Shown here: positions 1 through 64,000 of the stretch, one piece after another | How positions within the stretch are numbered: position 1 is the stretch's first letter | How the letters are laid out: each line of letters starts with the position of its first letter | Source: an uncultured Gammaproteobacteria bacterium | GTDB lineage: Bacteria; Patescibacteriota; Patescibacteriia; Magasanikbacterales; UBA922 | DNA: 64,000 bases | Direction of reading: 5' to 3' | Assembly: GCA_965231005.1 (NCBI GenBank) | Contig: OZ246405.1 | Coordinates: 39,204-103,203 of the forward strand | Program-made: the position numbers and the translations under genes | Notes under the pieces: model-generated | The model's input: only the letters and a program-made list of their open reading frames with translations | What the model was told of the DNA's origin: nothing | The model's database searches: none

Positions 1-1
1 G

Positions 2-460
2 AAAGTCTGTTATTCAAGCACAGATTGCAAAACAACCCAGCAAGTTTGTGAAGATGGAAACTTTCTGTGTGTTGATTGTCTTACGACAGATGACTGCCCA
101 CAGAATCAGGAATGTATAGAAAAAAAATGCCAGGCTGTTGCCACATGCAAGTCTGACAAGGACTGCTCTGCTGTCTGCAACAAGGATAAGGGCTGGTGCG
201 TCGACTGCGTTTCGTCTGCTGACTGCAAGGCTGATGAATTCTGCACGTCCTGGGGAACCTGCGATCCCACTGTTTGTTCTAATCACTCCTGTGCCGAGAC
301 AGCCCTTGGAACAAGATTCTTCAAGTGCAGATCGGATGGAGCAGGTTATCAAAACGTTGCCCCGTGTGACGACAAGGATGAATGCACCATAGACACCTGC
401 GACGTCGTCAAAGGCTGCAGTCACTCTCCCAAGTCAGGTGGCAATTGCGGTAGTGGCTGA
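2..460 (+). CDS. C-terminal fragment of a cysteine-rich (CxDC...DC...C repeat) secreted protein; 5' end lies outside the window
   Basis: Frame +2 is open from the window edge to TGA at 458-460 and contains no Met. Cys/Asp spacing is regular (CVDCLTTDDC, CVDCVSSADC). The track ORFs 14-424(-) and 138-392(+) are other frames of the same DNA. Confidence 0.5.
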   Translation, partial: KVCYSSTDCKTTQQVCEDGNFLCVDCLTTDDCPQNQECIEKKCQAVATCKSDKDCSAVCNKDKGWCVDCVSSADCKADEFCTSWGTCDPTVCSNHSCAETALGTRFFKCRSDGAGYQNVAPCDDKDECTIDTCDVVKGCSHSPKSGGNCGSG

Positions 461-624
461 GGTTTACCTAACAACATGGTCTTATCGCTACTGAACTTCT
501 CATGAGCGAGTACCACATCCGATCCGCGCATTTGCTGCGATCAAGTCCTCACCGGACGAACATCGCGCACGTGCGGATCGGGGACTTTAAAAGAACATCC
601 TTCAAAACGCTTGCCCTGAGCGAC

Positions 625-668
625 CGAGCCGCTCGCGAGCAGCTCGGGAGTCGAAGGGTGTTTTTTTG
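625..668 (+). terminator. GC-rich hairpin (ccgagccgctcgcgagcagctcggg) followed by a T7 run; putative intrinsic terminator of the upstream Cys-rich gene
   Basis: Inverted repeat followed by gggtgtttttttg, read directly. Confidence 0.35.
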
Positions 669-773
669 ATCATTTAAGCAATTCTCCAATCACAATCACA
701 GGCTGGATAATCTAAAAAAGTTGATTAATTCTATAGTTGGTATATACTTAAAAAAGATACATAACTTTTACAC

Positions 774-1004
774 ATGGAAAATATACTTGGACATTATTTT
801 GGTGTTGACTGGTTTGCAATGATTATGACACTTTTATTTCTTTACTTAATTGGAAATAAAAAAAGGTATGGCTTTATTTTTTATTTACTCGGAAATATTG
901 CGTGGATGTATGTAAATGCTACAGCAAAAATATGGCCAGGAGTAATACTAAACATAACTCTTATTATTCTCAACTTTAGAGCGTACATAAAATGGAAAGA
1001 ATAG
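774..1004 (+). CDS. small 3-TM membrane protein (76 aa), possibly a SemiSWEET/PnuC-repeat-like half transporter
   Basis: Three hydrophobic segments; TTGATT-N16/17-TATACT promoter-like sequence upstream; sits 10 nt before a NUDIX gene. Confidence 0.4.
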   Translation: MENILGHYFGVDWFAMIMTLLFLYLIGNKKRYGFIFYLLGNIAWMYVNATAKIWPGVILNITLIILNFRAYIKWKE

Positions 1005-1014
1005 ATTTGAAAAT

Positions 1015-1413
1015 ATGAACAAAATCACACTCACAGCAGACGTAATCATTACATACGACGATGGAAGTATTGTTTTGATAAAACGAGGAACAGAACCTTT
1101 CAAAGGAAAGTGGGCATTGCCAGGTGGAAGACTTGATGGAAATGAAACACTTGAAGAAACTGCTATTCGTGAAGCAAAAGAAGAAACAGGACTTGATGTC
1201 CAGCTGAATAATATTGTTGGAGTATATTCTGATCCAAATAGAGACCCCCGTGGAAGGTATGTAAGCGCGGTTTTTACAGCAACTCCTGTTAGTGGTGAAT
1301 TACATGCATCGTCAGATGCAGCTGAATATCTTCGTACAAAAGATTTTACAACACTCGACTTGGCATTTGATCATGATAAAGTCATTGCTGACTATTTGGA
1401 GACACTTAAATAA
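1015..1413 (+). CDS. NUDIX hydrolase
   Basis: Nudix box GGRLDGNETLEETAIREAKEETGL (Gx5Ex7REUxEExGU). Confidence 0.8.
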   Translation: MNKITLTADVIITYDDGSIVLIKRGTEPFKGKWALPGGRLDGNETLEETAIREAKEETGLDVQLNNIVGVYSDPNRDPRGRYVSAVFTATPVSGELHASSDAAEYLRTKDFTTLDLAFDHDKVIADYLETLK

Positions 1414-1419
1414 AAAAAT

Positions 1420-1449
1420 AAAACAAGACTCTTTCAAGCCTTGTTTTTT
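1420..1449. terminator. hairpin AAAACAAG-loop-CTTGTTTT plus T-run (conserved terminator motif, copy 1 of 3)
   Basis: 8-bp perfect stem. The same stem sequence recurs at 3185-3213 and 37803-37832. Confidence 0.4.
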
Positions 1450-1460
1450 ATTTAACATGT

Positions 1461-2285
1461 TTATTTCCTCTTACAAACTATAATCCTTGTCCTCGTTTTG
1501 TTAAACGTATCATCTGGAAGTTCATCAATAATTTTTAATGATGTTGTAATTGACTTTTGATCGTCTTTCCATTTTTTATTATAATCCCACACTTTTCCAG
1601 GAGGTAAAATACTAAAAATCATTTTGCGATATGTTTTCATGTGCGGCACGTGCTGATATTTATCAAGAATATCAAAAGCAGTCTTTGTAGCAGGATGTTT
1701 AGAATATGGCTGTGTTAAAAACATAATCTGCATCCAAAGATCAGTTACCTTTTGCCATGTTGGTTTGATCTTTGAATATTTTTTTATTATTGGTTCAACA
1801 TCTGCAACAGTAGAAGTTTCTGGAAAATAACTAAACACTCGTTCTACAAACACACCTTTTGGTTTAAGCCACGATGCAATATTTTTATAGAGAATAAATT
1901 GATCTTTAAATTTAAGATTCCCTTTTATATAATCACCAAAAACAACATCAAAAGATGCAGGCGGTAGTGGGGCTGTTAACCAACTTGCTCGTGTCCACAC
2001 TTCCCTATCTGATGATTGTTTCATCAGTTCTGTCATGGCAAGTGTCATTTCTATATTTACATCTACAAGAGTTACCTGCACATTGCGATGCTTTGCAAGC
2101 ATGTCACGAATTTCTGGAGTTGAACCCATGACAAGAACACGTGGATGTTTCTTCCCTTTTGTATATTTTTTGAGTAATGCTTCAAACGTGCGAATATTCC
2201 CTTTTGATGGACGAGGTCCTGGGCCAAGTTTATGCCACGTTTCAGCTATCTTTCGCCATGGTTCTGTATGTGTTTTTTTGGACAT
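1461..2285 (-). CDS. class I SAM-dependent methyltransferase (paralog 1)
   Basis: VLVMGSTPEIRD glycine-rich motif I and DVVFGD motif; 274 aa. Confidence 0.6.
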   Translation of the reverse strand: MSKKTHTEPWRKIAETWHKLGPGPRPSKGNIRTFEALLKKYTKGKKHPRVLVMGSTPEIRDMLAKHRNVQVTLVDVNIEMTLAMTELMKQSSDREVWTRASWLTAPLPPASFDVVFGDYIKGNLKFKDQFILYKNIASWLKPKGVFVERVFSYFPETSTVADVEPIIKKYSKIKPTWQKVTDLWMQIMFLTQPYSKHPATKTAFDILDKYQHVPHMKTYRKMIFSILPPGKVWDYNKKWKDDQKSITTSLKIIDELPDDTFNKTRTRIIVCKRK

Positions 2286-2286
2286 A

Positions 2287-3141
2287 TTATTTTTTCTTAC
2301 AATACCAAAATGGAGTTACATTGGAATATGCATAGTCAGTAGCATGGACTACATCTTCAATAATAAAATATGGATCAATATCATTACGCAAATCTTGCTC
2401 ATACCCTATGTCCCACTTTTTCTCCAGATCTCCCCAAAATGTGTATAAATGAGTAAGTAATGTACTAATATTTGGAATCTCCTCTTGTTTCCACTCACCT
2501 TTTTCCCAAAATGGAGACACAAGCTGCCACACACGCTGCATACTTACATCTTTTGTTTCAGCATCGTATGAGTTTGTTAACAATTCAAAAAATAATTCAA
2601 AGGCAAGTTGGTGGGTATACGTACGTTTTGAAAAATCCTCAAATATAATTTGAGTATCTCGAAACGGCCAATTGTCTGGAACTTTATGTACTCTGTGAAT
2701 ATATGAACCCGAGGATTTAAGGACTCGAAGCAATGTAGTATGAAATTCAGGCCAATCTTTTCTTGGAATATTTGACCAAGAAAAATCTCCCAATACTGCA
2801 TCGAACGTGTTGTCAGGCAAGTCATTACTCACCCAACTTCCACAAATCTGTGTGTCTTGATCTGCATCGTTCACAAAAGAATTCATTGCATGTATCATTT
2901 CTTGATTGATATCAATAATAGTCACATCAAAGCCAAGACTGTGTAAGACATTTCGTGTCTCTGGTGTTGCACCAAGCACAAGTGCATTTTTCCCACTTGT
3001 TTCAGCAACCTGCTCAAGAAGCGCACCATAAATCTCTTGATCTTGGATCGATGGTCGTCCAGGAGGTGTGTAGTATTTTTCCCATGTCGATGCCAAATGC
3101 TTCCATGGTGAGGCAAATACTTCTTTATTTTCTGTATTCAT
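2287..3141 (-). CDS. class I SAM-dependent methyltransferase (paralog 2, tandem duplicate)
   Basis: ALVLGATPETRN and DAVLGD motifs. N-terminus PWKHLASTWEKY parallels PWRKIAETWHKL of the downstream gene. 1-nt intergenic gap. Confidence 0.6.
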   Translation of the reverse strand: MNTENKEVFASPWKHLASTWEKYYTPPGRPSIQDQEIYGALLEQVAETSGKNALVLGATPETRNVLHSLGFDVTIIDINQEMIHAMNSFVNDADQDTQICGSWVSNDLPDNTFDAVLGDFSWSNIPRKDWPEFHTTLLRVLKSSGSYIHRVHKVPDNWPFRDTQIIFEDFSKRTYTHQLAFELFFELLTNSYDAETKDVSMQRVWQLVSPFWEKGEWKQEEIPNISTLLTHLYTFWGDLEKKWDIGYEQDLRNDIDPYFIIEDVVHATDYAYSNVTPFWYCKKK

Positions 3142-3184
3142 ATGTGTGTATTCTACTCTCTAGTGGTATAAATTTCAACTAAAC

Positions 3185-3213
3185 AAAACAAGACTTTTTT
3201 AAGCCTTGTTTTT
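3185..3213. terminator. AAAACAAG...CTTGTTTT hairpin (conserved terminator motif, copy 2)
   Basis: Same stem as at 1420-1449. Confidence 0.35.
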
Positions 3214-3223
3214 AATTATAAAT

Positions 3224-3266
3224 CTTTCCCTAATCCCTGATTTCCGGTTTCCGATTTCTATTCCAG
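3224..3266. repeat. 8-bp tandem array (TTCCCTAATCCC TGATTTCC GGTTTCC GATTTCT) of the TAGTTTCC repeat family
   Basis: Shares the TTCCCTAAT core and TTTCC units with the arrays at 18448-18496 and 52615-52651. Confidence 0.5.
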
Positions 3267-5267
3267 AATTATCCCATCAATCGCCTTAAGAATCTTTTCT
3301 CCAGTAACAACATCTGTTGCTTCAACACGAACTTTTGAACTAAGCTGTGTTTGCCCAGCATTTACTTTGTGAAGTTTTACTTTAAACTGATATGCAAGCA
3401 CATCAAGCTCTGTTGGCATGGTTGGAATTGTCCAAATCAATTTATTTTTTTGTTCATCAACAGTAACTTTTCCAGCAGGAGGAACAAGTGTTGTTTTTTC
3501 ATCAAAACTTACATCTCCAAAAAAGTCAGCACTAATGTTCAAATCTTTAAGTTCATGAAAACTATTATTCAAGAGCCATGTCACTGTGTACATTTTTTGA
3601 TCATTTGGTTCTTTTTTCACATCTGCTCGAACTTCGAGTGAAAGGTCTGACTGAATAGTAAGACCTATGCTATTACTTGAAATAATTTCCTTTTTCGACC
3701 CGAGGTCGACCAGCCTCTGGCTGGCATCCACCTCACCATCGTACTGAACATCACCAAAAATCTTTCCTGTCCATGTTTCAAATGCTGCCAAGTCTGTTAC
3801 ATCACTTGTTTTTACTGGCAACTGAACATCAATAACAACAGACTCCCCTGGCGCAATACTTGCCAATTCTTTTACTTGTCGTTTATCCCATGTAATTTCT
3901 CCACGACGTGTTGTATCATCAAGTTGTTCACCACGGATGGTTCCATCTGCTGGATCTTCTACCTTTGCCCAATGTAAAATACTTTTCTTTTTGATCGATG
4001 GCGCATCAAATACAAGACGAACTTTTGCATTTTTTAATGTTGCTTCTCCAGCATTTTTTGTGACAACACTTACATTCAATTTTTCACCTGGCTCTACTGA
4101 AAGATCACCAACACTTCCATTGATAATGACAGTGGAGACAATTGTTGTTTCTACAAGTTTTAGATCAATAGATTCTTCTGCCAAGACAAATGCATCATCT
4201 ATCCCCTGTCCTTTTGCAATACCAAGAACTTTAGTTTTAAATGAAATCTCTTTTGCACCTTCTTCTGAGTCAAAACTTCCAACAATATTTACTTTAAACT
4301 CTTCATCAAAATCTTTTGTTGTCCATTGCAGCTCGTCTAAAGAATCACTTTCAGGAGTACTACTCTTTTTTGTAAAGACTTCTTCTCCTTCTACAACAAC
4401 TGCAATTCGTTCAATTGAATCTGGAAATCCATCTTCCTTTTTTACGCTTACAGTAAATGGCACGTCAGATCCTTGTGGGACTTCTTTTGGAATACCTATA
4501 GTAAAGGAAATTGGAGAATCAGTTGCTTTTGTATTTAGACTTGTTACTTTTTGAAATTCAGAACTAAAGTTTTCTGGGAAGTAATTTAAGAATACACGCA
4601 CTGATTGTGATTCTCCAAGACTTCCATGAAATGATCCAAAAATATCAATAATACCACCTTCGTCTGATTTGATTTCACCAAGATCCCATTTGTCTTTTGT
4701 ATTGTTGCTCGGCTCTACACTTGCACGATCAAACACAAATCCAGCAGGATAACGAACTTGCAATGTTGCATTGTTCAAAGAAATAGATTGTGTATTTCTG
4801 TATCGAATGCGATACTGCACTTCATCTCCTGCAACAACCTGCTCTTCTCCTGACACAGAAAGAATAACATCTTCTTCTGAAAATTTAGATGGTGACTGCA
4901 GCACAAAAAAACCAACCCATGCGACTGCACCAAGAAATACTAATGCAACAAAGAGAGTTAATAGTGCGCGAAATGTTCCTCTCCCTTTTCTTTTTTTAAA
5001 CTTTGTCATATCTGGCATGGATCCATCACTGTTCTCATAAATTTCTGTCAATTCTTTTTCAATCTTTTTTGAATACTCTTTTCGAGACAATGTTGCTTTT
5101 GAGCGTGACCGTGATGGTGTTTTTTTTGAAGCAGTCTTTGGTCTTTTTATTGTCTTTTTCTTAATTGAAGACCGTGAAGACGTAGGAGATAATTTCTTCT
5201 CTGTAAATGTTTTTCGGCTTCCAGAAGACTTCTTTGCTTTGCCTGTACTCTTCTTTTTTTCTGGCAT
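3258..5267 (-). CDS. membrane-anchored surface protein: Lys/Ser-rich basic N-terminal tail, one TM, large extracellular domain
   Basis: 669 aa; cytoplasmic K/R/S-rich 100 aa; hydrophobic segment ALLTLFVALVFLGAVAWVGFFVL; no recognisable catalytic motif. Confidence 0.55.
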   Translation of the reverse strand: MPEKKKSTGKAKKSSGSRKTFTEKKLSPTSSRSSIKKKTIKRPKTASKKTPSRSRSKATLSRKEYSKKIEKELTEIYENSDGSMPDMTKFKKRKGRGTFRALLTLFVALVFLGAVAWVGFFVLQSPSKFSEEDVILSVSGEEQVVAGDEVQYRIRYRNTQSISLNNATLQVRYPAGFVFDRASVEPSNNTKDKWDLGEIKSDEGGIIDIFGSFHGSLGESQSVRVFLNYFPENFSSEFQKVTSLNTKATDSPISFTIGIPKEVPQGSDVPFTVSVKKEDGFPDSIERIAVVVEGEEVFTKKSSTPESDSLDELQWTTKDFDEEFKVNIVGSFDSEEGAKEISFKTKVLGIAKGQGIDDAFVLAEESIDLKLVETTIVSTVIINGSVGDLSVEPGEKLNVSVVTKNAGEATLKNAKVRLVFDAPSIKKKSILHWAKVEDPADGTIRGEQLDDTTRRGEITWDKRQVKELASIAPGESVVIDVQLPVKTSDVTDLAAFETWTGKIFGDVQYDGEVDASQRLVDLGSKKEIISSNSIGLTIQSDLSLEVRADVKKEPNDQKMYTVTWLLNNSFHELKDLNISADFFGDVSFDEKTTLVPPAGKVTVDEQKNKLIWTIPTMPTELDVLAYQFKVKLHKVNAGQTQLSSKVRVEATDVVTGEKILKAIDGIILE

Positions 5268-5462
5268 ATTTATAACGTAAATAAGATCTAAAGTACTACC
5301 ATTGTAACAGATGGGGTATAAGAGTCAAGGATTTCAAAAAGAAATAGCGAAATAAAGAAATAAAGAAATAAGGGGCTTTGGATAAATGCCGAACGGCTGT
5401 TGAAACATACAATCTTTTTACGTTAACCCCTTATTTCCTGTTTCTTTATTTCTTTTAACAAA

Positions 5463-5512
5463 AAAAGCCTTTATGGCTTTTTTAGCATTTATGGCTTTTA
5501 AGGCCTTTTTAA
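5463..5512. repeat. 9-bp periodic array AAAGCCTTT ATGGCTTTT TTAGCATTT ATGGCTTTT AAGGCCTTT
   Basis: Five tandem 9-mers with consensus A(A/T)GGC(C/T)TTT directly after the stop of the DUF4012 gene. Confidence 0.6.
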
Positions 5513-8055
5513 TTTTTTTCCATAACAACACCAAGCACCTGGTCTTCATGAAGCGTTGTAGTAAACAGTGCCCCATTTACAGCAAGCTGTATGTCACCCC
5601 GAGATCGCCAAACTGGCTGCCACCCATCTGGATACACAATTTGGGAATGAAATGCACTATTGATTCCTGACTGTTTTTGAATAAACAAACTATACCTGCT
5701 TCCATGCCGCTGAGCATCTCCAAAAAATATGTCTCTCCACTTTTCTTGTGTTGTTAACTCTGCTTCTTCTTGCTCCATTTTTACTTGCATTGGAAGTTTA
5801 TAAACAAATGTCACCTCACTTGTTTCTCCAGGAAGAACACTCATCCAATTTCCAAACGTTGTTTTGCCAAATTGTTCTGACACACGCGTACCACTTTGTG
5901 CATGGATTCCTTTTTCTTTTTCAAAATCAGCCAAATGTGGATCTTGTCTATACCATTCTTCTGGAACTTTAAAGACATCTTCTGGCGGATAGGTAAATCC
6001 ATTTGCATCAAGAAGTTCAGACCCTTTTGGAACATATACACGAATATAATCTATATTTGGTCCACCATAAAATTGTTCCCCTGCCACACCAGTGTGTGTT
6101 CGTTTTATATTCACTGTATTGATGATTGATCCATCGTCCATAACTTGTGCTTGGTGTGTAATATCTTGTTCAATTTTTGCATCTGACTTTTGACCACCAA
6201 TATTTGTATTCACAACCATAAGATAATCTTGTGTTGGTGCTGTTTCAACAATTTCACCTGTCCATCCAAAAGATCGAATTTCTTTTTGTAACTCATTATC
6301 AATAAACGATGCTTGTATTTCTTTTTGTTGTGCAGCAGTATGTATTTCTGACAAGAGCCGAATTGCAGAAACAGCATCAATTTCTTTCATTCCTTCAAGG
6401 AGTTGTTCAAGCATGCTTGCAACAACTGCTTTTGGTTTATTTTCTTCTTTATCATAATTCAATTCAACTTCTTCTTGAACTGTCTGAAGTACATTGTCTG
6501 CATCGACGAGCAAATCAAATTCTTCATTTTCCATAGGACCAACAACACGAAGGAATCGTTCTAAAACTGATGCATTAATTGCAATGACTCCATCGACGGT
6601 TGCTCCTCTACCATGCTGATAAAACCATGCCATTTTTTCTGCCGAAGCAGCAAAATCTGGAAACCAATTACTATCTTGAAATTCCCAACGTCCATTTACT
6701 ACTTGTAATGGCTCTGGTGGTTCTACAAATACATTGAGTTGCCCTTTGATATCGTATGTGCCTCCTCCTGGGACTTCAATATTCATAATTTTTCCTTTTT
6801 GAACATCAACAACAGCAAAGCTTCCTAAAAATCCACCAGTTGCACGAAGTTCATGATTGTTCTGGAACATAACAAGGTATCGCTTTAATCCGTCAGCACC
6901 GAAAACCTTATTAATAACATCGACAAGGTCTGCTAAGTCACCCATGTCACTAATAAACGCAGCAAATAATAATTTAAACTCTTCAAATGCATCCTGATAT
7001 TCTGTAGGAAGAGAAGATGATTCAACATGTTGGAGATCTTCAAGTGCAAGTCGGTATTGTGGGACAGAAGCTTGTAAATGATCTTGAATAATATTGAATC
7101 GATCGGTCATATTCAAATCATCATCTTCACTTGCAGCACTCACGCCTTTTACTAAATAGGTATTACCCAATGCCAAATGATGGCCAGCACTGAGTACATG
7201 TTGTCGAGACCGAACTTGTTTTCCAATAACAGGTAGCATACTTGCTACAAAGCCTAATATTTGATGTTCTTGATCGACAAAAGACTGCGCTTCATTGAAT
7301 GATCCAAGTGCACTATTCAAGTCAAATTGTGCTTGGGCAATATTTGCCTGAAGAGCAGCGAGTGTTGAAGACTGAAGAGAAAGAAACGCATTGGTGCTTT
7401 GCTCTACCAGTTCAGCACTGTCTTGTCGAACCTTTTTATAATATCCAAATGCAGGAAATGGTAGGCTTCCAATCAACACAAGAATAACAAAAGAGGCAAT
7501 AAAACGTCGAACAGTAAATCCTTGGACAAACTGTTGTGCTCGGTTGTCTACGGCATTGAATGCACCATTCCATTTTTGTTTTACAGATGAGGCAACAGTG
7601 CGATGAAATGTTATTCGACGTCGTGCTTTTTTTACAACAATACGATCGTCTCTTTGTAAAATTGGTTGAGATACCACTCCTTGTGTTTGTTGTTTTCTAA
7701 CCATATTTCGAAGCTGAACAACCTCTTGCTCAAGACGTTCGATTTTTGTTTTCTGATTTGCTTTGCGAACCATGCTTGCCAAATCAATTCCCTCTCGGAT
7801 TGGAGCAACTTTTTCATATGCTTCTCGAAATGCTTTTACGCGCTCTGGCGCGACCTTCTTTTCTGGGCGCAAATCAACAATATGTGGTGATTGTTTTTTA
7901 TCGTGGCAAACATGAACAACGACAGATGGTTTTGTCGTTCTTTTTTTCCTCTTTTTGACATGAGGAGTACTATTGAGCGATGCTCGTTTACATGTCCGTT
8001 TTGTGTGTCCAGGACGTCTGCAAACTGAGCATTTTCGCTGCTTTTTTTCTGCCAT
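5509..8055 (-). CDS. DUF4012 domain protein with N-terminal zinc-ribbon-like CxxC...C and one TM
   Basis: 848 aa; HNHELRATGGFLGSFAVVDV block characteristic of DUF4012; CSVCRRPGHTKRTC near the N-terminus; adjacent to the GT4 cluster. Confidence 0.6.
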   Translation of the reverse strand: MAEKKQRKCSVCRRPGHTKRTCKRASLNSTPHVKKRKKRTTKPSVVVHVCHDKKQSPHIVDLRPEKKVAPERVKAFREAYEKVAPIREGIDLASMVRKANQKTKIERLEQEVVQLRNMVRKQQTQGVVSQPILQRDDRIVVKKARRRITFHRTVASSVKQKWNGAFNAVDNRAQQFVQGFTVRRFIASFVILVLIGSLPFPAFGYYKKVRQDSAELVEQSTNAFLSLQSSTLAALQANIAQAQFDLNSALGSFNEAQSFVDQEHQILGFVASMLPVIGKQVRSRQHVLSAGHHLALGNTYLVKGVSAASEDDDLNMTDRFNIIQDHLQASVPQYRLALEDLQHVESSSLPTEYQDAFEEFKLLFAAFISDMGDLADLVDVINKVFGADGLKRYLVMFQNNHELRATGGFLGSFAVVDVQKGKIMNIEVPGGGTYDIKGQLNVFVEPPEPLQVVNGRWEFQDSNWFPDFAASAEKMAWFYQHGRGATVDGVIAINASVLERFLRVVGPMENEEFDLLVDADNVLQTVQEEVELNYDKEENKPKAVVASMLEQLLEGMKEIDAVSAIRLLSEIHTAAQQKEIQASFIDNELQKEIRSFGWTGEIVETAPTQDYLMVVNTNIGGQKSDAKIEQDITHQAQVMDDGSIINTVNIKRTHTGVAGEQFYGGPNIDYIRVYVPKGSELLDANGFTYPPEDVFKVPEEWYRQDPHLADFEKEKGIHAQSGTRVSEQFGKTTFGNWMSVLPGETSEVTFVYKLPMQVKMEQEEAELTTQEKWRDIFFGDAQRHGSRYSLFIQKQSGINSAFHSQIVYPDGWQPVWRSRGDIQLAVNGALFTTTLHEDQVLGVVMEKN

Positions 8056-8099
8056 GTTCTTCGCTATTTATAGATATATTATACCATGAATCTGTAATA

Positions 8100-8290
8100 A
8101 ATAGCAGAAGAATTGGGTATAAACCGACTGCATTCAACACACCTCTCATTCTGTCATTGCGAGGAATGAAGCGAAAGCGTAATGACGAAGCAATCTAGTG
8201 GGAACTGCTAGAAAAATTCCAATGAGATTGCTTCGTCGCCCTACTGCCTATCGGCAAGTAGGGCTTCTCGCAATGACAGGAATCTTTTAA
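8100..8290. other. nested-palindrome structured element (possible cis-regulatory RNA or REP-like DNA element) in the leader of the DUF4012 gene
   Basis: Perfect 13-bp inverted pairs CTGTCATTGCGAG/CTCGCAATGACAG and GACGAAGCAATCT/AGATTGCTTCGTC, plus an internal hairpin GCCCTACTTGCC-GATA-GGCAGTAGGGC. Locally GC-rich. Confidence 0.4.
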
Positions 8291-8322
8291 TAAAAAAACC
8301 TCCCCCTGCTAAAGGGGAGGTA
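8290..8322 (-). terminator. intrinsic terminator of the GT4 gene (CCTCCCC-TTTAGCA-GGGGGAGG stem then T7 on the minus strand)
   Basis: The reverse complement reads cctcccctttagcagggggaggttttttt. Confidence 0.55.
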
Positions 8323-8341
8323 GCCGAAGGCTGGAGGGGGT

Positions 8342-9466
8342 TTACTTTTTTACGAGAAACTCCGAATAAACATCCAACGTCTCCTCTGCCATCCTTTTCC
8401 ATGAATATCTTTTCAACTCTTCTACACCTTTTTGTTTTAGTTCAAAACGAATATCCTCGTCTACAAGCGCACGTTCAATTGCAGAAGCAAATTGTTCATG
8501 GTCTTCTGGATCAGCATACAGTGCAGCTTCACCTAAAATTTCTGGGAGGCATGTTCTGTTTGAAGAAACAACAGGAACGCCATGACTCATCGCTTCAAGC
8601 GGTGGCAATCCAAATCCTTCGTACAAACTTGGAAATGTATAAAGTGTTGCATGTTTATAAAGAGTTAACAATTCATCATCACTAACAAAATCCGTATAAA
8701 CAACATTGTTACATTGTTTTATTTCTTCACTTTTTAAAAGTTTTTCATAAAAATAATTTTTCTTTCCAACGAGCACAAGTTGATATTCATCTTCAAATGT
8801 TTTTTCAATAATTTTCCACGCATTTAACAAACCTTTTAAATTCTTGTGTGGAAACGCCACTCCAACATACAACACATACGGCTTGGCAATATTAAACTTT
8901 TTCAAAACAGAATTATTTGTATCTTGTGTCTTATGATTTAAGTAGGCTTCATATGTGACACTCATCTTATCAAGAGAAACATTAAGTGTTTTGTGCACAT
9001 CTTGTCTTGTAAACTCACTTGGCGTAAAAATATGTTTTGCTTTTTTTACTGCATGAGCAAGCACTACTTTGTATGCAATATATTTGAATGCATAACGAAA
9101 CCACCCAAGCGTGCTTGCTTCACGAGTTGGATAATGCATGAGCAACAAATCATGAACAGTGACAACAAATGGATCATTATAAAACAGAGGTACGTTCCAG
9201 TGTGGAAAATGCATCAAATCTATTTGTTCTTTTTTGAGAATGCGTAAAAATCTGAATTGTTCTTCCCATCCATACCAATGTATGTCTGCAAGAACTTTTC
9301 GAATCTTTGGATGTTCTGGGACAAGCTCCCAATTATCTTTTTTTAAAAATAAAACATACTCATCATCACCAGACAGTGTAATAAGATGATCAATGAGTTG
9401 TTGCGTATACCGACCCAATCCCCCACATTGAGGACCAAGCATTCGTGCGTCTATGCCGACTCTCAT
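8342..9466 (-). CDS. glycosyltransferase family 4
   Basis: EGFGLPPLEAMSHGVPVVSS motif of GT4/RfaB-like enzymes. Confidence 0.8.
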   Translation of the reverse strand: MRVGIDARMLGPQCGGLGRYTQQLIDHLITLSGDDEYVLFLKKDNWELVPEHPKIRKVLADIHWYGWEEQFRFLRILKKEQIDLMHFPHWNVPLFYNDPFVVTVHDLLLMHYPTREASTLGWFRYAFKYIAYKVVLAHAVKKAKHIFTPSEFTRQDVHKTLNVSLDKMSVTYEAYLNHKTQDTNNSVLKKFNIAKPYVLYVGVAFPHKNLKGLLNAWKIIEKTFEDEYQLVLVGKKNYFYEKLLKSEEIKQCNNVVYTDFVSDDELLTLYKHATLYTFPSLYEGFGLPPLEAMSHGVPVVSSNRTCLPEILGEAALYADPEDHEQFASAIERALVDEDIRFELKQKGVEELKRYSWKRMAEETLDVYSEFLVKK

Positions 9467-9533
9467 ACATTGCGTTAATGAATAGAGTCAGCATAGCACT
9501 TGATAGCAGACGAGTCAAAAGAGAATGTGTTGC

Positions 9534-10202
9534 TTATATGTATTCCAATCCATCTGTTTTCTGGCATATGTGATCAAAGACGTCTTCTGGAATGTTCTCA
9601 TATTTTTCAAGAGAAATCATTTTTTTTGCCTGTTGTATCCAAGCAGCGTCATAACTCATGGCATTTTCAATATCTCTTAATTCATTCTTTAATTTATCAA
9701 CAGCATCTTTTGAAAAAAATAGTCCCCAACATTCTTGCTTTGCAATGTCTGCATGCTTCAAAACTCTTTCGTGTACATCTTTTTCTATTATAAGTTCCTC
9801 AATATGATCTTCAGTATTGTCAATCAATTCTTGGTGCTCTGAAATTGCTGATTCTTTTTCAATAACCATTTTTGCCAGAATAAACTGCCTTTTTTCTTCT
9901 TCTGTTTTTGGTGAATAATAATTATCTAGTGCCTCTTCGTATGCAAGACCAGCATACTCAAGTAATTCTACATCTGATTCTCTAAGCATAAACAATTCAA
10001 TCTGATGAACTGATTCTGCAGAACCTTGGTGTGCCCACTGATGCAACATACCTCGAATTGTGTCGGTTGTAGTTGAGTTATTAGAGGTATGATTTTCTCG
10101 TATACTATCTGATTTTTCTGTAGAGAAAGAAGCTGGTGTGTCTTGGATGAGATCTTTTGTGAGAAAAGAATGTTGAGATGTGTATATAATATTTCCCCCC
10201 AT
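9534..10202 (-). CDS. hypothetical protein (acidic, helical) within the polysaccharide cluster
   Basis: 222-aa ORF with no motif recognised. Confidence 0.4.
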   Translation of the reverse strand: MGGNIIYTSQHSFLTKDLIQDTPASFSTEKSDSIRENHTSNNSTTTDTIRGMLHQWAHQGSAESVHQIELFMLRESDVELLEYAGLAYEEALDNYYSPKTEEEKRQFILAKMVIEKESAISEHQELIDNTEDHIEELIIEKDVHERVLKHADIAKQECWGLFFSKDAVDKLKNELRDIENAMSYDAAWIQQAKKMISLEKYENIPEDVFDHICQKTDGLEYI

Positions 10203-10314
10203 ATAATTATTGTTATGAATACTATATCTAACTTACCAAAGAGGAAAAAACATGCAAAAAAATAGCCGAAAAAGGGCCATTTTTATCACTTTTGTTTAAT
10301 TTTATATATAAAAC

Positions 10315-11442
10315 CTACTTCTGAGCCACATCAGTAAGCAAGGAGAAAAAATCGGCTGCAGCATTATTCCAATTAAACTTCTTTGCCTGATCCAAACCTT
10401 TTTCGATGTATGTTTGTCTTACCTCCTTATCTGATGCGAGCAATTCCATACCCTGAATGATCTCTGAAATATTATATGGATTCACCAAATACGCAGCTGG
10501 ACCAACGACTTCTGGAAGCGACGAAAGATGACTGGTAATAACTGGTGTGCCTGCAGCCATTGACTCAAGAACTGGAAAACCAAATCCTTCATACAAACTT
10601 GGAAATACAAATACACTTGCAAGTGAGTAAAGCGTTTGTTTTTCTTCCTCAGTAACAAAACCGACGTAACGAATCCCAGGAGCAACACATGCTCGACGAA
10701 TAATATGTTTGCACTTCCATCCTTTTGGTCCTGCAATAATAAGTTCATACCCTTTACTCCTGAGCGAGCTCTGCTCAAATGCTTGAATTGCACCCAACAT
10801 ATTTTTTCTTGGTTCAACTGTTCCTAAAAAGAGAATAAATTTTTCAGGAAGATTATATTTTTGAATGCACTGTGATTTGTCAGACGTATCAATATCTTGC
10901 ACTGACATACCTGGTTGAACAACTGAAATTTTTTCTGAATCAATGTCAAAATAATCAATAAGATCATGTTTTGTATGAGCACTCGGAACAATAATATGAT
11001 GTGCGTTTTGACATTGTTGTTTTGGTCTTACCATTTTGTGCCACAGCAATCTTTTTTTAGAAAAAAATTCTGGAAAAAGTTCGAATGACAAATCATGAAT
11101 AGTAAGGACATGTTTTGTATTGGAAGAAAATGATGTGAAATGTAAATTTGGAGAAAAAAATAAATCAAATTCCTTTTTCATTATATTGTTGATCCGAGGT
11201 CTTTGAAACAATACCATTGAAGAATGTAGGATCTTGTTTGGAAATCGTGATGCAACAATATGAACATTGTCTTGCAAAAAATTTGGAATATATTCAGATA
11301 CATTTTTAAACGAATTATAGAAAAGATAATAATTATTTTTTTTATCAAGCGCAAACAAGGACTGTAATAGTCCCTGTGTATATTGTCCCACACCTGTTTT
11401 ATGTGGTGTTGCAAGACATCGTATGTCAATCCCGATGTTCAT
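10315..11442 (-). CDS. glycosyltransferase family 4
   Basis: PSLYEGFGFPVLESMAAGTPVITS motif. Confidence 0.8.
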   Translation of the reverse strand: MNIGIDIRCLATPHKTGVGQYTQGLLQSLFALDKKNNYYLFYNSFKNVSEYIPNFLQDNVHIVASRFPNKILHSSMVLFQRPRINNIMKKEFDLFFSPNLHFTSFSSNTKHVLTIHDLSFELFPEFFSKKRLLWHKMVRPKQQCQNAHHIIVPSAHTKHDLIDYFDIDSEKISVVQPGMSVQDIDTSDKSQCIQKYNLPEKFILFLGTVEPRKNMLGAIQAFEQSSLRSKGYELIIAGPKGWKCKHIIRRACVAPGIRYVGFVTEEEKQTLYSLASVFVFPSLYEGFGFPVLESMAAGTPVITSHLSSLPEVVGPAAYLVNPYNISEIIQGMELLASDKEVRQTYIEKGLDQAKKFNWNNAAADFFSLLTDVAQK

Positions 11443-11611
11443 ATTATAGGACTTATCTTAAAGGTGATTTTGTATCAGTTTTAGATCAGTTTTGAGTGAA
11501 AAAAACGAAGATTGAGGAATGATACCCGGTGGTATCACGACGAAATATGAGTTTTTTGCAGCCAACACTGGCTGAAAATGAGTCATGAATCACTTTTAAG
11601 ATAAGTTCTAT

Positions 11612-12742
11612 CTATCTATAAGAAATATCTAGTGCGCATTGGTTTAATCCTTGTTTAAACTCTTCATATCTGTGGTGAACATATTGTTGCATACGTGTAC
11701 GAAATGCATGTTCATCATATCGCGAAGCCCACTGACGAATTTCATGAGGATTCCATGCCTGAGCATCAAAATTAAGAAGAGCATCTAAAAGTGCTTCCCA
11801 TGTTTGTTCATAAAACAATATTCCTGTCTTCCCTGGAATAACTGTTTCTGTTGCTCCGCCAACACCATACGCAATAACAGGACGACCACAGGCCATGGAC
11901 TCAATTGGTGTAATGCCAAAATCTTCAACTTGTGGATGGATAAATGCTTTTGCACGACTGAGCAATTTTACTTTTCCTTTTTCATCAACACGCCCAAGAA
12001 ATTGAATATTGCTTTTCGCTTTCTTTTTTAAGCGCTCAAGTTCTGGTCCATCACCAAAAATTTTTAAATTCCAGCCAAGTCGATTGAACACATGCACTGC
12101 AAGATCAAATCGTTTATATGGAACAAGGCGTCCACCAGTAACAAAATAATTTCCAATGTTTGGTGCTATTGAAAAATCAGAAATAGTAATTGGAGGATAA
12201 ACAATATCACTTTCACGACGATAATACTTTTGGATCCGTTGACGTACGGTTTGGGAATTTGCAATAAAGTGGTCAACTCTGTCTGTGCTCATTTTATCCC
12301 ACAGCCGCAATTTATAAATAAGACGTGGCAAAAATGCTTTAATTGCTCTGTTGTATTTTAAGTCTGCAATATATTTGTGTGTGTCAGTCCACAGATATCG
12401 TGTTGGGGTGTGGCAGTATGAAATATGCAATGTTTCCGGACGAGTAAGGACCCCTTTTGCAAATGCACTTGTAGAAGAAACCACTATGTCAAACTCATCT
12501 AAATTATGACGCTCTGTTGCCAGAGGCATAAGTGGTAAATACCATTGGTAGCGTGTTTTTCCAAATGGAAGTCGTCGAATAAATGATTGACGAACTTTTT
12601 TTTCAGAAAATTGAGGAAGTTTTTTCTTGTCATGAAAAAGGACAAAAATTGGCGCATCTGGCCAAATTTCTTGAAACGCTTGAAGCACACGCTCAGCTCC
12701 TCCATCTTGTGACAAATAGTCATGTACAAGTGCAACTTTCAT
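11612..12742 (-). CDS. glycosyltransferase family 4
   Basis: EDFGITPIESMACGRPVIAYGVGG motif. Confidence 0.8.
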   Translation of the reverse strand: MKVALVHDYLSQDGGAERVLQAFQEIWPDAPIFVLFHDKKKLPQFSEKKVRQSFIRRLPFGKTRYQWYLPLMPLATERHNLDEFDIVVSSTSAFAKGVLTRPETLHISYCHTPTRYLWTDTHKYIADLKYNRAIKAFLPRLIYKLRLWDKMSTDRVDHFIANSQTVRQRIQKYYRRESDIVYPPITISDFSIAPNIGNYFVTGGRLVPYKRFDLAVHVFNRLGWNLKIFGDGPELERLKKKAKSNIQFLGRVDEKGKVKLLSRAKAFIHPQVEDFGITPIESMACGRPVIAYGVGGATETVIPGKTGILFYEQTWEALLDALLNFDAQAWNPHEIRQWASRYDEHAFRTRMQQYVHHRYEEFKQGLNQCALDISYR

Positions 12743-12744
12743 AT

Positions 12745-14163
12745 TTACTCAACTTTCCTTTTTTTCAACAGGATGAAGGGGGTTTTTAAAAAAATAATAA
12801 TATCGAGTGCAAGATTCCACCGTTCAATATATAAAATATCTAATTTCATTTCTTCTTCAAATGATAAATCACTTCGGCCAGAAATTTGTGCAAGTCCAGT
12901 AATACCAGGCTTAAGTGTAAATACATGCGGATACTTATCTTTGTATTGATTTACCTCTCGTGGCTGATGAGGACGAGGACCGACAACACTCATTGATCCA
13001 CCTAGAACATTGAAAAATTGTGGCAATTCATCAATGCTCCAGCGCCGCATAAACCGACCAAACCCTGTAACGCGAGGATCATTTCCTATTTTATAAATAG
13101 GGCCCTTGCGTGTATTTGATTTTTTAATAAGTTCTTGTTCTTTTTTTTCTGCTTCAGCTCCAGCTTTTCCAAATTGTTTTCCAGTAGAGAATTTTTTAAA
13201 CATGGAACGAAACTTGAGTGTATAAAATATTCTCCCACGAAGTCCAACTCGTTCATTTTTGTAAATAATTGGAAATCCAGTTTCAAACAAAATAATAATA
13301 CTGCTGAGTACAGTAATTGGGCTTGTAATAACAATGACAAACATACTTAAGACAATATCGAGCAAGCGTTTAATAACTCTTCCCCACGCGCCAAGTGATG
13401 TGCGTCGAAGTTCTACAATTGGCACACCACCAACAGGGTGAATGATCATGTTGCTTGAATATGTTGCAAATACATCTGCTGAATATTTAAATGTAACATG
13501 AAGCCGATCGCATGCTTCAATTGCCCGTAAAGCCTCTTTTTCATGTGCACGAGGATTTGCGAAGATCATTTCATCGATCTTGGTTTTTTTCATTTTGTTT
13601 TCAGCGTCTTCATTAAATGTTTTATATGTTCCAATGACTTTGAATCCGAGCTCTTTTCTTTTTGAAAGTGTTTGTTCAATTGTTTTTGCAACACTGTCAG
13701 ATCCAATAATAATAACGCGACGAAGACCAATACCCATGCGATACATAAGTCCTTTTAATCCTCGAATAAGAATTCTTCCAAAACTTACATACACAATAGA
13801 AAGAACCCAACCAACAGCAACAAGAAAACGAGAGTCAAACAATTCTTGTGTAAACATGATGTAGACTGCAACAGCACCAAGCCCTGCTGAGCATGCAAAT
13901 AAAATGCGTGTAAGATCATGACTCAATTTTCTGTTTGGATCAGGACGGTAGAGTCCAATGAGGGCAAACAACACAAGCCAGCTTAGTGCTACCCACGATG
14001 CAATCGATGTAAAATCAAAAAGACTCAAATCAAATAACACTGGTTTGAGTGAGACTGCCCAATCTGAAAAACGAAGTGCATATGCTGTAACTGCAGCTGC
14101 CACGAGCATGAAATAATCAACTGGAACCTGCAAAATCATCAATAAAATTTCAGAACGTTTCAT
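12745..14163 (-). CDS. polyprenyl-phosphate sugar phosphotransferase (WbaP/bacterial sugar transferase family; priming enzyme)
   Basis: N-terminal TM helices; C-terminal [18 protein letters not shown] ... [21 protein letters not shown] signature. Confidence 0.8.
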
Positions 14164-14232
14164 AGAGAATCAATAATATAATTATGTTTATTTTACGCAA
14201 AAAAATGACTTTGGTCAACACAGTAACCCACC

Positions 14233-14261
14233 TTGACAAAAGGTATAAACTATGGTATATT
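14233..14261 (+). promoter_or_regulatory. sigma70-like promoter of rnpB (TTGACA-17nt-TATATT)
   Basis: Consensus -35 hexamer at 14233-14238, 17-nt spacer, -10 at 14256-14261. Confidence 0.55.
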
Positions 14262-14267
14262 CTTATG

Positions 14268-14672
14268 GTCTTGTTCATTACAGATGATCGATTTGGCCTC
14301 TGGCCAGATAGGAAAGTCCGAACTCTTCTCAATTTTATTGAGGTCGTGGAAGTGGGTAACACCCACCCACTGCATTGTGAAATGTATGTGAGGGACAGTG
14401 CCGCAGAGACAATACTAGTCCCGTCGCTCGTGAGCGACAGGACAAAAGGTGAAAAGTGTATAGAGGTTTTTGATCTCGAGTCAAAAGTTACTATACTCTA
14501 TCCTGTGGTGACACAGGTTAGTGGTAAACCCTTCCTAGAGAAAGAGCAGCGTTTTCCGTTTACGGGATTCGAAAAGTTAGCTCGTTACAGGTGTTTGGTA
14601 ACAAACATCGCAGAGAAATGATCATCACCCGCAAGGGTACAAAATTCGGCTTACGTAGTGGACAAGACAACA
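14268..14672 (+). ncRNA. rnpB: RNase P RNA (bacterial type A)
   Basis: P4 strands AGGAAAGTCCGAAC and ACAAAATTCGGCTTA show compensatory CCGAA/TTCGG changes relative to the E. coli GUCCGGGC/CCCGGCUUA. GGTAACACCCACC and CAGTGCCGCAGAGACAA match conserved RNase P blocks. P1 pairing GTCTTGTTCATTAC with GTAGTGGACAAGAC. Confidence 0.75.
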
Positions 14673-14675
14673 AAA

Positions 14676-14700
14676 AAACACCATGATTGGTGTTTTTTTG
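14676..14700 (+). terminator. intrinsic terminator of rnpB (AACACCA-tgat-TGGTGTT then T7)
   Basis: Hairpin and U-run read directly. Confidence 0.55.
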
Positions 14701-14781
14701 ATACCCTCCGAACTTCACAGTTGCGTAGCCCGAAGGGCACACATTTGTTTGGTTCGGAGTTTGTTCTCCTAGTTCTTGCAG

Positions 14782-15399
14782 CTAGGCTGCGGTGGGCTCG
14801 GACGCGACGTGGTCCTTGCAGACCGGGCAGGCTTCGTCGGTGTAGCCGTTGCTACTGCAGTGATTGCATCGGTCAAAGGTTCCTCCTCTGCTGTGCTTCT
14901 CCAGACCGCTACCACCACAGGGCTCGCACTTCTTTTTGCGGATGTTCTTGCATGCCATGCAATAAAGCTCGGCACTCACATGCTCTGCGCTGATGGTCCA
15001 GCCGTTTTTCTCGAGCCTTGCGACCACGGAGTGACGCGTCGAACACGTGTTCTTGTCGAGCATGCCATGATGACCGCCGTACGAGTAGCGCTGCATCTTG
15101 ATGGTTGCCATGTCCCAGGCAGACCTTTCAATATAGACCCTTGCCTCGAAGAAGATGTGGTACCGATCGCCATCACTGCCGGCATAGCCGAGGACGCACG
15201 AAAAGTTCCGCAGTTCTCCGTCTGGAGCACCATCGAAGTCAGGCCGACCCCACCAGGCCGCAAGACCGAAGTCTGCGTCGGTGTAGATCCTGCCGTGAAT
15301 CGCAGCGAACTCCTTGACTGCTGCGATCGCGATCGGGATCATTTGCAGACAAAAAGCCAGTCCTTGTGTGACTTTCAGGTCTTTTCCTTTCTTTGCCAT
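14782..15399 (-). CDS. hypothetical protein with C-terminal multi-CxxC zinc-ribbon region; strongly GC-atypical (~57-60% GC)
   Basis: The minus frame gives a non-repetitive protein with RBS gggggaaacaATG (start MAKKGKD). The opposite-strand ORF 14776-15456 is Ala/Val/Arg-rich low complexity typical of an antisense frame in GC-rich DNA. Confidence 0.45.
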   Translation of the reverse strand: MAKKGKDLKVTQGLAFCLQMIPIAIAAVKEFAAIHGRIYTDADFGLAAWWGRPDFDGAPDGELRNFSCVLGYAGSDGDRYHIFFEARVYIERSAWDMATIKMQRYSYGGHHGMLDKNTCSTRHSVVARLEKNGWTISAEHVSAELYCMACKNIRKKKCEPCGGSGLEKHSRGGTFDRCNHCSSNGYTDEACPVCKDHVASEPTAA

Positions 15400-15595
15400 T
15401 GTTTCCCCCATCTGAAGGGAACTCCTGGACAACATGTCCACGAGGCTGCCATCTGAGCAGCGCCCTACTTCTCACATTTGAGAGTTAAAGCGCTACTGAG
15501 ATGGATACTTGATCCTAGTATATATTGAAACATTTGTCAAGTATAGACCAAAAAACAGCCCAAAGGCTGTTTTTTTGTAAAAAAATTAAATTTTT

Positions 15596-16390
15596 TTAAT
15601 CCAAAAAATAATCCTTTTCAAGCTGCTGCACTACAGAGCCTGGTATAGTTTTTTCTAGTGAAAGTGGACTATCTCTGTGATAAAACACCTCCACAAAAAT
15701 TTCTAAAGCATCAGAGGTTCTTTCAATCTTCTCTTCACCCTCAACAGCCTCCCCCATTTCAAATAACTGCTCACTAGACTCACTTCTATCTGGATCTGTT
15801 GCTCGAGTTTGAAGTAATTCTGCAAAGGCAGAACGGACAGATTGCAAAAACTCTGGAGTGCGCAAATCATCTACTAATTTTTCTTTTCTTTCTGATGCAT
15901 CTTTTTTCATCTTATCAACATATTCTTTTGGCATTGCCTGAAAAGCAACTGCATATTCAGATTTTGGCTCACTTGAGCTAACCGCATCTATGGCAGCCTC
16001 CATTCCATGCTTGTCACGCATATGAAAAGCACCCAATTCATTACCAACACCATGACTGTCAGTTGTAATACCATGCATCCCCATAACAGCCATGATTGTA
16101 TTCTCTTCTGCGCGAGTTAAATCTCTACCTGGCGTGTTTGCGATCGCTTGTAAAAGTTCAGCAGATCTTTCACTGCTAAATTCTGGCTTGTCAGACCCCT
16201 GCTCCCAGGACAATGGATTTTCAACCAGCCACTGAACATGTCCTAAAACTCTGCCTGCTTCTCCAAAAGCTGCGGCCTCGTCTGGTTCTAAATTTTTAGG
16301 CATGAAAGGACCAGCTTTTAGAACTTTTTCATATATTCCCTCACTTGTCTCTTCCTGAGGAGGATGATGCCTGTCTCTTTTACTATCCAT
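15596..16390 (-). CDS. hypothetical protein (acidic, 264 aa) in the GC-atypical island
   Basis: ORF only. Confidence 0.4.
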   Translation of the reverse strand: MDSKRDRHHPPQEETSEGIYEKVLKAGPFMPKNLEPDEAAAFGEAGRVLGHVQWLVENPLSWEQGSDKPEFSSERSAELLQAIANTPGRDLTRAEENTIMAVMGMHGITTDSHGVGNELGAFHMRDKHGMEAAIDAVSSSEPKSEYAVAFQAMPKEYVDKMKKDASERKEKLVDDLRTPEFLQSVRSAFAELLQTRATDPDRSESSEQLFEMGEAVEGEEKIERTSDALEIFVEVFYHRDSPLSLEKTIPGSVVQQLEKDYFLD

Positions 16391-16548
16391 ATTAAAATTT
16401 TGTTATTATTAAAATGTAGTGTAAAGCTTTTTCAAATAAAAGACAAATTTGAATTTAAGATCAAAAAAACTCGTCTTCGCCATAGGCTACGCCGAGTAAA
16501 CTCTTTCATTCGATAAATCCTCTTGTAGAGTTTACTTGGCGGAGTCCT

Positions 16549-16612
16549 GCCTGCCGGTCCGATGCGCAAGCGATACGGACTCCGTACCTTGCGTCGGAGC
16601 AGGCAGGCCGAA
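16549..16612. repeat. split or degenerate copy of the GC palindrome: CCTGCCTGCCGG + 41-bp imperfect palindrome + GCAGGCAGG
   Basis: Halves of CCTGCCTGCCGGCAGGCAGG separated by tccgatgcgcaagcgatacggactccgtaccttgcgtcgga. Confidence 0.45.
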
Positions 16613-16744
16613 GGACGTAGACAAGTTCTTTTGATCTATCCCGAGCCGCACAGTTGCAGAGCTTTCGTCCGGAGGGACGATCGTTGCAGGGTAGTACGAG
16701 TCGGGTGACAGGCATATATGACAAGAACATTTGAGGAGGGTATT

Positions 16745-17149
16745 CTAGGACAGCCTAGGCTTGAGTCCATTTGTAACAGCGATCCGAAACAGATCTGCAC
16801 GAGTACTAACACCCAGACGTCTACTGATCTCCCTTGAATGTGATTCGACTGTCCGGTGGCTCACACCAAGAATTTCTCCTACTTCGCCACACGTATGACC
16901 ACTAATGATCCATGACAAAACTTCGAGCTGTCGTTTTGTCAGAGACTTGAGAGGACCTCTAGCAACAATCTGTGACATAGGACCTGAAGCAGGCTGAACT
17001 ACTCTGCTGGCGAACCTGAGTGACACACCACCAGATCTATTTCTTGAAACCTCAATTGAGAGAATAACCTTCTGACCTTCTTCCGGAATATCCAGCTCAA
17101 AGGAGTCAGCAGCGACTTTCACAGAAATTGTCTTTGTTTTAGGAGCCAT
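16745..17149 (-). CDS. LuxR/GerE-family HTH transcriptional regulator
   Basis: C-terminal LTKRQLEVLSWIISGHTCGEVGEILGVSHRTVESHSREISRRLGV is a LuxR-type HTH; GC ~50%. Confidence 0.7.
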   Translation of the reverse strand: MAPKTKTISVKVAADSFELDIPEEGQKVILSIEVSRNRSGGVSLRFASRVVQPASGPMSQIVARGPLKSLTKRQLEVLSWIISGHTCGEVGEILGVSHRTVESHSREISRRLGVSTRADLFRIAVTNGLKPRLS

Positions 17150-17205
17150 GCTACCTCCTTGTTCTTGTGTAGCCTGTTTATATCAGCAAACGCTTAGTTT
17201 GTCAA

Positions 17206-17232
17206 TTCAAAAACCCGGCTTTTCACCGGGTC
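17206..17232 (-). terminator. intrinsic terminator (CCCGGTG-aaaa-GCCGGG then T5 on the minus strand)
   Basis: The reverse complement reads cccggtgaaaagccgggttttt. Confidence 0.5.
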
Positions 17233-17239
17233 TTTTCTG

Positions 17240-17328
17240 TGCTCAGGAGAGGACTTGAACCTCCACAGGAAAAAATTCCCACAAGGCCCTCAACCTTGCG
17301 CGCCTGCCTGCCGGCAGGCAGGTCTACC
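17240..17328 (-). pseudogene. 3' portion of a degenerate tRNA-Leu(GAG) paralog (D-loop GGTAGAC to acceptor end), interrupted by the 20-bp GC palindrome
   Basis: Minus strand reads GGTAGAC-[CCTGCCTGCCGGCAGGCAGG]-CGCGC AAGG TTGAGGG CCTTG ... GGAGGTTCAAGTCCTCTCC TGAGCA. The T-arm and anticodon loop are identical to the intact tRNA-Leu at 18199-18285. Confidence 0.5.
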
Positions 17329-17574
17329 AAATCTGTTTAATAAAGTTATTTTTATCCATTCCTTCCCTGATCCAGACTTTAGATATTTCTCCCGTTTTCT
17401 AGCTTCAATTCTTGTCGAATATTTTTCGTAATATATCAAAAGAAAAGGTCTGTAAAAACGTGTCACTCTTTCTTTTCCACGCTCATGTTCTAAAACCCGT
17501 CGCTCAAGGTCATTCGTTAGACCAACATAAATATAATTCTTTTGAAGACTTTTTAATACATACACATGGTACAT
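17290..17574 (-). CDS. GIY-YIG nuclease family protein
   Basis: YVYVLKS...YIYVGLTNDLERRVLEH GIY-YIG motif. The last ~8 codons (PACRQAGAQG) are encoded by the GC palindrome and tRNA fragment. Confidence 0.7.
   Translation of the reverse strand: MYHVYVLKSLQKNYIYVGLTNDLERRVLEHERGKERVTRFYRPFLLIYYEKYSTRIEARKREKYLKSGSGKEWIKITLLNRFGRPACRQAGAQG
17303..17322. repeat. perfect 20-bp palindrome CCTGCCTGCCGGCAGGCAGG (copy 1)
   Basis: Exact self-complementary 20-mer. Identical copies at 18312-18331 and 52500-52519. Confidence 0.8.
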
Positions 17575-17627
17575 ATTCCACTCCTTAATTCACTGTGCGG
17601 AGTTAAGGACCAGATTGCAACCTTAAT

Positions 17628-18197
17628 CTACTTTTCAACCTGATAACCATGCAGGAGAGGACGATCCGGTCGAGGGATGAGCCATTTAATATTTGTCTTT
17701 TGTAGCCTTATCGCTCGTATTTCTTCCAAAGAACTCCATGCAGTAAGCAATTGGTCTGATGCTCCTTCCACGTATAATCCAAAGATGTATGAATGATCTG
17801 CAAGAGCTCCAAGCCTAGTAACCATTGCAGTAGAAATCTGATCCGAGCAAGTGTCTTTCGTTTTTCCACCAAGACTCACAAGTCCACTACCAGACTCTTC
17901 TCCAGAATAACTAAGTCCAGTTATATTTAAATCAAAATCTCTACAGAGTATTGTAAAAAATTCCGAATGTGAAGAAAGTGATTTGTTCAGTGCTATCCCA
18001 GCCCTAAGAGTAGTCCCGATACTATCACCAGAAGCGTCTTGTATCTCTTTCCTCATCTCCTCGATCGCTTCTTTATCTTGATCTGCTATTGACTGAGGTT
18101 CAACTGAGAAAATGGCACATCCAGACAAAAAGAAAATAACTAAAATAAGGCCGCAAAGAGCAGTAACAGATGAAATTTTCTTGGCTTGTAATAACAT
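17628..18197 (-). CDS. putative lipoprotein
   Basis: Signal peptide with lipobox LSGCAI; 189 aa; start codon directly abuts the tRNA-Leu 3' end. Confidence 0.5.
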   Translation of the reverse strand: MLLQAKKISSVTALCGLILVIFFLSGCAIFSVEPQSIADQDKEAIEEMRKEIQDASGDSIGTTLRAGIALNKSLSSHSEFFTILCRDFDLNITGLSYSGEESGSGLVSLGGKTKDTCSDQISTAMVTRLGALADHSYIFGLYVEGASDQLLTAWSSLEEIRAIRLQKTNIKWLIPRPDRPLLHGYQVEK

Positions 18198-18198
18198 G

Positions 18199-18285
18199 TG
18201 CGCAGGAGAGGACTTGAACCTCCACCCTGTATAACCAGGACCAGGCCCTCAACCTGGCGCGTCTACCGATTCCGCCACCTGCGCG
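18199..18285 (-). tRNA. tRNA-Leu (anticodon GAG), class II with long variable arm
   Basis: The minus strand reads GCGCAGG TG GCGG AATCGGTAGA CGCG CCAGG TTGAGGG CCTGG TCCTGGTTATACAGGGT GGAGG TTCAAGT CCTCT CCTGCGC A. All four stems pair. No encoded CCA. Confidence 0.85.
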
Positions 18286-18306
18286 TGTTTTGAATATTTT
18301 TTATTT

Positions 18307-18384
18307 TTAAATGTTGCGCGCCTGCCTGCCGGCAGGCAGGTCTACCAATGGAGTTTACCTGCCGGAGCTTTAGCGTAGGCAGGC
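18307..18384 (-). pseudogene. 5' portion of the degenerate tRNA-Leu paralog (acceptor GCTCAGG through the D-arm), containing two GC-palindrome-type insertions
   Basis: The minus strand reads GCTCAGG TG GC[CTGCCTACGCTAAAGCTCCGGCAGG]TAAACTCCATT GGTAGAC[CCTGCCTGCCGGCAGGCAGG]CGCGC. Acceptor GCTCAGG is complementary to CCTGAGC at 17241-17247. Confidence 0.45.
18312..18331. repeat. perfect 20-bp palindrome CCTGCCTGCCGGCAGGCAGG (copy 2); part of the 31-bp direct repeat GGTAGAC-palindrome-CGCGC shared with 17298-17328
   Basis: Exact match. Confidence 0.8.
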
Positions 18385-18389
18385 CACCT

Positions 18390-18496
18390 GAGCATATCTA
18401 GAAATTAAAAATTGGAAATCAGGGGTTAGGGAATACTGACAGTAATATCTTATTTAGTTCCCTAATTTCTAGTTTCTAGTTTCCAGTTTCCAATTT
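18390..18496. repeat. inverted pair of TAGTTTCC-family 8-mer arrays (GAAATTAAAAATTGGAAATCAGGGGTTAGGGAA ... TTCCCTAATTTC TAGTTTC TAGTTTCC AGTTTCC AATTTC) around a 24-bp core
   Basis: Read directly; left arm is the reverse complement orientation of the right arm. Confidence 0.6.
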
Positions 18497-18502
18497 CAAT
18501 TT

Positions 18503-19282
18503 TTAAAATCTTCTTCCCTTTCCAACAATCATCTTAATTCTACTCTTTGCCAATTTTATTGTAATCTTTGTTTCTTTTGATTCCTTTCCATCGGCCTGCA
18601 CAACAAAGGGTTTTGTGCTACTTACAATCATTTCTTCAAATGGGAACACACTTGGATCTTCGTATACTGGACGAATAATTTTCTTTCCAAGTACTGGACG
18701 TAAAAACGCTTCTAACTTTCCATCTTGCGGATGAACTGTTACACGATCCTGCTTTCTCATTCCTCTCCATTCAAATGGCTGTAAGTTACACACAACCAAT
18801 TCAATTTTTGCACCTTGTCGTGCCGATACTTTAAACCGTTCATCGTACTGCACAGTCACATCACTTGCAGGAATATGCAGACGAGAAATAAAATATCTAT
18901 TATTGAACCAACCTACATCTAACTTTACTTTTCTTCTTCGTGAAAGAACATCACATGCTTCTACACCAACTGGAATACCAAGCACATCTGCGATTGAGTT
19001 ATCCGATCCTATAGGGAGAAAACCAAAGAGCGTATCGCAAATTGCTGCGCGAGAAAGAACATGACCAAAGGTCTCATCATTTCCAACAATCACAATAGCG
19101 GTCGCGCCACGTTTTATTTCTTCCTCTACAATTGCATGTGCATTTGTATAGTTTTGAAGTCGGATTATTTTACCAGCAATACCAAAGTCTGTCAACCGTG
19201 TCTCCATGGTCTTAATGGTACTTGCAAACTTTTTTTGCTTTAAAAAGTTGTCGTATAAATATACGTACATAATAGATAACAA
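18503..19282 (-). CDS. diacylglycerol kinase catalytic-domain (YegS/DagK-like) lipid kinase
   Basis: IVIVGNDETFGHV and LPIGSDNSIADVLGIP motifs of the DAGK_cat / NAD-kinase-like fold. Confidence 0.6.
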   Translation of the reverse strand: MLSIMYVYLYDNFLKQKKFASTIKTMETRLTDFGIAGKIIRLQNYTNAHAIVEEEIKRGATAIVIVGNDETFGHVLSRAAICDTLFGFLPIGSDNSIADVLGIPVGVEACDVLSRRRKVKLDVGWFNNRYFISRLHIPASDVTVQYDERFKVSARQGAKIELVVCNLQPFEWRGMRKQDRVTVHPQDGKLEAFLRPVLGKKIIRPVYEDPSVFPFEEMIVSSTKPFVVQADGKESKETKITIKLAKSRIKMIVGKGRRF

Positions 19283-19299
19283 ATTGAATCTGAGAAAAA

Positions 19300-19755
19300 T
19301 TACTCAGACAATGCTTCCTCTGTTTTTATACGACTTTTTGATGTTCCCTTTTTTCTCGTTACACCACCCTTTACCATCTCAATTCCTTTCATAGTAATTT
19401 TTCCATGAACAAGTGCACCAGCTTCAACAGAAAGAACTTTACATGCAATATCTCCAGCAATACGCGCTGTTGCCTTTAAATCAATTCTATCACTCACTTT
19501 TACATTTCCAGAAATTTCACCAGCAACCACTGCTTCACCTGCACGAACATTTGCAGAAATTTTTGCTCCTTCTTGGACAGTAAGCAAGCGGCTTGTTTTT
19601 ACATTTCCAGCAACACTTCCTCTGACAAGGATATCACCTTCAGAAGAAAAGTCTCCTTCTACATGGACAGAAGGGCCGACAACAGTCTCTACTGTATCTG
19701 GTTCTTTGTTTGTTTCTGGATCTTCATAAATTGGCTCTGGAGTTTTTTGAAACAT
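19300..19755 (-). CDS. bactofilin family cytoskeletal protein
   Basis: Repetitive beta-helix pattern (GDILVRGSVAGNVKT..., AVVAGEISGNVKVSDRIDL..., GDIACKVLSVEAGALVHGKI) typical of DUF583/bactofilin. Confidence 0.7.
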   Translation of the reverse strand: MFQKTPEPIYEDPETNKEPDTVETVVGPSVHVEGDFSSEGDILVRGSVAGNVKTSRLLTVQEGAKISANVRAGEAVVAGEISGNVKVSDRIDLKATARIAGDIACKVLSVEAGALVHGKITMKGIEMVKGGVTRKKGTSKSRIKTEEALSE

Positions 19756-19882
19756 ATATACTTGTTATAAGTAGGATAAAGATTGTCTATAGGTTTGTAT
19801 ATAATAGCGCATGTCTCAAAAAAATTCAAATCCTTGAATACAATATGTGGTCAAAGAAAAACAGGCTATTATAGCCTGCTCT

Positions 19883-22834
19883 TTATGATGGTTGTTCTTG
19901 TTCTCGAAGCTCTTCCCAGCGCGTTTGAATGTCAACCATAATTTGCTCAGACTCATCCAACCCCTGCCCGCTCGATAACTTCTCCATAATAGCCAGCTGC
20001 TTTCTACTTGCTTCTGCAAACAAAGATTCCATGGTATGCATAAATGCAGGATCATGATCCATAGATTGATTATGTGCAACTTCGTGTGTCATAGTGCGCC
20101 AAGCTTCGTAAAAACCGTGATTGATAGTCTCGCTGTTTAACCCAATTGCTTTCCGCGCAATGTTCAAACCTTTTGATCCTGTGCCATTGTAAATAAACAT
20201 CTCATTTTGAATTGCAACTCCTGTTGACGCATGAACATATACTTGTAACAATGCAAGTCTTGCAAGCTGTTCCTTTGTTGGTGCTAGTTCAATTTCAAAA
20301 TCATTAATGTTTGCATCTTCTGGTGTAAGTCTATCTGCGATCCTTTTAATTTCATTACTGATTATTGCAACTGCACTCGCCTTTTTACTATCCTTTAATT
20401 TTGCAGAGACCGTATCAATTTCTGCACGACTGTGCTCTTCAATAATTTCTGCAAGATTTTTTCCTGTCAAATACCCTGCACCAACTTCTGCTGCTCCATA
20501 AAAATCACTGGACTCTCTCCATAAAAGATATTTATCAATCCGGCTTAACCCTTCTTTTTCATTTTCTGTACTTTCGCCTGCTTCAATTTCTTTTGTGATT
20601 GTTTTAAGCTTGTCTACTACTTCTGTTAGTTCAGGAACTTTTTCAGCCACACGCGAAATCTTTTCTTGGACTTTATCTGATGCTTCGACCACTTTGTGTT
20701 CTCCGCGTAGTCGTGGATCACGAAGATCTTGCTCTACTGGAACGTCTTCTAGTGATCGCTTTTCTTTTGTAACAACCTTTTTATCTGTTTTTTCTTTATT
20801 CTTTGCTCCTACAGCAGGTGTTTCTTTTTGAGTCAATCCTTCTACTGGCGCAGAAAGCAAATCTCTAAGTACTTTTGCTGATTGTTCGTCCAAATCAAAC
20901 TCAAAAAATAATCCGCCTTCTTGCTTAGACTCAGTAGTCCGTGAAAGCAACATATCCTCTCCTACAACATTATCTTTCTCAACACCAAATGTTGCAACAT
21001 ACTCACCTTGAGAAAGAAACGCACGATCATCTCTAAAATAAGAATTTGAAAGTCCTTCTTTAGCTACACCTCGTAGGAACGAAAGAGCCTTCTGATCATC
21101 TGTCTTTACACGAACCAATGGATGGGATAACAATTCTTTTGAAATCTTTACATCAGAATAAATTCGAAAGGAGCCTGGCCGATCTGGTCGTTCTATACAA
21201 TTTCCTTTTATACTCGCAAGCCTACTTACTATCATTTTTAATAATGCTTCTGAAGAATCAACATCATCAAATTCTTCAAAAGAAACTTCTACACCACTTT
21301 CTTTTGCTGCAGCTTCTCTTGCAATTTTTGCATTATATCTCTCTGGCTTTGCATTTACTGCCACATCAAGTGAATCGAGTTTTGAACTTGCCTCTGGCAT
21401 ACCAATTTTAGCAAAATAAGGAGGACACAACACATATCCCTGTTCTCTCAGTTCACGTGCGTTGTTCTGATTGACTGAATTATCCATTGCTAAATATTTT
21501 TTTCCTCCAAAATGCTCGTCAAATTGTGTTGGTGAATAATCTTTAATACGATACGAAGCTCCAAGACGACGAACCATTTCTTCAATGACAACAAAACAAC
21601 CAGGACGCCCTGAACTGGAAAACATACCACCATCTGAAAGTGTGCTCCACAAATGTTCAGATGCTTTTAATTGAGCAAGTAAATTATCTTTATCCATTGA
21701 ATTCACCAGCTCACGAGTATATTTTTCAAGTTCATAAGCCTTCACTGGCGGTCGATCAACATTCATTGCATATTTCACATTATTTAACTGCAATGTCATA
21801 AATTCAGGACCAACCCAAAAATCTTCTTCTGTTTCACCTTTTTTTTCATAACTCATCACTTGTCCATTCAAAAAGAGTCGACCTCGTTCTGTTTTACCAA
21901 GTGCATGGAGTGGAAGCCATTTAATTGCGCCATGTTTATTCTCAAAATCAGGATCTTGCAAAAAAGGATTCTCTTTTGAAACACCAATTGACTTAAGCTG
22001 ATCCATTATTGCAAAAATTTTAGGATCAGAAGTATCAATCACATATGCATTTGATCCTCTAGATTCTGTTTGTTGCAAATCTGCCAATAACCAGTCATGT
22101 TGCACATCTTTCATCGGTGACTGGCCTTTTCTTGCTAAGCGCTCTCTCATGTCAGCATTCACATCTTCTGCTCTATTTAAACTATAATCAACCTTCCATC
22201 CTTCACCATGAATTTCAAACGTTTCTACATCAAAATCACGCAATAACCGTATCGCTGCTTGCTTTAATCCAATCCCATTTCCACCTGCAGTATTTCTATC
22301 ATCAGGTTTTTCCGAATGTGGACTCAGCACACCTGTAGGATCGTTAAATTCCCAATTTCCTCTAATAATATACCGCCGCTTTCCTGGGCTAATTTCTTCA
22401 CTAACAATAGATACACCATTTAACGTACCAGGATCTTCTGGATTGTGATCAACAAAATTCTGAACTAATTCTCGAGAAAGCCATGCTGCATTGTATTGAT
22501 CCTTTGATTTATCTAAAAATTTATCTGTTGTAACAGGATTTGCATCTTTTCCATATTCACTTTCATAAAACCAGCGAATCATCTTTTGATCTGTTACAAA
22601 TCCTGATGGACCAGTCTTTTCTAGCTCTCTAGCAGGCACATCTGGGACATTAGCCGAAGCTGGCTCAGTCTGGACAGGCCTGTCAACTTGTTTTTCCCTT
22701 CTTTCCCTAGATGGAGGCGTTTGTACTTCTGGAGGTGTCGACGCTGACTTATCCCCTTTCCCTATACCAAAAAAACGCTTCCAACCTGGTTTGGAGTGTG
22801 AAATATCTAGATTAGGTCTCCTATGAACCCCCAT
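19883..22834 (-). CDS. large hypothetical protein (983 aa) with an N-proximal GHKL/Bergerat-fold ATPase-like region and a C-terminal HExxH motif
   Basis: N-box-like ELVQNFVDH and G1-box-like GGNGIGLKQAAIRLL; C-terminal MTHEVAHNQSMDHD; proline-rich basic N-terminus. Confidence 0.45.
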   Translation of the reverse strand: MGVHRRPNLDISHSKPGWKRFFGIGKGDKSASTPPEVQTPPSRERREKQVDRPVQTEPASANVPDVPARELEKTGPSGFVTDQKMIRWFYESEYGKDANPVTTDKFLDKSKDQYNAAWLSRELVQNFVDHNPEDPGTLNGVSIVSEEISPGKRRYIIRGNWEFNDPTGVLSPHSEKPDDRNTAGGNGIGLKQAAIRLLRDFDVETFEIHGEGWKVDYSLNRAEDVNADMRERLARKGQSPMKDVQHDWLLADLQQTESRGSNAYVIDTSDPKIFAIMDQLKSIGVSKENPFLQDPDFENKHGAIKWLPLHALGKTERGRLFLNGQVMSYEKKGETEEDFWVGPEFMTLQLNNVKYAMNVDRPPVKAYELEKYTRELVNSMDKDNLLAQLKASEHLWSTLSDGGMFSSSGRPGCFVVIEEMVRRLGASYRIKDYSPTQFDEHFGGKKYLAMDNSVNQNNARELREQGYVLCPPYFAKIGMPEASSKLDSLDVAVNAKPERYNAKIAREAAAKESGVEVSFEEFDDVDSSEALLKMIVSRLASIKGNCIERPDRPGSFRIYSDVKISKELLSHPLVRVKTDDQKALSFLRGVAKEGLSNSYFRDDRAFLSQGEYVATFGVEKDNVVGEDMLLSRTTESKQEGGLFFEFDLDEQSAKVLRDLLSAPVEGLTQKETPAVGAKNKEKTDKKVVTKEKRSLEDVPVEQDLRDPRLRGEHKVVEASDKVQEKISRVAEKVPELTEVVDKLKTITKEIEAGESTENEKEGLSRIDKYLLWRESSDFYGAAEVGAGYLTGKNLAEIIEEHSRAEIDTVSAKLKDSKKASAVAIISNEIKRIADRLTPEDANINDFEIELAPTKEQLARLALLQVYVHASTGVAIQNEMFIYNGTGSKGLNIARKAIGLNSETINHGFYEAWRTMTHEVAHNQSMDHDPAFMHTMESLFAEASRKQLAIMEKLSSGQGLDESEQIMVDIQTRWEELREQEQPS

Positions 22835-22835
22835 A

Positions 22836-24533
22836 TTACATTTCTTCTACTGTTTCTATAGTTAGTAAGCGAAGCCCTTCTTCTAAAACTTCCTTTACTA
22901 CTGAGCTAAGCGCAAGTCTTGCATTAACCACATCTTTACTTTCTGCCTGGAGTACAGAATGGTTGTGATAAAAATCATTAAACGCATGTGCAAGATCAAA
23001 ACAATATTTTGAAATAACAGAAGGATTATATTGCTGCAATGCCTTTTCAACAACGGTTGGGAATGATGCAAGCATTTTGAGTACCTTTTTTTCTTCATCT
23101 TCTTTTATAGCATCAAAATCGACCTTGGAAATTTTTCCAGCTTTTTTTAATAAACTATTAATACGCGCAACAGCATACAAAATATATGGTGCACTGTATC
23201 CATCAAAGCTTGTTGCTTCTTTAAAATCAAACGTAATATTTTTCTTAGCCTCATGCTTTTGCATGGTAAGTTTGAGTGAAGCAAGAGCCAATGTGCGAGC
23301 AGTTGAATTAATCTGCTCTTCACTCCAATCTTCATGACGCTCTGCAGTTTCTTTTTCTAATTTTTCTACAATCTCATTTCGTAAATCTTCATATAAAATT
23401 ACTTGCCCAGTACGAGAAGACATTTTTCCACTTGCTAAATTTACAAGACCATGTCCAATATGTGTCATCTTATGTGTAAAACCAGATAATTCCAACACTT
23501 TAAATAGTTGTTTGAAATAAAAATCCTGTTCAAGTCCAGTTAAATTAATGCTTTCTTCAACATTGTGTTTTTTGAATTTTTGCCGTGCAAGTTCTAAATC
23601 ACTTGTCATGTATAATCCAGCCCCGCTTGATTTTCTTAAAAGTGCAATATCCAAATTATATTCATTTAAATCAACAATAACAGCACCCCCTTCTCCAACT
23701 TGCGCTACCTTGTCTTTTAAAAGTTTATCTACAACTTTTTGTCCTCCATCTTTTACTTGATTTTCTAAAAATAATTCAACGTGCTCGGCTTTTAATTCTT
23801 TGTGAAGAATTTCAAACCCTGCCAAGCTTGCGTCTCTGGTTTTTTCATATAAATCCCAGATTTCAGGATCACGAGATTCAAGTTTTTGTTGTAATGCTTC
23901 AAGTTCTGGTTTAAGTTCTTCATTGTCTTTAATATGCTGACTTGCCTCGGCATAGACTTTGCCAAGCCATTGCTGAGTATTTTTTTCTTCTATGTTACCG
24001 TCATGCAAATTTAAAATTCCCCACAAACATCTTACAACATTTGTTCCAAAATCATTGATATAATTTATTGGAACAACAGTATATCCACTTTTTCTATAAA
24101 GCTGAACCAAAGTATTTCCAATGGCAACATTTCGCAAATGTCCAACATGAAATTCTTTATGTGTGTTTTGCGATGGATATTCAATCATCATTTTCTTTCC
24201 TTTTCCAATATTGTTTGATCCGTATTTGCTCCCCTGTTTTTGAATGTCAGTAATAACTAATTTAGCCAGTGCTGATGTATTGATATAAAAATTTACATAT
24301 GGACCAAATGCTTTTACATCTGTAAAAAGATCTGAAGAACTAATATCTATTTTCTCAATAAATTCTCCTGCAAGTTCAACTGGATTCTCCCCCTGCTCTT
24401 TTGCAAATGAAAAAACAGGAAACGCTAGGTCTCCCATTTCAGATTTTGGTGGAGGAGCTAAAGAAATATCACCAGAAATTCCAGCTTTCTTTAATACGCT
24501 CTTTATTTCTTTCTCTATCTGGCTGTGCATCAT
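22836..24533 (-). CDS. argS: arginine--tRNA ligase
   Basis: Class I HVGHLRN (HIGH) and MSSRTG (KMSKS-like) motifs; DALR-type anticodon-binding C-terminus ending in ...ETVEEM, typical of ArgS. Confidence 0.85.
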   Translation of the reverse strand: MMHSQIEKEIKSVLKKAGISGDISLAPPPKSEMGDLAFPVFSFAKEQGENPVELAGEFIEKIDISSSDLFTDVKAFGPYVNFYINTSALAKLVITDIQKQGSKYGSNNIGKGKKMMIEYPSQNTHKEFHVGHLRNVAIGNTLVQLYRKSGYTVVPINYINDFGTNVVRCLWGILNLHDGNIEEKNTQQWLGKVYAEASQHIKDNEELKPELEALQQKLESRDPEIWDLYEKTRDASLAGFEILHKELKAEHVELFLENQVKDGGQKVVDKLLKDKVAQVGEGGAVIVDLNEYNLDIALLRKSSGAGLYMTSDLELARQKFKKHNVEESINLTGLEQDFYFKQLFKVLELSGFTHKMTHIGHGLVNLASGKMSSRTGQVILYEDLRNEIVEKLEKETAERHEDWSEEQINSTARTLALASLKLTMQKHEAKKNITFDFKEATSFDGYSAPYILYAVARINSLLKKAGKISKVDFDAIKEDEEKKVLKMLASFPTVVEKALQQYNPSVISKYCFDLAHAFNDFYHNHSVLQAESKDVVNARLALSSVVKEVLEEGLRLLTIETVEEM

Positions 24534-25711
24534 ACTATTTTTGCAAAAAACCTTTTTCCTTTTTGAATAATATCTCCAGCATTTGCTGTGTGATCATGAG
24601 CATCAACCTTTTCATCATTTACTTTAATAGCATCACTATCAATTAAGCGACGAGCATCTGATTTACTTTTTGCAAATCCTGCTTCAACTAATACCTCTAC
24701 AATTGTTTTTCCAGCTGCTTTCAATTCTTCCATATCTTCTGGTTTTTCATTTGATTGAATCACACTTGCAAAATGATTTTTTCCTTGCTCGGCTGCTGCT
24801 TCTCCAAGAAATGTTTTTGTCACTTCAAATGCAAGACGCAATTTTGCATCTCGAGGATTCTTAGCACTTGTAATTTTTTTGACTTCTGCAATATCCACAT
24901 GCGTACACAATTCAAATCCAAGCATAATTGATTCATCTGACCAACGCATTACTTTCCCAAACATATCTTCTGGAGAATCGTTTAATGCAATCATATTCCC
25001 TTCGCTCTTTCCCATTTTCTTCCCAGCACCATCAACAAGCAATTTAGTTGTGAGAACAAACTTTTCCTTTTTCTTTAAATCTTTTAACAATGTTCTTCCT
25101 GCAAGCATGTTAAATGTTTGATCATTTCCACCAACTTCTCCATCAACGTCCATTGCAACAGAATCATATCCTTGCATAACAGGATATAAAAATTCATGAA
25201 GATAAATTGTTTTTCCTTCTGATAATCTATTTTGAAACATATCACGCTCCAAAAGTTGCGGAACAGTAAAGTTTGTACTTAACTCAACCACGTCTGCAAA
25301 TGACATACTTCCAAGCCATTCACTATTATATTTAAGCTCCACTGGATTATCACCCTTAAAATCAAGAATCGCAGATGCTTGTTCTTGGTATTCTTTTGCG
25401 TTTTCTAGCACATCTTCTTTTGTAAGTTTTTTTCTTGTAGAAGATTTGTCAGTTGGATCACCAATCATTCCCGTAAAATCTCCAATAAGCATGATGACTT
25501 TATGCCCAAGATCTTGGAACTGACGTAGCTTTAGCATGGTAATTCCATGACCAATGTGAAGTGTAGGCGCAGTCGGGTCATACCCAGTATAGAGTGTTAG
25601 CTGTTTTCCAGAAAGTAATTCTTTTTCCAAAAACGCACGCTTGGGATATACATGCTCTACTCCTCTGTCTAAAAGTTCTTTAATTTTTTTCTTGTCTTTT
25701 GATACAGCCAT
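24530..25711 (-). CDS. tyrS: tyrosine--tRNA ligase
   Basis: TLHIGHG (HIGH), KMGKS, and C-terminal S4 RNA-binding domain (ARRLIDSDAIKVNDEKV); overlaps the argS start by 4 nt. Confidence 0.85.
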   Translation of the reverse strand: MAVSKDKKKIKELLDRGVEHVYPKRAFLEKELLSGKQLTLYTGYDPTAPTLHIGHGITMLKLRQFQDLGHKVIMLIGDFTGMIGDPTDKSSTRKKLTKEDVLENAKEYQEQASAILDFKGDNPVELKYNSEWLGSMSFADVVELSTNFTVPQLLERDMFQNRLSEGKTIYLHEFLYPVMQGYDSVAMDVDGEVGGNDQTFNMLAGRTLLKDLKKKEKFVLTTKLLVDGAGKKMGKSEGNMIALNDSPEDMFGKVMRWSDESIMLGFELCTHVDIAEVKKITSAKNPRDAKLRLAFEVTKTFLGEAAAEQGKNHFASVIQSNEKPEDMEELKAAGKTIVEVLVEAGFAKSKSDARRLIDSDAIKVNDEKVDAHDHTANAGDIIQKGKRFFAKIV

Positions 25712-25712
25712 A

Positions 25713-28391
25713 TTATTTTTTTAATGTATTGAGTTGTTGTTCTAATTTTTCAAATTTATCTTTTGCATCTGCTAATTTTCTTTTTTCTGCATTAACAACA
25801 GATTCTGGTGCACTTTTTGTAAATCCTTTGTTACTCAACTTTCCTTCTAAACTTTTTACAAATGGTGCAACCTTTTTCATTTCTTTTTCAATACGCGCTG
25901 TTTCTTTTGCAATATCTACTGTCCCCTTTAGATCAATAAATACTTCAATACCTTTTTCAACAAAACCTACAAGTCCATCTTTATCTTTTATTTTTTTCTT
26001 TATATCAATGTCTTGAACGCGAGCCAATCCTTGAACAATATGTTGATTATCTTTCACAATATCTTCATCATCTCCTGTAACAATAATATCAATCTTTTTT
26101 CCAGCCTCAATTCCATATTCATTTCTAAGTGAACGAATGCCCACGACAATATTTTGAATTGCATCAAATCCATGAGTAGGATATACCATTGCTTGCGCTG
26201 GCCATTTTTCTACCATAAGGAATTCTTCCTTCCCATAAACTTCTTGCCAAATCGCTTCTGTAACAAATGGCATAAACGGATGCCAAAGTTTTAATACATT
26301 GTTCAATATATAATTAAGTATATCACTTTTCTTCCCTTCTATCTTTGCAATTTCCAAATACCAATCAGCAAGTTCATTCCAAGTGAAATCACGAAGTTTT
26401 TCTCCAGCAAGTGACAAACGAAATTCTTGAATATCATCGCTTACTTGATCTATCAAATCATGAAGGCGAGAAAGAATCCACTTATCTGCAAGTGTCTTTC
26501 CTTCTGGTTCTTTTATATCAATAACAGGTTTATCAATGTTGAGCAATGTAAATCGTGAAATGTTCCAAAGTTTATTTGTAAAATTTCTAAAACTTGCAAT
26601 CTTTTCTTCACTGAGTCGAGAGTCATTTCCTGGTGTTGCGCCAATAATTAATGAAAGTCGGACAGCATCGGTTCCAAATTTTTCTGAAACATCGAGTGGG
26701 TCAATAATATTATCAAGTGACTTACTCATTTTTCTTCCTTTTTCATCCCGAACCAGTCCATGAAGATACACTGTTTCAAATGGAATTTGTCCACGAAGAT
26801 ATGTGGTCATTAAAATCATTCGGACCACCCAAAACGTTAAAATATCATATCCTGTTTCAAGAACACTTGTTGGGTGATAGTTAGCTAAATCATGTTCAGG
26901 ACCTAATTCTCCTTTTTTAGGATTTTCCTGGACGGGCCAGCCCATCGGAGAAAAACTAAACATGCCAGCACTAAACCATGTATCAAGCGTATCTGGATCT
27001 TGTTCCCATCCTTCCCCTTCTGGTGGTTCTATACCAACATACACCTCCTTGTCTTTATACCAAGCAGGAACTCTATGTCCAAACCAGAGCTGTCGAGACA
27101 AACACCAATCTAATAAATTATCAACCCATTGAAAATAAGATTTTTCAAAACGTGCTGGCAAAATCGTAATATGTTTTTTCCGGACAACATGTTGCAAAAT
27201 AGATTGAATACTAACTTCTTCGCCTTTTTTGATTCCTTCAATCTCTGAATGTGGCATTTTAAATGTTTGTTTTACATTCAGCCACCACTGTTTCATAATT
27301 TGCGGTTCAATCACACCACCACCACGACTGTTTGTTGCAAGCTGATGTTTGTAGTTTTCATCAACTCTGTTAAGCAATCCCTTTTTATCTAATTTTTTTA
27401 CAATCTTTTTTCTTGCCTCTTCAATATGCATGCCAGCAAACTCTCCTGCAATTGGTAAAAGCTTTCCATCAAAATCAATCACTTGTTCTTTATCCAAATC
27501 CCAACGTTCTGCAATAAAAAAGTCAGTCGTATCATGCCATGGCGTAATTGTCATAACTCCAGACCCAAATTCTGGATCTGCTGCCTCATCCTTTATAACA
27601 GTTGCAATAATTGGACCATTGATCCATTCACATTCAAACGTATCTCCATGTTTGTAATCAGCGTACCTATCATCATCTGGATGCATAACAACATATTTGT
27701 CACCAAACTTTGTTTCAGGACGAGATGTACCAATTTCAAATGGTCCGTATTGAAAATAATAAAACGGTGCTTGTTCTTCTTTTCTTACCACTTCAACATT
27801 TGAAACATTCGATTGCATTTTTGGATCCCAATTTACGATTCTATCTCCTCTATAAATGAGGCCAGCATCATACATTGTTTTAAATGCAGTACGAACTGCA
27901 AGATTTAAATTCTCATCAAGAGAATAATATTCTCTTGACCAATCCATTGATGTTCCCATTTTTTTCGCTTGCTTCACAATTCTGTCATGACTGTTCTGTG
28001 CAAACTCTTCTACACGACGTAAAAATTTTTCCCTTCCTAAATCATGTCGAGTCTTTTTTTCTTCATCCCACAATATTCTTTCAACTTTTTCCTGTGTTGC
28101 AATTGCCGCATGATCTGTTCCTGGAACCCACAATGTTCTATCGCCTTTCATTCGATGATAACGAATCATAACATCTTCAACTGCAAGCATCACTGCATGA
28201 CCAATGTGAAGTGTTCCTGTAACATTTGGTGGCGGAAGAACAATTGAAAACGGCTCTGCATTTTTATCTGTCCCCCCTTTTTCAATACAAACATCTGGAT
28301 TAAAAAATCCGCTTTCTTCCCAGCGTTTGTAAATATCATCTTCGTATTGTTTTGGTTCGTATGCCTTTGAAAGTTCTTTTTTATTTGCCAT
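25713..28391 (-). CDS. valS: valine--tRNA ligase
   Basis: PPPNVTGTLHIGHA, KMSKSLDN, editing domain, C-terminal coiled coil; 892 aa. Confidence 0.9.
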   Translation of the reverse strand: MANKKELSKAYEPKQYEDDIYKRWEESGFFNPDVCIEKGGTDKNAEPFSIVLPPPNVTGTLHIGHAVMLAVEDVMIRYHRMKGDRTLWVPGTDHAAIATQEKVERILWDEEKKTRHDLGREKFLRRVEEFAQNSHDRIVKQAKKMGTSMDWSREYYSLDENLNLAVRTAFKTMYDAGLIYRGDRIVNWDPKMQSNVSNVEVVRKEEQAPFYYFQYGPFEIGTSRPETKFGDKYVVMHPDDDRYADYKHGDTFECEWINGPIIATVIKDEAADPEFGSGVMTITPWHDTTDFFIAERWDLDKEQVIDFDGKLLPIAGEFAGMHIEEARKKIVKKLDKKGLLNRVDENYKHQLATNSRGGGVIEPQIMKQWWLNVKQTFKMPHSEIEGIKKGEEVSIQSILQHVVRKKHITILPARFEKSYFQWVDNLLDWCLSRQLWFGHRVPAWYKDKEVYVGIEPPEGEGWEQDPDTLDTWFSAGMFSFSPMGWPVQENPKKGELGPEHDLANYHPTSVLETGYDILTFWVVRMILMTTYLRGQIPFETVYLHGLVRDEKGRKMSKSLDNIIDPLDVSEKFGTDAVRLSLIIGATPGNDSRLSEEKIASFRNFTNKLWNISRFTLLNIDKPVIDIKEPEGKTLADKWILSRLHDLIDQVSDDIQEFRLSLAGEKLRDFTWNELADWYLEIAKIEGKKSDILNYILNNVLKLWHPFMPFVTEAIWQEVYGKEEFLMVEKWPAQAMVYPTHGFDAIQNIVVGIRSLRNEYGIEAGKKIDIIVTGDDEDIVKDNQHIVQGLARVQDIDIKKKIKDKDGLVGFVEKGIEVFIDLKGTVDIAKETARIEKEMKKVAPFVKSLEGKLSNKGFTKSAPESVVNAEKRKLADAKDKFEKLEQQLNTLKK

Positions 28392-28647
28392 ATTTCTTAG
28401 TCCACCATTTTTTTATAAAAGGAATAGAAAGTGTTGAAAGATACCACCCTACAGCTGGGACAAGTGCTGTGCGCCACGCATCTGCACTTTCAATCATAAT
28501 AAGCCAGACAGCTGCAATAAGATATGTAAGAACAAAAATGGTTACCTTGCGAAATCCACTTGTTTCCCAGGCCTTATCTGCTTCAACTTTTTTATTTCTT
28601 CCTTCAATTTTTTCTACCCTTTGTTCAAGGTTAATATTGTCTTTCAT
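28381..28647 (-). CDS. small membrane protein (88 aa), overlaps the valS start by 11 nt
   Basis: Two predicted TM helices; operon position. Confidence 0.4.
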   Translation of the reverse strand: MKDNINLEQRVEKIEGRNKKVEADKAWETSGFRKVTIFVLTYLIAAVWLIMIESADAWRTALVPAVGWYLSTLSIPFIKKWWTKKYGK

Positions 28648-28697
28648 AACTACTAGTGTAGTAAAAAAAAGCTAAAAAAGCAAGATTTCTACAAAAT

Positions 28698-28758
28698 AAA
28701 GAAAAGGCGAAAAAGCTAAAAGGCGAAAAAGCTAAAAATTCTGAAAATGCTCTAAATT
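28698..28758. repeat. 9-bp periodic array (AAAAGGCGA AAAAGCTA AAAGGCGA AAAAGCTA AAAATTCTG AAAATGCTCT), reverse orientation
   Basis: Tandem units of the AAAGCCTTT-family read on the complementary strand. Confidence 0.55.
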
Positions 28759-28821
28759 AAGTCAAAATCTCCCTAAAATTGATCTTTCTTTAGTGGACAA
28801 TCCACTGTGGGTATACAATGA

Positions 28822-28850
28822 TTGACAAAATTCGGCTGAGTTGATACAAT
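28822..28850 (+). promoter_or_regulatory. sigma70-like promoter TTGACA-17nt-TACAAT driving the GC-rich 4-gene cassette
   Basis: ttgacaaaattcggctgagttgatacaat. Confidence 0.45.
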
Positions 28851-28899
28851 AATTAACTTCCTAAACCTAGGAAGCCAAACGAACAACAAGGGGGTAACC

Positions 28900-29211
28900 A
28901 TGTCGCTCATTCGAAAGGCAAGCATCACGTGTTTGGGCGCATTAACTTGCGTCTCAGCTGCCGTAATCCTCAACTCGCTTTTGGCTCTGGTCTTGATTGG
29001 CTTTTTGCCCATGATCCCATTCGCGTACGGTTTGGCCAAGAAAAAGCCATACTTGACTTTTTTGGGCCTGGGCGGAATGATCGGCATTTCCCTGCTGCAT
29101 TTGAGTGTGCACTTGGAAATCCATCCATCACAGATCATTGAGACACTTTTCTTTGCTCAGGTTGCAGCTGTAGTTCTCTGGGTGATCGAGAAGGTCCGGG
29201 AGGACAAATGA
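28900..29211 (+). CDS. small membrane protein (cassette gene 1)
   Basis: RBS AAGGGGGT 5 nt before the ATG; 2-3 TM helices; GC ~50% vs ~33% background. Confidence 0.5.
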   Translation: MSLIRKASITCLGALTCVSAAVILNSLLALVLIGFLPMIPFAYGLAKKKPYLTFLGLGGMIGISLLHLSVHLEIHPSQIIETLFFAQVAAVVLWVIEKVREDK

Positions 29212-29525
29212 GCATTCGCAAAAAAGCCAAATGGTTAGTCGCGCTGCCGTTTCGTGTTGCAAGGGGCATTGTTCGACTCAACTTGGCAGCAGTAGACGCT
29301 GCAGCCGAGATATGGCTTGACCTTCGCGAGTCAGATACGACAAACGCATACCAGGTATACCGCCAAATCGTACGGCTGGAAGATCCTGTTGAAGCACTTT
29401 GTCGCTCACAGAACATTGACCACCAAACCGCAAGTGTTCTGTGGCACCAACTGGTCACTGAATTCCACCCCGATCCGAAAAGATATTGGGAACTTTACCC
29501 AGACGAGCAGCCAGATCTGAACTGA
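29208..29525 (+). CDS. hypothetical protein (cassette gene 2)
   Basis: ATGA stop/start overlap with gene 1; RBS GGGAGGA. Confidence 0.45.
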   Translation: MSIRKKAKWLVALPFRVARGIVRLNLAAVDAAAEIWLDLRESDTTNAYQVYRQIVRLEDPVEALCRSQNIDHQTASVLWHQLVTEFHPDPKRYWELYPDEQPDLN

Positions 29526-29621
29526 ATGAGACAACACACAAAAAAGGAGGAGCTCCCTGCTACCACGCGGGGTCTCACATAGGTACAGTTAATAAAAGTG
29601 TATCTGTGTGAGGAGGACACA

Positions 29622-29927
29622 ATGATCACATTCACAAAGCTCTTTTTGTACATGTGCACAGGTGCGTTCCTCGGAAGTGCCTTGTACATATTTGGGATGG
29701 ACACAAATACCATCTCAATGATTGCTGCGTTCTACCTTTTCATGGGAATCGTAGTATATCGTGGGAATCTGTTAGGATGCGGCATAGGCACTGCCTTCTC
29801 AAGCATTCTCTTGACAGACAAACACTCACCCAAAACCATTGCCATGTACGCTTTCATCATGCTGCTGGCAACACTCGTCTGGATGACCATGACGAGACAA
29901 ACAGAACGACAAAGGGGGGAACCATGA
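29622..29927 (+). CDS. small membrane protein (cassette gene 3)
   Basis: RBS GAGGAGGA before the ATG at 29622 (internal Met of track ORF 29598-29927); 3 TM helices. Confidence 0.45.
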   Translation: MITFTKLFLYMCTGAFLGSALYIFGMDTNTISMIAAFYLFMGIVVYRGNLLGCGIGTAFSSILLTDKHSPKTIAMYAFIMLLATLVWMTMTRQTERQRGEP

Positions 29928-30295
29928 CTTTTCTCGAGGTGCTCGGCATCATTACTGTCATCATGACCATTACGTACGGAGCAATCTGGTTCAAGCTCAT
30001 TCCGTGGGTAGAGAAACCAAAAGGCCCAGTTGAATTTCTGGCATACCCACCACGTCTGCCAGGAGATATCTTCGGGATGATCGTGTTTGGCATGATTTCA
30101 AGAGATTGGCTACACGTACTGTTTCTATTGCCGCTGCTCTTGCTCTCGCTCGTCCCTGCACTTGTCGTGATGGTGATAGGAGTTGTTTCACTCTTCCTGA
30201 TCATCATCTTCTGGTTCACCATCGATTTCGTATCGTACTACGGAGTCGTATTCATTGACTGGGTTGCACGGGCGTGGAGTTCGTGGAGAAAATAA
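29924..30295 (+). CDS. small membrane protein (cassette gene 4)
   Basis: RBS AAGGGGGG before the ATG at 29924; ATGA overlap with gene 3. This is the in-frame C-terminal 123 aa of track ORF 29654-30295. 4 TM helices. Confidence 0.5.
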   Translation: MTFLEVLGIITVIMTITYGAIWFKLIPWVEKPKGPVEFLAYPPRLPGDIFGMIVFGMISRDWLHVLFLLPLLLLSLVPALVVMVIGVVSLFLIIIFWFTIDFVSYYGVVFIDWVARAWSSWRK

Positions 30296-30395
30296 TAAAC
30301 AACAAAGGCGCAACAACAAGGGGGTTTGTCCTGACACTGTCGGGACTCACCATCAACGTATATATAATTGTGCGTTCATGGTGGGAAGAACAATA

Positions 30396-30486
30396 TTAGT
30401 TACTAGATAATAGTTAATAGACAACTAGGCTGGAAACTTCTTACAAAGCACAATAAATAATAACTATTAGCTAATAGCTAATAAAC
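30396..30486. repeat. inverted pair TTAGTTACTAGATAATAGTTAATAGACAA ... ATAACTATTAGCTAATAGCTAATAAACT (inner arm of the TIR element family)
   Basis: 29/30 identity to 35252-35281; read directly. Confidence 0.55.
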
Positions 30487-30487
30487 T

Positions 30488-31642
30488 ATGGCCCTTAATG
30501 TAAATGAACAAATCAAAAAACTAATTGACGATAAGAAGCATGTCCTTATTACATTTAGTCCAAAAGGAAAAGGCGATGCACTTGCTAGTGCAGTTGCGCT
30601 ATCTTTGTATTTGAAAAAACTTGGAAAACGAGTGGACATTGTATCAGACGGATTTGTTCTTCCCCGTCAATATAAATTTTTGAAAGGATCAGAAACAATT
30701 GCATCTTCATTTTCACATTTACAAAAATTTATTATTACGATTGATGCAAAAGATGCTGGTGTCCAGGAATTAAGTTATGATGTAAAAGATGGAAAACTTC
30801 GCATTTTTGTAACACCGAAAAAAGGATTCTTTACAAAAGAAAAATTGCGCACTGCACAATCTGATTTTAAATATGATTTGATTGTTACGCTCAACACGCA
30901 GGACTTAGAATCACTTGGCTCACTCTATGACAACAATGTAGAACTCTTTTACAAAGTTCCAATTATTAATATTGATCACAATCCTAGCAATGAACATTTT
31001 GGTCAAGTAAATCTTGCGGATTTAACAACAACGACAACAGCAGAAGTTATCTTCAACATGATTAACAAAATAAATCCTGAAACGATTGATGAACATATTG
31101 CAACAGCACTTCTTACAGCGATTGTTGCAAAGACACGTAGCTTTAAGTCAGACAATATAAAACCACATACATTACATCTTGCAAGCAAGTTAATCACACT
31201 TGGTGCTGATCGTGATTTTATTGTTAAAAATCTTTTTCACACAAGATCAATTGCTGCATTAAAATTGTGGGGGCAAGCACTCACAAATTTGAATAGTGAT
31301 CCTGATATTGGACTTGTTCATACTTCAATAACTCGTGATGATTTAACAAGAACTGCTGCAGAAAAAGATGACATTCCAGATATTATTGATGAATTAATTA
31401 GTAATTCACCAGAAGCAAAATTAACATTGCTCTTATTTGAAGATCCTGAAAAGACAACTCCATACACTGTGCATGGTATGCTTGTGACAGATCGCGGATA
31501 CAATGCACTTCAATTGTTAAAAGAATATAACCCAGTTGGAAGTATTAATTACGCATCATTTGTTATTACAGATGTTCCAATGCAAGTTGCAATAAAAAAT
31601 ATCCGCGAACAATTGCGGAGTCAGCTTATAAAAAATGTCTAA
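30488..31642 (+). CDS. DHH-family phosphoesterase (NrnA-like nanoRNase / pAp phosphatase)
   Basis: INIDHNPSNEHFG DHH motif and C-terminal DHHA1-like region. Confidence 0.65.
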   Translation: MALNVNEQIKKLIDDKKHVLITFSPKGKGDALASAVALSLYLKKLGKRVDIVSDGFVLPRQYKFLKGSETIASSFSHLQKFIITIDAKDAGVQELSYDVKDGKLRIFVTPKKGFFTKEKLRTAQSDFKYDLIVTLNTQDLESLGSLYDNNVELFYKVPIINIDHNPSNEHFGQVNLADLTTTTTAEVIFNMINKINPETIDEHIATALLTAIVAKTRSFKSDNIKPHTLHLASKLITLGADRDFIVKNLFHTRSIAALKLWGQALTNLNSDPDIGLVHTSITRDDLTRTAAEKDDIPDIIDELISNSPEAKLTLLLFEDPEKTTPYTVHGMLVTDRGYNALQLLKEYNPVGSINYASFVITDVPMQVAIKNIREQLRSQLIKNV

Positions 31643-31646
31643 GACA

Positions 31647-32789
31647 TTATTCTTTTTTTAATCCAGCTGCTGAATATCGATTACTTGCATTCCAAAGTAA
31701 CCAACCACCATCAGTATATTTTTCAACCGCGTCAATCTGGGCGCGTATTTTATTTGCATCATATACTGCACCAATATTAAAGGCTTGAATCCAGGGACGA
31801 GACTGTGCTCGTTTTCCTTCAAAATACGGAGATCCTGCTTTCATTCCATTTTCAATAACCAACCCAGGATGCGCTGCTGGATTTTCCAAACCAATGTGGC
31901 CTGCAGGATAGTGGGATGGATACATCATTGGACAGATATAGTCGATAGAATCTACAGCATCTTCAAGACGTTGCCCAATAGACATACCATCATGACGCTC
32001 CATAACAAATCCAAACATATCAATAGAAATCCATGCGGGCCAAGATGAAAGCTTTTGATCCAAATATGCAAAAAATTCACGCATAACCTCTGCACGCGAT
32101 CTGTCACCATTTGTATAGACTACTTGACTCATGTTTCCATCTGAAGGAAACCTAACATAGTCAAAATTAATTTCATCAAATCCCAATCCAATTGCTTCTT
32201 TTGCTATACCAACATTGTAATCCCACACAGATTTTTGCGTTGGATCAACCCAAGCAAGTCCTTTATGATCACGCCACAGTCCCCCACCTTTTTTGTGAAT
32301 TGCCCATTCTGGTTTTCGTTCTGCAAGAATTGGATCTTGAAACACTGTTTGTCGCGCGATTACGTAAATGCCATTGTCATGAAACTTGCGAATCATTGCG
32401 CGTACATCTTTTATCCTATGTTTCTCCGTTTTAAATTCATTGACCCAAAGCAAATTACTGTCGTACAAAACATATCCTGAGTAATCTTTGATATCAACAA
32501 CAACAGCATTTAATTCTGTGCTATTAATTAAATCAATAATTGCATCTACCTTTTTAGGCAAATTTGCAGAATATGCTGTAAGGTAGAGTCCTTTGATTTC
32601 TTTTTTAATTGGTTTGGATATAATTCTTTTTCCAGGAATCGCCGCATCGTGCGATACCATTGCCAAGCCATCTTGTGTGTGACTTGTTACATTCCACTGC
32701 CACCCAACACCAAGGAGCGCAAACATACCTATACCAATTGCTAGAATAAGATATAAATGCGGATGTTTGTAATTTGGTTGATTAAGCAT
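31647..32789 (-). CDS. putative glycoside-hydrolase-like TIM-barrel protein (DUF4015/COG1306-like), N-terminal TM anchor
   Basis: 380 aa; the family call is an overall sequence-pattern resemblance, so it is tentative. Confidence 0.45.
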   Translation of the reverse strand: MLNQPNYKHPHLYLILAIGIGMFALLGVGWQWNVTSHTQDGLAMVSHDAAIPGKRIISKPIKKEIKGLYLTAYSANLPKKVDAIIDLINSTELNAVVVDIKDYSGYVLYDSNLLWVNEFKTEKHRIKDVRAMIRKFHDNGIYVIARQTVFQDPILAERKPEWAIHKKGGGLWRDHKGLAWVDPTQKSVWDYNVGIAKEAIGLGFDEINFDYVRFPSDGNMSQVVYTNGDRSRAEVMREFFAYLDQKLSSWPAWISIDMFGFVMERHDGMSIGQRLEDAVDSIDYICPMMYPSHYPAGHIGLENPAAHPGLVIENGMKAGSPYFEGKRAQSRPWIQAFNIGAVYDANKIRAQIDAVEKYTDGGWLLWNASNRYSAAGLKKE

Positions 32790-34008
32790 TACTTTTGGTT
32801 TTCTTTTCTAATCGATGCAACTGTAAGAATAATAACACAATCAAAGAGAGGAAGAAAGAAAAAATGTATGGATATCGCATATCCTTAGCAACGAGTAGGG
32901 CTGCAGCAAATAAAATTGGATATTCAAGCACATTGTGTAATAAATTTGACAATGACATTGTTGTTGCCCGATTGTACGAATGAAATCGTTTGTGAAATAG
33001 TTCGGAAAATAGTGGAAAACGGAACGCTTCGACAAGCGTAAGTAATATATACAAAAGAAGGAGAATGTATGGTTGTGGCCATACAAACATAAATACAACA
33101 AAAAACAATGCAAATACTGTATAGAGATAATTCAATCTATCAATCCGAAGTCCAACAGGATATTTTGTATGAAAATGTCCTACATACCAATACCAAATAA
33201 ACTTTGCAAGATGACTAAATGACCAAGCAAAACCAATGAAGACAATACTTATTCCCAGATCTACAAAGAACTTTTGATAATATGACCACAACATAAATAA
33301 AGCAAAAAACAAAATTTCCTTATTTAATAATGCACGCAATAATTCTTTGTCATTAATAAGCAATTTCCATCCATCTTTAATTACTCCTGCCTCGGTTTTC
33401 TCAACATCCATTTTATGATCTGGCTCGACAATACGCAGCGCAACAATAAAGGCAACAATTGTACCAAGGACATCAATCAAAAGAAGAGAAATAAATTGAC
33501 TATCTGTCAAATCTTTGGCGATAAGTACTCCAATAATAGGAGTTATTATTTTGAAAATACTGTGTGATGCACGATACTTCCCAAGTCGAGATAACGAATC
33601 ATGTTCTTGACCTAACTCACGCTCTGTATCGTACACTAATGCTTCGTCTGTTCCAGAAAGACTTGCATACGAAAGTCCCATGAATAATATACCAACACCC
33701 ATCCAAAAAAAGCCGTGAGCAAAAATAAAAATATTCCACTGGATACAAGCAAATATAATGCCTAAGATAATCGTTTTCTTCCTGCCCCAGCGATCTGCAA
33801 GATAACTTGATGGTATTTCAAAAATAAGAGAGGCTGTTGCCCAGACCATGCTTACATAAAGAATCTGAGAAACTGTTAAACCACGATGGATATAAAATAG
33901 TGCAATAACAACATTGATGACTTTTGTATTTAAAAAAGCACGAATCCAAAACATTCTGCGAAAATTCTTTTCTAGTTGTTTTCTTCTTTTCTTTGTCATG
34001 ACAGGCAT
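32782..34008 (-). CDS. MFS transporter
   Basis: 12 predicted TM helices; ADRWGRKKTIILG-type motif A between TM2 and TM3. Confidence 0.7.
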   Translation of the reverse strand: MPVMTKKRRKQLEKNFRRMFWIRAFLNTKVINVVIALFYIHRGLTVSQILYVSMVWATASLIFEIPSSYLADRWGRKKTIILGIIFACIQWNIFIFAHGFFWMGVGILFMGLSYASLSGTDEALVYDTERELGQEHDSLSRLGKYRASHSIFKIITPIIGVLIAKDLTDSQFISLLLIDVLGTIVAFIVALRIVEPDHKMDVEKTEAGVIKDGWKLLINDKELLRALLNKEILFFALFMLWSYYQKFFVDLGISIVFIGFAWSFSHLAKFIWYWYVGHFHTKYPVGLRIDRLNYLYTVFALFFVVFMFVWPQPYILLLLYILLTLVEAFRFPLFSELFHKRFHSYNRATTMSLSNLLHNVLEYPILFAAALLVAKDMRYPYIFSFFLSLIVLLFLQLHRLEKKTKSNA

Positions 34009-34565
34009 TATTCAAAAATCAAACTTGCAAAAAACATTTCTGCTTCACCAAGCATAATACTTCCCTCTTTTCCAACTCCTTCTGCACCAAGAACAATGGT
34101 CTTCCCATCGTGAATATATCGAGCGTGACTATTCCCAATAATGACAAAAGGAATGCCTTGTTTATTTTTTGAATGACGAACTAATGTTTTATCATTAATT
34201 TTTGGAAGATACTCAAATTCTTTTTCTGCAACTAAAATATAAAAATGAGATATTTTATTTCGTGGATCTTGAAAATGAATATATTTTTCAAATGCTCCAT
34301 CTAGATCAATTGAATCGAGTAGTGTTGAGTCTCCATCTCGACTACTGACTTGCATCCATGCTCCAAACGGTTCACCCCAAGAATATGTAACAGAAAATCC
34401 ATATTCAGTATCCATGTATTGTTCAGCATATGGTTCAACATACTTATCTAAATCATTTTCTAACAGTCCTGTATCAGTAGCAGATTTATATAAATAAACC
34501 CCAACAATCAATACAACAAAAAGAAGTATGAATAATGGCCAATAAAAATAAACACGTAATTTCAT
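34008..34565 (-). CDS. hypothetical membrane-anchored protein
   Basis: N-terminal TM helix; 185 aa. Confidence 0.4.
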   Translation of the reverse strand: MKLRVYFYWPLFILLFVVLIVGVYLYKSATDTGLLENDLDKYVEPYAEQYMDTEYGFSVTYSWGEPFGAWMQVSSRDGDSTLLDSIDLDGAFEKYIHFQDPRNKISHFYILVAEKEFEYLPKINDKTLVRHSKNKQGIPFVIIGNSHARYIHDGKTIVLGAEGVGKEGSIMLGEAEMFFASLIFE

Positions 34566-34567
34566 AC

Positions 34568-35182
34568 TTACACTGTTGAGTTGACAATGACTTCTCCTTG
34601 TCGGAGAACGATCATTTCTCCATGTTCTATTTTAATAATAGTTGATGGACTTTGGTGAGGAAGCGTTCCTGCATCTATAAATATATCCGGTTGATTTTCT
34701 TCATCCTGAAACATGTTCAAAATACTTTCTGCATCATATGCACTTTCTTGTGCAGCAATATTTGCAGAAGTTGACACAAGTGGTTTTCCTAATTGCTCAG
34801 ACAATTCTGCAGCAAGAGAATGTGCTGTTACACGAAACGCAATTGTATTGTCTGAACCAAAAACACCTGAAACAAACGGATGTTCTGGTACAAGATCAAC
34901 CACAGCTGTAAGTGCTCCTGGCCAGTATCTATTTGCAATCGTTTCTAATGTTGGAGACCATTCAATGTGCTGCATAATCATATCAATGTCAGGAACAACA
35001 ACAAGTACTGGTTTATCTTTTTGACGTTTTTTAATATCAAATATTTTTTGAACAGCAACCTCGTTTGTTGCATCACAACCAAGCCCATAACATGTTTCTG
35101 TTGGATATACTATGACTGCACCATTACGCAATTCACTTGCAATCTCATTTATATCAATGTCCTCTTGTTTGATGACTTTCAT
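34568..35182 (-). CDS. tsaC: L-threonylcarbamoyladenylate synthase (YrdC/Sua5 family)
   Basis: VIVYPTETCYGLGCDATNEVAVQKIFDIKKR...KPV signature of the YrdC fold. Confidence 0.8.
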   Translation of the reverse strand: MKVIKQEDIDINEIASELRNGAVIVYPTETCYGLGCDATNEVAVQKIFDIKKRQKDKPVLVVVPDIDMIMQHIEWSPTLETIANRYWPGALTAVVDLVPEHPFVSGVFGSDNTIAFRVTAHSLAAELSEQLGKPLVSTSANIAAQESAYDAESILNMFQDEENQPDIFIDAGTLPHQSPSTIIKIEHGEMIVLRQGEVIVNSTV

Positions 35183-35190
35183 TCAAAATA

Positions 35191-35412
35191 ATTAGCAACT
35201 AACAATTAGCAATTAACAACTTAGTATAGGATGATTTTACAAGAAAGGAATTAGTTATTAGTTACTAGCTAATAGTTAATAGACAATATAAGAAAGATCT
35301 AAGCCTAATTTGCTAATAAATAGTAACTAATAGCTAATAACTATTAATTCCGATCTTATCTTAAAGAATCTTTCTATACAAGTTTGTTAATTGTTAGTTG
35401 TTAATTGTTTTT
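35191..35412. mobile_element. MITE-like nested inverted-repeat element: outer arms of TTGTTAA-type 7-mer arrays with a CTATACWAGTT core, inner arms TTAGTTACTAGCTAATAGTTAATAGACAA
   Basis: Left arm AATTAGCAACTAACAATTAGCAATTAACAACTTAGTATAG; right arm CTATACAAGTTTGTTAATTGTTAGTTGTTAATTG. Related copies at 45250-45433, 42964-43040 and 30396-30486. The right arm supplies the last codons (KKQLTTNN) of prfB. Confidence 0.5.
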
Positions 35413-36499
35413 TGTTATACCGAAGATATGCCTCAATAAGAGCATCAAGATTCCCGTCTAACACTTCATCTGGGTCCTGTGTTTCAAACTTTGAACGAAG
35501 ATCTTTTACCATTTTATATGGGTGAAGAACATATGATCTGATTTGATTTCCCCATTCTGCACTTTTGTACTCACCACGAAGTTCTTTTGTTTCTTTTGCC
35601 TCCTCTTCTTCGCGCAACGTTTCTAGTCTTGAATGAAGCACACGCATTGCTGTTTCTTTATTTTGTAATTGTGATCGTTCGTTTTGACATTGTACAGTAA
35701 TTCCTGTTGGAATGTGCACAATCCGTACAGCTGAGTATGTTGTGTTCACACTTTGACCGCCTTTTCCTCCAGACATAAATGTATCGATGCGTAAATCTTT
35801 TGGATCAATCTCTATATTCTCATTATGCGCTATTTCTGGAATAACTTCAATTGATGCAAATGATGTATGTCGCATTTTTTCTGCATCAAATGGTGAAATC
35901 CGTACAAGCCGATGCGTTCCATGTTCTGATTTGAGATGGCCAAATGCATATCTTCCTTCTACACGAAATGTTGCTGACTTTATCCCTGCCTCTTGTCCAC
36001 GCGATTCATCTAACATTTCTGTTTTCCACTCCTTCTTTTCACAATAACGAAATACCATGCGTTGTAGCATTTCTGCCCAGTCTTGCGCTTCTGTTCCTCC
36101 ACTTCCTGCATGAATTGAGACGATTGCATTTTTTGCATCATGTTTTCCAGAAAGGAGTAAATAAAATTCAAGTTTTTCAAATTCTGTTTCTAACTCGCCA
36201 ATTCGTTTTACAACACCCTCTTGCATTTCTTCATCTGGATTTTTTTCTAAATCCTTTGCAAGACTTAACAGTTCTTCTACTTCTTCTTTCATCTTTGTCC
36301 ATGTTTCAATTTCTTTTCTATATTCTTCGTGTTGCTGAGAAACATTTTTTGCATTGCCTTGATCATTCCAAAAATCTGGATCCTGCATTTCTTTTTCCAT
36401 GCCATGCATGTGCGCAATCATATCATCAATATCAAGAAGCGCCCATGTGTCTACAATACGCTTTTGTAATGCTTGAAGTTGTTTTATGTAATCTTTCAT
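35387..36499 (-). CDS. prfB: peptide chain release factor 2
   Basis: GGQ motif (SGGKGGQSVNTT) and RF2-specific SPF motif (RISPFD); one uninterrupted ORF with no programmed frameshift. Confidence 0.85.
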   Translation of the reverse strand: MKDYIKQLQALQKRIVDTWALLDIDDMIAHMHGMEKEMQDPDFWNDQGNAKNVSQQHEEYRKEIETWTKMKEEVEELLSLAKDLEKNPDEEMQEGVVKRIGELETEFEKLEFYLLLSGKHDAKNAIVSIHAGSGGTEAQDWAEMLQRMVFRYCEKKEWKTEMLDESRGQEAGIKSATFRVEGRYAFGHLKSEHGTHRLVRISPFDAEKMRHTSFASIEVIPEIAHNENIEIDPKDLRIDTFMSGGKGGQSVNTTYSAVRIVHIPTGITVQCQNERSQLQNKETAMRVLHSRLETLREEEEAKETKELRGEYKSAEWGNQIRSYVLHPYKMVKDLRSKFETQDPDEVLDGNLDALIEAYLRYNKKQLTTNN

Positions 36500-36502
36500 G
36501 TA

Positions 36503-36841
36503 TTAAAATAATTTCTGTCCATTTTCTACTTCTCGTTCTGGCTGAGTCAACACAATACGACCTTCTTTATCTGCAAATCCAGTTATTAAACATTCAGAAA
36601 CAAATGGTCCAATCTGTTTTGGTGCAAAATTTACAACACCCACAACTTGTTTTCCGAGTAGTTCTTCTTTTGTATACAAATCTGTAATCTGCGCTGATGA
36701 CTTTTTTATTCCTATTTCACTACCAAAATCAACCTGCAATTTATATGCAGGCTTTCGTGCTTCTGGAAAATCTTTAACATCAATGATTGTTCCAACACGT
36801 ATGTCTACTTTTTCAAAATCATTGTAAGAGATAACGTTCAT
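36503..36841 (-). CDS. tRNA-binding protein (CsaA/YgjH-like EMAP/Myf domain)
   Basis: 112 aa; VDIRVGTIIDV...LQVDFG...VVGVVNFAPKQIGPFVSE pattern of the tRNA-binding OB fold. Confidence 0.65.
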   Translation of the reverse strand: MNVISYNDFEKVDIRVGTIIDVKDFPEARKPAYKLQVDFGSEIGIKKSSAQITDLYTKEELLGKQVVGVVNFAPKQIGPFVSECLITGFADKEGRIVLTQPEREVENGQKLF

Positions 36842-36848
36842 AACACTA

Positions 36849-37724
36849 TTAATTGACGCTAAATGTTTTCAGCACAACTCGAAGACTATCTCTCAAAGAA
36901 GAATCAAACTGCCAGCGATAAAACGTATCATCATGTTTTGCAATCATTACAGTTTTTTTCTTATCATATAATAATTGACCTCCAGCATTATTCGCAAAGA
37001 CTAAACTTTTTTCTGCTGTAAATCCATACCATGTAATGCCATTGACATTCTCGGTAAATATTGGTGAAACGACTGCTTTAGCATTTACATCGGGATCATT
37101 CTTATTATCATCCCACCATTTTTTTACAAAAGCCTCGGCAGATAGGTCTTCCAATCCTCTAATTTCAGGATGAACCTCTGGATCGTTCATTGCACTTAAA
37201 TTAGCTCTCATATTATTAGGAAAAACAACAGAAAGTTCTATTGCCTCATCAGGATCTATTGGGTATATGACAACGTCTGTATCAACTTTCACACCAATAG
37301 GAGTGACAAAAGAATATCCAAATGCATTATTTTTATATGTTACTCCTTTCTGGACTTTGTGAACAACTTGATTTGTATCATTTTTTACGTCATCTTTTTC
37401 TTCGATGATAGACTCTACAACAGATTCAGAAATATGAAGTGTTACCTCAGCATCACCTCGCAAAAATGCTCTGTAAAAATATACAGGAACGGCTAGGACA
37501 AGAAAAATTGTTGCAACAAGTCCAATTTCCCCTCTCCTCTTAGGCCCTTCTTTGTAAAAGAAAATGATTGATCCAATAGAACCAAGGAAAAGCCAAACAA
37601 AAAACCAAACCGTTCCACTATGTTTAAGATCGTTTCTCCTGATAATAGATAATAGCATCAATGCCCACAAAATAAGATTGACACCTAATGCTACAAAAAT
37701 TAGTACTGAGATAATTGTTTGCAT
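36849..37724 (-). CDS. hypothetical membrane protein
   Basis: Three N-terminal TM helices, then a soluble domain. Confidence 0.45.
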   Translation of the reverse strand: MQTIISVLIFVALGVNLILWALMLLSIIRRNDLKHSGTVWFFVWLFLGSIGSIIFFYKEGPKRRGEIGLVATIFLVLAVPVYFYRAFLRGDAEVTLHISESVVESIIEEKDDVKNDTNQVVHKVQKGVTYKNNAFGYSFVTPIGVKVDTDVVIYPIDPDEAIELSVVFPNNMRANLSAMNDPEVHPEIRGLEDLSAEAFVKKWWDDNKNDPDVNAKAVVSPIFTENVNGITWYGFTAEKSLVFANNAGGQLLYDKKKTVMIAKHDDTFYRWQFDSSLRDSLRVVLKTFSVN

Positions 37725-37802
37725 AAAAAATACAAGCTTAGTAGGAATCTACTATACAGAAAATTTAGCAAATCATCAACTTTCTGACCTATTAAAACAA
37801 GA

Positions 37803-37832
37803 CTTTTTTTCAAGCCTTGTTTTCTTTTAATT
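37803..37832 (-). terminator. AAAACAAG...CTTGTTTT hairpin (conserved terminator motif, copy 3) downstream of groEL
   Basis: Same stem as at 1420 and 3185. Confidence 0.45.
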
Positions 37833-37843
37833 GTTCTTTATCT

Positions 37844-39484
<1,641 letters not shown>

Positions 39485-39499
39485 TTATGTTAAATACTA

Positions 39500-39790
39500 T
39501 TATGAAAGAATTGCTAACACTTTATCTTGTGAAACAATTTTATAATCTTCTCCATTTACTTTTACTTCTTCTCCTCCCCATTTTTCAAATAATACTTTGT
39601 CTCCAACAGAAACTTCCATTTGACTTCTTGTACCAGATTCAAGAACCTTTCCTGGTCCAACAGCTACAATTTCTCCTTCTGCTTTTTTTTCTTTATCAAC
39701 TGTATCTGGAAGAACAATTCCAGAAGCAGTCACTTCTTCCTCTTGTAGAGGTTTAATAACAACGCGATCACCAAGTGGTTTGATATTCAT
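39500..39790 (-). CDS. groS: co-chaperonin GroES
   Basis: Starts MNIKPLGDRVVIKP (internal Met of track ORF 39500-39832); 96 aa. Confidence 0.9.
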   Translation of the reverse strand: MNIKPLGDRVVIKPLQEEEVTASGIVLPDTVDKEKKAEGEIVAVGPGKVLESGTRSQMEVSVGDKVLFEKWGGEEVKVNGEDYKIVSQDKVLAILS

Positions 39791-39821
39791 AATAATATAA
39801 ATATAAATAATAGATGAAATT

Positions 39822-39848
39822 CTGTCACTCATGACTATTGAGTGATAA
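39822..39848. promoter_or_regulatory. CIRCE-like inverted repeat (tgtCACTC-N9-GAGTGata) in the groES leader
   Basis: CACTC at 39826-39830 and GAGTG at 39840-39844 with a 9-nt spacer, matching the core of TTAGCACTC-N9-GAGTGCTAA. Confidence 0.4.
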
Positions 39849-39892
39849 ATAGTATGCTTATCTTACACTAAATAAAAAATGTGTCAAGATTA

Positions 39893-40054
39893 TAAAAGGC
39901 CATAAAAGCCTAAAAAGCTAAAAAGGCCTTAAAGGCCCGGACAATACATCTCTTCTTTTTTAGTGCTTTTTTGTCTTATTTAAGCAAAAAATCAAGTTTT
40001 TAATCCTAAGCATTTAGAGCATTTATGGCCTTTACGGCATTTAAAGCCTTTTAT
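39893..40054. repeat. inverted pair of 9-bp periodic arrays (AAAAGGCCAT AAAAGCCTA AAAAGCTA AAAAGGCCTT AAAGGCCC ... TAAGCATTT AGAGCATTT ATGGCCTTT ACGGCATTT AAAGCCTTT)
   Basis: Left array 39893-39947 in reverse orientation, right array 40006-40054 forward, ~60-bp core between. Confidence 0.6.
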
Positions 40055-40264
40055 TAAAAAAAGCCCACAAAAGGCTACACACTCAACGCACCGACAAGAT
40101 ATGAAACCGTGATGCCTGTCGTAACACGGTTTCGACTTGCGAATACTTGTGTATATAGCCAATTGTAAGCTCTTCCTTTGGTGTATGTACTTTCTCATGA
40201 ATACGAAGAGGTGTCAACCTTGAAAATTTGGCTAATTTAGGACAAATTGTGAACAAAAAGTGGA

Positions 40265-41556
40265 TTAGGTGTGCACAAGTTGGGGAAGCATTCTTATAAC
40301 AATCCCCCAGTAAATGGCTGATAGCATAAGACCAATATATGAAGAAAATAGATAATGATCAAATGTACCTAAAACAAGGTAAATGATAGCAAAAAGAAAA
40401 ATCTCTTTTGAAAAACCTGATAAAGAAAGCCACGAATATATAACTCCACACAAAAGAACAATACCAATCACACCGACTTCTGCTAATAAGAGAAATCCAA
40501 CATTATGAACTGGTTGGTATGCCCAACCAGGCAATCCAGGATGATTTATCGCGAGGGCCAAAGAATAGTTCCCTATTCCAACACCGACTAATGGATTATT
40601 TTTTATCAATGCAAAAGATTCTTCATAACCAGAAATTCTTTCTTCCACTGATTTTATTTCTAAACGCGAATCAGGAAAAAATCTTGTTTGTACAATTGGA
40701 AGATACAAAAGGGTAAGAATAACGAACACTCCAACTCCAATAATAATTGGACGTAAGAATTTTTTCCCATACATGATTAGCAACCCCACAAAGCAAACAA
40801 GAAGTGCGAGCCATGCAGAACGACTGAACGTGAAAAATAATGATATCAATAATATGAAATAACAAATATTGGATAATAAATGATTTTTCTTGTTTTTAAG
40901 AAACATGAGTAAGAAAAGTATAATTGCAATAACTAAAAAACCACCAAACACATTTGGATGAGTAAATCCTCCATACGCACGCAACACTCTACCAATTGCA
41001 TTTCCTGCTACCACAGCCGTTCCTGGTTCAGCAACAACATGAGATGATGTCCCAAGTATTGTCGAAACAAATGTTGACTGGGAAATAAACTGCCAAATAC
41101 CAAGAACACCTTGCACAACTGCACCAAACACAAACCATCTCATAATCTTTTGAAGATCAATTGGTCCAATCAACAGAAAAAGAAACAATAATGCTGCTTC
41201 CATAATACGAAGTGCTTGTTGTTGTGCGACATCTACATTTATTGACCAAAATACAGAAAAGAAAATATATAATAAAAAAATAAAAACACTCAATATAAAC
41301 ATTCTATCCTTTGTCAGATAAAATTCATTCTTTCTTATTTGAGAACCTCTCTTCTTCCAATACCAAAAAAAGAAAAAAACTAATAACATCCATAACAAAA
41401 ACTCTGTTGCATAAAATCCAAGTGTTGCATACTCCAGCTTTGCTCCATTCAAAATATATTCATTGTATATCCAAATCGTATGCCATGGGAGAAGGAAGAC
41501 AAATAGATTGATGGACCACTGTAATAAAGTTTCTATTGAAATTTTTCTTTTGTTTA
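40265..41556 (-). CDS. O-antigen ligase/polymerase-like (Wzy_C family) polytopic membrane protein
   Basis: ~10 TM helices with a large periplasmic loop. Start placed at MNIINKRK (ATG at 41556), which is preceded by a GAGGTT SD-like sequence. Confidence 0.5.
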
Positions 41557-41685
41557 TAATATTCATATTAACTATAACCTCATTATACACCAAAAAAAGA
41601 GGTGATTGACAATAAAAATTAGCAATGCAATAATGAAAAAGCACTGGGGAATTCTGCCTCAGCAGCCACATCAAGGAGCAACATC

Positions 41686-41934
41686 ATGAGCACAGACGGA
41701 CTTGGCGTTTCATTCAACATCAACAAAACAGTCTGGTTCAAGCCCACAGAGCGCGGGTTGGCTGTGATGAGAGAAACCGTGCATGCTCAAAGGGCAGCAA
41801 AGGTAACTCAGAGGAAGCCATGGTGCAGTCTCAACTTTTGCGTCTTCGCAAAGATCTTCGGCCCACACTTGGGCTCTGGCTACTCGATGGTGTACGATGG
41901 CCAAATCCTTCTGACTGAGCCACCAAGGAACTAG
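41686..41934 (+). CDS. hypothetical small protein in a GC-rich (~52%) mini-island
   Basis: Strong RBS AAGGAGcaacatcATG; followed by the hairpin GGAAAGTC-acac-GACTTTCC plus a T-rich run. The opposite-strand ORF 41710-42006 was rejected. Confidence 0.4.
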   Translation: MSTDGLGVSFNINKTVWFKPTERGLAVMRETVHAQRAAKVTQRKPWCSLNFCVFAKIFGPHLGSGYSMVYDGQILLTEPPRN

Positions 41935-41977
41935 CGCAGCCGCACACTTCACAAACCGAATAAGGGGGACGGGAAAG

Positions 41978-42982
41978 TCACACGACTTTCCTTTCTTCTT
42001 TTCCAATCCTTGTCATCCACTCCTGCTTAAAATACTCTCTTCTATCATTGTCATGAAATTTTAACATTTCATCACTAACAATCACATCTGTTTTGTGAGA
42101 GTCAAAATCAATATTCTTTTCTTTTAATTTTTTCAATTGAATATTCCTCAACATTCTTTCTAGTGAATCTCCAATGCTTCCACTGAGCAATGTTTCAAAA
42201 ACTCGTTGAAAGGTATTTGTAAAAACATTGTGTGAAACCTTCCACAAACCAAGCGGATTAAATGCTTCTGATGTATTTGGAAGATACTTTTTTGTCCAAG
42301 CATTTTTCTCTTTTATGACTTGCGAAACATTTGACGGATCAAAAACAGGAATAAGTTGTTCAAGCCAATATGTTAGATAAATATCAGGCTGCTCAATTGC
42401 AACAGAAGAGAGATCAAGATGACTTTCTCCTGCATAAAAACTAAGACAAATTTTATCTTTACTTTGTAAGGTTGTAATGCGTAATTTAAAAAAATGAAAA
42501 AGTAAAATAATAAAAAAACGAGCAAACCACATACGTCCATCTTTTATAACAATAAATGTATCAATATCACTCTCCTCTTTTGTTGAAATAGTGAACTGGT
42601 TGCAAACAAAAAATGCACGAACAAATGGAATAAACCGGATGATCTTTGCTGCACGCTTTGCAATCTTCATTTTTCGACGTAACAGCGAAGGCATGGATTT
42701 ACGGTTTTGAATCGTAGAACTTTGTTGAGGCAAAAAATAAAAACTTTCTTGTCTTTCAATTCTTCCAGACAACACCTCACTATCGAGCATATCCAAAAAA
42801 GCAACATACGAAATTTCCTGATTGCTACCCCACTGCCACTCGTAAAGCTCTTGGGCAGTCAATGGATAATCAAATATGCCAAAGTAAGCAATTGTTTTTG
42901 TAATTGATTCACTCATAGTATCTATAGTGTAACCCAGATCGGTTGTTATGTCACCTATAAAAAAACAACTAACAATTAACAA
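41978..42982 (-). CDS. hypothetical protein
   Basis: 334-aa ORF; possible true start at MSESITK (42913); no motif recognised. Confidence 0.4.
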   Translation of the reverse strand: MLIVSCFFIGDITTDLGYTIDTMSESITKTIAYFGIFDYPLTAQELYEWQWGSNQEISYVAFLDMLDSEVLSGRIERQESFYFLPQQSSTIQNRKSMPSLLRRKMKIAKRAAKIIRFIPFVRAFFVCNQFTISTKEESDIDTFIVIKDGRMWFARFFIILLFHFFKLRITTLQSKDKICLSFYAGESHLDLSSVAIEQPDIYLTYWLEQLIPVFDPSNVSQVIKEKNAWTKKYLPNTSEAFNPLGLWKVSHNVFTNTFQRVFETLLSGSIGDSLERMLRNIQLKKLKEKNIDFDSHKTDVIVSDEMLKFHDNDRREYFKQEWMTRIGKEERKVV

Positions 42983-43040
42983 CTAACAACCTATCTAGGA
43001 ATTGTTAATTGTTAATTGCTAGTTGTTAATTGTTGTTAAT
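42964..43040. repeat. compact inverted pair of TTGTTAA-type arrays (AACAACTAACAATTAACAACTAACAACC tatctaggaa TTGTTAATTGTTAATTGCTAGTTGTTAATTGTTGTTAATC)
   Basis: Read directly; overlaps the yidC stop. Confidence 0.55.
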
Positions 43041-43797
43041 CAACCAACGTTCCTTCAATCACTCCACCACTTTTTCCAGAACCATCATCTTTATTTTTCT
43101 TTCGAAACATCACCCATTGTTGTACACCAGTCAATAGTGTTGAAAGGAACCAGTAAAGCGCAAGCCCCCCTGGGAAACTCAATCCAATGAATACTGTCAT
43201 CACTGGCATAAAGTAAAGCATTTGCTTATTCATCATACTCATCATATTCTCATCCTTTCCACCTTCACCAGCTTCTTTTGGAGGTTTTCTACTTTGCATC
43301 ATTTTTGCCTGCCAATATTGAGCACCACCAGCAAGAACTGCAAGCACAGGACTTGTCTTACTTAAATCAAAAAGACCAAATGATATTGGATTTATATTTC
43401 CAGGACTTGGAACAAATGAATAGAGCAAACTAAAATCAGTTGATGAAAGAGTCTCTCGTAACACCCAATACAGCGCAAGAAATACTGGTAATTGGATAAG
43501 AATTGGCAAACAAGAACCAAGTGGGTTTACCTTGTGCTCTTTATATAACGCCATTGTTTCCTTTGCCATTGCTTGCTGATCATCTTTGTATTTCTTTTTC
43601 AATGCCTCCATTTTTGGTTGAAGATCTGCCAAAGACTTCTGAGCAGCAATTGATTTTTTAGTCAAAGGATACAATGCCAATTTAATCAAAACTGTTAATA
43701 CAAGAATAACAACACCTACGTCCAAGAAGATATTGTAAAAGCCAACAAAAAAGTTAAATATTGGCTGATAAAGGATAAGTTCAAATAATGCTTTCAT
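43036..43797 (-). CDS. yidC: membrane protein insertase YidC (short form)
   Basis: LYPLTKKS...MQ..QPKM..L...YK.........MALYKEHKVNPLGSCLPILIQLPVF signature of YidC/Oxa1. Confidence 0.8.
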   Translation of the reverse strand: MKALFELILYQPIFNFFVGFYNIFLDVGVVILVLTVLIKLALYPLTKKSIAAQKSLADLQPKMEALKKKYKDDQQAMAKETMALYKEHKVNPLGSCLPILIQLPVFLALYWVLRETLSSTDFSLLYSFVPSPGNINPISFGLFDLSKTSPVLAVLAGGAQYWQAKMMQSRKPPKEAGEGGKDENMMSMMNKQMLYFMPVMTVFIGLSFPGGLALYWFLSTLLTGVQQWVMFRKKNKDDGSGKSGGVIEGTLVD

Positions 43798-43882
43798 AGT
43801 GGAACGAGTATATCACAGGTGTGTAAAAAGCTCAACGCCCCGTGTTTGCTTCGCAAACCGGGGCGCTGTTCAAAAATCCTAA

Positions 43883-45241
43883 TTATTTTGATTCTTCAGC
43901 TGAATCCTCTTCAGATTCTTCTTTTGCATCAGTTGGCTCTTCCTCAACTGATTCTTCTTTTTCTTTATCTTCTTCTGAGTCAGGTGCATCTTCTTGTGAT
44001 TCATCTTTGCTTTCTTCTACAACTTCTTCTTTTTCTTCTGATGCTTCTTTCTTTTCATCTTCTGAAATATCTTCGTCTTCGCTGCTGACTACTTTTTCTT
44101 CTCCACCTTCTTGTACAACATCAATCTTCCATTCAGTAAGAGATGCTGCAAGACGAACATTTTGACCATTTCGACCAATCGCAAGTGAAAACTGATCTTC
44201 AGCAACAAACACTTTTGCTTCTTTTGTTTCTTCGTCTAATTCAACACGATCAACTTTTGCTGGAGAAAGAGAATTTTTAATAAATTCTTGTGCATCTTCA
44301 CTCCATGAAATCACATCAATTTTTTCTCCACCAAGTTCAGCAATAATAGTTGTAATTCTACTTCCACGTTGTCCAATACATGAACCAATTGGATCAATAG
44401 ATTCGTCGTCTGTAGATACAGCAACTTTAGAACGTTGTCCTGGATCACGAGCAATACCTTTGATAACAACTGAACCAGATGCAATTTCTGGAATTTCTTG
44501 TTCAAAGACTGCTTCAATCATCTTTTTACTAGATCGAGAAAGTAAAATTTCTGGACCACGTTTTCCCATTTCAACAGAAATAATATAAAATTGTGTTCGC
44601 ATTCCTGGACGCAAAAATTCACCTTGTACTTGTTCTTCTGGTGAAAGAATACCAGTAATTTTTCCTAAATCAACAAGTGTATTTCCACTTCTGTCACGAC
44701 GTTGAATTGTTCCTTGAACAATTTGTCCTTGTTGATCTTTGAAATCTTCAAATACACTGTTACGTTCAGCCTCACGAACTTTTTGAATAATAACTTGCTT
44801 TGCCGTTTGAGCTGCCATACGACCAAAGTCTCCAGGCACATCAAGATCAATGCGAAGTGTTTCACCAATCTTTGCACTTTTTTTATGTTCCTTTGCTTCT
44901 GTAATCATCATTTCTGTTTTTGGATTGAAGTGAGGAATACCTTCCACTTCTTCTTCGGTGATATCTCGCCCTTCTTTTCGTGCTTCTTCACGAAGATCAG
45001 CAAGTTGTTCTTGTGCTTTTTCCAAAACGTCTTCATCAATGTCTTCGACAACAACTTTTTCATCCCACACTTCCATATCTCCAGTTTCAGAGTCAAATTT
45101 TACTTGTACGTTTTGTTGACGATTTCCAAAATCTTTTCTGTATGCTGCAGCAAGCGCGATTTCAAGCGCTTCCATGACAACATCAACATCAAGTCCTTTT
45201 TCGTCAGACAGAAACTTGATTGCTTTTGTAATATCTGAGGC
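43883..45241 (-). CDS. nusA: transcription termination/antitermination factor NusA with acidic C-terminal tail
   Basis: S1 and tandem KH domains; start at MASDITK (track ORF extended 9 codons upstream); Glu/Ser/Asp-rich tail. Confidence 0.85.
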   Translation of the reverse strand, partial: ASDITKAIKFLSDEKGLDVDVVMEALEIALAAAYRKDFGNRQQNVQVKFDSETGDMEVWDEKVVVEDIDEDVLEKAQEQLADLREEARKEGRDITEEEVEGIPHFNPKTEMMITEAKEHKKSAKIGETLRIDLDVPGDFGRMAAQTAKQVIIQKVREAERNSVFEDFKDQQGQIVQGTIQRRDRSGNTLVDLGKITGILSPEEQVQGEFLRPGMRTQFYIISVEMGKRGPEILLSRSSKKMIEAVFEQEIPEIASGSVVIKGIARDPGQRSKVAVSTDDESIDPIGSCIGQRGSRITTIIAELGGEKIDVISWSEDAQEFIKNSLSPAKVDRVELDEETKEAKVFVAEDQFSLAIGRNGQNVRLAASLTEWKIDVVQEGGEEKVVSSEDEDISEDEKKEASEEKEEVVEESKDESQEDAPDSEEDKEKEESVEEEPTDAKEESEEDSAEESK

Positions 45242-45249
45242 CATAAATA

Positions 45250-45433
45250 AATAATTAACAATTAACAACTAACAATTAACAAATTTAATAGGGAAAGAAT
45301 ATTTAATACGAGTACGAGAACGATATCACTATCTATTATCTAATATAGAGAATAAATCAGATAAGACTGACGTCCTTTTCTAACAAAGCCTTTCTATACT
45401 AAGTTGCTAATTGTTAATTGCTAATTGTTTTTT
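45250..45433. mobile_element. MITE-like inverted-repeat element (TTGTTAA-array arms with a CTATACTAAGTTG core)
   Basis: Left TAATTAACAATTAACAACTAACAATTAACAAATTT; right CTTTCTATACTAAGTTGCTAATTGTTAATTGCTAATTG. The right-arm core is near-identical to 35371-35400. Confidence 0.5.
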
Positions 45434-45510
45434 GATTAAAGAAAAGCAGCTTTAGTAAGCTACTTTATTGTTAATATAATACCATATTATGTACGTTTTG
45501 TCAATAGCAA

Positions 45511-45897
45511 TTACTCAACTGGGATAATATAATGCCTAATTATAGGCGATTTATCATAAAAATCTACATACACACCAATATGTTCAAATTGAATTGGTGT
45601 ATCTTCAATGTTTATCCCTTTTATTATGCAATACTCCTGAGCTGTTCGTTTAAGACGGAGAATCTTCTGCCTTCCAGTTGCTCGCTCAGCACTCCCAACC
45701 TGTCCATTTCTTGTTTTGACTTCAATAAAGCAGAGTGTTTTTTGGCCACGTTTTGTATGCCAAGCAATAATATCAATCTCTCCTCTTCGTGTTTGAAAAT
45801 TTTTTTCAAGGATGCTGTAGCCTTCCTTTTGTAAAAAAAGAACGCTTTGCTGCTCCCCCCACGCACCAAGACGTTTCTTTTTGTTCCCTCCTTTCAT
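45511..45897 (-). CDS. YraN-family (UPF0102) endonuclease
   Basis: GAWGEQQSVLFLQKEGYSILEKNF..GEIDIIA......FIEVKTR pattern. Confidence 0.75.
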   Translation of the reverse strand: MKGGNKKKRLGAWGEQQSVLFLQKEGYSILEKNFQTRRGEIDIIAWHTKRGQKTLCFIEVKTRNGQVGSAERATGRQKILRLKRTAQEYCIIKGINIEDTPIQFEHIGVYVDFYDKSPIIRHYIIPVE

Positions 45898-45908
45898 ATT
45901 TTAAAATG

Positions 45909-48827
45909 TTATTGACATGAGCCATTTATACAACTCTTTCCAGCAGCACATCCATCAATACAAAGCTGTGAACAAACACCTGCTGCAGATCCTGTGTAAT
46001 TCTTAATTGCGCGACAAAGTGTTCGTTCATTTCCTAATCCATACACTCTTGACTTTTCTGTAATCTTATTAAATGAATGCATGAATTTTTTTGAAATATC
46101 CATAACAGATATTCTTGTTGCTTTCAAAAGATTTGCAGAACCAGTATTTGAATGCGTTCCTCCACCAAAGTTACATCCAACTTCCTGATCAAAACCAGGA
46201 TCATTGAATGAACAATCCAATACACCATCTTTTCCACAGCCATTTCCAATTAAATCTGACCAAGAAGATTGTGAACATGCATTTGCTGGTGCATCATCAC
46301 ATACAATCTCGTTTACAAAATGTCCGCCTCCACTATATTTAAATTGTTTACAATAATTATCAAGATCGAGTGAAGAAGAGTGATATGTGTTTGGTCGAAA
46401 GTTTGGGGTATAACTCATTTTATTTTCCTTTACATATTCATCTACATTGAATAAATCGAAAGTATCAACGTATTCTTCACCTAAAAATCCAAGTTCATGG
46501 CCTAATTCATGAAGAACAACACGTCCTACTTGAAATTCTTTGAAACAAGTTGGAGCTGTTTTTGAAGCAAGACAATTCTTGAGTGGTTGACTTGCAATGC
46601 CAAATGTTACACCCTTGTTAAACGTACACTGTCCACTGACTGCTCTTGTCTGTACCTGTGTCAGTGAGTCATCATCAATCATTGCATAGAAAATTGTTTT
46701 TCCTTTGAAATTATGGCTCAAATACATTTCCTGACTCTTGGAAAGTTTTTCCCAGCCAAAAAAGATACTACTAAAATTCCCAAACTCCCATGTCGCTTCG
46801 TCGACTGTGAGTTTAGTATTGTACTTCCAAAAATTAAACTTATTCTTATTTGATTTTATTGGTTCAACATTTAGCAAGCTCAATTTTGCATCTGTTGTAA
46901 CGTATGAAAGGATTTGTTGGAACAAATTATCATCAAAACCAATATTTAAAAATACAATATTAACCCTGTTTTCATTTGAATTATTCTGCCCTTGCAGGAC
47001 TGGTGAAAATGTTCCTACGTTCATTGCAGGATAGACAAGGACATTTCCTCTGTACCGCCAACTGTCAAACTTTTCTACATCTGGATGATTCACTGGTGTT
47101 AATCCCCATCCAACATATGATGGATAAAAATCATATGTTTGTTTTGTTCCATTATTATTTGTAACAGTAAATGTAAAGTAAAAATAATATGCACCTTCGT
47201 CCAGTGTATATTTAAACGAATGGATCTGACCAATCTTAATATTGTTTAATGTTTGTTCATAGTAAAAATTCTCATCTGCAAATTTTGTTAAGCCAGCGGG
47301 GACTTCTGTTCCATTAGCAGCCGTTGGCTGATCCACAATCTTCATCGTTAGATCAATCTGTTTACTATTTGCAAGAATATCGTCTCTTACAATAGGAGTA
47401 AATGGCAAAATAATTTCACGACCTGCCACTTCGTACTGTGACCAATATGTTCCATTTGTATCAACCCGAGCTGGGAGCCTATTTTGTTGTGCAGCACTGC
47501 TTGGACTTTTCTTGAACGACTGTAGTGAATAAAGAGAAAGTGTTGTGTCTTGAACTAAATTACAATACCTATTTGGAATAAATTTTGTTATGTAGCCTGG
47601 TGCAGACGCAACAATAGTATGAATCTCGCTTTTTAATAAATTCCCATCCAACACAGCTTTCCCCTGACTGTTAGTTTTTGCAGTCATTTCAATATTTGAA
47701 TTTCCAAATGCAATATTAAATGGTGTTACATGCAATGGATCCATTTCACTATCGCGTCCATATACAGTTACAAGCGCATTTGAAACAGGTTGACCATTTG
47801 ATACAACTGTTATTGTTCTATTTGTCCACGGACAGCCCGTCTGATTCACAACAAACTGTTGATTGCTAGTCTGCTTTGTTCGTGTATCTTTAATTTGAAT
47901 TGTTGGTTGTGGTGTATCTACTTTGGTTGGTGGAGAAATTGTTTGTGTTGTCTGCGGCTTTTGCACCACACTTTTGTCTGCTGTGTTCGTAGATTTTTTA
48001 GCAGGAGTATTTTTGACCTGCGGTGTAGATTTTTGGACAACCGGCTGTTTTTTGACAACAGTCTTTTGTATTGGCTGAACCGTCTTTTGTGCAGGCTGTG
48101 TTGTTTTTACAAAACTTGAACCACCAGATCCAGTGTTATATTGTTCTGTCTTATCAATTACAACAATACGATCCCAACGAAACCCAAAAGAATTAAATTC
48201 TTTTTCATCTTTAATATGTTTTTTAATTTGTTTTGATGCATCTGTTGGATCTGGTTCAAGGCGATACACATCTGCAGAGTCAGGATATTTTACAATTGTA
48301 TAATTTGGATGACGATTCGTATAATTAATTTCTGAACCAGTAAAGTAATTATTTAATAATCTCTGATCAATATCCTCAATCCAATTCCATGAATATCCTA
48401 ATTTGTTAAATACTGACTCATCAGTAATCCAATATTTTTCATTTCCCAAAAGAAGATATACTTTTGGGTCATCAACCGTTTTTACAAGTGCCCCATATTT
48501 TGGATCATACAATGGCCCGGCCGGCATAAATCCTAGATGATCTTTTGGAATAGAAGCAAGCTCATAAGATGAAACGTGTGTGACTTCATTCCAAGAATAA
48601 AAATATGTGAAGTATTTCTTTGCTGAGCGGAATGGACGCTTTGTACATTGTTTTGTTATGTAATAGACTGCACTGCTATTTGGCGCCTTATATGCATTTT
48701 GCTCTGGCAATGGGCAGCCAACAGCTTGTGTTGATTGAAAAAAATACCCAAAAAACAAAAAAAGGCCTGAAGTAAAAAGAAGCCAATAAAAATATACTAT
48801 TTTTTTGCTTAAATTAGTCAAAAACAT
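45909..48827 (-). CDS. secreted large protein with a peptidase M64 (IgA-peptidase-like) zinc-binding motif, Thr/Pro/Gln-rich linker and Cys-rich C-terminus
   Basis: Signal/TM at the N-terminus; HELGHELGFLGEEY matches the M64 HExxH...DEY signature; 972 aa. Confidence 0.5.
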   Translation of the reverse strand: MFLTNLSKKIVYFYWLLFTSGLFLFFGYFFQSTQAVGCPLPEQNAYKAPNSSAVYYITKQCTKRPFRSAKKYFTYFYSWNEVTHVSSYELASIPKDHLGFMPAGPLYDPKYGALVKTVDDPKVYLLLGNEKYWITDESVFNKLGYSWNWIEDIDQRLLNNYFTGSEINYTNRHPNYTIVKYPDSADVYRLEPDPTDASKQIKKHIKDEKEFNSFGFRWDRIVVIDKTEQYNTGSGGSSFVKTTQPAQKTVQPIQKTVVKKQPVVQKSTPQVKNTPAKKSTNTADKSVVQKPQTTQTISPPTKVDTPQPTIQIKDTRTKQTSNQQFVVNQTGCPWTNRTITVVSNGQPVSNALVTVYGRDSEMDPLHVTPFNIAFGNSNIEMTAKTNSQGKAVLDGNLLKSEIHTIVASAPGYITKFIPNRYCNLVQDTTLSLYSLQSFKKSPSSAAQQNRLPARVDTNGTYWSQYEVAGREIILPFTPIVRDDILANSKQIDLTMKIVDQPTAANGTEVPAGLTKFADENFYYEQTLNNIKIGQIHSFKYTLDEGAYYFYFTFTVTNNNGTKQTYDFYPSYVGWGLTPVNHPDVEKFDSWRYRGNVLVYPAMNVGTFSPVLQGQNNSNENRVNIVFLNIGFDDNLFQQILSYVTTDAKLSLLNVEPIKSNKNKFNFWKYNTKLTVDEATWEFGNFSSIFFGWEKLSKSQEMYLSHNFKGKTIFYAMIDDDSLTQVQTRAVSGQCTFNKGVTFGIASQPLKNCLASKTAPTCFKEFQVGRVVLHELGHELGFLGEEYVDTFDLFNVDEYVKENKMSYTPNFRPNTYHSSSLDLDNYCKQFKYSGGGHFVNEIVCDDAPANACSQSSWSDLIGNGCGKDGVLDCSFNDPGFDQEVGCNFGGGTHSNTGSANLLKATRISVMDISKKFMHSFNKITEKSRVYGLGNERTLCRAIKNYTGSAAGVCSQLCIDGCAAGKSCINGSCQ

Positions 48828-48837
48828 ATGAAAATCA

Positions 48838-48887
48838 AGCTTTTATGGCCTTCATAGCTTTTAAAGCCTTTACGGCCTTTTTACGAT
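48838..48887. repeat. 9-bp periodic array (AAGCTTTT ATGGCCTTC ATAGCTTTT AAAGCCTTT ACGGCCTTTTT)
   Basis: Read directly. Confidence 0.6.
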
Positions 48888-49432
48888 TGCTTGAACAATA
48901 CCAGCCCTTTATGAAATTGTCCAACTGGGAACTCCTCTTGCAATACAAATCCGTGTGTTGTTGCCCATTTCTTAATATCTTCAAAATCAATAAAATGTTC
49001 GTCTGATGGTCCAAAAGTTAATCCTTTTTTTGACCAATCAACAATAATGAGACGGGCTTTATCTTTTAGTAAACGATGCGTTTCATCTAAGACTGCATGT
49101 CTATCTTTTGACTGAACCAATGTATTTACAAGAAAACCAACATCAAGACTATTTGCTGGAATAGCAGTCTTTCCTGTCCGTTCTAAATCTGCCCAGATGG
49201 TTTGAATATTATTTAACTTACTTAGCTCTGCACGTTTATGAACTATCTCGAGCACTGATTTCATAATATCAATCCCATACATAATGCCATGATCACCTAA
49301 AATATTTGCCGCAGGAAAAAGAATATGTCCAGTTTTTCCACATCCAAAATCTGCAACATGCATGCCTGGCTGAAGCTGTGCTTTTTCAAAAAGCAAGTGT
49401 GGATCTACCATTTGATTCCCACTGTGATACAT
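48881..49432 (-). CDS. class I SAM-dependent methyltransferase
   Basis: VADFGCGKTG motif I. Confidence 0.65.
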   Translation of the reverse strand: MYHSGNQMVDPHLLFEKAQLQPGMHVADFGCGKTGHILFPAANILGDHGIMYGIDIMKSVLEIVHKRAELSKLNNIQTIWADLERTGKTAIPANSLDVGFLVNTLVQSKDRHAVLDETHRLLKDKARLIIVDWSKKGLTFGPSDEHFIDFEDIKKWATTHGFVLQEEFPVGQFHKGLVLFKQS

Positions 49433-49441
49433 AATGCAAAA

Positions 49442-49681
49442 TTAATTTTGAATGCCAAACATACGACCAAATACATTTAAAATCAATGGTCCTAATAGCC
49501 CTGTCATACCCATCATGGCAACGAAAATAAAAACAATGCCTAGTACTTTATAAAAAAAACGGGATCCACCAAAATGCTGCTCAGCCCAGTCACTTCTCCC
49601 AAACATTTGCAATACCCATTCTGTTTTTAACACCATAAAAACTCCGACTGCAATAGCTAATAAACCTACAAAATATTTCAT
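49442..49681 (-). CDS. small membrane protein (79 aa)
   Basis: Two TM helices. Confidence 0.4.
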   Translation of the reverse strand: MKYFVGLLAIAVGVFMVLKTEWVLQMFGRSDWAEQHFGGSRFFYKVLGIVFIFVAMMGMTGLLGPLILNVFGRMFGIQN

Positions 49682-49714
49682 ACAATATTATTTTAAACAC
49701 TACTAGTATACTTC

Positions 49715-49768
49715 AAAAGGCTAAAAAGGTCTAAAAAGTGAAAAGGCAAAAAGGTCTTTTAGACCTTC
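49715..49768. repeat. 9-bp periodic array, reverse orientation, ending in the hairpin AAGGTC-tttta-GACCTT
   Basis: AAAAGGCTA AAAAGGTCT AAAAAGTGA AAAGGCAAA AAGGTCTTTTAGACCTT. Confidence 0.55.
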
Positions 49769-49799
49769 TCGCTTTCAAAAATCTAATAACTAATAGCTA

Positions 49800-50084
49800 T
49801 TAACTAGTAACTAATGGCATCAACTCACCCTTTGCATGAAGTGCTGCCAAGTCATCATATCCACCAATAAACTTTTCTCCAATAAAAATCAACGGTACGG
49901 TCATATGACCAGTTTCTTTAATTAGTTTGTCACGAACATCTGGGTTTGCTTGCACATCGGTATCTTCAAATGGAATGTTCAGTGATGCAAAAAGTTCTTT
50001 TGCTCTGTGACAGTACGGGCAATATGGTGTTGTATATATTTTTACTTGTTTCATATTGTAGATTTCTAGGTACGGATTTTCCAT
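49800..50084 (-). CDS. glutaredoxin-family protein
   Basis: CPYC active-site motif (YTTPYCPYCHRAKELF). Confidence 0.7.
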   Translation of the reverse strand: MENPYLEIYNMKQVKIYTTPYCPYCHRAKELFASLNIPFEDTDVQANPDVRDKLIKETGHMTVPLIFIGEKFIGGYDDLAALHAKGELMPLVTS

Positions 50085-50827
50085 CCGATTTTAAATAAAT
50101 ACCAGACAAGAGAACCAAGGACAATAATTGATCCAAAAATCACTGCAAGCCCAATAGTAAAGCTACCTTCTTGGATCCCAATCATAGAATACCGTAATCC
50201 ATCAACAAAGTAGAAGAACGGATTAAATTTTACAAATATCTGTGCTTTTTCTGGCAACATGGTGATTGAATTAAACACGCCGCCCAAAAACGTAAGTGGT
50301 GTTATGATGAATGTGTTTAAAAGTGCAAGTTGTTCAAAACCATCTGACCAAAGACCAATAAGCAATCCAATAAGAGAAAAAATAAGTGCAACAGAAATAC
50401 TATAAAAAAGAAATAACCCAAGGTTTGCCATGTTTGCTGCACTAAATAAAATAGCAATAATATAGACACCAAATCCAACAATTAATCCACGCGTCACACC
50501 GCCAATCACATATCCCAAAACAATTTCCAAATGAGAAAGTGGTGCAACTAATACTTCTTCGATGTGCTTTGCAAAACGCTGAAAGTACAAAGACGAAGAT
50601 GTTTGAGAATACGTTGAAGAAATAAGATTTAACATGACAATTCCTGGAAGGACAAAGTCAATGTAACTCACACCAACAATGAGATCAATGCGTGAACCAA
50701 CAATATATCCAAATACTAAAATGTATAAAAGCGCATTAATCCATGGACTCACAAGTGTTTGTGTACCAACACGAAGAAAGCGCTGCACTTCTTTATAAAC
50801 ATGTGTTTGTAATCCTATAACATTCAT
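50066..50827 (-). CDS. ABC-2 type transporter permease
   Basis: Six TM helices; overlaps the ATPase gene stop. Confidence 0.7.
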   Translation of the reverse strand: MNVIGLQTHVYKEVQRFLRVGTQTLVSPWINALLYILVFGYIVGSRIDLIVGVSYIDFVLPGIVMLNLISSTYSQTSSSLYFQRFAKHIEEVLVAPLSHLEIVLGYVIGGVTRGLIVGFGVYIIAILFSAANMANLGLFLFYSISVALIFSLIGLLIGLWSDGFEQLALLNTFIITPLTFLGGVFNSITMLPEKAQIFVKFNPFFYFVDGLRYSMIGIQEGSFTIGLAVIFGSIIVLGSLVWYLFKIGWKIRT

Positions 50828-51546
50828 ATACGTTCTTTGGTAATTTCAAGATATCTTTTTTCAAGTGTTTTTCCCCCTTTTGTAAATTCTTCTTTCTTCC
50901 CAACAGCAACAAGCTTTCCATGATTGATAATTCCTATTCTGTCACAAAGATGTTCTACCTCTTCAAGATAATGAGAAGTAAACAAAATTGTTTTTCCTTC
51001 TTTATTAATTTTCTTTAAATATTCCCAAAGCTCATGTCGCAATTCTACATCAACACCTGCAGTCGGTTCATCAAGAATAAGAAGATCTGGATCATGCATC
51101 ATAGCGCGAGCAAGCATAACACGTCGTTTTAATCCACCAGACAATTCACGGAATTTCTTTTCTGCATGCGCTGTCAGTTCAAAAATCTCCAAGAGTTCTT
51201 TTATTCTTTTTTTCCGTTCTGATCGCTTTACTCCAAAAAAACCAGCATTAAACCAAAGAATATTTTTTACTTTTGCAAATACATCAACATTGTATTCTTG
51301 TGCAGAAATACCAATATTAAATCTGGCTTCTCTATAGTCTTTTTGAACATCTTTTCCAAAAAGTGTTATCGTGCCTTTTGAAAATTTTCCTACGCCAGTA
51401 ATACAACTTATGGTCGATGTTTTTCCAGCGCCATTTGGACCAAGAAAACCAAAAAATTCTCCTTTTGGAATTTCCAAATTTAAATTATCTACAGCAACAA
51501 AATCACCATATTGTTTTGTAAAATTTTTTATTTCTAAAGCTAACAT
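50824..51546 (-). CDS. ABC transporter ATP-binding protein
   Basis: Walker A GPNGAGKTS, signature LSGGLKRR, Walker B LLILDEPT. Confidence 0.85.
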   Translation of the reverse strand: MLALEIKNFTKQYGDFVAVDNLNLEIPKGEFFGFLGPNGAGKTSTISCITGVGKFSKGTITLFGKDVQKDYREARFNIGISAQEYNVDVFAKVKNILWFNAGFFGVKRSERKKRIKELLEIFELTAHAEKKFRELSGGLKRRVMLARAMMHDPDLLILDEPTAGVDVELRHELWEYLKKINKEGKTILFTSHYLEEVEHLCDRIGIINHGKLVAVGKKEEFTKGGKTLEKRYLEITKERI

Positions 51547-51549
51547 AAT

Positions 51550-51668
51550 AAAATGCTTTAAAGGCCATAAAAGCCATAAATGCTGTAAAAGCTCTTGTAT
51601 TAATCAATATCACACCAAGTAAAGCCTTTAAGGCCTTTATGGCTTTTAAAGCTTTTTCAGCCTTTTAA
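51550..51668. repeat. inverted pair of 9-bp periodic arrays (left reverse orientation 51550-51596, right forward 51621-51668) around a 25-bp core
   Basis: AAATGCTTT AAAGGCCAT AAAAGCCAT AAATGCTGT AAAAGCTCT ... AAAGCCTTT AAGGCCTTT ATGGCTTTT AAAGCTTTT TCAGCCTTTT. Confidence 0.6.
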
Positions 51669-52400
51669 GAACTGTTTTATTTTTCTCATTATTCTCCACT
51701 TCATAAGAGAACGAGTACTCAGATGTCCACCTTCTTTTAGAAACAACGTGGCAGAGCCAATATCTTTTGCAAATTGCTTTACAGGTTCTGGCAACACTAC
51801 TTCATCGTCTAGTGCATGGATAATCATAACTTTTTTTCCATCAATACGATCCTTTTGTGCAACTGGATTATAAAATGTACCTTCGCTTAACTTTTTCCAA
51901 TCTGCCATATCATATCTGTACCCTTGTCCAAATGATTTTTGCACTGTTTCTCCTAACCAATCAATTGGTTCATCTCGACTCTCTTGTGTCCAATCAACAA
52001 CAGGAGAAACGCAGATAATTTTTTTGACTCGTGGGTCTTTTGAAACAAGCATTGCAGCTGGACCGCCAAAACTGCTTCCAACAATGTATATTTCTGGTTT
52101 TTCAATCTTATATTCGGCTCCATCCCAAAGACTTATAAAAGATTTGTGAATACCATCAATAACATCAAGAATATCTTTTGTTGGTTCGTCTTTTAAAAAT
52201 GTACCACTACTTTCCCACGTTCCTCTGTACCTTGGAAAAAATGACCAATAGTTATTCTTATGCATCGCCATCATGGCACGCTTATTCCCTGGCAAACCTG
52301 GCATGCCTTTACAAAAAATCATCACCTTGTTTGATGGTTTCTGTGGAGGTAAAAATTCGCAAATAATGTCCTTTTTAAAACGCGTGCGTAGTGCGTGCAT
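51657..52400 (-). CDS. alpha/beta-fold hydrolase
   Basis: GSSFGG nucleophile elbow. Start moved to MHALRTRF (ATG at 52400) because the track N-terminal 20 codons are encoded by the TAGTTTCC-family repeat arm. Confidence 0.55.
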   Translation of the reverse strand: MHALRTRFKKDIICEFLPPQKPSNKVMIFCKGMPGLPGNKRAMMAMHKNNYWSFFPRYRGTWESSGTFLKDEPTKDILDVIDGIHKSFISLWDGAEYKIEKPEIYIVGSSFGGPAAMLVSKDPRVKKIICVSPVVDWTQESRDEPIDWLGETVQKSFGQGYRYDMADWKKLSEGTFYNPVAQKDRIDGKKVMIIHALDDEVVLPEPVKQFAKDIGSATLFLKEGGHLSTRSLMKWRIMRKIKQFLKG

Positions 52401-52404
52401 AAAA

Positions 52405-52651
52405 TCAGAAATTAGAAATTGGAAATTAGGGATCAAACTAGGAACAACTATATAGTACACAGATTACCAAGATAAAAACAGATTTACCAGGATCTGATCC
52501 CTGCCTGCCGGCAGGCAGGTGTGAAAATCCTGGTCGATCCTGGAAATCTGTGTACTATTTAATCGAAACTAGATAATATATAATTCGAAAATTTAAACTA
52601 AAACAACCTAATTTACTTCCCCAATTTCTAGTTTCTAATTTTTAATTTCCT
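52405..52651. mobile_element. compound nested palindromic element: outer arms are TAGTTTCC-type 8-mer arrays, inner arms CAGATTTACCAGGATC/GATCCTGGAAATCTG, centre is the perfect GC palindrome CCTGCCTGCCGGCAGGCAGG (52500-52519)
   Basis: Left arm CAGAAATTAGAAATTGGAAATTAGGGATC; right arm CCCAATTTCTAGTTTCTAATTTTTAATTTCC; additional pair GTACACAGAT/ATCTGTGTAC. Confidence 0.55.
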
Positions 52652-53134
52652 TCTTATATATGGATGCCAATAATGAACAAAAATTACTCCCAATACTATC
52701 CAGAGAAACATGTGCCAAATATCAGTGTGCCCATGAAGATTTAAAGCATTTTCACTATAGTCCCAAAGTCTTCTTCCAAAGAACCATAATCCAATAATTC
52801 CACCAATGTATTCAACAATTGTGAAAATAATTCCTGGCATAATTTCACGAAAAAACGCTGGAAACTTTTCTATAAGAGGCTGAGCTATTATTACAGCAAC
52901 TGCTCCACATCCATAAATAAGTGCAAACGGAACATACACTCCAAACGATATTGCCGCGCCCCCAAATACAAATTCCATTGGTCCTAAGCTCCAAATTGCA
53001 GAATCAATAAACCAACCAATAAATCCGTAAATAAAGAAAAAATAGATAAGAGATTTATAATATTTTTTTTGTTTTTTATTCATAGCAATAATCAAATAAT
53101 AACACAACATCGCCGTTTTGGCGATGTTGTTCAA
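52628..53134 (-). CDS. hypothetical polytopic membrane protein
   Basis: 4-5 TM helices. Confidence 0.45.
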   Translation of the reverse strand: MNNIAKTAMLCYYLIIAMNKKQKKYYKSLIYFFFIYGFIGWFIDSAIWSLGPMEFVFGGAAISFGVYVPFALIYGCGAVAVIIAQPLIEKFPAFFREIMPGIIFTIVEYIGGIIGLWFFGRRLWDYSENALNLHGHTDIWHMFLWIVLGVIFVHYWHPYIRRKLKIRN

Positions 53135-53147
53135 TTTGTACTAATTG

Positions 53148-53534
53148 TTATGCCCAGTATCCCATGTAACTAAGCCAAAGACCAATGATCAGAGTAAATA
53201 AAATTGCAAATCCAGTCCACCAAGATTTCTTTGCTTGTTTTTCAGACCAACGAATAAATGAGTCTGGCCACACCATAAAGATTATTCCTTTGATAACAGC
53301 TCCCCATCCAAATAAGGTAATAAGACCCTTGTAACTCCATTCCCAAATGTTGTGAACATTTACCATTAAGAGTCCAATAAGGAGTGCAAACATAGAAAAT
53401 GTCCAGACAGCCCCATCACTTTTTTTAAAATGAGCGACTAAATCCTTGTACATGTTTTTGTTTACAAGAAATGCAAGCGCAATCACTAAATAAAACGGAC
53501 CAAGGATGCGAGCGAGAAGCATTGATGTTTCCAT
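53148..53534 (-). CDS. hypothetical membrane protein
   Basis: Four TM helices. Confidence 0.45.
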   Translation of the reverse strand: METSMLLARILGPFYLVIALAFLVNKNMYKDLVAHFKKSDGAVWTFSMFALLIGLLMVNVHNIWEWSYKGLITLFGWGAVIKGIIFMVWPDSFIRWSEKQAKKSWWTGFAILFTLIIGLWLSYMGYWA

Positions 53535-53578
53535 AGTTACTTAAATTAAATAATGAATACAAACAAATCTGTTTTAGA

Positions 53579-53628
53579 TGAGAGCTTTTAAGGCCTTTTA
53601 AGCTTTTATAGCCTTTACGGCATTTTCT
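53579..53628. repeat. 9-bp periodic array (GAGCTTTT AAGGCCTTTT AAGCTTTT ATAGCCTTT ACGGCATTTT)
   Basis: Read directly; abuts the stop of the 1742-aa gene. Confidence 0.6.
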
Positions 53629-56600
53629 AGAACCAGTCCATTGCTTTTGTAACAAACATAAATGAGTTTGCAAGGGACTTCATAATCTTGAAGAATTGTG
53701 ATACTCCTGGTGTTTCGTCAAATGGAATACTTGAACCAAGAGAACTGAAACTTGTATTTACAGAAGAATCACTATTTGATGCACAGGAGCTTGATTCATA
53801 ACTGCTCCAGCAATATCCATTACACCATCCATAACCAGCACCAGTACAGTCTGATTCTGTGTAACAATAGTTGTAATTTGATGAACAATCTGTTGATGTC
53901 CACTGAGAACTGTCACCATTAGAAGAACTACTGCCAGAATTAGAGCCGCAGGAGCTTGATTCATAACTGCTCCAGCAATATCCATTACACCAACCATAGC
54001 CAGCACCAGTACAGTCTGATTCTGTGTAACAATAGTTGTAATTTGATGAACAATCACCAGATCCAAAAGTATTACTATCTGATCCACTACCACAGTCATT
54101 TGGACAACTTCCACTGCTCTCTCCTGATTCACAAGTTCCATCATTATCACATGCTGAAGAATATGAGTCTGACGATGTATATGAGCCTTCCTGACAGCCA
54201 GTTGGACAACCATTGTCATCCCACTTACACCACTTGTCAGATGAACTTCCGTATTTACAATCATCACAAGAATTTGGTGAGCTACATGTCACTCCTGCTT
54301 TTACACAGGAACCTGTTTGACTGTTGTACTCCCAGCCATCCCATTCACTACATGAAGTGGACCAACTATCCCCTGTTGAACCTGAACTAGTAGATCCTGA
54401 TGATGAACCAGATGAATCTGAACCTGAGCTGTGAGATCCAGATGTTGAACTTCCGCACCCCGTTGCACAGCCACTACTATCCCAAACACATCCATCAGCA
54501 CATAAAGTTGAGTCACAAATTTTATCACCAGTAAAATTATTATATTGATTCAACTTACATGCAGGAGGTGCCTTACAATCTTTTGGACAATTTTCAACTG
54601 TCTCCCCATCGTCACATGTAAAGTTGTAGTTACATGGATCCTTTGGCGGTTCTTCTACAGGTGGGACATAATCTTTGTACTTACATCCTTCAGAACTAAA
54701 CCATTTACATGATGACTGTGCAAAACATGAAGAGTCTGTTGAGTAATCATCACAGTTTACAGTGGTTGGATCTGGCGTCGTGCTTGTTTCAGATGGACAA
54801 TTATCTTCATGATAATTTGATCCGTTTGTTAGATAGCCAGGATAGTTATAATCACATTTTTTCTCATTATTTAACTGACAATATCGCACGCCTGCGCTAT
54901 CCCATCTACTGTACGCAAATCCTGGACACGAATCTTTATCACCTTCATATACTCCACCAGAACAGTCTGCATAACAAGATTCTTTTGTTTCTCCATTATC
55001 ACATGTGCCATTTCCACAAGAATTTCCTGAAGAATAATCCTGACAACCAGTTGGACAACCATTGTCATCCCACTTACATGTAAGACCAGAAGAAGATCCA
55101 TATTTACAACTGTCACAGGATTTTGGTGCACTACAGGTCACACCTTTTGTAATACATGATTCTGTTTCTTTATTATATTCAAACTTCTCACCACAAGAAG
55201 GTGTGCCACTACAATCACTACAACTATCATATGTTTCTCCTGAATCGCAAGAACCATTATAGTTACAACTACCATTTTCTACAAAGTCCTGAGGACAGTT
55301 TGTTGCATCATAGTTACTTCCATTTGTTAAATAACTTGGATAATTGTAATCACACTTGAATTCAGTATTTAGCTGACAATATCTTTTACCAGCTTTATCC
55401 CATTTACTATATGCAAATCCAGGGCAGGAATTCTCATCACCTTCATATTCAGTCTTCTTACAATCAGAAGCACATGTGTCTAATTCTCCTGGAGAGCAGA
55501 TATTATCTCCACAAACATAGTCGCTAGCCCCTCCTGTACAATTAGGTATACCAAATGTTTTCCAGTTTTTATCATTACCAGCATCTGGCATCCAATAAAA
55601 TTCTGATTTTACAATTTTTTTACACTCTGCTGCAATACCAACAATATAACTGTTGTATTCACTGTCAGTTCTATCTAGAATATATGACGATTCAGAATCA
55701 CCATCGTAGAAATACCATGTATATTTTACCCACGTAGGTTTGTCATCTTTTTTCTCTACTAAAATAACATCAAAATGATCTTTACACGCTTGAATCATTT
55801 TTTCTCCAGCATCAGTTCCTCTTGCTTCACAATGTGCTACACCCTCTTCATTTGAATACACTGTTATTCCATCTGGGAATGTGTATCTAAATGGATCTGG
55901 TTTTATTTCTTCATCTTTTTCACATCTATCTGGAATGGAACAACCTTTCTCATCAGTAGTATATACAGTATGTGTTCCTTCAGGACAATACAACATGGTT
56001 GTATAATTACATACCACTTCTTCTTTAATACATTCTCCAGGAATCCAACAGCCATTGTCACTTTTAACTGGCTCACGATAAAAACCAGGAGCACAAGGAG
56101 CTACATAATATTCTGGACAAGCTAAAATTTCTTTTTCTTCACATTTTTGAGTTTTAAAATTGTAATACTTTCCATATCCACAATCATAGTCCTTTGGTTC
56201 ACATTTGTTTAAATGATCATCATAGTAAAAACCATCATCACAATGCTTATAATCAAATGGAACACAGTCACGAGCTTTTTCATCCCATCGATATCCTTGT
56301 TTACAATCTATTGAAGTTGTTTTATGGCATTCTGGAGGATAAATAAACTTTGCTTCTGCTTCATCATAATATCCTTCACATTTGTCTTTTTGATCTGGGA
56401 CACAGTAAGAAAGATCATAATCCCAGTGCATTCCCCAACCACAATTTTTAAACTCTACTGGTGGAACATAATATGGATCTTTTACACATTGTTTTATTTT
56501 TGCATCATAGTAATGTCCAGGTTGACAATCTATAAGAAAATCATCATACGTGACACAATAGCCTAGTCCATAATCCCAGTACCCTGGTGGCTGACATTCA

Positions 56601-58855
56601 GGATGATCTTCAACTTGAATTGCCCACTCACATCCCTTTACACTAGAATTTGCTTTACAATATGCATCACATTCTTCAGGCGTTTTACATAGACCAGCCA
56701 AAGGATTATTCTCTCTGTGTTGAATTTGTTCTGACTCAATTCTATTACGTTCGCGGATCAAATCGTCTGCTAGGCGCTCTTTTTCATGACGTAAATCTTG
56801 TTCTATAAACTGAAGTTGAATTTGTTGACAGACATCGTCACACCACGGATCAAGTTTGAGACGTTCTTCGAAAATCTTCTTTTGCTCTTCATATTTTTTT
56901 GTTGCAATTTCGTATCTGTCGTCAATTTTCTCTTCCCACAATTTCTTACGCTCTTCAAAATCTTCCCAATCAACATCATTTAATTCTTCCCAAAATTTTT
57001 CTTCTTCTTTTCTTTGCTGTCTATCAAATTCATGATGAAGTTCTCTCTCACGAAAATCAAGGGAAGCTCGTGCTATATCTCTCTCCTTTTCAGCTCGTCG
57101 TTCTTCCATCTTTCTTCTCTTAAATTGGATAGCATCTTGGAACCCATCGTCATTATTTCTAATTTCATTAATCACAAAATCTGGAACATCAAAAAATCGT
57201 TCATGGAACTTGTCAAAATCTTCTGGCTCAACAATATCTTGCATATGTCGTTTGAACCGTTCAGCATTCTTTTTTGCAAACTCATCAACAAACGAATCTT
57301 CAAAGTGCAAATTCTCAAATACTGCTATGTCTTCTGGATCAAGAGTTGTAACACGATTCCAAAACTTATCTCCTTCTCTTTTGAATCGTTCTTCTGTCTT
57401 GTGTTGCATGTCTTGCTCAAGTTTTTCAAGAAATGCTCTTTTTGTTGGATCTGACTTTACTTCTTCTTCCAATTCTTGGAGAAGACGGAATGTTTTTGGC
57501 GTTGGATTTTTTGTCATTTCTTCAGAAAGTTTTCTAAACCGCTCTGCTTGATCTTGTGATTCTGAATCTTTAAATTCACTTACAAATGCATCCAAAGATT
57601 GTTTTTCATACTCTTCCATGATTCGGAATTCTTCTCTTTCTGAATCCATACGAGAACGGATATCACTCATCACATGAAGATCATTTACGTCTTCTCTATC
57701 AAAATTCTCAAAGAATGTTTCTCGAATACTCTCTAATTCAAGCTTTTCTTCAAAATTTCGTACAGCAATTTCTTTTGCTTCTTCTATTGCATCTATCATA
57801 TCGAGCGGAATTTCTGCATTTTGTTTAATATGCTCTAAAATACTCATGAGTCGAACCTCATCAGCACTTGCATGCTCAACATATTGCTCAAACTTATCTG
57901 CGCGAACAGCTGCTGGCAACTCTTTTATACTTACTTCAAATCGTTCAAGTGTTTTTCTTCGTGCGTTTTCAATTGCATCTTTTGCTGAATCTGGCACACG
58001 ATCATGAATTACTTCAAGTACCTCCAGATGTTTCAATTCTTTAAATTCAGATCCTGTTTCCTTTTCTAAAACCTCAGTAATACGATCACTCACATCTTCT
58101 GAAGAATCTTCAACTTCCAAAAGAACCTCTGTCAAATCTTCAATGGCTTCTTCTTTTGTCTCTTGGACTTTTGCAACAACTCGTTCAAGACCTCGCGCAG
58201 CATTTTCACCATCTTCTTGCTTTCTCTGTTCAATTTCCTCAAAAATTCCTTTTCCAATAGTATCTAAGAGTGTTCTCCCCTTTAATTGTTTTTCAGTGTA
58301 GTCATCTAAAAATCTTTCAACATCTTCTGGCTGTTCATCTTTTATGTCTTTGAGTCGTTCTGCTGTTCTAGATGCTGATCCAAGTCTTCTTTCAAACTGA
58401 TCAATCATATCAGCACGAATATTTTCAAATCCTTTTTCTTCTGCCAACTGGTGAACTTCTGCAAGATGTTGATTTGCATGCTTGAACTTTAACTCTGCAT
58501 CCTTTACAGGATCAAACGTGAAAAATTCCTGCATGTTCCAACCAAACCGTTTAAATGCATGAAGTGGACTATCTGGCAAAATACGTGCACGTACAGCATC
58601 TAAGTCTTCAGGCCTTACAAATTCATCTTTAAGAACTTCCGGAGGAGCCTCAGTCGACTCTGATGCCACTACAAGTTCTCCAGCAGTTTCTGTTGCATTT
58701 GCTTGACTAGCTTCATCAGTGGTTTGTGCATGAGCTGGCAATGCAATAAATAAAAACGCAGCAATTATGATGCTGCAAAAAAGAAAATAGCGGGCACGAA
58801 ACAAACAAACGATGAGAGAGTTTGTGTGCCATGCCTTATTCAGACGTAAAAACAT
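53627..58855 (-). CDS. giant secreted cysteine-rich repeat protein (1742 aa): signal peptide, ~650-aa Glu/Arg/Lys-rich helical region, then multiple Cys-rich modules
   Basis: Hydrophobic N-terminus. Repeated C(D/E)xGE(T)xxxCxxDC modules. Duplicated ~130-aa units (PGFAYSKWDKAGKRYCQLN.../PGFAYSRWDSAGVRYCQLN...). Near-identical tandem units DCSSNYNYCYTESDCTGAGYGWCNGYCWSSYESSSC at the C-terminus. Confidence 0.6.
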   Translation of the reverse strand: MFLRLNKAWHTNSLIVCLFRARYFLFCSIIIAAFLFIALPAHAQTTDEASQANATETAGELVVASESTEAPPEVLKDEFVRPEDLDAVRARILPDSPLHAFKRFGWNMQEFFTFDPVKDAELKFKHANQHLAEVHQLAEEKGFENIRADMIDQFERRLGSASRTAERLKDIKDEQPEDVERFLDDYTEKQLKGRTLLDTIGKGIFEEIEQRKQEDGENAARGLERVVAKVQETKEEAIEDLTEVLLEVEDSSEDVSDRITEVLEKETGSEFKELKHLEVLEVIHDRVPDSAKDAIENARRKTLERFEVSIKELPAAVRADKFEQYVEHASADEVRLMSILEHIKQNAEIPLDMIDAIEEAKEIAVRNFEEKLELESIRETFFENFDREDVNDLHVMSDIRSRMDSEREEFRIMEEYEKQSLDAFVSEFKDSESQDQAERFRKLSEEMTKNPTPKTFRLLQELEEEVKSDPTKRAFLEKLEQDMQHKTEERFKREGDKFWNRVTTLDPEDIAVFENLHFEDSFVDEFAKKNAERFKRHMQDIVEPEDFDKFHERFFDVPDFVINEIRNNDDGFQDAIQFKRRKMEERRAEKERDIARASLDFRERELHHEFDRQQRKEEEKFWEELNDVDWEDFEERKKLWEEKIDDRYEIATKKYEEQKKIFEERLKLDPWCDDVCQQIQLQFIEQDLRHEKERLADDLIRERNRIESEQIQHRENNPLAGLCKTPEECDAYCKANSSVKGCEWAIQVEDHPECQPPGYWDYGLGYCVTYDDFLIDCQPGHYYDAKIKQCVKDPYYVPPVEFKNCGWGMHWDYDLSYCVPDQKDKCEGYYDEAEAKFIYPPECHKTTSIDCKQGYRWDEKARDCVPFDYKHCDDGFYYDDHLNKCEPKDYDCGYGKYYNFKTQKCEEKEILACPEYYVAPCAPGFYREPVKSDNGCWIPGECIKEEVVCNYTTMLYCPEGTHTVYTTDEKGCSIPDRCEKDEEIKPDPFRYTFPDGITVYSNEEGVAHCEARGTDAGEKMIQACKDHFDVILVEKKDDKPTWVKYTWYFYDGDSESSYILDRTDSEYNSYIVGIAAECKKIVKSEFYWMPDAGNDKNWKTFGIPNCTGGASDYVCGDNICSPGELDTCASDCKKTEYEGDENSCPGFAYSKWDKAGKRYCQLNTEFKCDYNYPSYLTNGSNYDATNCPQDFVENGSCNYNGSCDSGETYDSCSDCSGTPSCGEKFEYNKETESCITKGVTCSAPKSCDSCKYGSSSGLTCKWDDNGCPTGCQDYSSGNSCGNGTCDNGETKESCYADCSGGVYEGDKDSCPGFAYSRWDSAGVRYCQLNNEKKCDYNYPGYLTNGSNYHEDNCPSETSTTPDPTTVNCDDYSTDSSCFAQSSCKWFSSEGCKYKDYVPPVEEPPKDPCNYNFTCDDGETVENCPKDCKAPPACKLNQYNNFTGDKICDSTLCADGCVWDSSGCATGCGSSTSGSHSSGSDSSGSSSGSTSSGSTGDSWSTSCSEWDGWEYNSQTGSCVKAGVTCSSPNSCDDCKYGSSSDKWCKWDDNGCPTGCQEGSYTSSDSYSSACDNDGTCESGESSGSCPNDCGSGSDSNTFGSGDCSSNYNYCYTESDCTGAGYGWCNGYCWSSYESSSCGSNSGSSSSNGDSSQWTSTDCSSNYNYCYTESDCTGAGYGWCNGYCWSSYESSSCASNSDSSVNTSFSSLGSSIPFDETPGVSQFFKIMKSLANSFMFVTKAMDWF

Positions 58856-58952
58856 ACAAAAAACTTAATTGTGAAAACAATATACTTAGAGTATACCTGA
58901 ATTTATACTTTTTTTATAACGTTTTCGTTAGTTATCCACAACAAAACAAATC

Positions 58953-59240
58953 TTAAAAAAATTTTGAAGTGATTTCCTGCTTGTACTCTGGAAAATACTT
59001 TTCTATAACATCGAGAGAAAAAGATGTTAAAATTAATTCTTTGGGTTCATGTGTTAGCAAAAATTCAAAAGATTGTGTTAGTAATTCTTCTGGAGAAATC
59101 ATTTCATTTGTAAGTTCTTTCCAATAAGCACGAGAAAGTGAGACATGATGTTGAGACATTGAATCTTCATCTTTTACAACTACACCTATTTCCCAACCAT
59201 CAGCTGCCTCATTCTTGATTGTCACAGAAATTTTTTCCAT
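58953..59240 (-). CDS. hypothetical small protein
   Basis: 95-aa ORF. Confidence 0.35.
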   Translation of the reverse strand: MEKISVTIKNEAADGWEIGVVVKDEDSMSQHHVSLSRAYWKELTNEMISPEELLTQSFEFLLTHEPKELILTSFSLDVIEKYFPEYKQEITSKFF

Positions 59241-59286
59241 ATATTTTTTATGTTATACTTTCTTCATCTATTATAAAGTACATGCT

Positions 59287-59799
59287 ATGAAAAATATACT
59301 CCTCCCTATCCTTGTTGTCACAGTATTGCTTCTGCCTGGATGTGGAATAAAAAAACAAACCCAACAGTATTGGACTCTTTATTCAAATGAGACACAAGGT
59401 TTTGCTATCCCCCATCTTGCAGATTGGTATGTAAAAGAATTTACTATTCCTGCTGGTTTTCCATTTGCAGCAATTGGATTTGATCCAGAACCAATTATGC
59501 ATAGTACTCCGATAAATGGGAGTAACAATGGAAAAATTATGGTTCAAGTATATGATGCACCATACATGCAAAAAATAATTAATGAAAATAGGACAAAGCC
59601 AGGCTATATTGGTGTTGTAAAAGAATTTGGTGATGCACTTGGTATTCAAATTTCTTTTGAAACTGATAAACCGAGTTTTCAATTTATGACAGTAGTAGAA
59701 AAAAATAATAAAACCTTTGTCATTGCTTCAGAAGAATTGACTGATCAGGAAGATGTAAAGATTTATCAAAAAATGGTCGAAGGATTTTCTTTAGATTAA
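59287..59799 (+). CDS. putative lipoprotein
   Basis: Start at MKNILLPILVVTVLLLPGCG (lipobox LLPGC); internal Met of the track ORF. Confidence 0.5.
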   Translation: MKNILLPILVVTVLLLPGCGIKKQTQQYWTLYSNETQGFAIPHLADWYVKEFTIPAGFPFAAIGFDPEPIMHSTPINGSNNGKIMVQVYDAPYMQKIINENRTKPGYIGVVKEFGDALGIQISFETDKPSFQFMTVVEKNNKTFVIASEELTDQEDVKIYQKMVEGFSLD

Positions 59800-59815
59800 T
59801 AATCACTAATTAATA

Positions 59816-60244
59816 ATGTCTATGGAAATAAATTACCTTGCAGTTCTCGTGACTGCATTCATTCCAATGGTCCTTGGTGCTCTTTGGTACTCACCAGTTG
59901 GATTTGGAAACACTTGGATAAAACTTACTAAGTGGACTCCAGAAGAAATTAAAAAAGCAAAAAATGATAAGGCTGCAATGAACAAGGCCTATGGTCTTGG
60001 ATTTGTTGGTGCATTGGTCCGTTCCTATGTACTTTACTACATGTTACAAATGCTAGAAGTCAGCAGTTGGCAAGCAGGAGCAATGTCAGCATTTTGGATT
60101 TGGCTTGGTTTTGTAGCAGTTGCACAGTGGAGTATGACGCTGTGGGGAAAGAATAAATCTTTCCAATTGTTTTCAATCAACACTGGTTACGAACTTGTCA
60201 CACTCATTTTAATGGGTGCTGTGCTTGGCGCTTGGATGATGTAG
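59816..60244 (+). CDS. hypothetical membrane protein (DUF-type, 4 TM)
   Basis: 142 aa, hydrophobic. Confidence 0.5.
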   Translation: MSMEINYLAVLVTAFIPMVLGALWYSPVGFGNTWIKLTKWTPEEIKKAKNDKAAMNKAYGLGFVGALVRSYVLYYMLQMLEVSSWQAGAMSAFWIWLGFVAVAQWSMTLWGKNKSFQLFSINTGYELVTLILMGAVLGAWMM

Positions 60245-60245
60245 A

Positions 60246-60385
60246 AAAAGCTCTAAATGCCGTAAAAGCTTAAGAAGCCTAAAAGGCAAAAAAACCTGTT
60301 ACTCATGCAGGTTTTTTGCTTTAACAAACACTATTAGCCAGCCTTTATGGCTTTTATAGCATTTAAAGCCTCTTGCCGCGTGGAT
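60246..60385. repeat. inverted pair of 9-bp periodic arrays flanking an intrinsic terminator (ACCTG-ttactcatg-CAGGT + T6 at 60289-60317)
   Basis: AAAAAGCTCT AAATGCCGT AAAAGCTTA AGAAGCCTA AAAGGC ... CCAGCCTTT ATGGCTTTT ATAGCATTT AAAGCCTCTT. Confidence 0.55.
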
Positions 60386-60410
60386 CGAACGTAGTGAGAT
60401 CTTTACGCGG

Positions 60411-60806
60411 TTACGGCCTTTTTATAACAATATAGGAAAGCGCCCCAATAAACCCAGCAAAAAGGTCTCCTACTGTATCAGCAACACTAACTTGATATTG
60501 AAGAGGAAAATACAGATCATGAATAAATTCATAAAATTCCCAACCAATTGCAAATGCTCCTACAGCGCAAAGAATAAATAAGTGCCACACCCATTGTGGT
60601 TTAATTTCAATATGATATTGTTTGCCAAATATTTTTTTAATGAGTACAACAGTCCATGCAGTCGCAGCCCCTCCTATAATATGCATTGGAATATCAAGAA
60701 ATGGATACAACTCATACAATCCAGTCAAATCAAGAACTGCCTGATTGAAAAGAAACACTCCAATCATTGGAGAAAACGCGTGCAATATTTTTTTAAGACT
60801 ATTCAT
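60411..60806 (-). CDS. hypothetical membrane protein
   Basis: Four TM helices. Confidence 0.45.
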   Translation of the reverse strand: MNSLKKILHAFSPMIGVFLFNQAVLDLTGLYELYPFLDIPMHIIGGAATAWTVVLIKKIFGKQYHIEIKPQWVWHLFILCAVGAFAIGWEFYEFIHDLYFPLQYQVSVADTVGDLFAGFIGALSYIVIKRP

Positions 60807-60812
60807 ATATTA

Positions 60813-61118
60813 TTAAAAATCGTCCTCCAATGAATCATCGGCTGTATTCCCCCAACGCCATTTCATCTTCCCTTTTGCTTTTCCTTTAAAGATAAGCATA
60901 AAGAGTGCAGTAAGAATAATAATATCAAAAAAATATCGCGCTACTTGTTCAAAGGTTGGTTCGTCTGAAAAAAAATTATTTGTATATGCTGAAAGAATAA
61001 TCATTCCAACAAATAACAGTGTCATAAGCCAACCTTGCCAACGTACTGGGACCCAGCCATAGCCATATGTTTTTTGTTTGAACCAATATTTCATATTATT
61101 CAAGAAAAGTGTCATCAC
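60813..61118 (-). CDS. hypothetical membrane protein
   Basis: Two TM helices. Confidence 0.45.
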   Translation of the reverse strand: MMTLFLNNMKYWFKQKTYGYGWVPVRWQGWLMTLLFVGMIILSAYTNNFFSDEPTFEQVARYFFDIIILTALFMLIFKGKAKGKMKWRWGNTADDSLEDDF

Positions 61119-61185
61119 ACAAATATTATGTAAACTAAATAGTAGTTTAGTGAAAGAAAGACAATTTGTCTACTAATTTATAATC

Positions 61186-61455
61186 CTATTTATTTGTTTT
61201 TTTGAATAACGTAAGAAGTTCGTCTACTGCCTTTACCTTACCTTTTTTAATATCATGCATAACACAGCTGTGCAAGTGAGAATCAAGTAATACAATCTCT
61301 GCTTGTTTAATTGCGTTCTTTACAGCTGTTGTCTGTTGCAGGACATCCATGCAATATCTATCTTCTTCAACCATTTCTGTGACTTTGCGAAGATGTCCCT
61401 GAATTGTTTTAAGTCGTTTAATTAATGCTTGTTTGTCGAAATTTTTCTTTGGCAT
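61186..61455 (-). CDS. csoR: CsoR/RcnR-family metal-sensing transcriptional repressor
   Basis: DUF156 pattern: LKRLKTIQGHLRKV...YCMDVLQQ...HLHSC, with the C-H-C metal ligand spacing. Confidence 0.75.
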   Translation of the reverse strand: MPKKNFDKQALIKRLKTIQGHLRKVTEMVEEDRYCMDVLQQTTAVKNAIKQAEIVLLDSHLHSCVMHDIKKGKVKAVDELLTLFKKTNK

Positions 61456-61456
61456 A

Positions 61457-63685
61457 CTATGCTAATTTAATATGTTTAAGACGAAGAGCATTTAATACAA
61501 CAGAGATACTGCTCATTGCCATTGCAGCTGCACTAATTTCTGGATTTAAGAATCCTAATGCAGCAAATGGAATACCAACTGTATTGTAAATAAATGCCCA
61601 AAATAAATTTTGTTTAATATTTTTGAGTGTACGAGCTGAAAGTGAAATAGATTCTGACGCTTTAAATAAATCACCTTTTACTAAAACAATATCGCCTGTC
61701 TCAACTGCCACATCAGTACCTGTTCCCATAGCAATACCAACATCTGACTGGGCAAGTGCAGGAGCATCATTTATTCCATCACCAACCATGGCAACAACCT
61801 GACCACTTTTTTGTAGTTCTTTAATTGCGTTTACTTTGTCTTCTGGCATCACTTCTGCACGGACTTCATCTATACCAACTTGTTTGGCAATTTCTTGTGC
61901 AACAGTTTTATTATCGCCTGTAAGCATGATTGTTTTAATGTCTTGCTTTTTTAAATTGTTAATAGCATCTTTTGATGTTGTTTTGATTCCATCTTGTACT
62001 GCAAAAAATCCTAAAAATTTTGTATCTACAGAAAAGCCAATAATCGTGTGACCTTTTTTTGCATATGAATTAATATCTTTTTCACTTGAATCAAAAGCAA
62101 CAGTATGTTCTTTAAGAAAATTTATACTTCCAACTCGATAAATTCTTTGTTGATGTTCTCCAACAATCCCTCGCCCTGTTACAGCCTGAACATTTTTTAA
62201 AGAAATGCTGTCTTTTATGTTCTTTTCTTTTTCTGCCCATGTAACAATGCTATGTGCCAAAGGATGTTCTGATTGAAGTTCTAAACTGTAGGCAACATTT
62301 AAAAATTTGTCTGCATCTTTAGAAACACCAACCCAATCTTGAACTTCTGGCTTCCCTTTTGTAATTGTACCTGTTTTGTCAAAGGCAACCGTAGTTACTT
62401 TATGCATTTTTTCTAAACTTTCAGCATCTTTGATTAAAATTCCAAGTCCTGCTCCACGCCCAGTACCTACAACAATCGAAATTGGTGTTGCAAGCCCAAG
62501 TGCACAAGGACATGCAATAATAAGAACGCTGACTGTATGTACTAATGCTGTAGGTAAATATCCTGCGACAAAGAACCAACAAGAAAATGTCACTATTGCA
62601 ACAATAATGATTCCCCAGACAAAATATTTTGAAACAGTATCCGCCAATTTTTGAATTGGCGCACGAGACATTTGTGCCTCTTGAACTAGTTTTACAATTT
62701 GAGCAAGCACTGTGTCAGACCCAACCTTTCTTGCCTCCATAGTAAATGTTTGATTTTTATTCATTGTTGCTCCAATAACACTGTCTCCAACATATTTTTC
62801 AACTGGGATACTTTCACCGGTAACCATAGACTCATCTATTGTTGCTGCTCCCTCGATAATGATCCCATCGACTGGAATCTTTTCTCCTGGCTTAACCAAG
62901 AGCTTATCACCAACGACTACCTCTTCAAGAGGAATGTCCTTTATATTATTTTTTCCAAAAACTTTATGAGCAATCTTTGCAGATAACTGCATTAATTTTT
63001 TAATTGCTTCTGATGCCCTTCCTTTTGCCTTCGCTTCTAGATACCGACCAAATAAAATAAAGGTAATAATGATTCCTACATCCATGAAATATTCAGGCTG
63101 AGTTGGATCGAACAGTGTTGTGTATGAAGAATATAAAAATGCAGCACTTACTCCGAGTGAAACAAGCGTATCCATATCTGGCCCAAGCCGCAGCAAAGAA
63201 GGAATTCCTGTTTTGAAAAATTCTTGTCCAACAAATAGCACTCCAATTGAAAGGACAAGCATCAACATCCTGTCATTGCCTGTATCAATGCCGTACATTA
63301 AAAGAAGTATGAGTGCAGACAGTATTGCTGCTATTACGACTTTTTTAAAACGTTTCTTTAGTGCAACTTCTCCTTCAGCTTTTGCATGAGCAGAATGATC
63401 TCCATGATTCATATCGTGATGGGTATGATTTTCTTCTGAGGATTGCTTTCCATGAATCATGGCTGTATACCCCGTCTGCTTTATATTAGAAATAATATCC
63501 TCTGGTGAAAGCGTTCCTTCATCAAATTCAACCTGACCTTGTTCAAGCGCAAAATTAACACGTGCATCTTTTACACCTGGCATTTTTTTCAAGCCAGTTT
63601 CAATCTTTGCAACACAACTAGCACAATGCATGTCTTGTATATGTACTTGTATTTTTCTTGTCATATGCAAATACTTAACCCCCAC
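61457..63685 (-). CDS. copA: copper-translocating P-type ATPase
   Basis: N-terminal HMA domain [14 protein letters not shown] motif ([12 protein letters not shown]), DKTGT phosphorylation site, [10 protein letters not shown] hinge. Confidence 0.9.
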
Positions 63686-63698
63686 CCCCAGGGTATGG

Positions 63699-63718
63699 AT
63701 ATACCATACCTAAGGTCT
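63699..63718. promoter_or_regulatory. candidate CsoR operator: GGTATGG-atata-CCATACC inverted repeat upstream of copA
   Basis: 7-bp perfect inverted arms with a 5-bp spacer 14 bp upstream of the copA ATG; locally GC-rich (cccccaccccca precedes it). Confidence 0.35.
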
Positions 63719-63779
63719 AATAATTTGTCAAGAAATCCAATAAAGGGCCGCTTTCGCGACCCTTTATAACTTTCCCCTC

Positions 63780-63980
63780 TTACCAATCTCTGCAACAAGC
63801 AATTATTTTCTGAACAAAACGCTTGGTGTATGTATTATTTCTATAAAGAAACAATAACACGAACCCACACCAAAGAAATCCTAAGAAAATAAACGTACCA
63901 AGAAAACCATTCCTTACATCTAGGAAAAAGTAAGCAAGAAAGGTCATGGTGAGCAAAAATGGAAGACGAAATATCTGCAT
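63780..63980 (-). CDS. small hypothetical membrane protein
   Basis: 66-aa ORF with two TM helices; weak support. Confidence 0.3.
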   Translation of the reverse strand: MQIFRLPFLLTMTFLAYFFLDVRNGFLGTFIFLGFLWCGFVLLFLYRNNTYTKRFVQKIIACCRDW

Positions 63981-64000
63981 TGATTCAGAAACCTTTTTTT

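Follow-up and report, generated by a model that had tools for sequence, protein, structure and literature searches.

A 247-bp nested spacer hairpin in a CPR genome, centred on a 20-nt palindrome that marks GIY-YIG/tRNA cassettes

Small dispersed repeats (SDRs) of Nostoc and related cyanobacteria are reportedly near-identical, hairpin-forming, non-coding units of about 20-27 nt. They are said to be dispersed, often within tandem heptamer arrays, and nested in copies or other small elements, with no obvious transposase. To our knowledge, SDRs have been reported only from heterocyst-forming cyanobacteria, and we know of no enzyme identified for them. Rickettsia palindromic elements (RPEs) are palindromic selfish DNA of 100-150 bp from one genus, found in-frame in protein genes and also in RNA genes. 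The GC clusters of yeast, palindromes of the fungal mitochondrial kind, are suspected to move by a mechanism not yet known. STRR heptamer repeats of cyanobacteria and the BIME, ERIC and Correia elements are intergenic repeats with tandem 7-nt units or inverted arms that form RNA hairpins. Passages of PMC5861425 and PMC1779305 mention the Nostoc SDRs (Elhai et al. 2008, Genome Res 18:1484) and cite RPEs, respectively. REP/REPIN sequences and RAYT genes form an autonomous/non-autonomous pair, the palindromes being found chiefly between genes of the same orientation and forming folds at the RNA level (PMC3116915, PMC3733652). Fungal mitochondrial genomes with GC palindromes also carry mobile GIY-YIG or LAGLIDADG endonuclease genes (PMC7218506), and SegB of phage T4 spreads itself and neighbouring tRNA sequence by cutting DNA of the tRNA region (PMC2330249).

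The 20-nt palindrome CCTGCCTGCCGGCAGGCAGG, which lies at the centre of a spacer hairpin in the 64-kb stretch of DNA analysed here (the window), resembles each of these systems in part. Like SDRs, it is a hairpin-capable, near-identical dispersed unit that is embedded in arrays and nested in itself. Unlike SDRs, it has hosts among CPR, Bacteroidota, Omnitrophota, Planctomycetota and others, with no cyanobacterium among the hosts listed for the exact 20-mer; it shows tight linkage to tRNA genes and a GIY-YIG gene, lies in-frame in protein-coding genes as well, and appears to differ in sequence from SDR1-8. With REP/REPIN-RAYT systems (PMC3116915, PMC3733652) it shares a short, dispersed, GC-rich palindrome and a nuclease gene flanked by the cognate palindrome. 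However, its associated enzyme is a minimal GIY-YIG domain whereas RAYT is a Y1 HUH transposase, it is identical across phyla whereas REPs are species-specific, and, being a perfect palindrome, it lacks the unpaired GTAG or CGTC tag of REP type as well as any conserved flank, and lies inside genes and tRNA fragments. It survives in-frame in otherwise conserved proteins and occurs in RNA genes as RPEs do, but is 20 nt long (net 21 nt in genes) and spans phyla. The GC clusters and palindromic microsatellites of fungal mitochondria (PMC7218506) are likewise short GC-rich palindromes in AT-rich spacers, but they are organellar, have other sequences and have no reported fixed linkage to one endonuclease family or to tRNA duplications. 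The lodging of a GIY-YIG gene among tRNA genes recalls SegB (PMC2330249); however, SegB is a full-length phage enzyme with a DNA-binding part, whereas the putative nucleases of the cassettes described below are catalytic-domain-only, chromosomal, and accompanied by a partial tRNA duplication and the palindrome. The short-period arrays of the window resemble STRR/BIME-type repeats in having tandem 7-nt units in spacers and inverted arms that give long RNA hairpins, and differ from STRR, BIME, ERIC and Correia repeats in that both arms are tandem 7-, 8- or 9-nt arrays that abut stop and start codons in a CPR genome. In the literature searched, we found no publication on the exact 20-mer, LPAGRQ (the peptide that it encodes), UPF0213, COG2827 or YhbQ, and none on GIY-YIG proteins with tRNA, palindromes or Patescibacteria.

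The hairpin consists of three concentric inverted repeats around the palindrome (52402-52648, 247 bp) and makes up the filling of a 227-bp spacer flanked by two minus-strand genes, one CmpB-like and one for a hydrolase. Its parts and neighbours are:

51657..52400, minus strand: downstream gene for a 247-aa S9-family alpha/beta hydrolase; true start codon, ATG, at 52400
52402..52432: outer layer, left arm (hydrolase side); heptamer array of GAAATTR x4 then GGGA (period 7, 4.0 copies)
52438..52473: middle layer, left arm, 36 nt, from an inverted-repeat search
52486..52495: inner 10-bp stem, left strand ACCAGGATCT, directly beneath the palindrome
52500..52519: centre, a solo copy of the perfect 20-nt palindrome CCTGCCTGCCGGCAGGCAGG
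52525..52534: inner 10-bp stem, right strand AAATCCTGGT, from the inverted-repeat search and the fold
52537..52572: middle layer, right arm, 36 nt, from the inverted-repeat search
52573..52617: asymmetric AT-rich segment that separates the middle and outer right arms; mostly unpaired, with nothing on the left to match it
52618..52648: outer layer, far arm; inverted heptamer array
52628..53110, minus strand: upstream gene, CmpB-like membrane protein (PF06541), 160 aa

The outer left arm terminates 1-2 nt ahead of the hydrolase start codon (52400..52398), and the far arm includes the stop codon (52630..52628) and the final seven codons of the CmpB-like gene; the C-terminal tail RKLKIRN of that protein is encoded by the array. 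The initial annotation had read three nested layers with an 8-mer arm unit from the letters of this spacer. In pairwise alignment the arms do align as reverse complements (84% complementarity for the outer arms of 31 nt each and 78% for the middle arms, around a perfect centre), so the layers are real; the arm unit, however, has a period of 7 nt according to Tandem Repeats Finder. The same annotation took the N-terminus of a longer hydrolase ORF to be bogus, and this is borne out by homologues of 246-253 aa, which span 99-100% of the 247-aa version starting at ATG 52400, whereas a 267-aa ORF starting at GTG crosses the left arm. The middle arms contain the perfect pair GTACACAGAT (52455-52464) and ATCTGTGTAC (52546-52555), and the motif CAGATT(T)ACCARGAT, of which there are two direct copies, occurs once in the left one. 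The middle-layer motif is locus-specific, with no second copy in the 64-kb window. Further in, CAGATTTACCAGGATC (52479-52494) pairs with GATCCTGGAAATCTG (52536-52550) with one 1-nt bulge, and the 20-mer occupies the apical loop of an inner hairpin, about 70-100 nt from either array arm.

Folding of the spacer yielded structures beyond chance both as minus-strand RNA (-96.1 kcal/mol against -51.6 +/- 4.2 for shuffled sequences; z = -10.6, with 0/200 shuffles equal) and as DNA (z = -7.7). When the 20-mer was deleted in silico the hairpin still formed, with the insertion site in a 9-nt apical loop; comparison of the folds with and without it shows that the 20-mer contributes 17.5 kcal/mol to the stability of the hairpin. 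Neither strand of 52300-52760 has a terminator-like site (a short GC-rich stem-loop plus U-tract), and a promoter scan of the spacer detected no promoter-like site. The sole match in an Rfam 15 scan of 51000-54000 was a chance miRNA in another spacer (51557-51641; E = 0.13, well under threshold). Neither the palindrome variants nor the outer arms showed a strand-specific tolerance of G-U pairs; a hand count of wobble pairs in the outer arms gave three on the plus strand and two on the minus strand.

Contigs of two sequencing runs (L001 and its sister sample, L123) agree in every base of the spacer, and a third contig, from the Logan assembly (L002), covers it in part, its first base lying 7 nt ahead of the 20-mer. 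In the search for an empty site, a scan of metagenomes yielded no close relative of the hydrolase. In the nearest relative (L124-L127; 66% protein identity) the upstream gene is another one, and the spacer at the homologous position measures 44 nt and holds a plain hairpin; this shows only that the 247-bp structure is lineage-specific. No empty allele of the 52.5-kb spacer was found, L123 being identical and the nearest relative too distant, and we therefore infer the insertion of the 20-mer at 52500 by analogy with other loci.

The outer layer is one of at least nine inverted short-period array hairpins in the window, which are listed here with one further heptamer-family feature:

3239..3258: lone heptamer-family arm, directly beyond the stop codon of the ORF at 3258..5267
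5336-5460: inverted array
18391-18514: inverted array, which contains the second heptamer-family hairpin (18394..18504), without the 20-mer; the far arm holds the stop codon of a DAGK-like gene and the near arm abuts the 5' end of a pseudo-tRNA
30394-30483: inverted array
35185-35416: inverted array, doubly nested
39892-40054: inverted array
42964-43027: inverted array
45243-45438: inverted array
51549-51667: inverted array
52402-52648: inverted array, the spacer hairpin described above

The units of these hairpins are 7, 8 or 9 nt long, and many spacers of the window are filled in this way: there are 25 arrays of period 7-9 in the 64-kb window against a median of 0 over 242 other loci. At 52.5, 51.6 and 35.2 kb the far arm takes in the upstream stop codon, and 1-3 nt separate the near arm from the start codon that follows; the hairpin at 18.4 kb has the same geometry, with a pseudo-tRNA standing in for the start codon. 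The heptamer-array pattern has 12 matches in the window (0.84 expected), all at 18401-18504 and 52401-52649. The initial annotation had assigned the outer arms at 52.5, 18.4 and 3.2 kb to one family, and all five arms indeed align to (GAAAYYR)n-GGGAA. It also had the arms at 18.4 kb flank the tRNA/palindrome region; they are adjacent to it but do not enclose it, since the hairpin at 18394-18504 only adjoins the region. The interior of this hairpin is different from, and shorter than, that at 52.5 kb. The host genome is AT-rich, of the Parcubacteria type and largely without Shine-Dalgarno (SD) sites, with one before only 3/48 genes. The missing SD before array-preceded genes is uninformative as a signal because 45/48 genes lack one anyway.

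Three copies of the 20-mer occur in the window (starting at 17303, 18321 and 52500), where none is expected. The exact sequence was found at more than 120 genome loci in CPR, Bacteroidota, Omnitrophota, Planctomycetota and others, in RefSeq isolates as well as MAGs from many studies and with unrelated flanks, and on 35 stretches of viral contigs. Winogradskyella echinorum KCTC 22026, Flagellimonas yonaguniensis and Longitalea luteola are among the carriers that can be cultured. A 7-mer enrichment test on the 60-nt flanks gave nothing convincing, and positions -1/+1 have a weak A/T bias. An apparent shared flank motif, CACAGAT (window, L025 and L027), did not hold up. Arrays of 5-12-nt units (mostly 7-9 nt) contain 24/167 copies (14.4%) and 71/7750 random positions (0.9%), a 16-fold difference which indicates that arrays and palindrome are associated, as target or as neighbour. 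The array units that host the 20-mer differ from genome to genome. Copies are also nested in other copies (L044, L020 and L023).

The 20-mer also lies in genuine coding sequence, in-frame and read as LPAGRQ, in FtsK-like, GatB-like, RmlB-like and other ORFs. Compared with PDB homologues, the GatB-like and RmlB-like proteins have seven extra residues at the LPAGRQ site, and the net gain in protein genes is 21 nt. In tRNAs, empty-site comparisons (tRNA-Leu #1 against #2 in the window; L039, L108 and L120) show a net gain of exactly 20 nt and no target duplication. Solo copies were not enriched in predicted hairpin loops in a minimum free energy fold test (30% vs 27%, p = 0.31), whereas a test for flanking stems of at least 7 bp found a modest enrichment (19% vs 7%). 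We dropped the claim that solo copies always occupy hairpin tips because the fold test was non-significant. Given this null result and the modest stem enrichment, targeting of hairpin tips by the 20-mer is weak for solo copies in general; for tRNA fragments it is well supported.

The other two copies in the window sit in tRNA-Leu fragments around a GIY-YIG ORF, in a cassette at 17.2-18.4 kb that lies 34 kb from the spacer hairpin:

17240..17302, minus strand: 3' part of a disrupted tRNA-Leu(GAG), #2, which abuts the 20-mer at 17303-17322; then a terminator hairpin
17290..17574, minus strand: 94-aa ORF, GIY-YIG catalytic domain only; towards its 3' end the frame continues across TTGGTAGA and the 20-mer at 17303-17322
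18198..18284, minus strand: intact tRNA-Leu(GAG), #1, inside the cassette, with no palindrome at the homologous GGTAGA/CGCGC site
18321..18340: third copy of the 20-mer, at the D-loop position of the 5' part of tRNA-Leu #2 (18341-18393, minus strand)

Direct repeats of 35 bp (17296-17330 and 18314-18348) bracket a 1018-bp segment which contains the intact tRNA-Leu, a lipoprotein ORF and the GIY-YIG ORF. The intact tRNA-Leu has no palindrome and so serves as the empty-site reference. The two acceptor-stem halves of tRNA-Leu #2 match each other, and ARAGORN makes no call even when the gene is rebuilt minus one or both palindromes; it is a decayed pseudogene, and the remnant holds a second palindrome at 18358-18383. 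The 94-aa protein matches PF01541 (E = 3e-15) and the PDB UPF0213 proteins 1ywl and 1zg2, resembling this uncharacterised family; its match to a group I intron endonuclease model is weak and partial (18.5 bits against a cut-off of 56). These GIY-YIG proteins (80-95 aa) are all catalytic domain, with no recognisable DNA-binding domain, and a tblastn search against plasmids gave no match.

We examined the link between nuclease and palindrome in both directions. Starting from the palindrome, about 125 copies include 4-5 that lie within 150 nt of a GIY-YIG ORF and share one architecture; for most solo copies there is no such gene within 8 kb. Starting from the nuclease, 38/80 metagenomic loci that code for relatives of the 94-aa protein contain the exact 20-mer and 58/80 contain it with at most three mismatches. 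A tRNA gene starts within 120 nt downstream of the GIY-YIG ORF at 55/80 loci, and 47/54 upstream copies of the 20-mer end 12-35 nt ahead of the ORF. The palindrome at these loci lies in the loops of a partial tRNA copy adjoining the ORF, at positions 14-15 or 21-24 (the sides of the D-loop), at 31-32 (the anticodon loop) or in the T-loop, and the duplicated tRNA segment stops at about nt 27-37. Remnants derive independently from tRNA-Leu (four anticodons), tRNA-Arg, tRNA-Lys and tRNA-Gly; tandem GIY-YIG cassettes occur at L151, L165, L164 and L160, and insertion has affected many different tRNA species. The 20-mer is a hallmark of cassettes composed of a GIY-YIG gene, an intact tRNA gene and a partial tRNA copy that bears the palindrome. 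From this association we infer that the nuclease may mobilise the 20-mer.

Our preferred reading of the spacer, to which we assign a probability of roughly 0.6, is that it is a stack of three independent layers whose core is a solo micro-element tied to GIY-YIG cassettes. The outer arms are one case of a genome-wide habit of inverted 7-, 8- or 9-nt arrays in spacers, and the middle hairpin is a layer unique to this locus. The 20-mer may be a non-autonomous micro-element that is spread by the machinery of the GIY-YIG cassette, or left as its footprint, and that enters DNA extruding as hairpins or slipped repeats. A self-complementary insert at the tip of a hairpin would lengthen the hairpin without disrupting it, so that such spacers would accumulate concentric layers. 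In mRNA, the spacer would form one long stem-loop which brings the upstream stop codon near the downstream start codon; this stem-loop may most simply be tolerated, or may act as an intercistronic stabiliser or translational-coupling device. Extending this reading beyond the locus, we tentatively put forward, at less than even odds, that CCTGCCTGCCGGCAGGCAGG could be the cognate DNA of mobile elements of a hitherto unrecognised class. Their GIY-YIG nuclease, a catalytic domain and no more, would colonise tRNA genes by partial duplication and in trans would seed or leave 20-nt palindromes in hairpin loops, slipped tandem arrays and protein genes. Nuclease and palindrome would make up a pair of the REP/RAYT type with another enzyme fold, moving among at least eight bacterial phyla and their viruses and adding to the concentric growth of spacer hairpins.

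The initial annotation had joined the arrays and the GC palindrome into one composite element type. What stands of this is the statistical association across genomes; as a unit it fails, and the corresponding reading, that the whole 247 bp is a single composite MITE with the heptamer arrays as terminal inverted repeats and the palindrome as body, is highly improbable. Its terminal inverted arms of 31 nt and its non-coding, MITE-like size (within 50-500 bp), the arms of the same family at two further sites and the enrichment of the 20-mer in short-period arrays would all fit. However, neither the unit nor its middle layer has another copy in the 64 kb, the borders (cataaaa/tcagaaatt and taatttcc/ttcttat) have no direct repeat that would mark a target-site duplication, and the arms, as tandem arrays, vary in copy number, unlike the fixed terminal sequences of MITEs. 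Only one of the at least nine array hairpins in the window contains the 20-mer, the 18.4-kb hairpin of the same arm family having another interior, and the contexts of the more than 120 other loci are unrelated, with no shared flank k-mer. It is also unlikely, if less so, that the spacer is a selected RNA device, for termination or stabilisation, for processing by a double-strand-specific RNase or for translational coupling, with the palindrome kept as a tip clamp. The very stable predicted fold, to which the 20-mer adds, and the placement of stop and start codons, repeated at three other spacers, speak for such a device; so does the scarcity of SD sites, since access to start codons in such a genome should depend on leader structure. 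Against it are the lack of a terminator-like site, promoter-like site or Rfam match, the absence of the structure from the homologous spacer of the relative, and outer-arm mismatches without strand bias to G-U, and the same geometry follows trivially from the insertion of a palindrome into a very short spacer. The RNA-device reading is compatible with the stack of independent layers.

We consider it rather unlikely that the 20-mer is independently mobile or recurrently generated and unrelated to the GIY-YIG enzyme. On this reading it would collect in tRNA remnants, tandem arrays and spacer hairpins because such DNA is neutral and prone to form hairpins, and cassettes would merely happen to create DNA of this sort. 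It would account for the many solo copies far from any GIY-YIG gene, for the two or more different palindromes often present in one tRNA remnant (L141, L150, L159, L171 and L200, as well as the window), and for other GC-rich palindromes at the same D-loop site (L041). It sits less well with the 20-mer or a near variant at nearly three quarters of the GIY-YIG loci and with the recurrence of the same few cloverleaf positions in remnants from different tRNA species, and no other candidate enzyme was noticed. Finally, palindromes can come from chimeric reads, and the break of the L002 contig so close to the 20-mer might be taken as a sign of an assembly or sequencing artefact (chimeric palindrome or adapter). 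This is refuted for practical purposes by the identical spacer in assemblies of two runs, by the 20-mer in RefSeq isolates and MAGs of many studies, by its in-frame position in coding genes and by the same tRNA positions in independent genomes.

Mobile DNA far under 100 nt is poorly understood. The present case links a unit of 20 nt physically to a single small nuclease family and to a single type of target, loops in tRNA genes. The question of how a 20-mer moves can therefore be put to a direct test that needs one protein and one oligonucleotide. Because it is conserved exactly across phyla, the palindrome could also serve to mark horizontal transfer. The spacer-filling inverted short-period arrays, with arms that reach stop and start codons, are a trait of CPR gene organisation not described before and may bear on gene expression in genomes without SD sites. 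For annotation, the 20-mer element has practical consequences: it makes pseudo-tRNAs, extends ORFs (the C-terminus of the GIY-YIG protein and the bogus N-terminus of the hydrolase) and adds LPAGRQ to essential proteins, such as the GatB-like and FtsK-like ones.

The spacer between a CmpB-like gene and an alpha/beta hydrolase gene is filled by a nested inverted repeat at 52402-52648. The three concentric layers described in the initial annotation are all present, and the region is arranged as follows.

52628-53110, minus strand: CmpB-like gene (PF06541), upstream of the structure
52402-52432 and 52618-52648: outer arms, 31 nt, 84% complementary
52438-52473 and 52537-52572: middle arms, 36 nt, 78% complementary, including the perfect pair GTACACAGAT / ATCTGTGTAC
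Within these: inner stems based on CCAGGAT / ATCCTGG
52500-52519: centre, perfect 20-nt palindrome CCTGCCTGCCGGCAGGCAGG (the 20-mer)
51657-52400, minus strand: S9-type alpha/beta hydrolase gene, downstream of the structure

Folding, proposed in the initial annotation as a check, is predicted to be strong: the minus-strand RNA reaches -96.1 kcal/mol compared with -51.6 +/- 4.2 in dinucleotide shuffles (z = -10.6), and the DNA fold has z = -7.7. The nested structure is well beyond chance. The spacer sequence is identical in L001 and L123, contigs assembled from two separate runs within one project, and is therefore no assembly artefact. When the 20-mer is deleted in silico the same hairpin still forms, with the 20-mer site as a 9-nt apical loop. 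No second copy of the middle layer was found within the window.

The far outer arm holds the stop codon and final seven codons of the CmpB-like gene, and the near outer arm stops 1-2 nt short of the hydrolase ATG at 52400. The suspicion that the left arm had been translated as a false hydrolase N-terminus proved right: the longer GTG ORF is spurious, and the 247-aa version is covered 99-100% by homologues of 246-253 aa. In a relative at 66% protein identity, the spacer ahead of the hydrolase gene measures 44 nt and contains an ordinary hairpin.

The window, a segment of a bacterial chromosome, has a GC content of 36% and carries almost all of its genes on the minus strand. Its proteins have homologues that their sources label as Liptonbacteria, Giovannonibacteria, Taylorbacteria, Ryanbacteria and Patescibacteria, and the window encodes a giant DUF5667 protein; we therefore took it as a Parcubacteria-type CPR member. 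A Shine-Dalgarno-like (SD) motif precedes only 3 of 48 window genes. Two genes upstream of the nested palindrome, a 1742-aa protein (53627-58855, minus strand) combines a DUF5667 region at its N-terminus with a long, repetitive C-terminal part rich in Cys and in Ser/Gly.

The outer arms belong to a family shared with the 18.4 and 3.2 kb regions, as initially annotated, and five arms (52.4, 52.6, 18.4, 18.5 and 3.2 kb) align to (GAAAYYR)n-GGGAA. The repeat unit had been given as 8 nt, whereas Tandem Repeats Finder gives a period of 7 nt. The arms had also been said to flank the tRNA/palindrome region; the same family does occur there (18394-18504), but this hairpin adjoins the region and encloses none of it, its near arm abutting a pseudo-tRNA. 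Inverted arrays with units of 7, 8 or 9 nt, in four unit families, fill intergenic spacers in the window, and include the following.

30394-30483, 35185-35416, 42964-43027 and 45243-45438: AAYTARC-type heptamer inverted arrays
39892-40054, 51549-51667 and 60246-60369: AAAGGCYWT-type nonamer inverted arrays
5336-5460: AAAGAAAT octamer inverted array

The hairpin at 35.2 kb is itself doubly nested. Array arms often reach the adjacent stop and start codons; at 51.6 and 35.2 kb the upstream stop codon lies within the far arm and the near arm is 2-3 nt from the next ATG. Arrays of period 7-9 number 25 in the 64-kb window, compared with a median of 0 over the 242 other loci of this analysis (genome, metagenome or viral; L-numbers). 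This density is unusual, and the outer layer is a recurrent habit of the window's genome. Between the nonamer hairpin near 40 kb and the stop codon of ORF 40265..41674, about 200 nt (40060-40264) contain no ORF of at least 80 aa and no Rfam match at the gathering threshold. On L132, an unrelated metagenome contig, a GAAAYYR-type heptamer array (GAAACTAGAAATCTAGAAATTG, about 1405-1430) lies immediately upstream of a pseudo-tRNA/GIY-YIG cassette, a layout that mirrors the window at 18.4 kb.

The central 20-mer occurs three times in the window (17303, 18321 and 52500), where none is expected. A scan of one genome per species (596 Gb) returned at least 120 stretches containing it, compared with about 0.5 matches expected arithmetically for a random 20-mer, and IMG/VR viral contigs added 35 more. 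The matches listed include CPR taxa (Parcubacteria, Saccharibacteria, WWE3, Uhrbacteria, Daviesbacteria), Omnitrophota, Chitinophagaceae, Flavobacteriaceae, Planctomycetota, Bdellovibrionales, Nitrospirota-like and other MAGs, and isolates of Winogradskyella, Flagellimonas, Longitalea and Flavivirga. Where an uninterrupted paralogue was available, the gain was exactly 20 nt and target duplication was absent. This is seen in the window, where tRNA-Leu #1 reads GGTAGA/CGCGC and fragment #2 reads GGTAGA-(20-mer)-CGCGC, and also in L039, L108 and L120. In genuine coding sequence the 20-mer translates as LPAGRQ and the ORF runs on at both sides; carriers include FtsK-like, GatB-like, RmlB-like and glycosyltransferase-like proteins, and at this site the GatB-like and RmlB-like proteins are 7 residues longer than homologues of solved structure. 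Such in-frame placement is a mark of selection and shows that the 20-mer is no artefact. Copies nested within other copies were found in L044, L020 and L023.

The other two window copies lie in a tRNA-Leu(GAG) gene (17240-18393, minus strand) that is split by a 1018-bp segment. In minus-strand order the cassette reads as follows.

18393-18341, minus strand: 5' part of tRNA-Leu(GAG), with a second hairpin insert at 18358-18383
Next: the 20-mer, then CGCGCAA
18284-18198, minus strand: intact tRNA-Leu(GAG)
Next: lipoprotein ORF
17574-17290, minus strand: 94-aa GIY-YIG ORF, its end reading through TTGGTAGA and the second 20-mer
17302-17240, minus strand: 3' remainder of the disrupted tRNA, then a terminator

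Direct repeats of 35 bp (TTGGTAGA, 20-mer, CGCGCAA) at 17296-17330 and 18314-18348 bracket the 1018-bp segment. The split gene is decayed; its acceptor-stem halves are complementary (GCTCAGG / CCTGAGC). The GIY-YIG protein matches PF01541 and PDB entries 1ywl and 1zg2 (uncharacterised UPF0213 family), and only the catalytic domain was recognised, with no DNA-binding domain. The hairpin insert in the pseudo-tRNA has the form CCTGCC-N14-GGCAGG with loop GGAGCTTTAGCGTA, and a similar GCTAAAGC-loop sequence adjoins the 20-mer in L046. GC content is 43-45% at 14001-18000, compared with about 36%; this stretch encodes RNase P RNA (14272-14668, plus strand) and a LuxR-type regulator (16745-17149), whose gene is one of the three with an SD-like motif, as well as the GIY-YIG protein, whose ORF was too short for the SD scan and has AAGGAG before its ATG, judged by eye.

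Three genome loci found via the palindrome (L039, L108 and L120) have one layout: a partial copy of the tRNA, from its 5' side and carrying the 20-mer in a loop, is followed by a GIY-YIG ORF and this in turn by the intact tRNA. L041 is arranged in the same way around a different GC palindrome. The decisive test of the link between palindrome and nuclease is the reverse one, from 80 metagenomic loci (L128-L207) picked solely for encoding a relative of the window GIY-YIG protein. A same-strand tRNA gene begins within 120 nt of the ORF end in 55 of the 80, mostly tRNA-Leu but also Arg, Lys, Gly, Met, Asn, Gln and Pro. The exact 20-mer is present in 38/80 loci, a number that rises to 58/80 when up to 3 mismatches are allowed. 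Of 54 upstream copies, 47 finish 12-35 nt ahead of the ORF. Within the tRNA copies the palindrome always occupies a loop of the cloverleaf, either the D-loop (one side at nt 14-15, the other at nt 21-24), the anticodon loop (nt 31-32) or the T-loop. The duplicated part of the tRNA starts at nt 1 and extends to about nt 27-37. Across all of these loci the cassette occurs in two orientations, the partial tRNA copy either preceding or following the ORF, and L151, L165, L164 and L160 carry tandem cassettes. The family to which the 20-mer belongs is one associated with genes for GIY-YIG proteins and for tRNAs.

The initial annotation had joined arrays and palindrome into one composite element type. 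Their co-occurrence is real as a statistical association: with the 20-mer removed in silico, 24/167 copies lie inside an array of period 5-12 (mostly 7-9) compared with 71/7750 random positions from the same loci, and a tandem array lies within 30 nt of 19% of copies compared with 2.4% of random positions. Arrays and palindrome do not form a composite element. Of the window's array hairpins, at least nine in number, a single one holds the 20-mer, two of the three window copies lie in tRNA fragments, array units near the 20-mer vary from genome to genome, and flanks compared across loci are unrelated, with no enriched common k-mer. The three layers have different distributions. As a whole, the reading given in the initial annotation is partly supported. 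Elhai et al. are said to have described a similar array association for cyanobacterial small dispersed repeats (SDRs) in 2008.

We propose that the 20-mer is a non-autonomous unit that is either deposited or left behind by the GIY-YIG cassette machinery. As a footprint, it could arise if the ORF were lost via recombination between the short duplicated tRNA segments, leaving exactly 20 nt. It would insert where DNA extrudes as a hairpin or as slipped repeats, and a self-complementary insert at a hairpin tip would keep the hairpin intact, giving concentric layers. Stems flanking solo copies are modestly enriched, solo copies in general show no enrichment in predicted hairpin loops, and most lack a neighbouring GIY-YIG gene. 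An empty allele of the 52.5-kb spacer was not found. The stop-in-arm, start-after-arm geometry, in a genome largely without SD sites, suggests start-codon masking, translational coupling or mRNA stabilisation; however, the same geometry results from a palindrome inserted into a very short spacer, and no terminator, promoter or Rfam signal was detected in this one. As for the 52.5-kb locus, it is probably a passive spacer hairpin built up in layers.

The 20-mer resembles cyanobacterial SDRs in size, nesting and heptamer arrays, REP/RAYT in the pairing of a palindrome with a nuclease gene that it flanks, and Rickettsia RPEs in in-frame insertion within genes. Fungal mitochondrial GC palindromes and phage T4 SegB, a GIY-YIG homing endonuclease within a tRNA cluster (PMC2330249), are also among the closest analogues. 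The element lacks defining features of each and we therefore place it in none of them. A literature search, with most subscription journals outside its range, found nothing on the 20-mer, the LPAGRQ insert or GIY-YIG/tRNA/palindrome cassettes. The locus reveals a widespread and apparently undescribed micro-palindrome/GIY-YIG/tRNA system, together with spacers of unusual architecture in a CPR genome.

On viral contigs L232 (2239-2330) and L209 (8616) the 20-mer sits at the variable-loop position of tRNA-Met, and in L232 the 92-nt sequence containing it is still called a tRNA by ARAGORN; the tRNA might tolerate a hairpin here in the manner of a long variable arm. Short palindromes of other families also turn up repeatedly in unrelated genomes, beside the 20-mer or at the same tRNA-remnant positions near GIY-YIG ORFs, which suggests a wider class of such units.

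L013 and L018: CCGCCAGCTGGCGG
L064 and L169: TCCCGATAGCTATCGGGA
L041: 33-nt CCCGCCCG...CGGGCGGG
L183 and L205: CCATAATTAATTATGG

Follow-up and report, generated by a model that had tools for sequence, protein, structure and literature searches.

A giant DUF5667 cysteine-rich protein of Patescibacteria, probably a modular cell-surface binding protein

The 64,000-nucleotide stretch of DNA analysed here (the window) carries an intact, real gene at positions 53627-58855, whose 1742-aa product represents an uncharacterised but not unprecedented kind of protein and is a probable cell-surface binding protein. We lean towards reading it as a Sec-exported, envelope-associated modular binding protein, in which a constant helical scaffold bears an array of disulfide modules that evolves by intragenic recombination. 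The frame has no internal stop on translation, in agreement with the ORF position and length given in an earlier note on this DNA. An identical protein (P0182) is present in NCBI on a 1.23-Mb contig; an exact-product look-up in the contig index gave no match, and it is the cluster table that lists P0182. The gene is composed of the following parts (window coordinates; (-), minus strand):

53627-58855 (-), giant Cys-rich gene, complete, 1742 aa plus stop (ORF list and translation)
58724-58855 (-), Sec-type signal peptide, aa 1-44, with a basic n-region, hydrophobic YFLFCSIIIAAFLFIALP and AHA↓Q (sequence, family alignment, AF2 helix 12-36)
56708-58723 (-), conserved alpha-helical-repeat scaffold, aa 45-716 (Pfam, AF2, relatives)
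55904-56707 (-), NPLAGxCxTPExCxxYC cap and two-Cys beta-hairpin array (C-x-x-G-x-Y/W-Y/W-D-x5-C), aa 717-984, 26 Cys (regular expression, Cys counts, AF2)
55532-55903 (-), alpha/beta 'mid' unit, aa 985-1108, with an 'FxYTFxDG' element and a 'TWxFxDG...RTDxEY...FGIPxC' domain (AF2 pLDDT 83-97)
55286-55531 (-), modules A1 (CGDNICSPGELDTCASDC) and B1 (CPGFAYSKWD...CDYNYPSYLTNGSNY...CP), a repeat of A3 and B2 at an offset of 166 aa
55037-55285 (-), modules A2 and C1 (...CKYGSSSGLTCKWDDNGCPTGCQ) (repeat comparison, module census)
54788-55036 (-), modules A3 and B2 (the latter being the second CPGFAY module), which match A1/B1 at 74% of nt and 71-76% of aa, 498-nt period
54452-54787 (-), modules D, A4 and F (CKLNQYNNFTGDKICDSTLCADGCVWDSSGCATGC), F module with AF2 pLDDT ~86
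54356-54451 (-), Ser/Gly-rich Cys-free linker, aa 1469-1500, AF2 pLDDT below 50
54086-54355 (-), modules C2 and A5, a repeat of C1 and A3 displaced by 283 aa (849 nt)
53936-54085 (-), module E1 unit, 6 Cys, near-identical core 53948-54055
53780-53935 (-), module E2 unit, 6 Cys, near-identical core 53783-53890
53630-53779 (-), Cys-free tail, aa 1693-1742, an S-rich linker followed by an amphipathic helix VSQFFKIMKSLANSFMFVTKAMDWF (AF2 helix aa 1719-1741, pLDDT ~50)

The signal peptide proposed earlier is present: a hydrophobic N-terminal helix is followed by AHA↓Q, at which, judging from the sequence, the protein would be cleaved, and F34 and Q44 of this region are invariant in the family alignment. 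Within the scaffold, Pfam DUF5667 (PF18915) matches aa 92-245 (58121-58582) with an E-value of 4.1e-8 and 34 bits against a cutoff of 27. AF2 predicts the scaffold to be all helical (pLDDT 84, pTM 0.74), with about 28-29 helices of 4-56 residues and short loops between them; its nearest folds are alpha-solenoids (TPR, HEAT and designed helical repeats). Such predicted packing does not fit a coiled-coil stalk made of one long continuous helix, and the 'long charged helical stalk' of the earlier note gives way to an alpha-helical-repeat, solenoid-like scaffold of ~28 packed helices. In the model, a stalk-like shape is confined to the three final helices (56, 36 and 43 aa), which form the C-terminal end of the scaffold and lead into a conserved DPWCDxxC loop. 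At the other end of the protein, the C-terminal region has no LPXTG-like motif and the tail is amphipathic rather than transmembrane, unlike a sortase substrate; no second transmembrane segment was recognised. Without a recognised anchoring motif, surface retention is unexplained if the signal peptide is cleaved. Analogous tails, amphipathic, basic and aromatic, stand at the C-terminus of most complete relatives and of further proteins with a B module.

Of the 100 Cys residues (5.7% overall), 96 fall within aa 723-1691. The Cys content reaches 9.8% in aa 717-1692, against the 0.61% of the window's remaining large ORFs, and the number of Cys is even in every module (4, 4, 8, 6 etc.), as expected of extracellular disulfide-bonded domains. 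The motif C(D/E)xGE(T)xxxCxxDC noticed earlier recurs as five modules of the form C..GE....C..DC. In the AF2 model, the hairpin array appears as beta-hairpins (pLDDT 60-84), and the mid unit is the sole confidently folded globular part; it has neither a Pfam nor a PDB match, and its domain recurs in the unrelated Patescibacteria proteins P0029, P0032, P0036 and P0042. For most modules the model is poor (mean pLDDT 57, ~30 for the E repeats), which we count against the binding-array reading.

Database searches of the array were largely silent. Scanned as a whole segment, it gave no Pfam or NCBIfam model above threshold, and no PDB relative was found; when the family profile, the Cys-rich segment and a profile of module B were searched against PDB sequences, only the Kazal domains of homologs gave matches. 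No catalytic domain was detected in Pfam, NCBIfam or PDB sequence and fold searches. RTX, Ig-like and sortase signals were absent from Pfam/NCBIfam scans of the whole protein, nine segments and module-rich homologs, with DUF5667 the only robust match. CBM_14 (PF01607) scored 23.4 bits against a cutoff of 22.1, a fragile match summed over five partial stretches (profile 21-47 of 53) that appears only when aa 717-984 are scanned alone and is absent from the whole-segment scan and from all 16 homologs. TIGR02232 (Myxococcus cysteine-rich repeat) and DUF11, both suggested earlier as domains to search for, resemble the protein in having Cys-rich repeats with acidic residues, yet no model matched. 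The window protein had 0 NCBIfam families at E <= 1, and the module-rich homologs P0002, P0003, P0005 and P0008 had no NCBIfam match at E <= 0.1; DUF11 was absent among Pfam matches at E <= 1 and also in segment scans at E <= 10.

The protein exceeds the Pfam gathering score for DUF5667, as do 16 of 16 scanned homologs, and with its full scaffold, cap and module array, collinear with relatives, it falls into a giant subfamily that joins DUF5667 to a Cys array. Full-length scaffold matches comprise ~30 representatives of 1300-2100 aa, with 45-53% identity to giant relatives; collinear homologs are 1500-2200 aa long, and the Cys framework is invariant in the family alignment. The scaffold occurs in 942 representative clusters (E<=1e-3), always N-terminally, followed by C-terminal parts that vary (Cys-rich, Pro-rich, other). 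All named relatives are Patescibacteria MAGs, in support of the earlier view of a giant exported Cys-rich protein from a reduced-genome bacterium. One of them, P0002 (HYY51_04370, 1981 aa, from a Candidatus Magasanikbacteria MAG), shares the signal peptide, scaffold, cap, hairpins, mid domain, modules A/B/C/E/F and amphipathic tail, and is collinear over 92% of the query at an overall identity of 38%; its module set (10 A, 3 F, 2 B, 1 C, 1 E) differs from that of the window protein in number and order. Two further differences separate the window protein from its DUF5667 relatives: the tandem near-identical E pair is specific to its lineage, and the Kazal domain (core C-x-PVCG-[ST]-[DN]-G-x-TY-x-N-x-C) found in 10 of 16 relatives, whose family profile matches PDB Kazal chains, has no counterpart motif in it.

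The E pair consists of DCSSNYNYCYTESDCTGAGYGWCNGYCWSSYESSSC encoded twice, at aa 1600-1636 and 1655-1691. The cores of 36 codons, C1601-C1636 (53948-54055) and C1656-C1691 (53783-53890), differ at 2 of 108 nt, both changes being synonymous, and their flanks are unalignable. A 32-nt E-core probe matched the window exactly twice (0 expected by chance) and revealed no diversity-generating template copy elsewhere within it. The two nearly identical segments described earlier are thus real, with a period of 165 nt instead of the 175 nt that their intervals implied, and they are near-perfect rather than 'perfect' repeats. The description of the duplications as 'very recent' suits the near-identity of the E cores only. 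The E duplication itself looks older than core identity suggests, which points to gene conversion, and the other internal pairs, with periods of 498 and 849 nt, are old.

A public MEGAHIT contig (ERZ930061 k127_79047, here L001) is 100% identical over 16 kb, minus exactly one 165-bp module. The indel spans exactly 55 codons, in frame, with the crossover inside a 56-nt exact run, and the single E copy of L001 is a clean chimera of the two copies in the window, so that L001 reflects either a genuine unequal crossover or a collapsed assembly. The two-copy form is not a collapse, since it holds sequence absent from L001, namely a linker of 57 nt that encodes GSNSGSSSSNGDSSQWTST, together with two synonymous variants that tell the copies apart (in E2, T at 53834 and A at 53828 on the gene strand). 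That L001 has one copy in otherwise identical sequence might be taken to mean that the true gene is one-copy and that the tandem repeat of the window is an assembly artefact. We find this hardly credible: an assembler cannot invent such a linker and such variants, the indel preserves the frame to the codon, and the two-copy protein also stands on the 1.23-Mb NCBI contig. A chimeric single copy is, moreover, the expected product of collapse or crossover via the shared 56-nt run, which places any artefact in L001. The concern about assembly collapse raised earlier was justified insofar as the terminal repeat differs between assemblies, but the risk sits with the one-copy public contig and not with the window; the one-copy allele may have been produced by the assembler rather than by biology. 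No further strains were found in JGI metagenomes with an exact DNA probe or at the protein level, and our literature search found no paper mentioning DUF5667 or PRJEB17505.

Internal repeats of several ages exist in the window gene and in its homologs. The CPGFAY modules at 55293-55448 and 54795-54950 form the 498-nt pair, while the pair spaced by ~849 nt (54189-54229 and 55038-55078) encodes CKWDDNGCPTGCQ and belongs to module C, with 55-58% aa identity over ~65 aa. These two old duplications had been conflated into one 'second pair' (CPGFAY, ~850-bp spacing), in which peptide and coordinates were mismatched. Across relatives, module counts range widely (A 1-18, F 0-11, E 0-9), and pairs of relatives that are ~80% identical differ through whole-module indels. 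The Cys-rich part therefore changes fast through module gain and loss, in agreement with the rapid evolution claimed earlier. Module B is highly conserved: 17 other copies show 54-70% identity to the first copy of the window, and 22 of 60 positions, many of them aromatic, are invariant. By BLASTP it is 58-78% identical over ~9% of the query in most carrier proteins; a homology search with the B-module profile returned one fragment only, the word index being weak for 60-aa queries. Further exported Patescibacteria proteins contain the module, in some cases together with peptidoglycan-binding domains, and it is seen in a contig that bears the label Nanoarchaeota.

The chromosomal locus of the gene, near nusA, is partly syntenic. 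In L004, L006 and L007 the downstream genes encode a methyltransferase and NusA, and in L002 a P-type ATPase is encoded upstream; no conserved operon partners were found, only loose synteny. A locus of this kind, without partner genes, is as compatible with a structural housekeeping function as with an adhesin. The protein could then be an S-layer-like or wall-spanning envelope component, not an adhesin, whose Cys modules serve rigidity and protease resistance. The conserved and widespread scaffold (942 clusters) and the setting amid housekeeping genes agree with this, as do the protease-inhibitor domains of the Kazal type in several relatives, the peptidoglycan-binding domains of proteins that share module B and a glycosyltransferase cluster for envelope polymers present in the window. 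We nevertheless consider a structural role unlikely, because a module repertoire that is very different even at ~80% identity would be unusual for a lattice-forming protein and because Pfam and NCBIfam scans revealed no S-layer/SLH signature.

A cluster for copper-type homeostasis found 3-5 kb upstream, represented in the window by a P-type ATPase with an HMA domain and in L001 by DUF411 and a repressor resembling CsoR, brings to mind a different role, that of a released soluble sequestering factor: a protease inhibitor or decoy, of which the Kazal domains of homologs are suggestive, or a Cys-based metal-binding or scavenging protein, set free at the AxA signal-peptidase site. This seems very unlikely to us. 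The window protein itself is without a Kazal domain, its even Cys counts per module speak for disulfides and not for free metal-binding thiols, and the metal genes near it belong to separate transcription units that are only partly syntenic in relatives.

Two other ORFs of the window had been credited with related architecture. The partial ORF at 2-460 is Cys-rich with different repeats (Pfam Dicty_CTDC, E 5e-8), and the 972-aa ORF (45909-48827) has an HExxH motif and 2% Cys, with no match to Pfam M64, so that membership of that family is unsupported. For neither was homology to the giant protein demonstrable, as only weak, composition-driven matches were obtained; the likeness is compositional.

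Returning to the reading as a modular surface binding protein, we infer that the protein is exported and retained at the surface, that its Cys residues pair as disulfides and that it binds a ligand. The lineage-constant DUF5667 scaffold would keep the protein on or within the envelope of its own cell, and the C-terminal ~1000 residues would form a chain of small, independently folding, disulfide-cross-linked modules (hairpins, the alpha/beta domain and types A-F). This chain could act as an extended, protease-resistant, outward-facing binding array that may contact glycans or the surface of another cell; a role in host or partner attachment is plausible. The array would evolve as whole modules are duplicated, homogenised via gene conversion and lost in frame, with the 165-nt E pair and its one-copy variant as the putative most recent case. 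It is also conceivable, though quite unlikely, that scaffold, interchangeable Cys modules and amphipathic C-terminal helix constitute a Patescibacteria-specific display system. The helix would then be an unrecognised sorting or anchoring signal common to many exported CPR proteins, including ones without DUF5667, and the ultra-conserved ~55-aa CPGFAYSRWD...CDYNYPSYL module a domain dedicated to binding a ligand, perhaps glycan or peptidoglycan, with which episymbionts grip their hosts.

A large share of bacterial diversity belongs to the Patescibacteria, whose cultivated members live attached to other cells. To our knowledge, no mechanism by which most of them recognise and hold a host has been described beyond the type IV pili of Saccharibacteria. 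The window gene offers a well-defined case of a constant helical scaffold with a swappable disulfide-rich array that can be dissected module by module. Since module B and the mid domain are short, highly conserved and common to many exported CPR proteins, they lend themselves to expression and ligand screening. With its one-copy and two-copy alleles, the gene is a concrete locus at which to ask whether surface-module number varies within natural populations, and at the same time a warning about assembling genes of this type from short reads.

Earlier work on CPR bacteria has described exported Cys-rich proteins that are large and vary between strains, and has proposed that they serve attachment (PMC4736985; PMC7143001), so the kind of protein is known. 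Among its close counterparts are the large extracellular Cys-rich proteins of CPR Peribacteria (Anantharaman et al. 2016, PeerJ, PMC4736985), for which the authors report FG-GAP annotations and a weak likeness to the Cys-rich repeats of Myxococcus. Compared by its features, the window protein agrees with them in its CPR host, length of >1000 aa, signal peptide, strain-level variation and proposed attachment role. Their Cys content is 7.2 +/- 2.4%, versus 5.7% overall and 9.8% in the array here, and neither Myxococcus-repeat similarity nor FG-GAP was found in the window protein.

Outside bacteria, the array recalls peritrophin-A/ChtBD2 (CBM14), LDL-receptor/megalin and TNFR/ErbB furin-like ectodomains, which are likewise beads on a string of 15-60-aa even-Cys modules. 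Its hairpins, with the motif C-P-x-G-x-x-[FYW]-[DN]-x5-C, look similar to the one at the centre of CBM14, and the best Foldseek matches fall into this eukaryotic/viral disulfide-module class, the top BFVD match being a ChtBD2 protein, yet no structural match is significant (PDB E > 1e-3, TM <= 0.06; BFVD TM <= 0.1). From the giant repeat adhesins of cultivated bacteria, of the LPXTG-anchored MSCRAMM and RTX/T1SS types, the window protein differs in that it has no LPXTG and, in Pfam, none of the known adhesin repeats such as RTX, Big or Cadherin, carries an N-terminal Sec signal for export and is built of disulfide-rich rather than Ig-like modules. What it shares with these adhesins is their logic: a repetitive binding region is placed distally by a long spacer or scaffold, and recombination makes the number of repeats vary between strains.

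The ORF on the minus strand at 53627-58855 is single and uninterrupted, as the earlier note had it, and encodes a giant protein of 1742 aa; no overlapping feature was found on the opposite strand or with Rfam. Of the protein's 100 cysteines, 96 fall within aa 723-1691, and the N-terminal signal region and a conserved loop (aa 672/676) have two each; cysteine makes up 9.8% of aa 717-1692 vs 0.61% of the window's other large ORFs. At the N-terminus, a basic stretch is followed by an 18-residue hydrophobic helix and AHA/Q, with F34 and Q44 invariant across the family. Judged by its residues, this region resembles a Sec signal peptide with a site for signal peptidase I, in line with the signal peptide proposed earlier.

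In the protein as a whole, DUF5667 (aa 92-245, above the cutoff) was the only Pfam family found, and the NCBIfam scan gave no match. Homology searches returned collinear proteins of 1400-2230 aa, the named ones coming from Candidatus Magasanikbacteria, Jacksonbacteria, the Parcubacteria group and the Patescibacteria group. Five records holding clear relatives (the TPA_asm MAGs L003, L004, L007, L011 and L013) are titled 'uncultured Gammaproteobacteria bacterium', probably wrongly. An exhaustive search with the N-terminal part only (aa 45-720) yielded 942 representative clusters at E <= 1e-3, 113 of them at E <= 1e-30; about 30 contain the complete scaffold in proteins of 1300-2100 aa, and its position is always near the N-terminus. 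AF2, run on a 23-sequence alignment, modelled aa 68-716 confidently (pLDDT 84, pTM 0.74) as 29 helices of 4-56 residues with short loops between them, and the nearest PDB folds, at low TM, were designed helical repeats, TPR and HEAT/importin solenoids. The 'long charged helical stalk' of the earlier note is thus helical, but stalk-like only in the three helices at its end (56, 36 and 43 aa), and the model suggests that it is better named an alpha-helical-repeat scaffold. Between the final long helices of the scaffold, a loop carries a DP[WF]CDxxC motif (56828-56842, aa 672-676) with family-invariant P670, C672, D673 and C676; C672/C676 is the sole Cys pair within the helical scaffold.

The Cys-rich region that follows is built in this order:

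Cap, NPLAGxCxTPExCxxYC: first in the region, conserved
Hairpin array, two Cys each (C-x-x-G-x-Y/W-Y/W-D-x5-C): next after the cap
Alpha/beta ('mid') unit, aa 985-1108: after the hairpins
A1-B1-A2-C1-A3-B2-D-A4-F: small Cys-rich modules after the alpha/beta unit
Ser/Gly linker: between F and C2
C2-A5-E1-E2: modules after the linker
Cys-free tail: end of the protein

Each module has an even number of cysteines, as expected if the predicted disulfides form within modules. AF2 handled aa 715-1742 poorly (mean pLDDT 57): locally, the alpha/beta unit was confident (83-97), the hairpins, F and C2 were moderate, and the E repeats, at about 30, gave no usable model. Sequence searches of the Cys-rich region and the B module against PDB chains returned nothing, and Foldseek found no significant PDB match for the region; its top non-significant matches, megalin/LRP2, TNFR2 and ErbB2, are likewise strings of small disulfide modules. 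The top BFVD match was a giant-virus ChtBD2 protein (TM <= 0.1). Pfam CBM_14 (peritrophin-A) rose just over the cutoff when the hairpin region was scanned alone, its score adding up five partial matches to the model's central hairpin; it was lost in the whole-segment scan and was not found in 16 homologs, and for us it is a lead that does not classify the region.

A windowed protein self-comparison gave the full repeat map:

A1+B1 with A3+B2: offset 166 aa
C1+A3 with C2+A5: offset 283 aa
E1 with E2: offset 55 aa

Weaker self-matches occur among the five A modules (C..GE....C..DC) and among the hairpins. The near-identical nucleotide pair encoding one peptide twice was confirmed: DCSSNYNYCYTESDCTGAGYGWCNGYCWSSYESSSC occurs at aa 1600-1636 and 1655-1691, and the 36-codon E cores (C1601-C1636, 53948-54055; C1656-C1691, 53783-53890) differ at 2/108 nt, both synonymous, with a period of 165 nt (55 codons). 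A 32-nt core probe matched exactly at two places in the 64 kb, where chance predicts none. The 'second pair' reported at ~850-bp spacing does repeat, but merges two separate things: a pair about 849 nt apart (54189-54229 / 55038-55078) coding for ...CKWDDNGCPTGCQ, and the CPGFAY (B) modules (55293-55448 / 54795-54950), with a period of 498 nt and 74% nucleotide identity. Nor does 'very recent internal duplication' hold beyond the E pair, since the B and C pairs are rich in synonymous differences and are therefore old duplications maintained by purifying selection. Even E1 and E2 fall from 98% identity in the Cys-bounded core to unalignable Ser-rich flanks; the eight codons following each core still encode similar residues (C-G/A-S-N-S-G/D-S-S), yet 9/24 nt differ, TCT vs AGT serine codons among them. 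The duplication is thus probably older than the core suggests, and the core may have been homogenised later by gene conversion or re-duplicated precisely at module boundaries. Just past the stop codon lies a short tandem repeat (53585-53616, CTTTTAAGC-like, 3.4 copies, plus-strand reading), which precedes the next gene (53148-53534).

Among database proteins P0001 (ENA assembly ERZ930061, contig k127_79047) comes closest: at 1687 aa it has exactly one 55-aa unit fewer and is otherwise identical to the giant protein. Its contig, the public one-copy L001, matches the window across 16.3 kb save for a 165-bp deletion and two mismatches, both within the retained E copy. That copy has the upstream flank of E1, but its two variant bases and its downstream flank are those of E2; the changeover falls within a 56-nt run that is identical in both copies. 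Such a sequence is what unequal homologous recombination, replication slippage or an assembler jump between copies would leave. The one-copy contig lacks a 57-nt linker and two copy-specific bases that the window's two-copy form has, so the latter cannot be a collapse, the risk raised earlier; an artefactual E duplication in the window is very improbable. An identical 1742-aa protein (P0182) lies on an NCBI contig of 1,232,850 bp, a near-complete Patescibacteria genome size. The 165-bp indel is in frame, and neither assembly is frameshifted. Copy number differs between the two assemblies. A search of JGI metagenomes yielded no additional strains.

The rest of the family varies similarly. Where relatives are about 80% identical, whole-module indels are the main difference, for example a 63-aa F+A block with 10 Cys or a 45-aa F module with 6 Cys; module counts among the giant relatives are 1-18 for A, 0-11 for F, 0-9 for E and 0-2 for B, and homologous genes have internal nucleotide repeats of 71-91% identity. 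The E-module difference is thus the newest case of the family's usual change. The B module (~55 aa; 55286-55456 and 54788-54958) is common to many exported non-DUF5667 Patescibacteria proteins (P0028-P0042; P0042 is labelled Nanoarchaeota), some also with PG_binding_1 or Kazal. Its consensus is Y-x-G-D-x-x-S-C-P-G-F-A-Y-S-R-W-D...R-Y-C-Q-L-N...C-D-Y-N-Y-P-S-Y-L...C-P, with 22/60 positions invariant in the 18 copies compared, and no Pfam or PDB relatives were found. The 'mid' domain recurs likewise in other exported Patescibacteria proteins. A Kazal-type serine-protease-inhibitor domain (family profile vs PDB, E down to 6e-6) lies between the hairpin array and later modules in 10/16 giant relatives (P0003, P0004, P0006, P0007, P0009-P0014) and is absent from the giant protein itself; that the latter is a released inhibitor or scavenger appears unlikely.

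No LPXTG motif was found. The protein ends in a ~20-25-aa amphipathic, basic, aromatic helix, FFKIMKSLANSFMFVTKAMDWF (53630-53705). Such a Cys-free helix after a S/T/G linker (FFRRLGSLLYAMITLPARAFGL, LLEAARSLLEVLQVPNLFER) ends most complete Cys-rich relatives and unrelated exported B-module Patescibacteria proteins (P0002-P0015, P0028-P0030, P0032, P0037, P0038, P0041, P0042), and NCBIfam CTERM models did not match it. Speculatively, this helix might anchor the protein peripherally to the membrane or act as a lineage-specific sorting signal.

The chromosomal surroundings are ordinary (ArgRS, TyrRS, ValRS, GroEL-like, YidC-like, NusA, RNase P RNA, tRNA, a glycosyltransferase/sugar-transferase cluster and an HMA-type P-type ATPase). 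Synteny in relatives is loose (methyltransferase and NusA downstream, ATPase upstream), and the gene's neighbourhood showed neither a conserved partner gene nor a dedicated secretion system. Features of the window include:

2-460 (+): C-terminal end of another Cys-rich ORF running off the window start, 24 Cys in 152 aa
5509-14163 (-): envelope-polysaccharide cluster with a DUF4012 protein, three GT4 glycosyltransferases and a Bac_transf sugar transferase
14272-14668: RNase P RNA, after the polysaccharide cluster, in a locally GC-richer stretch
45909-48827 (-): 972-aa exported-looking protein with a VVLHELGHELGFLGEEY zincin motif and Cys-containing C-terminus, gene also in L001
61457-63685 (-): HMA-domain P-type ATPase of a copper-type homeostasis cluster upstream of the giant gene

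In L001 (1-3670) the matching copper-type cluster holds a CsoR-like repressor and DUF411, and the Magasanikbacteria ortholog (L002) likewise has a homologous ATPase upstream. Two proteins had been likened to the giant one: the partial ORF at 2-460 is Cys-rich, but its repeats are of another type (Pfam Dicty_CTDC, E 5e-8), and the 'M64-like' label at 45909-48827 was not supported, with no M64 or other peptidase Pfam match and no PDB sequence relative, though VVLHELGHELGFLGEEY is present.

We lean towards reading the giant protein as a Sec-exported, envelope-associated modular binding protein. The conserved scaffold would be its constant part, self-interacting or envelope-retaining, and the disulfide-rich array its variable, outward-facing part, with intragenic recombination changing module number. 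A structural envelope protein is a less probable alternative. The modular binding protein would most naturally serve to attach to a host cell, a partner cell or a glycan, and literature proposals for large exported CPR proteins are consistent with this specific role (PMC4736985; PMC7143001). Public databases already list the protein, as a hypothetical without a name, and its scaffold corresponds to a Pfam DUF; large exported proteins that are rich in Cys and vary between strains are also on record for CPR bacteria (PMC4736985; PMC7143001). New here are the module map, the predicted solenoid-like scaffold, the B and mid modules as conserved mobile units, the helix that recurs at the C-terminus, and the exact make-up of the in-frame difference of one module by which two assemblies diverge.
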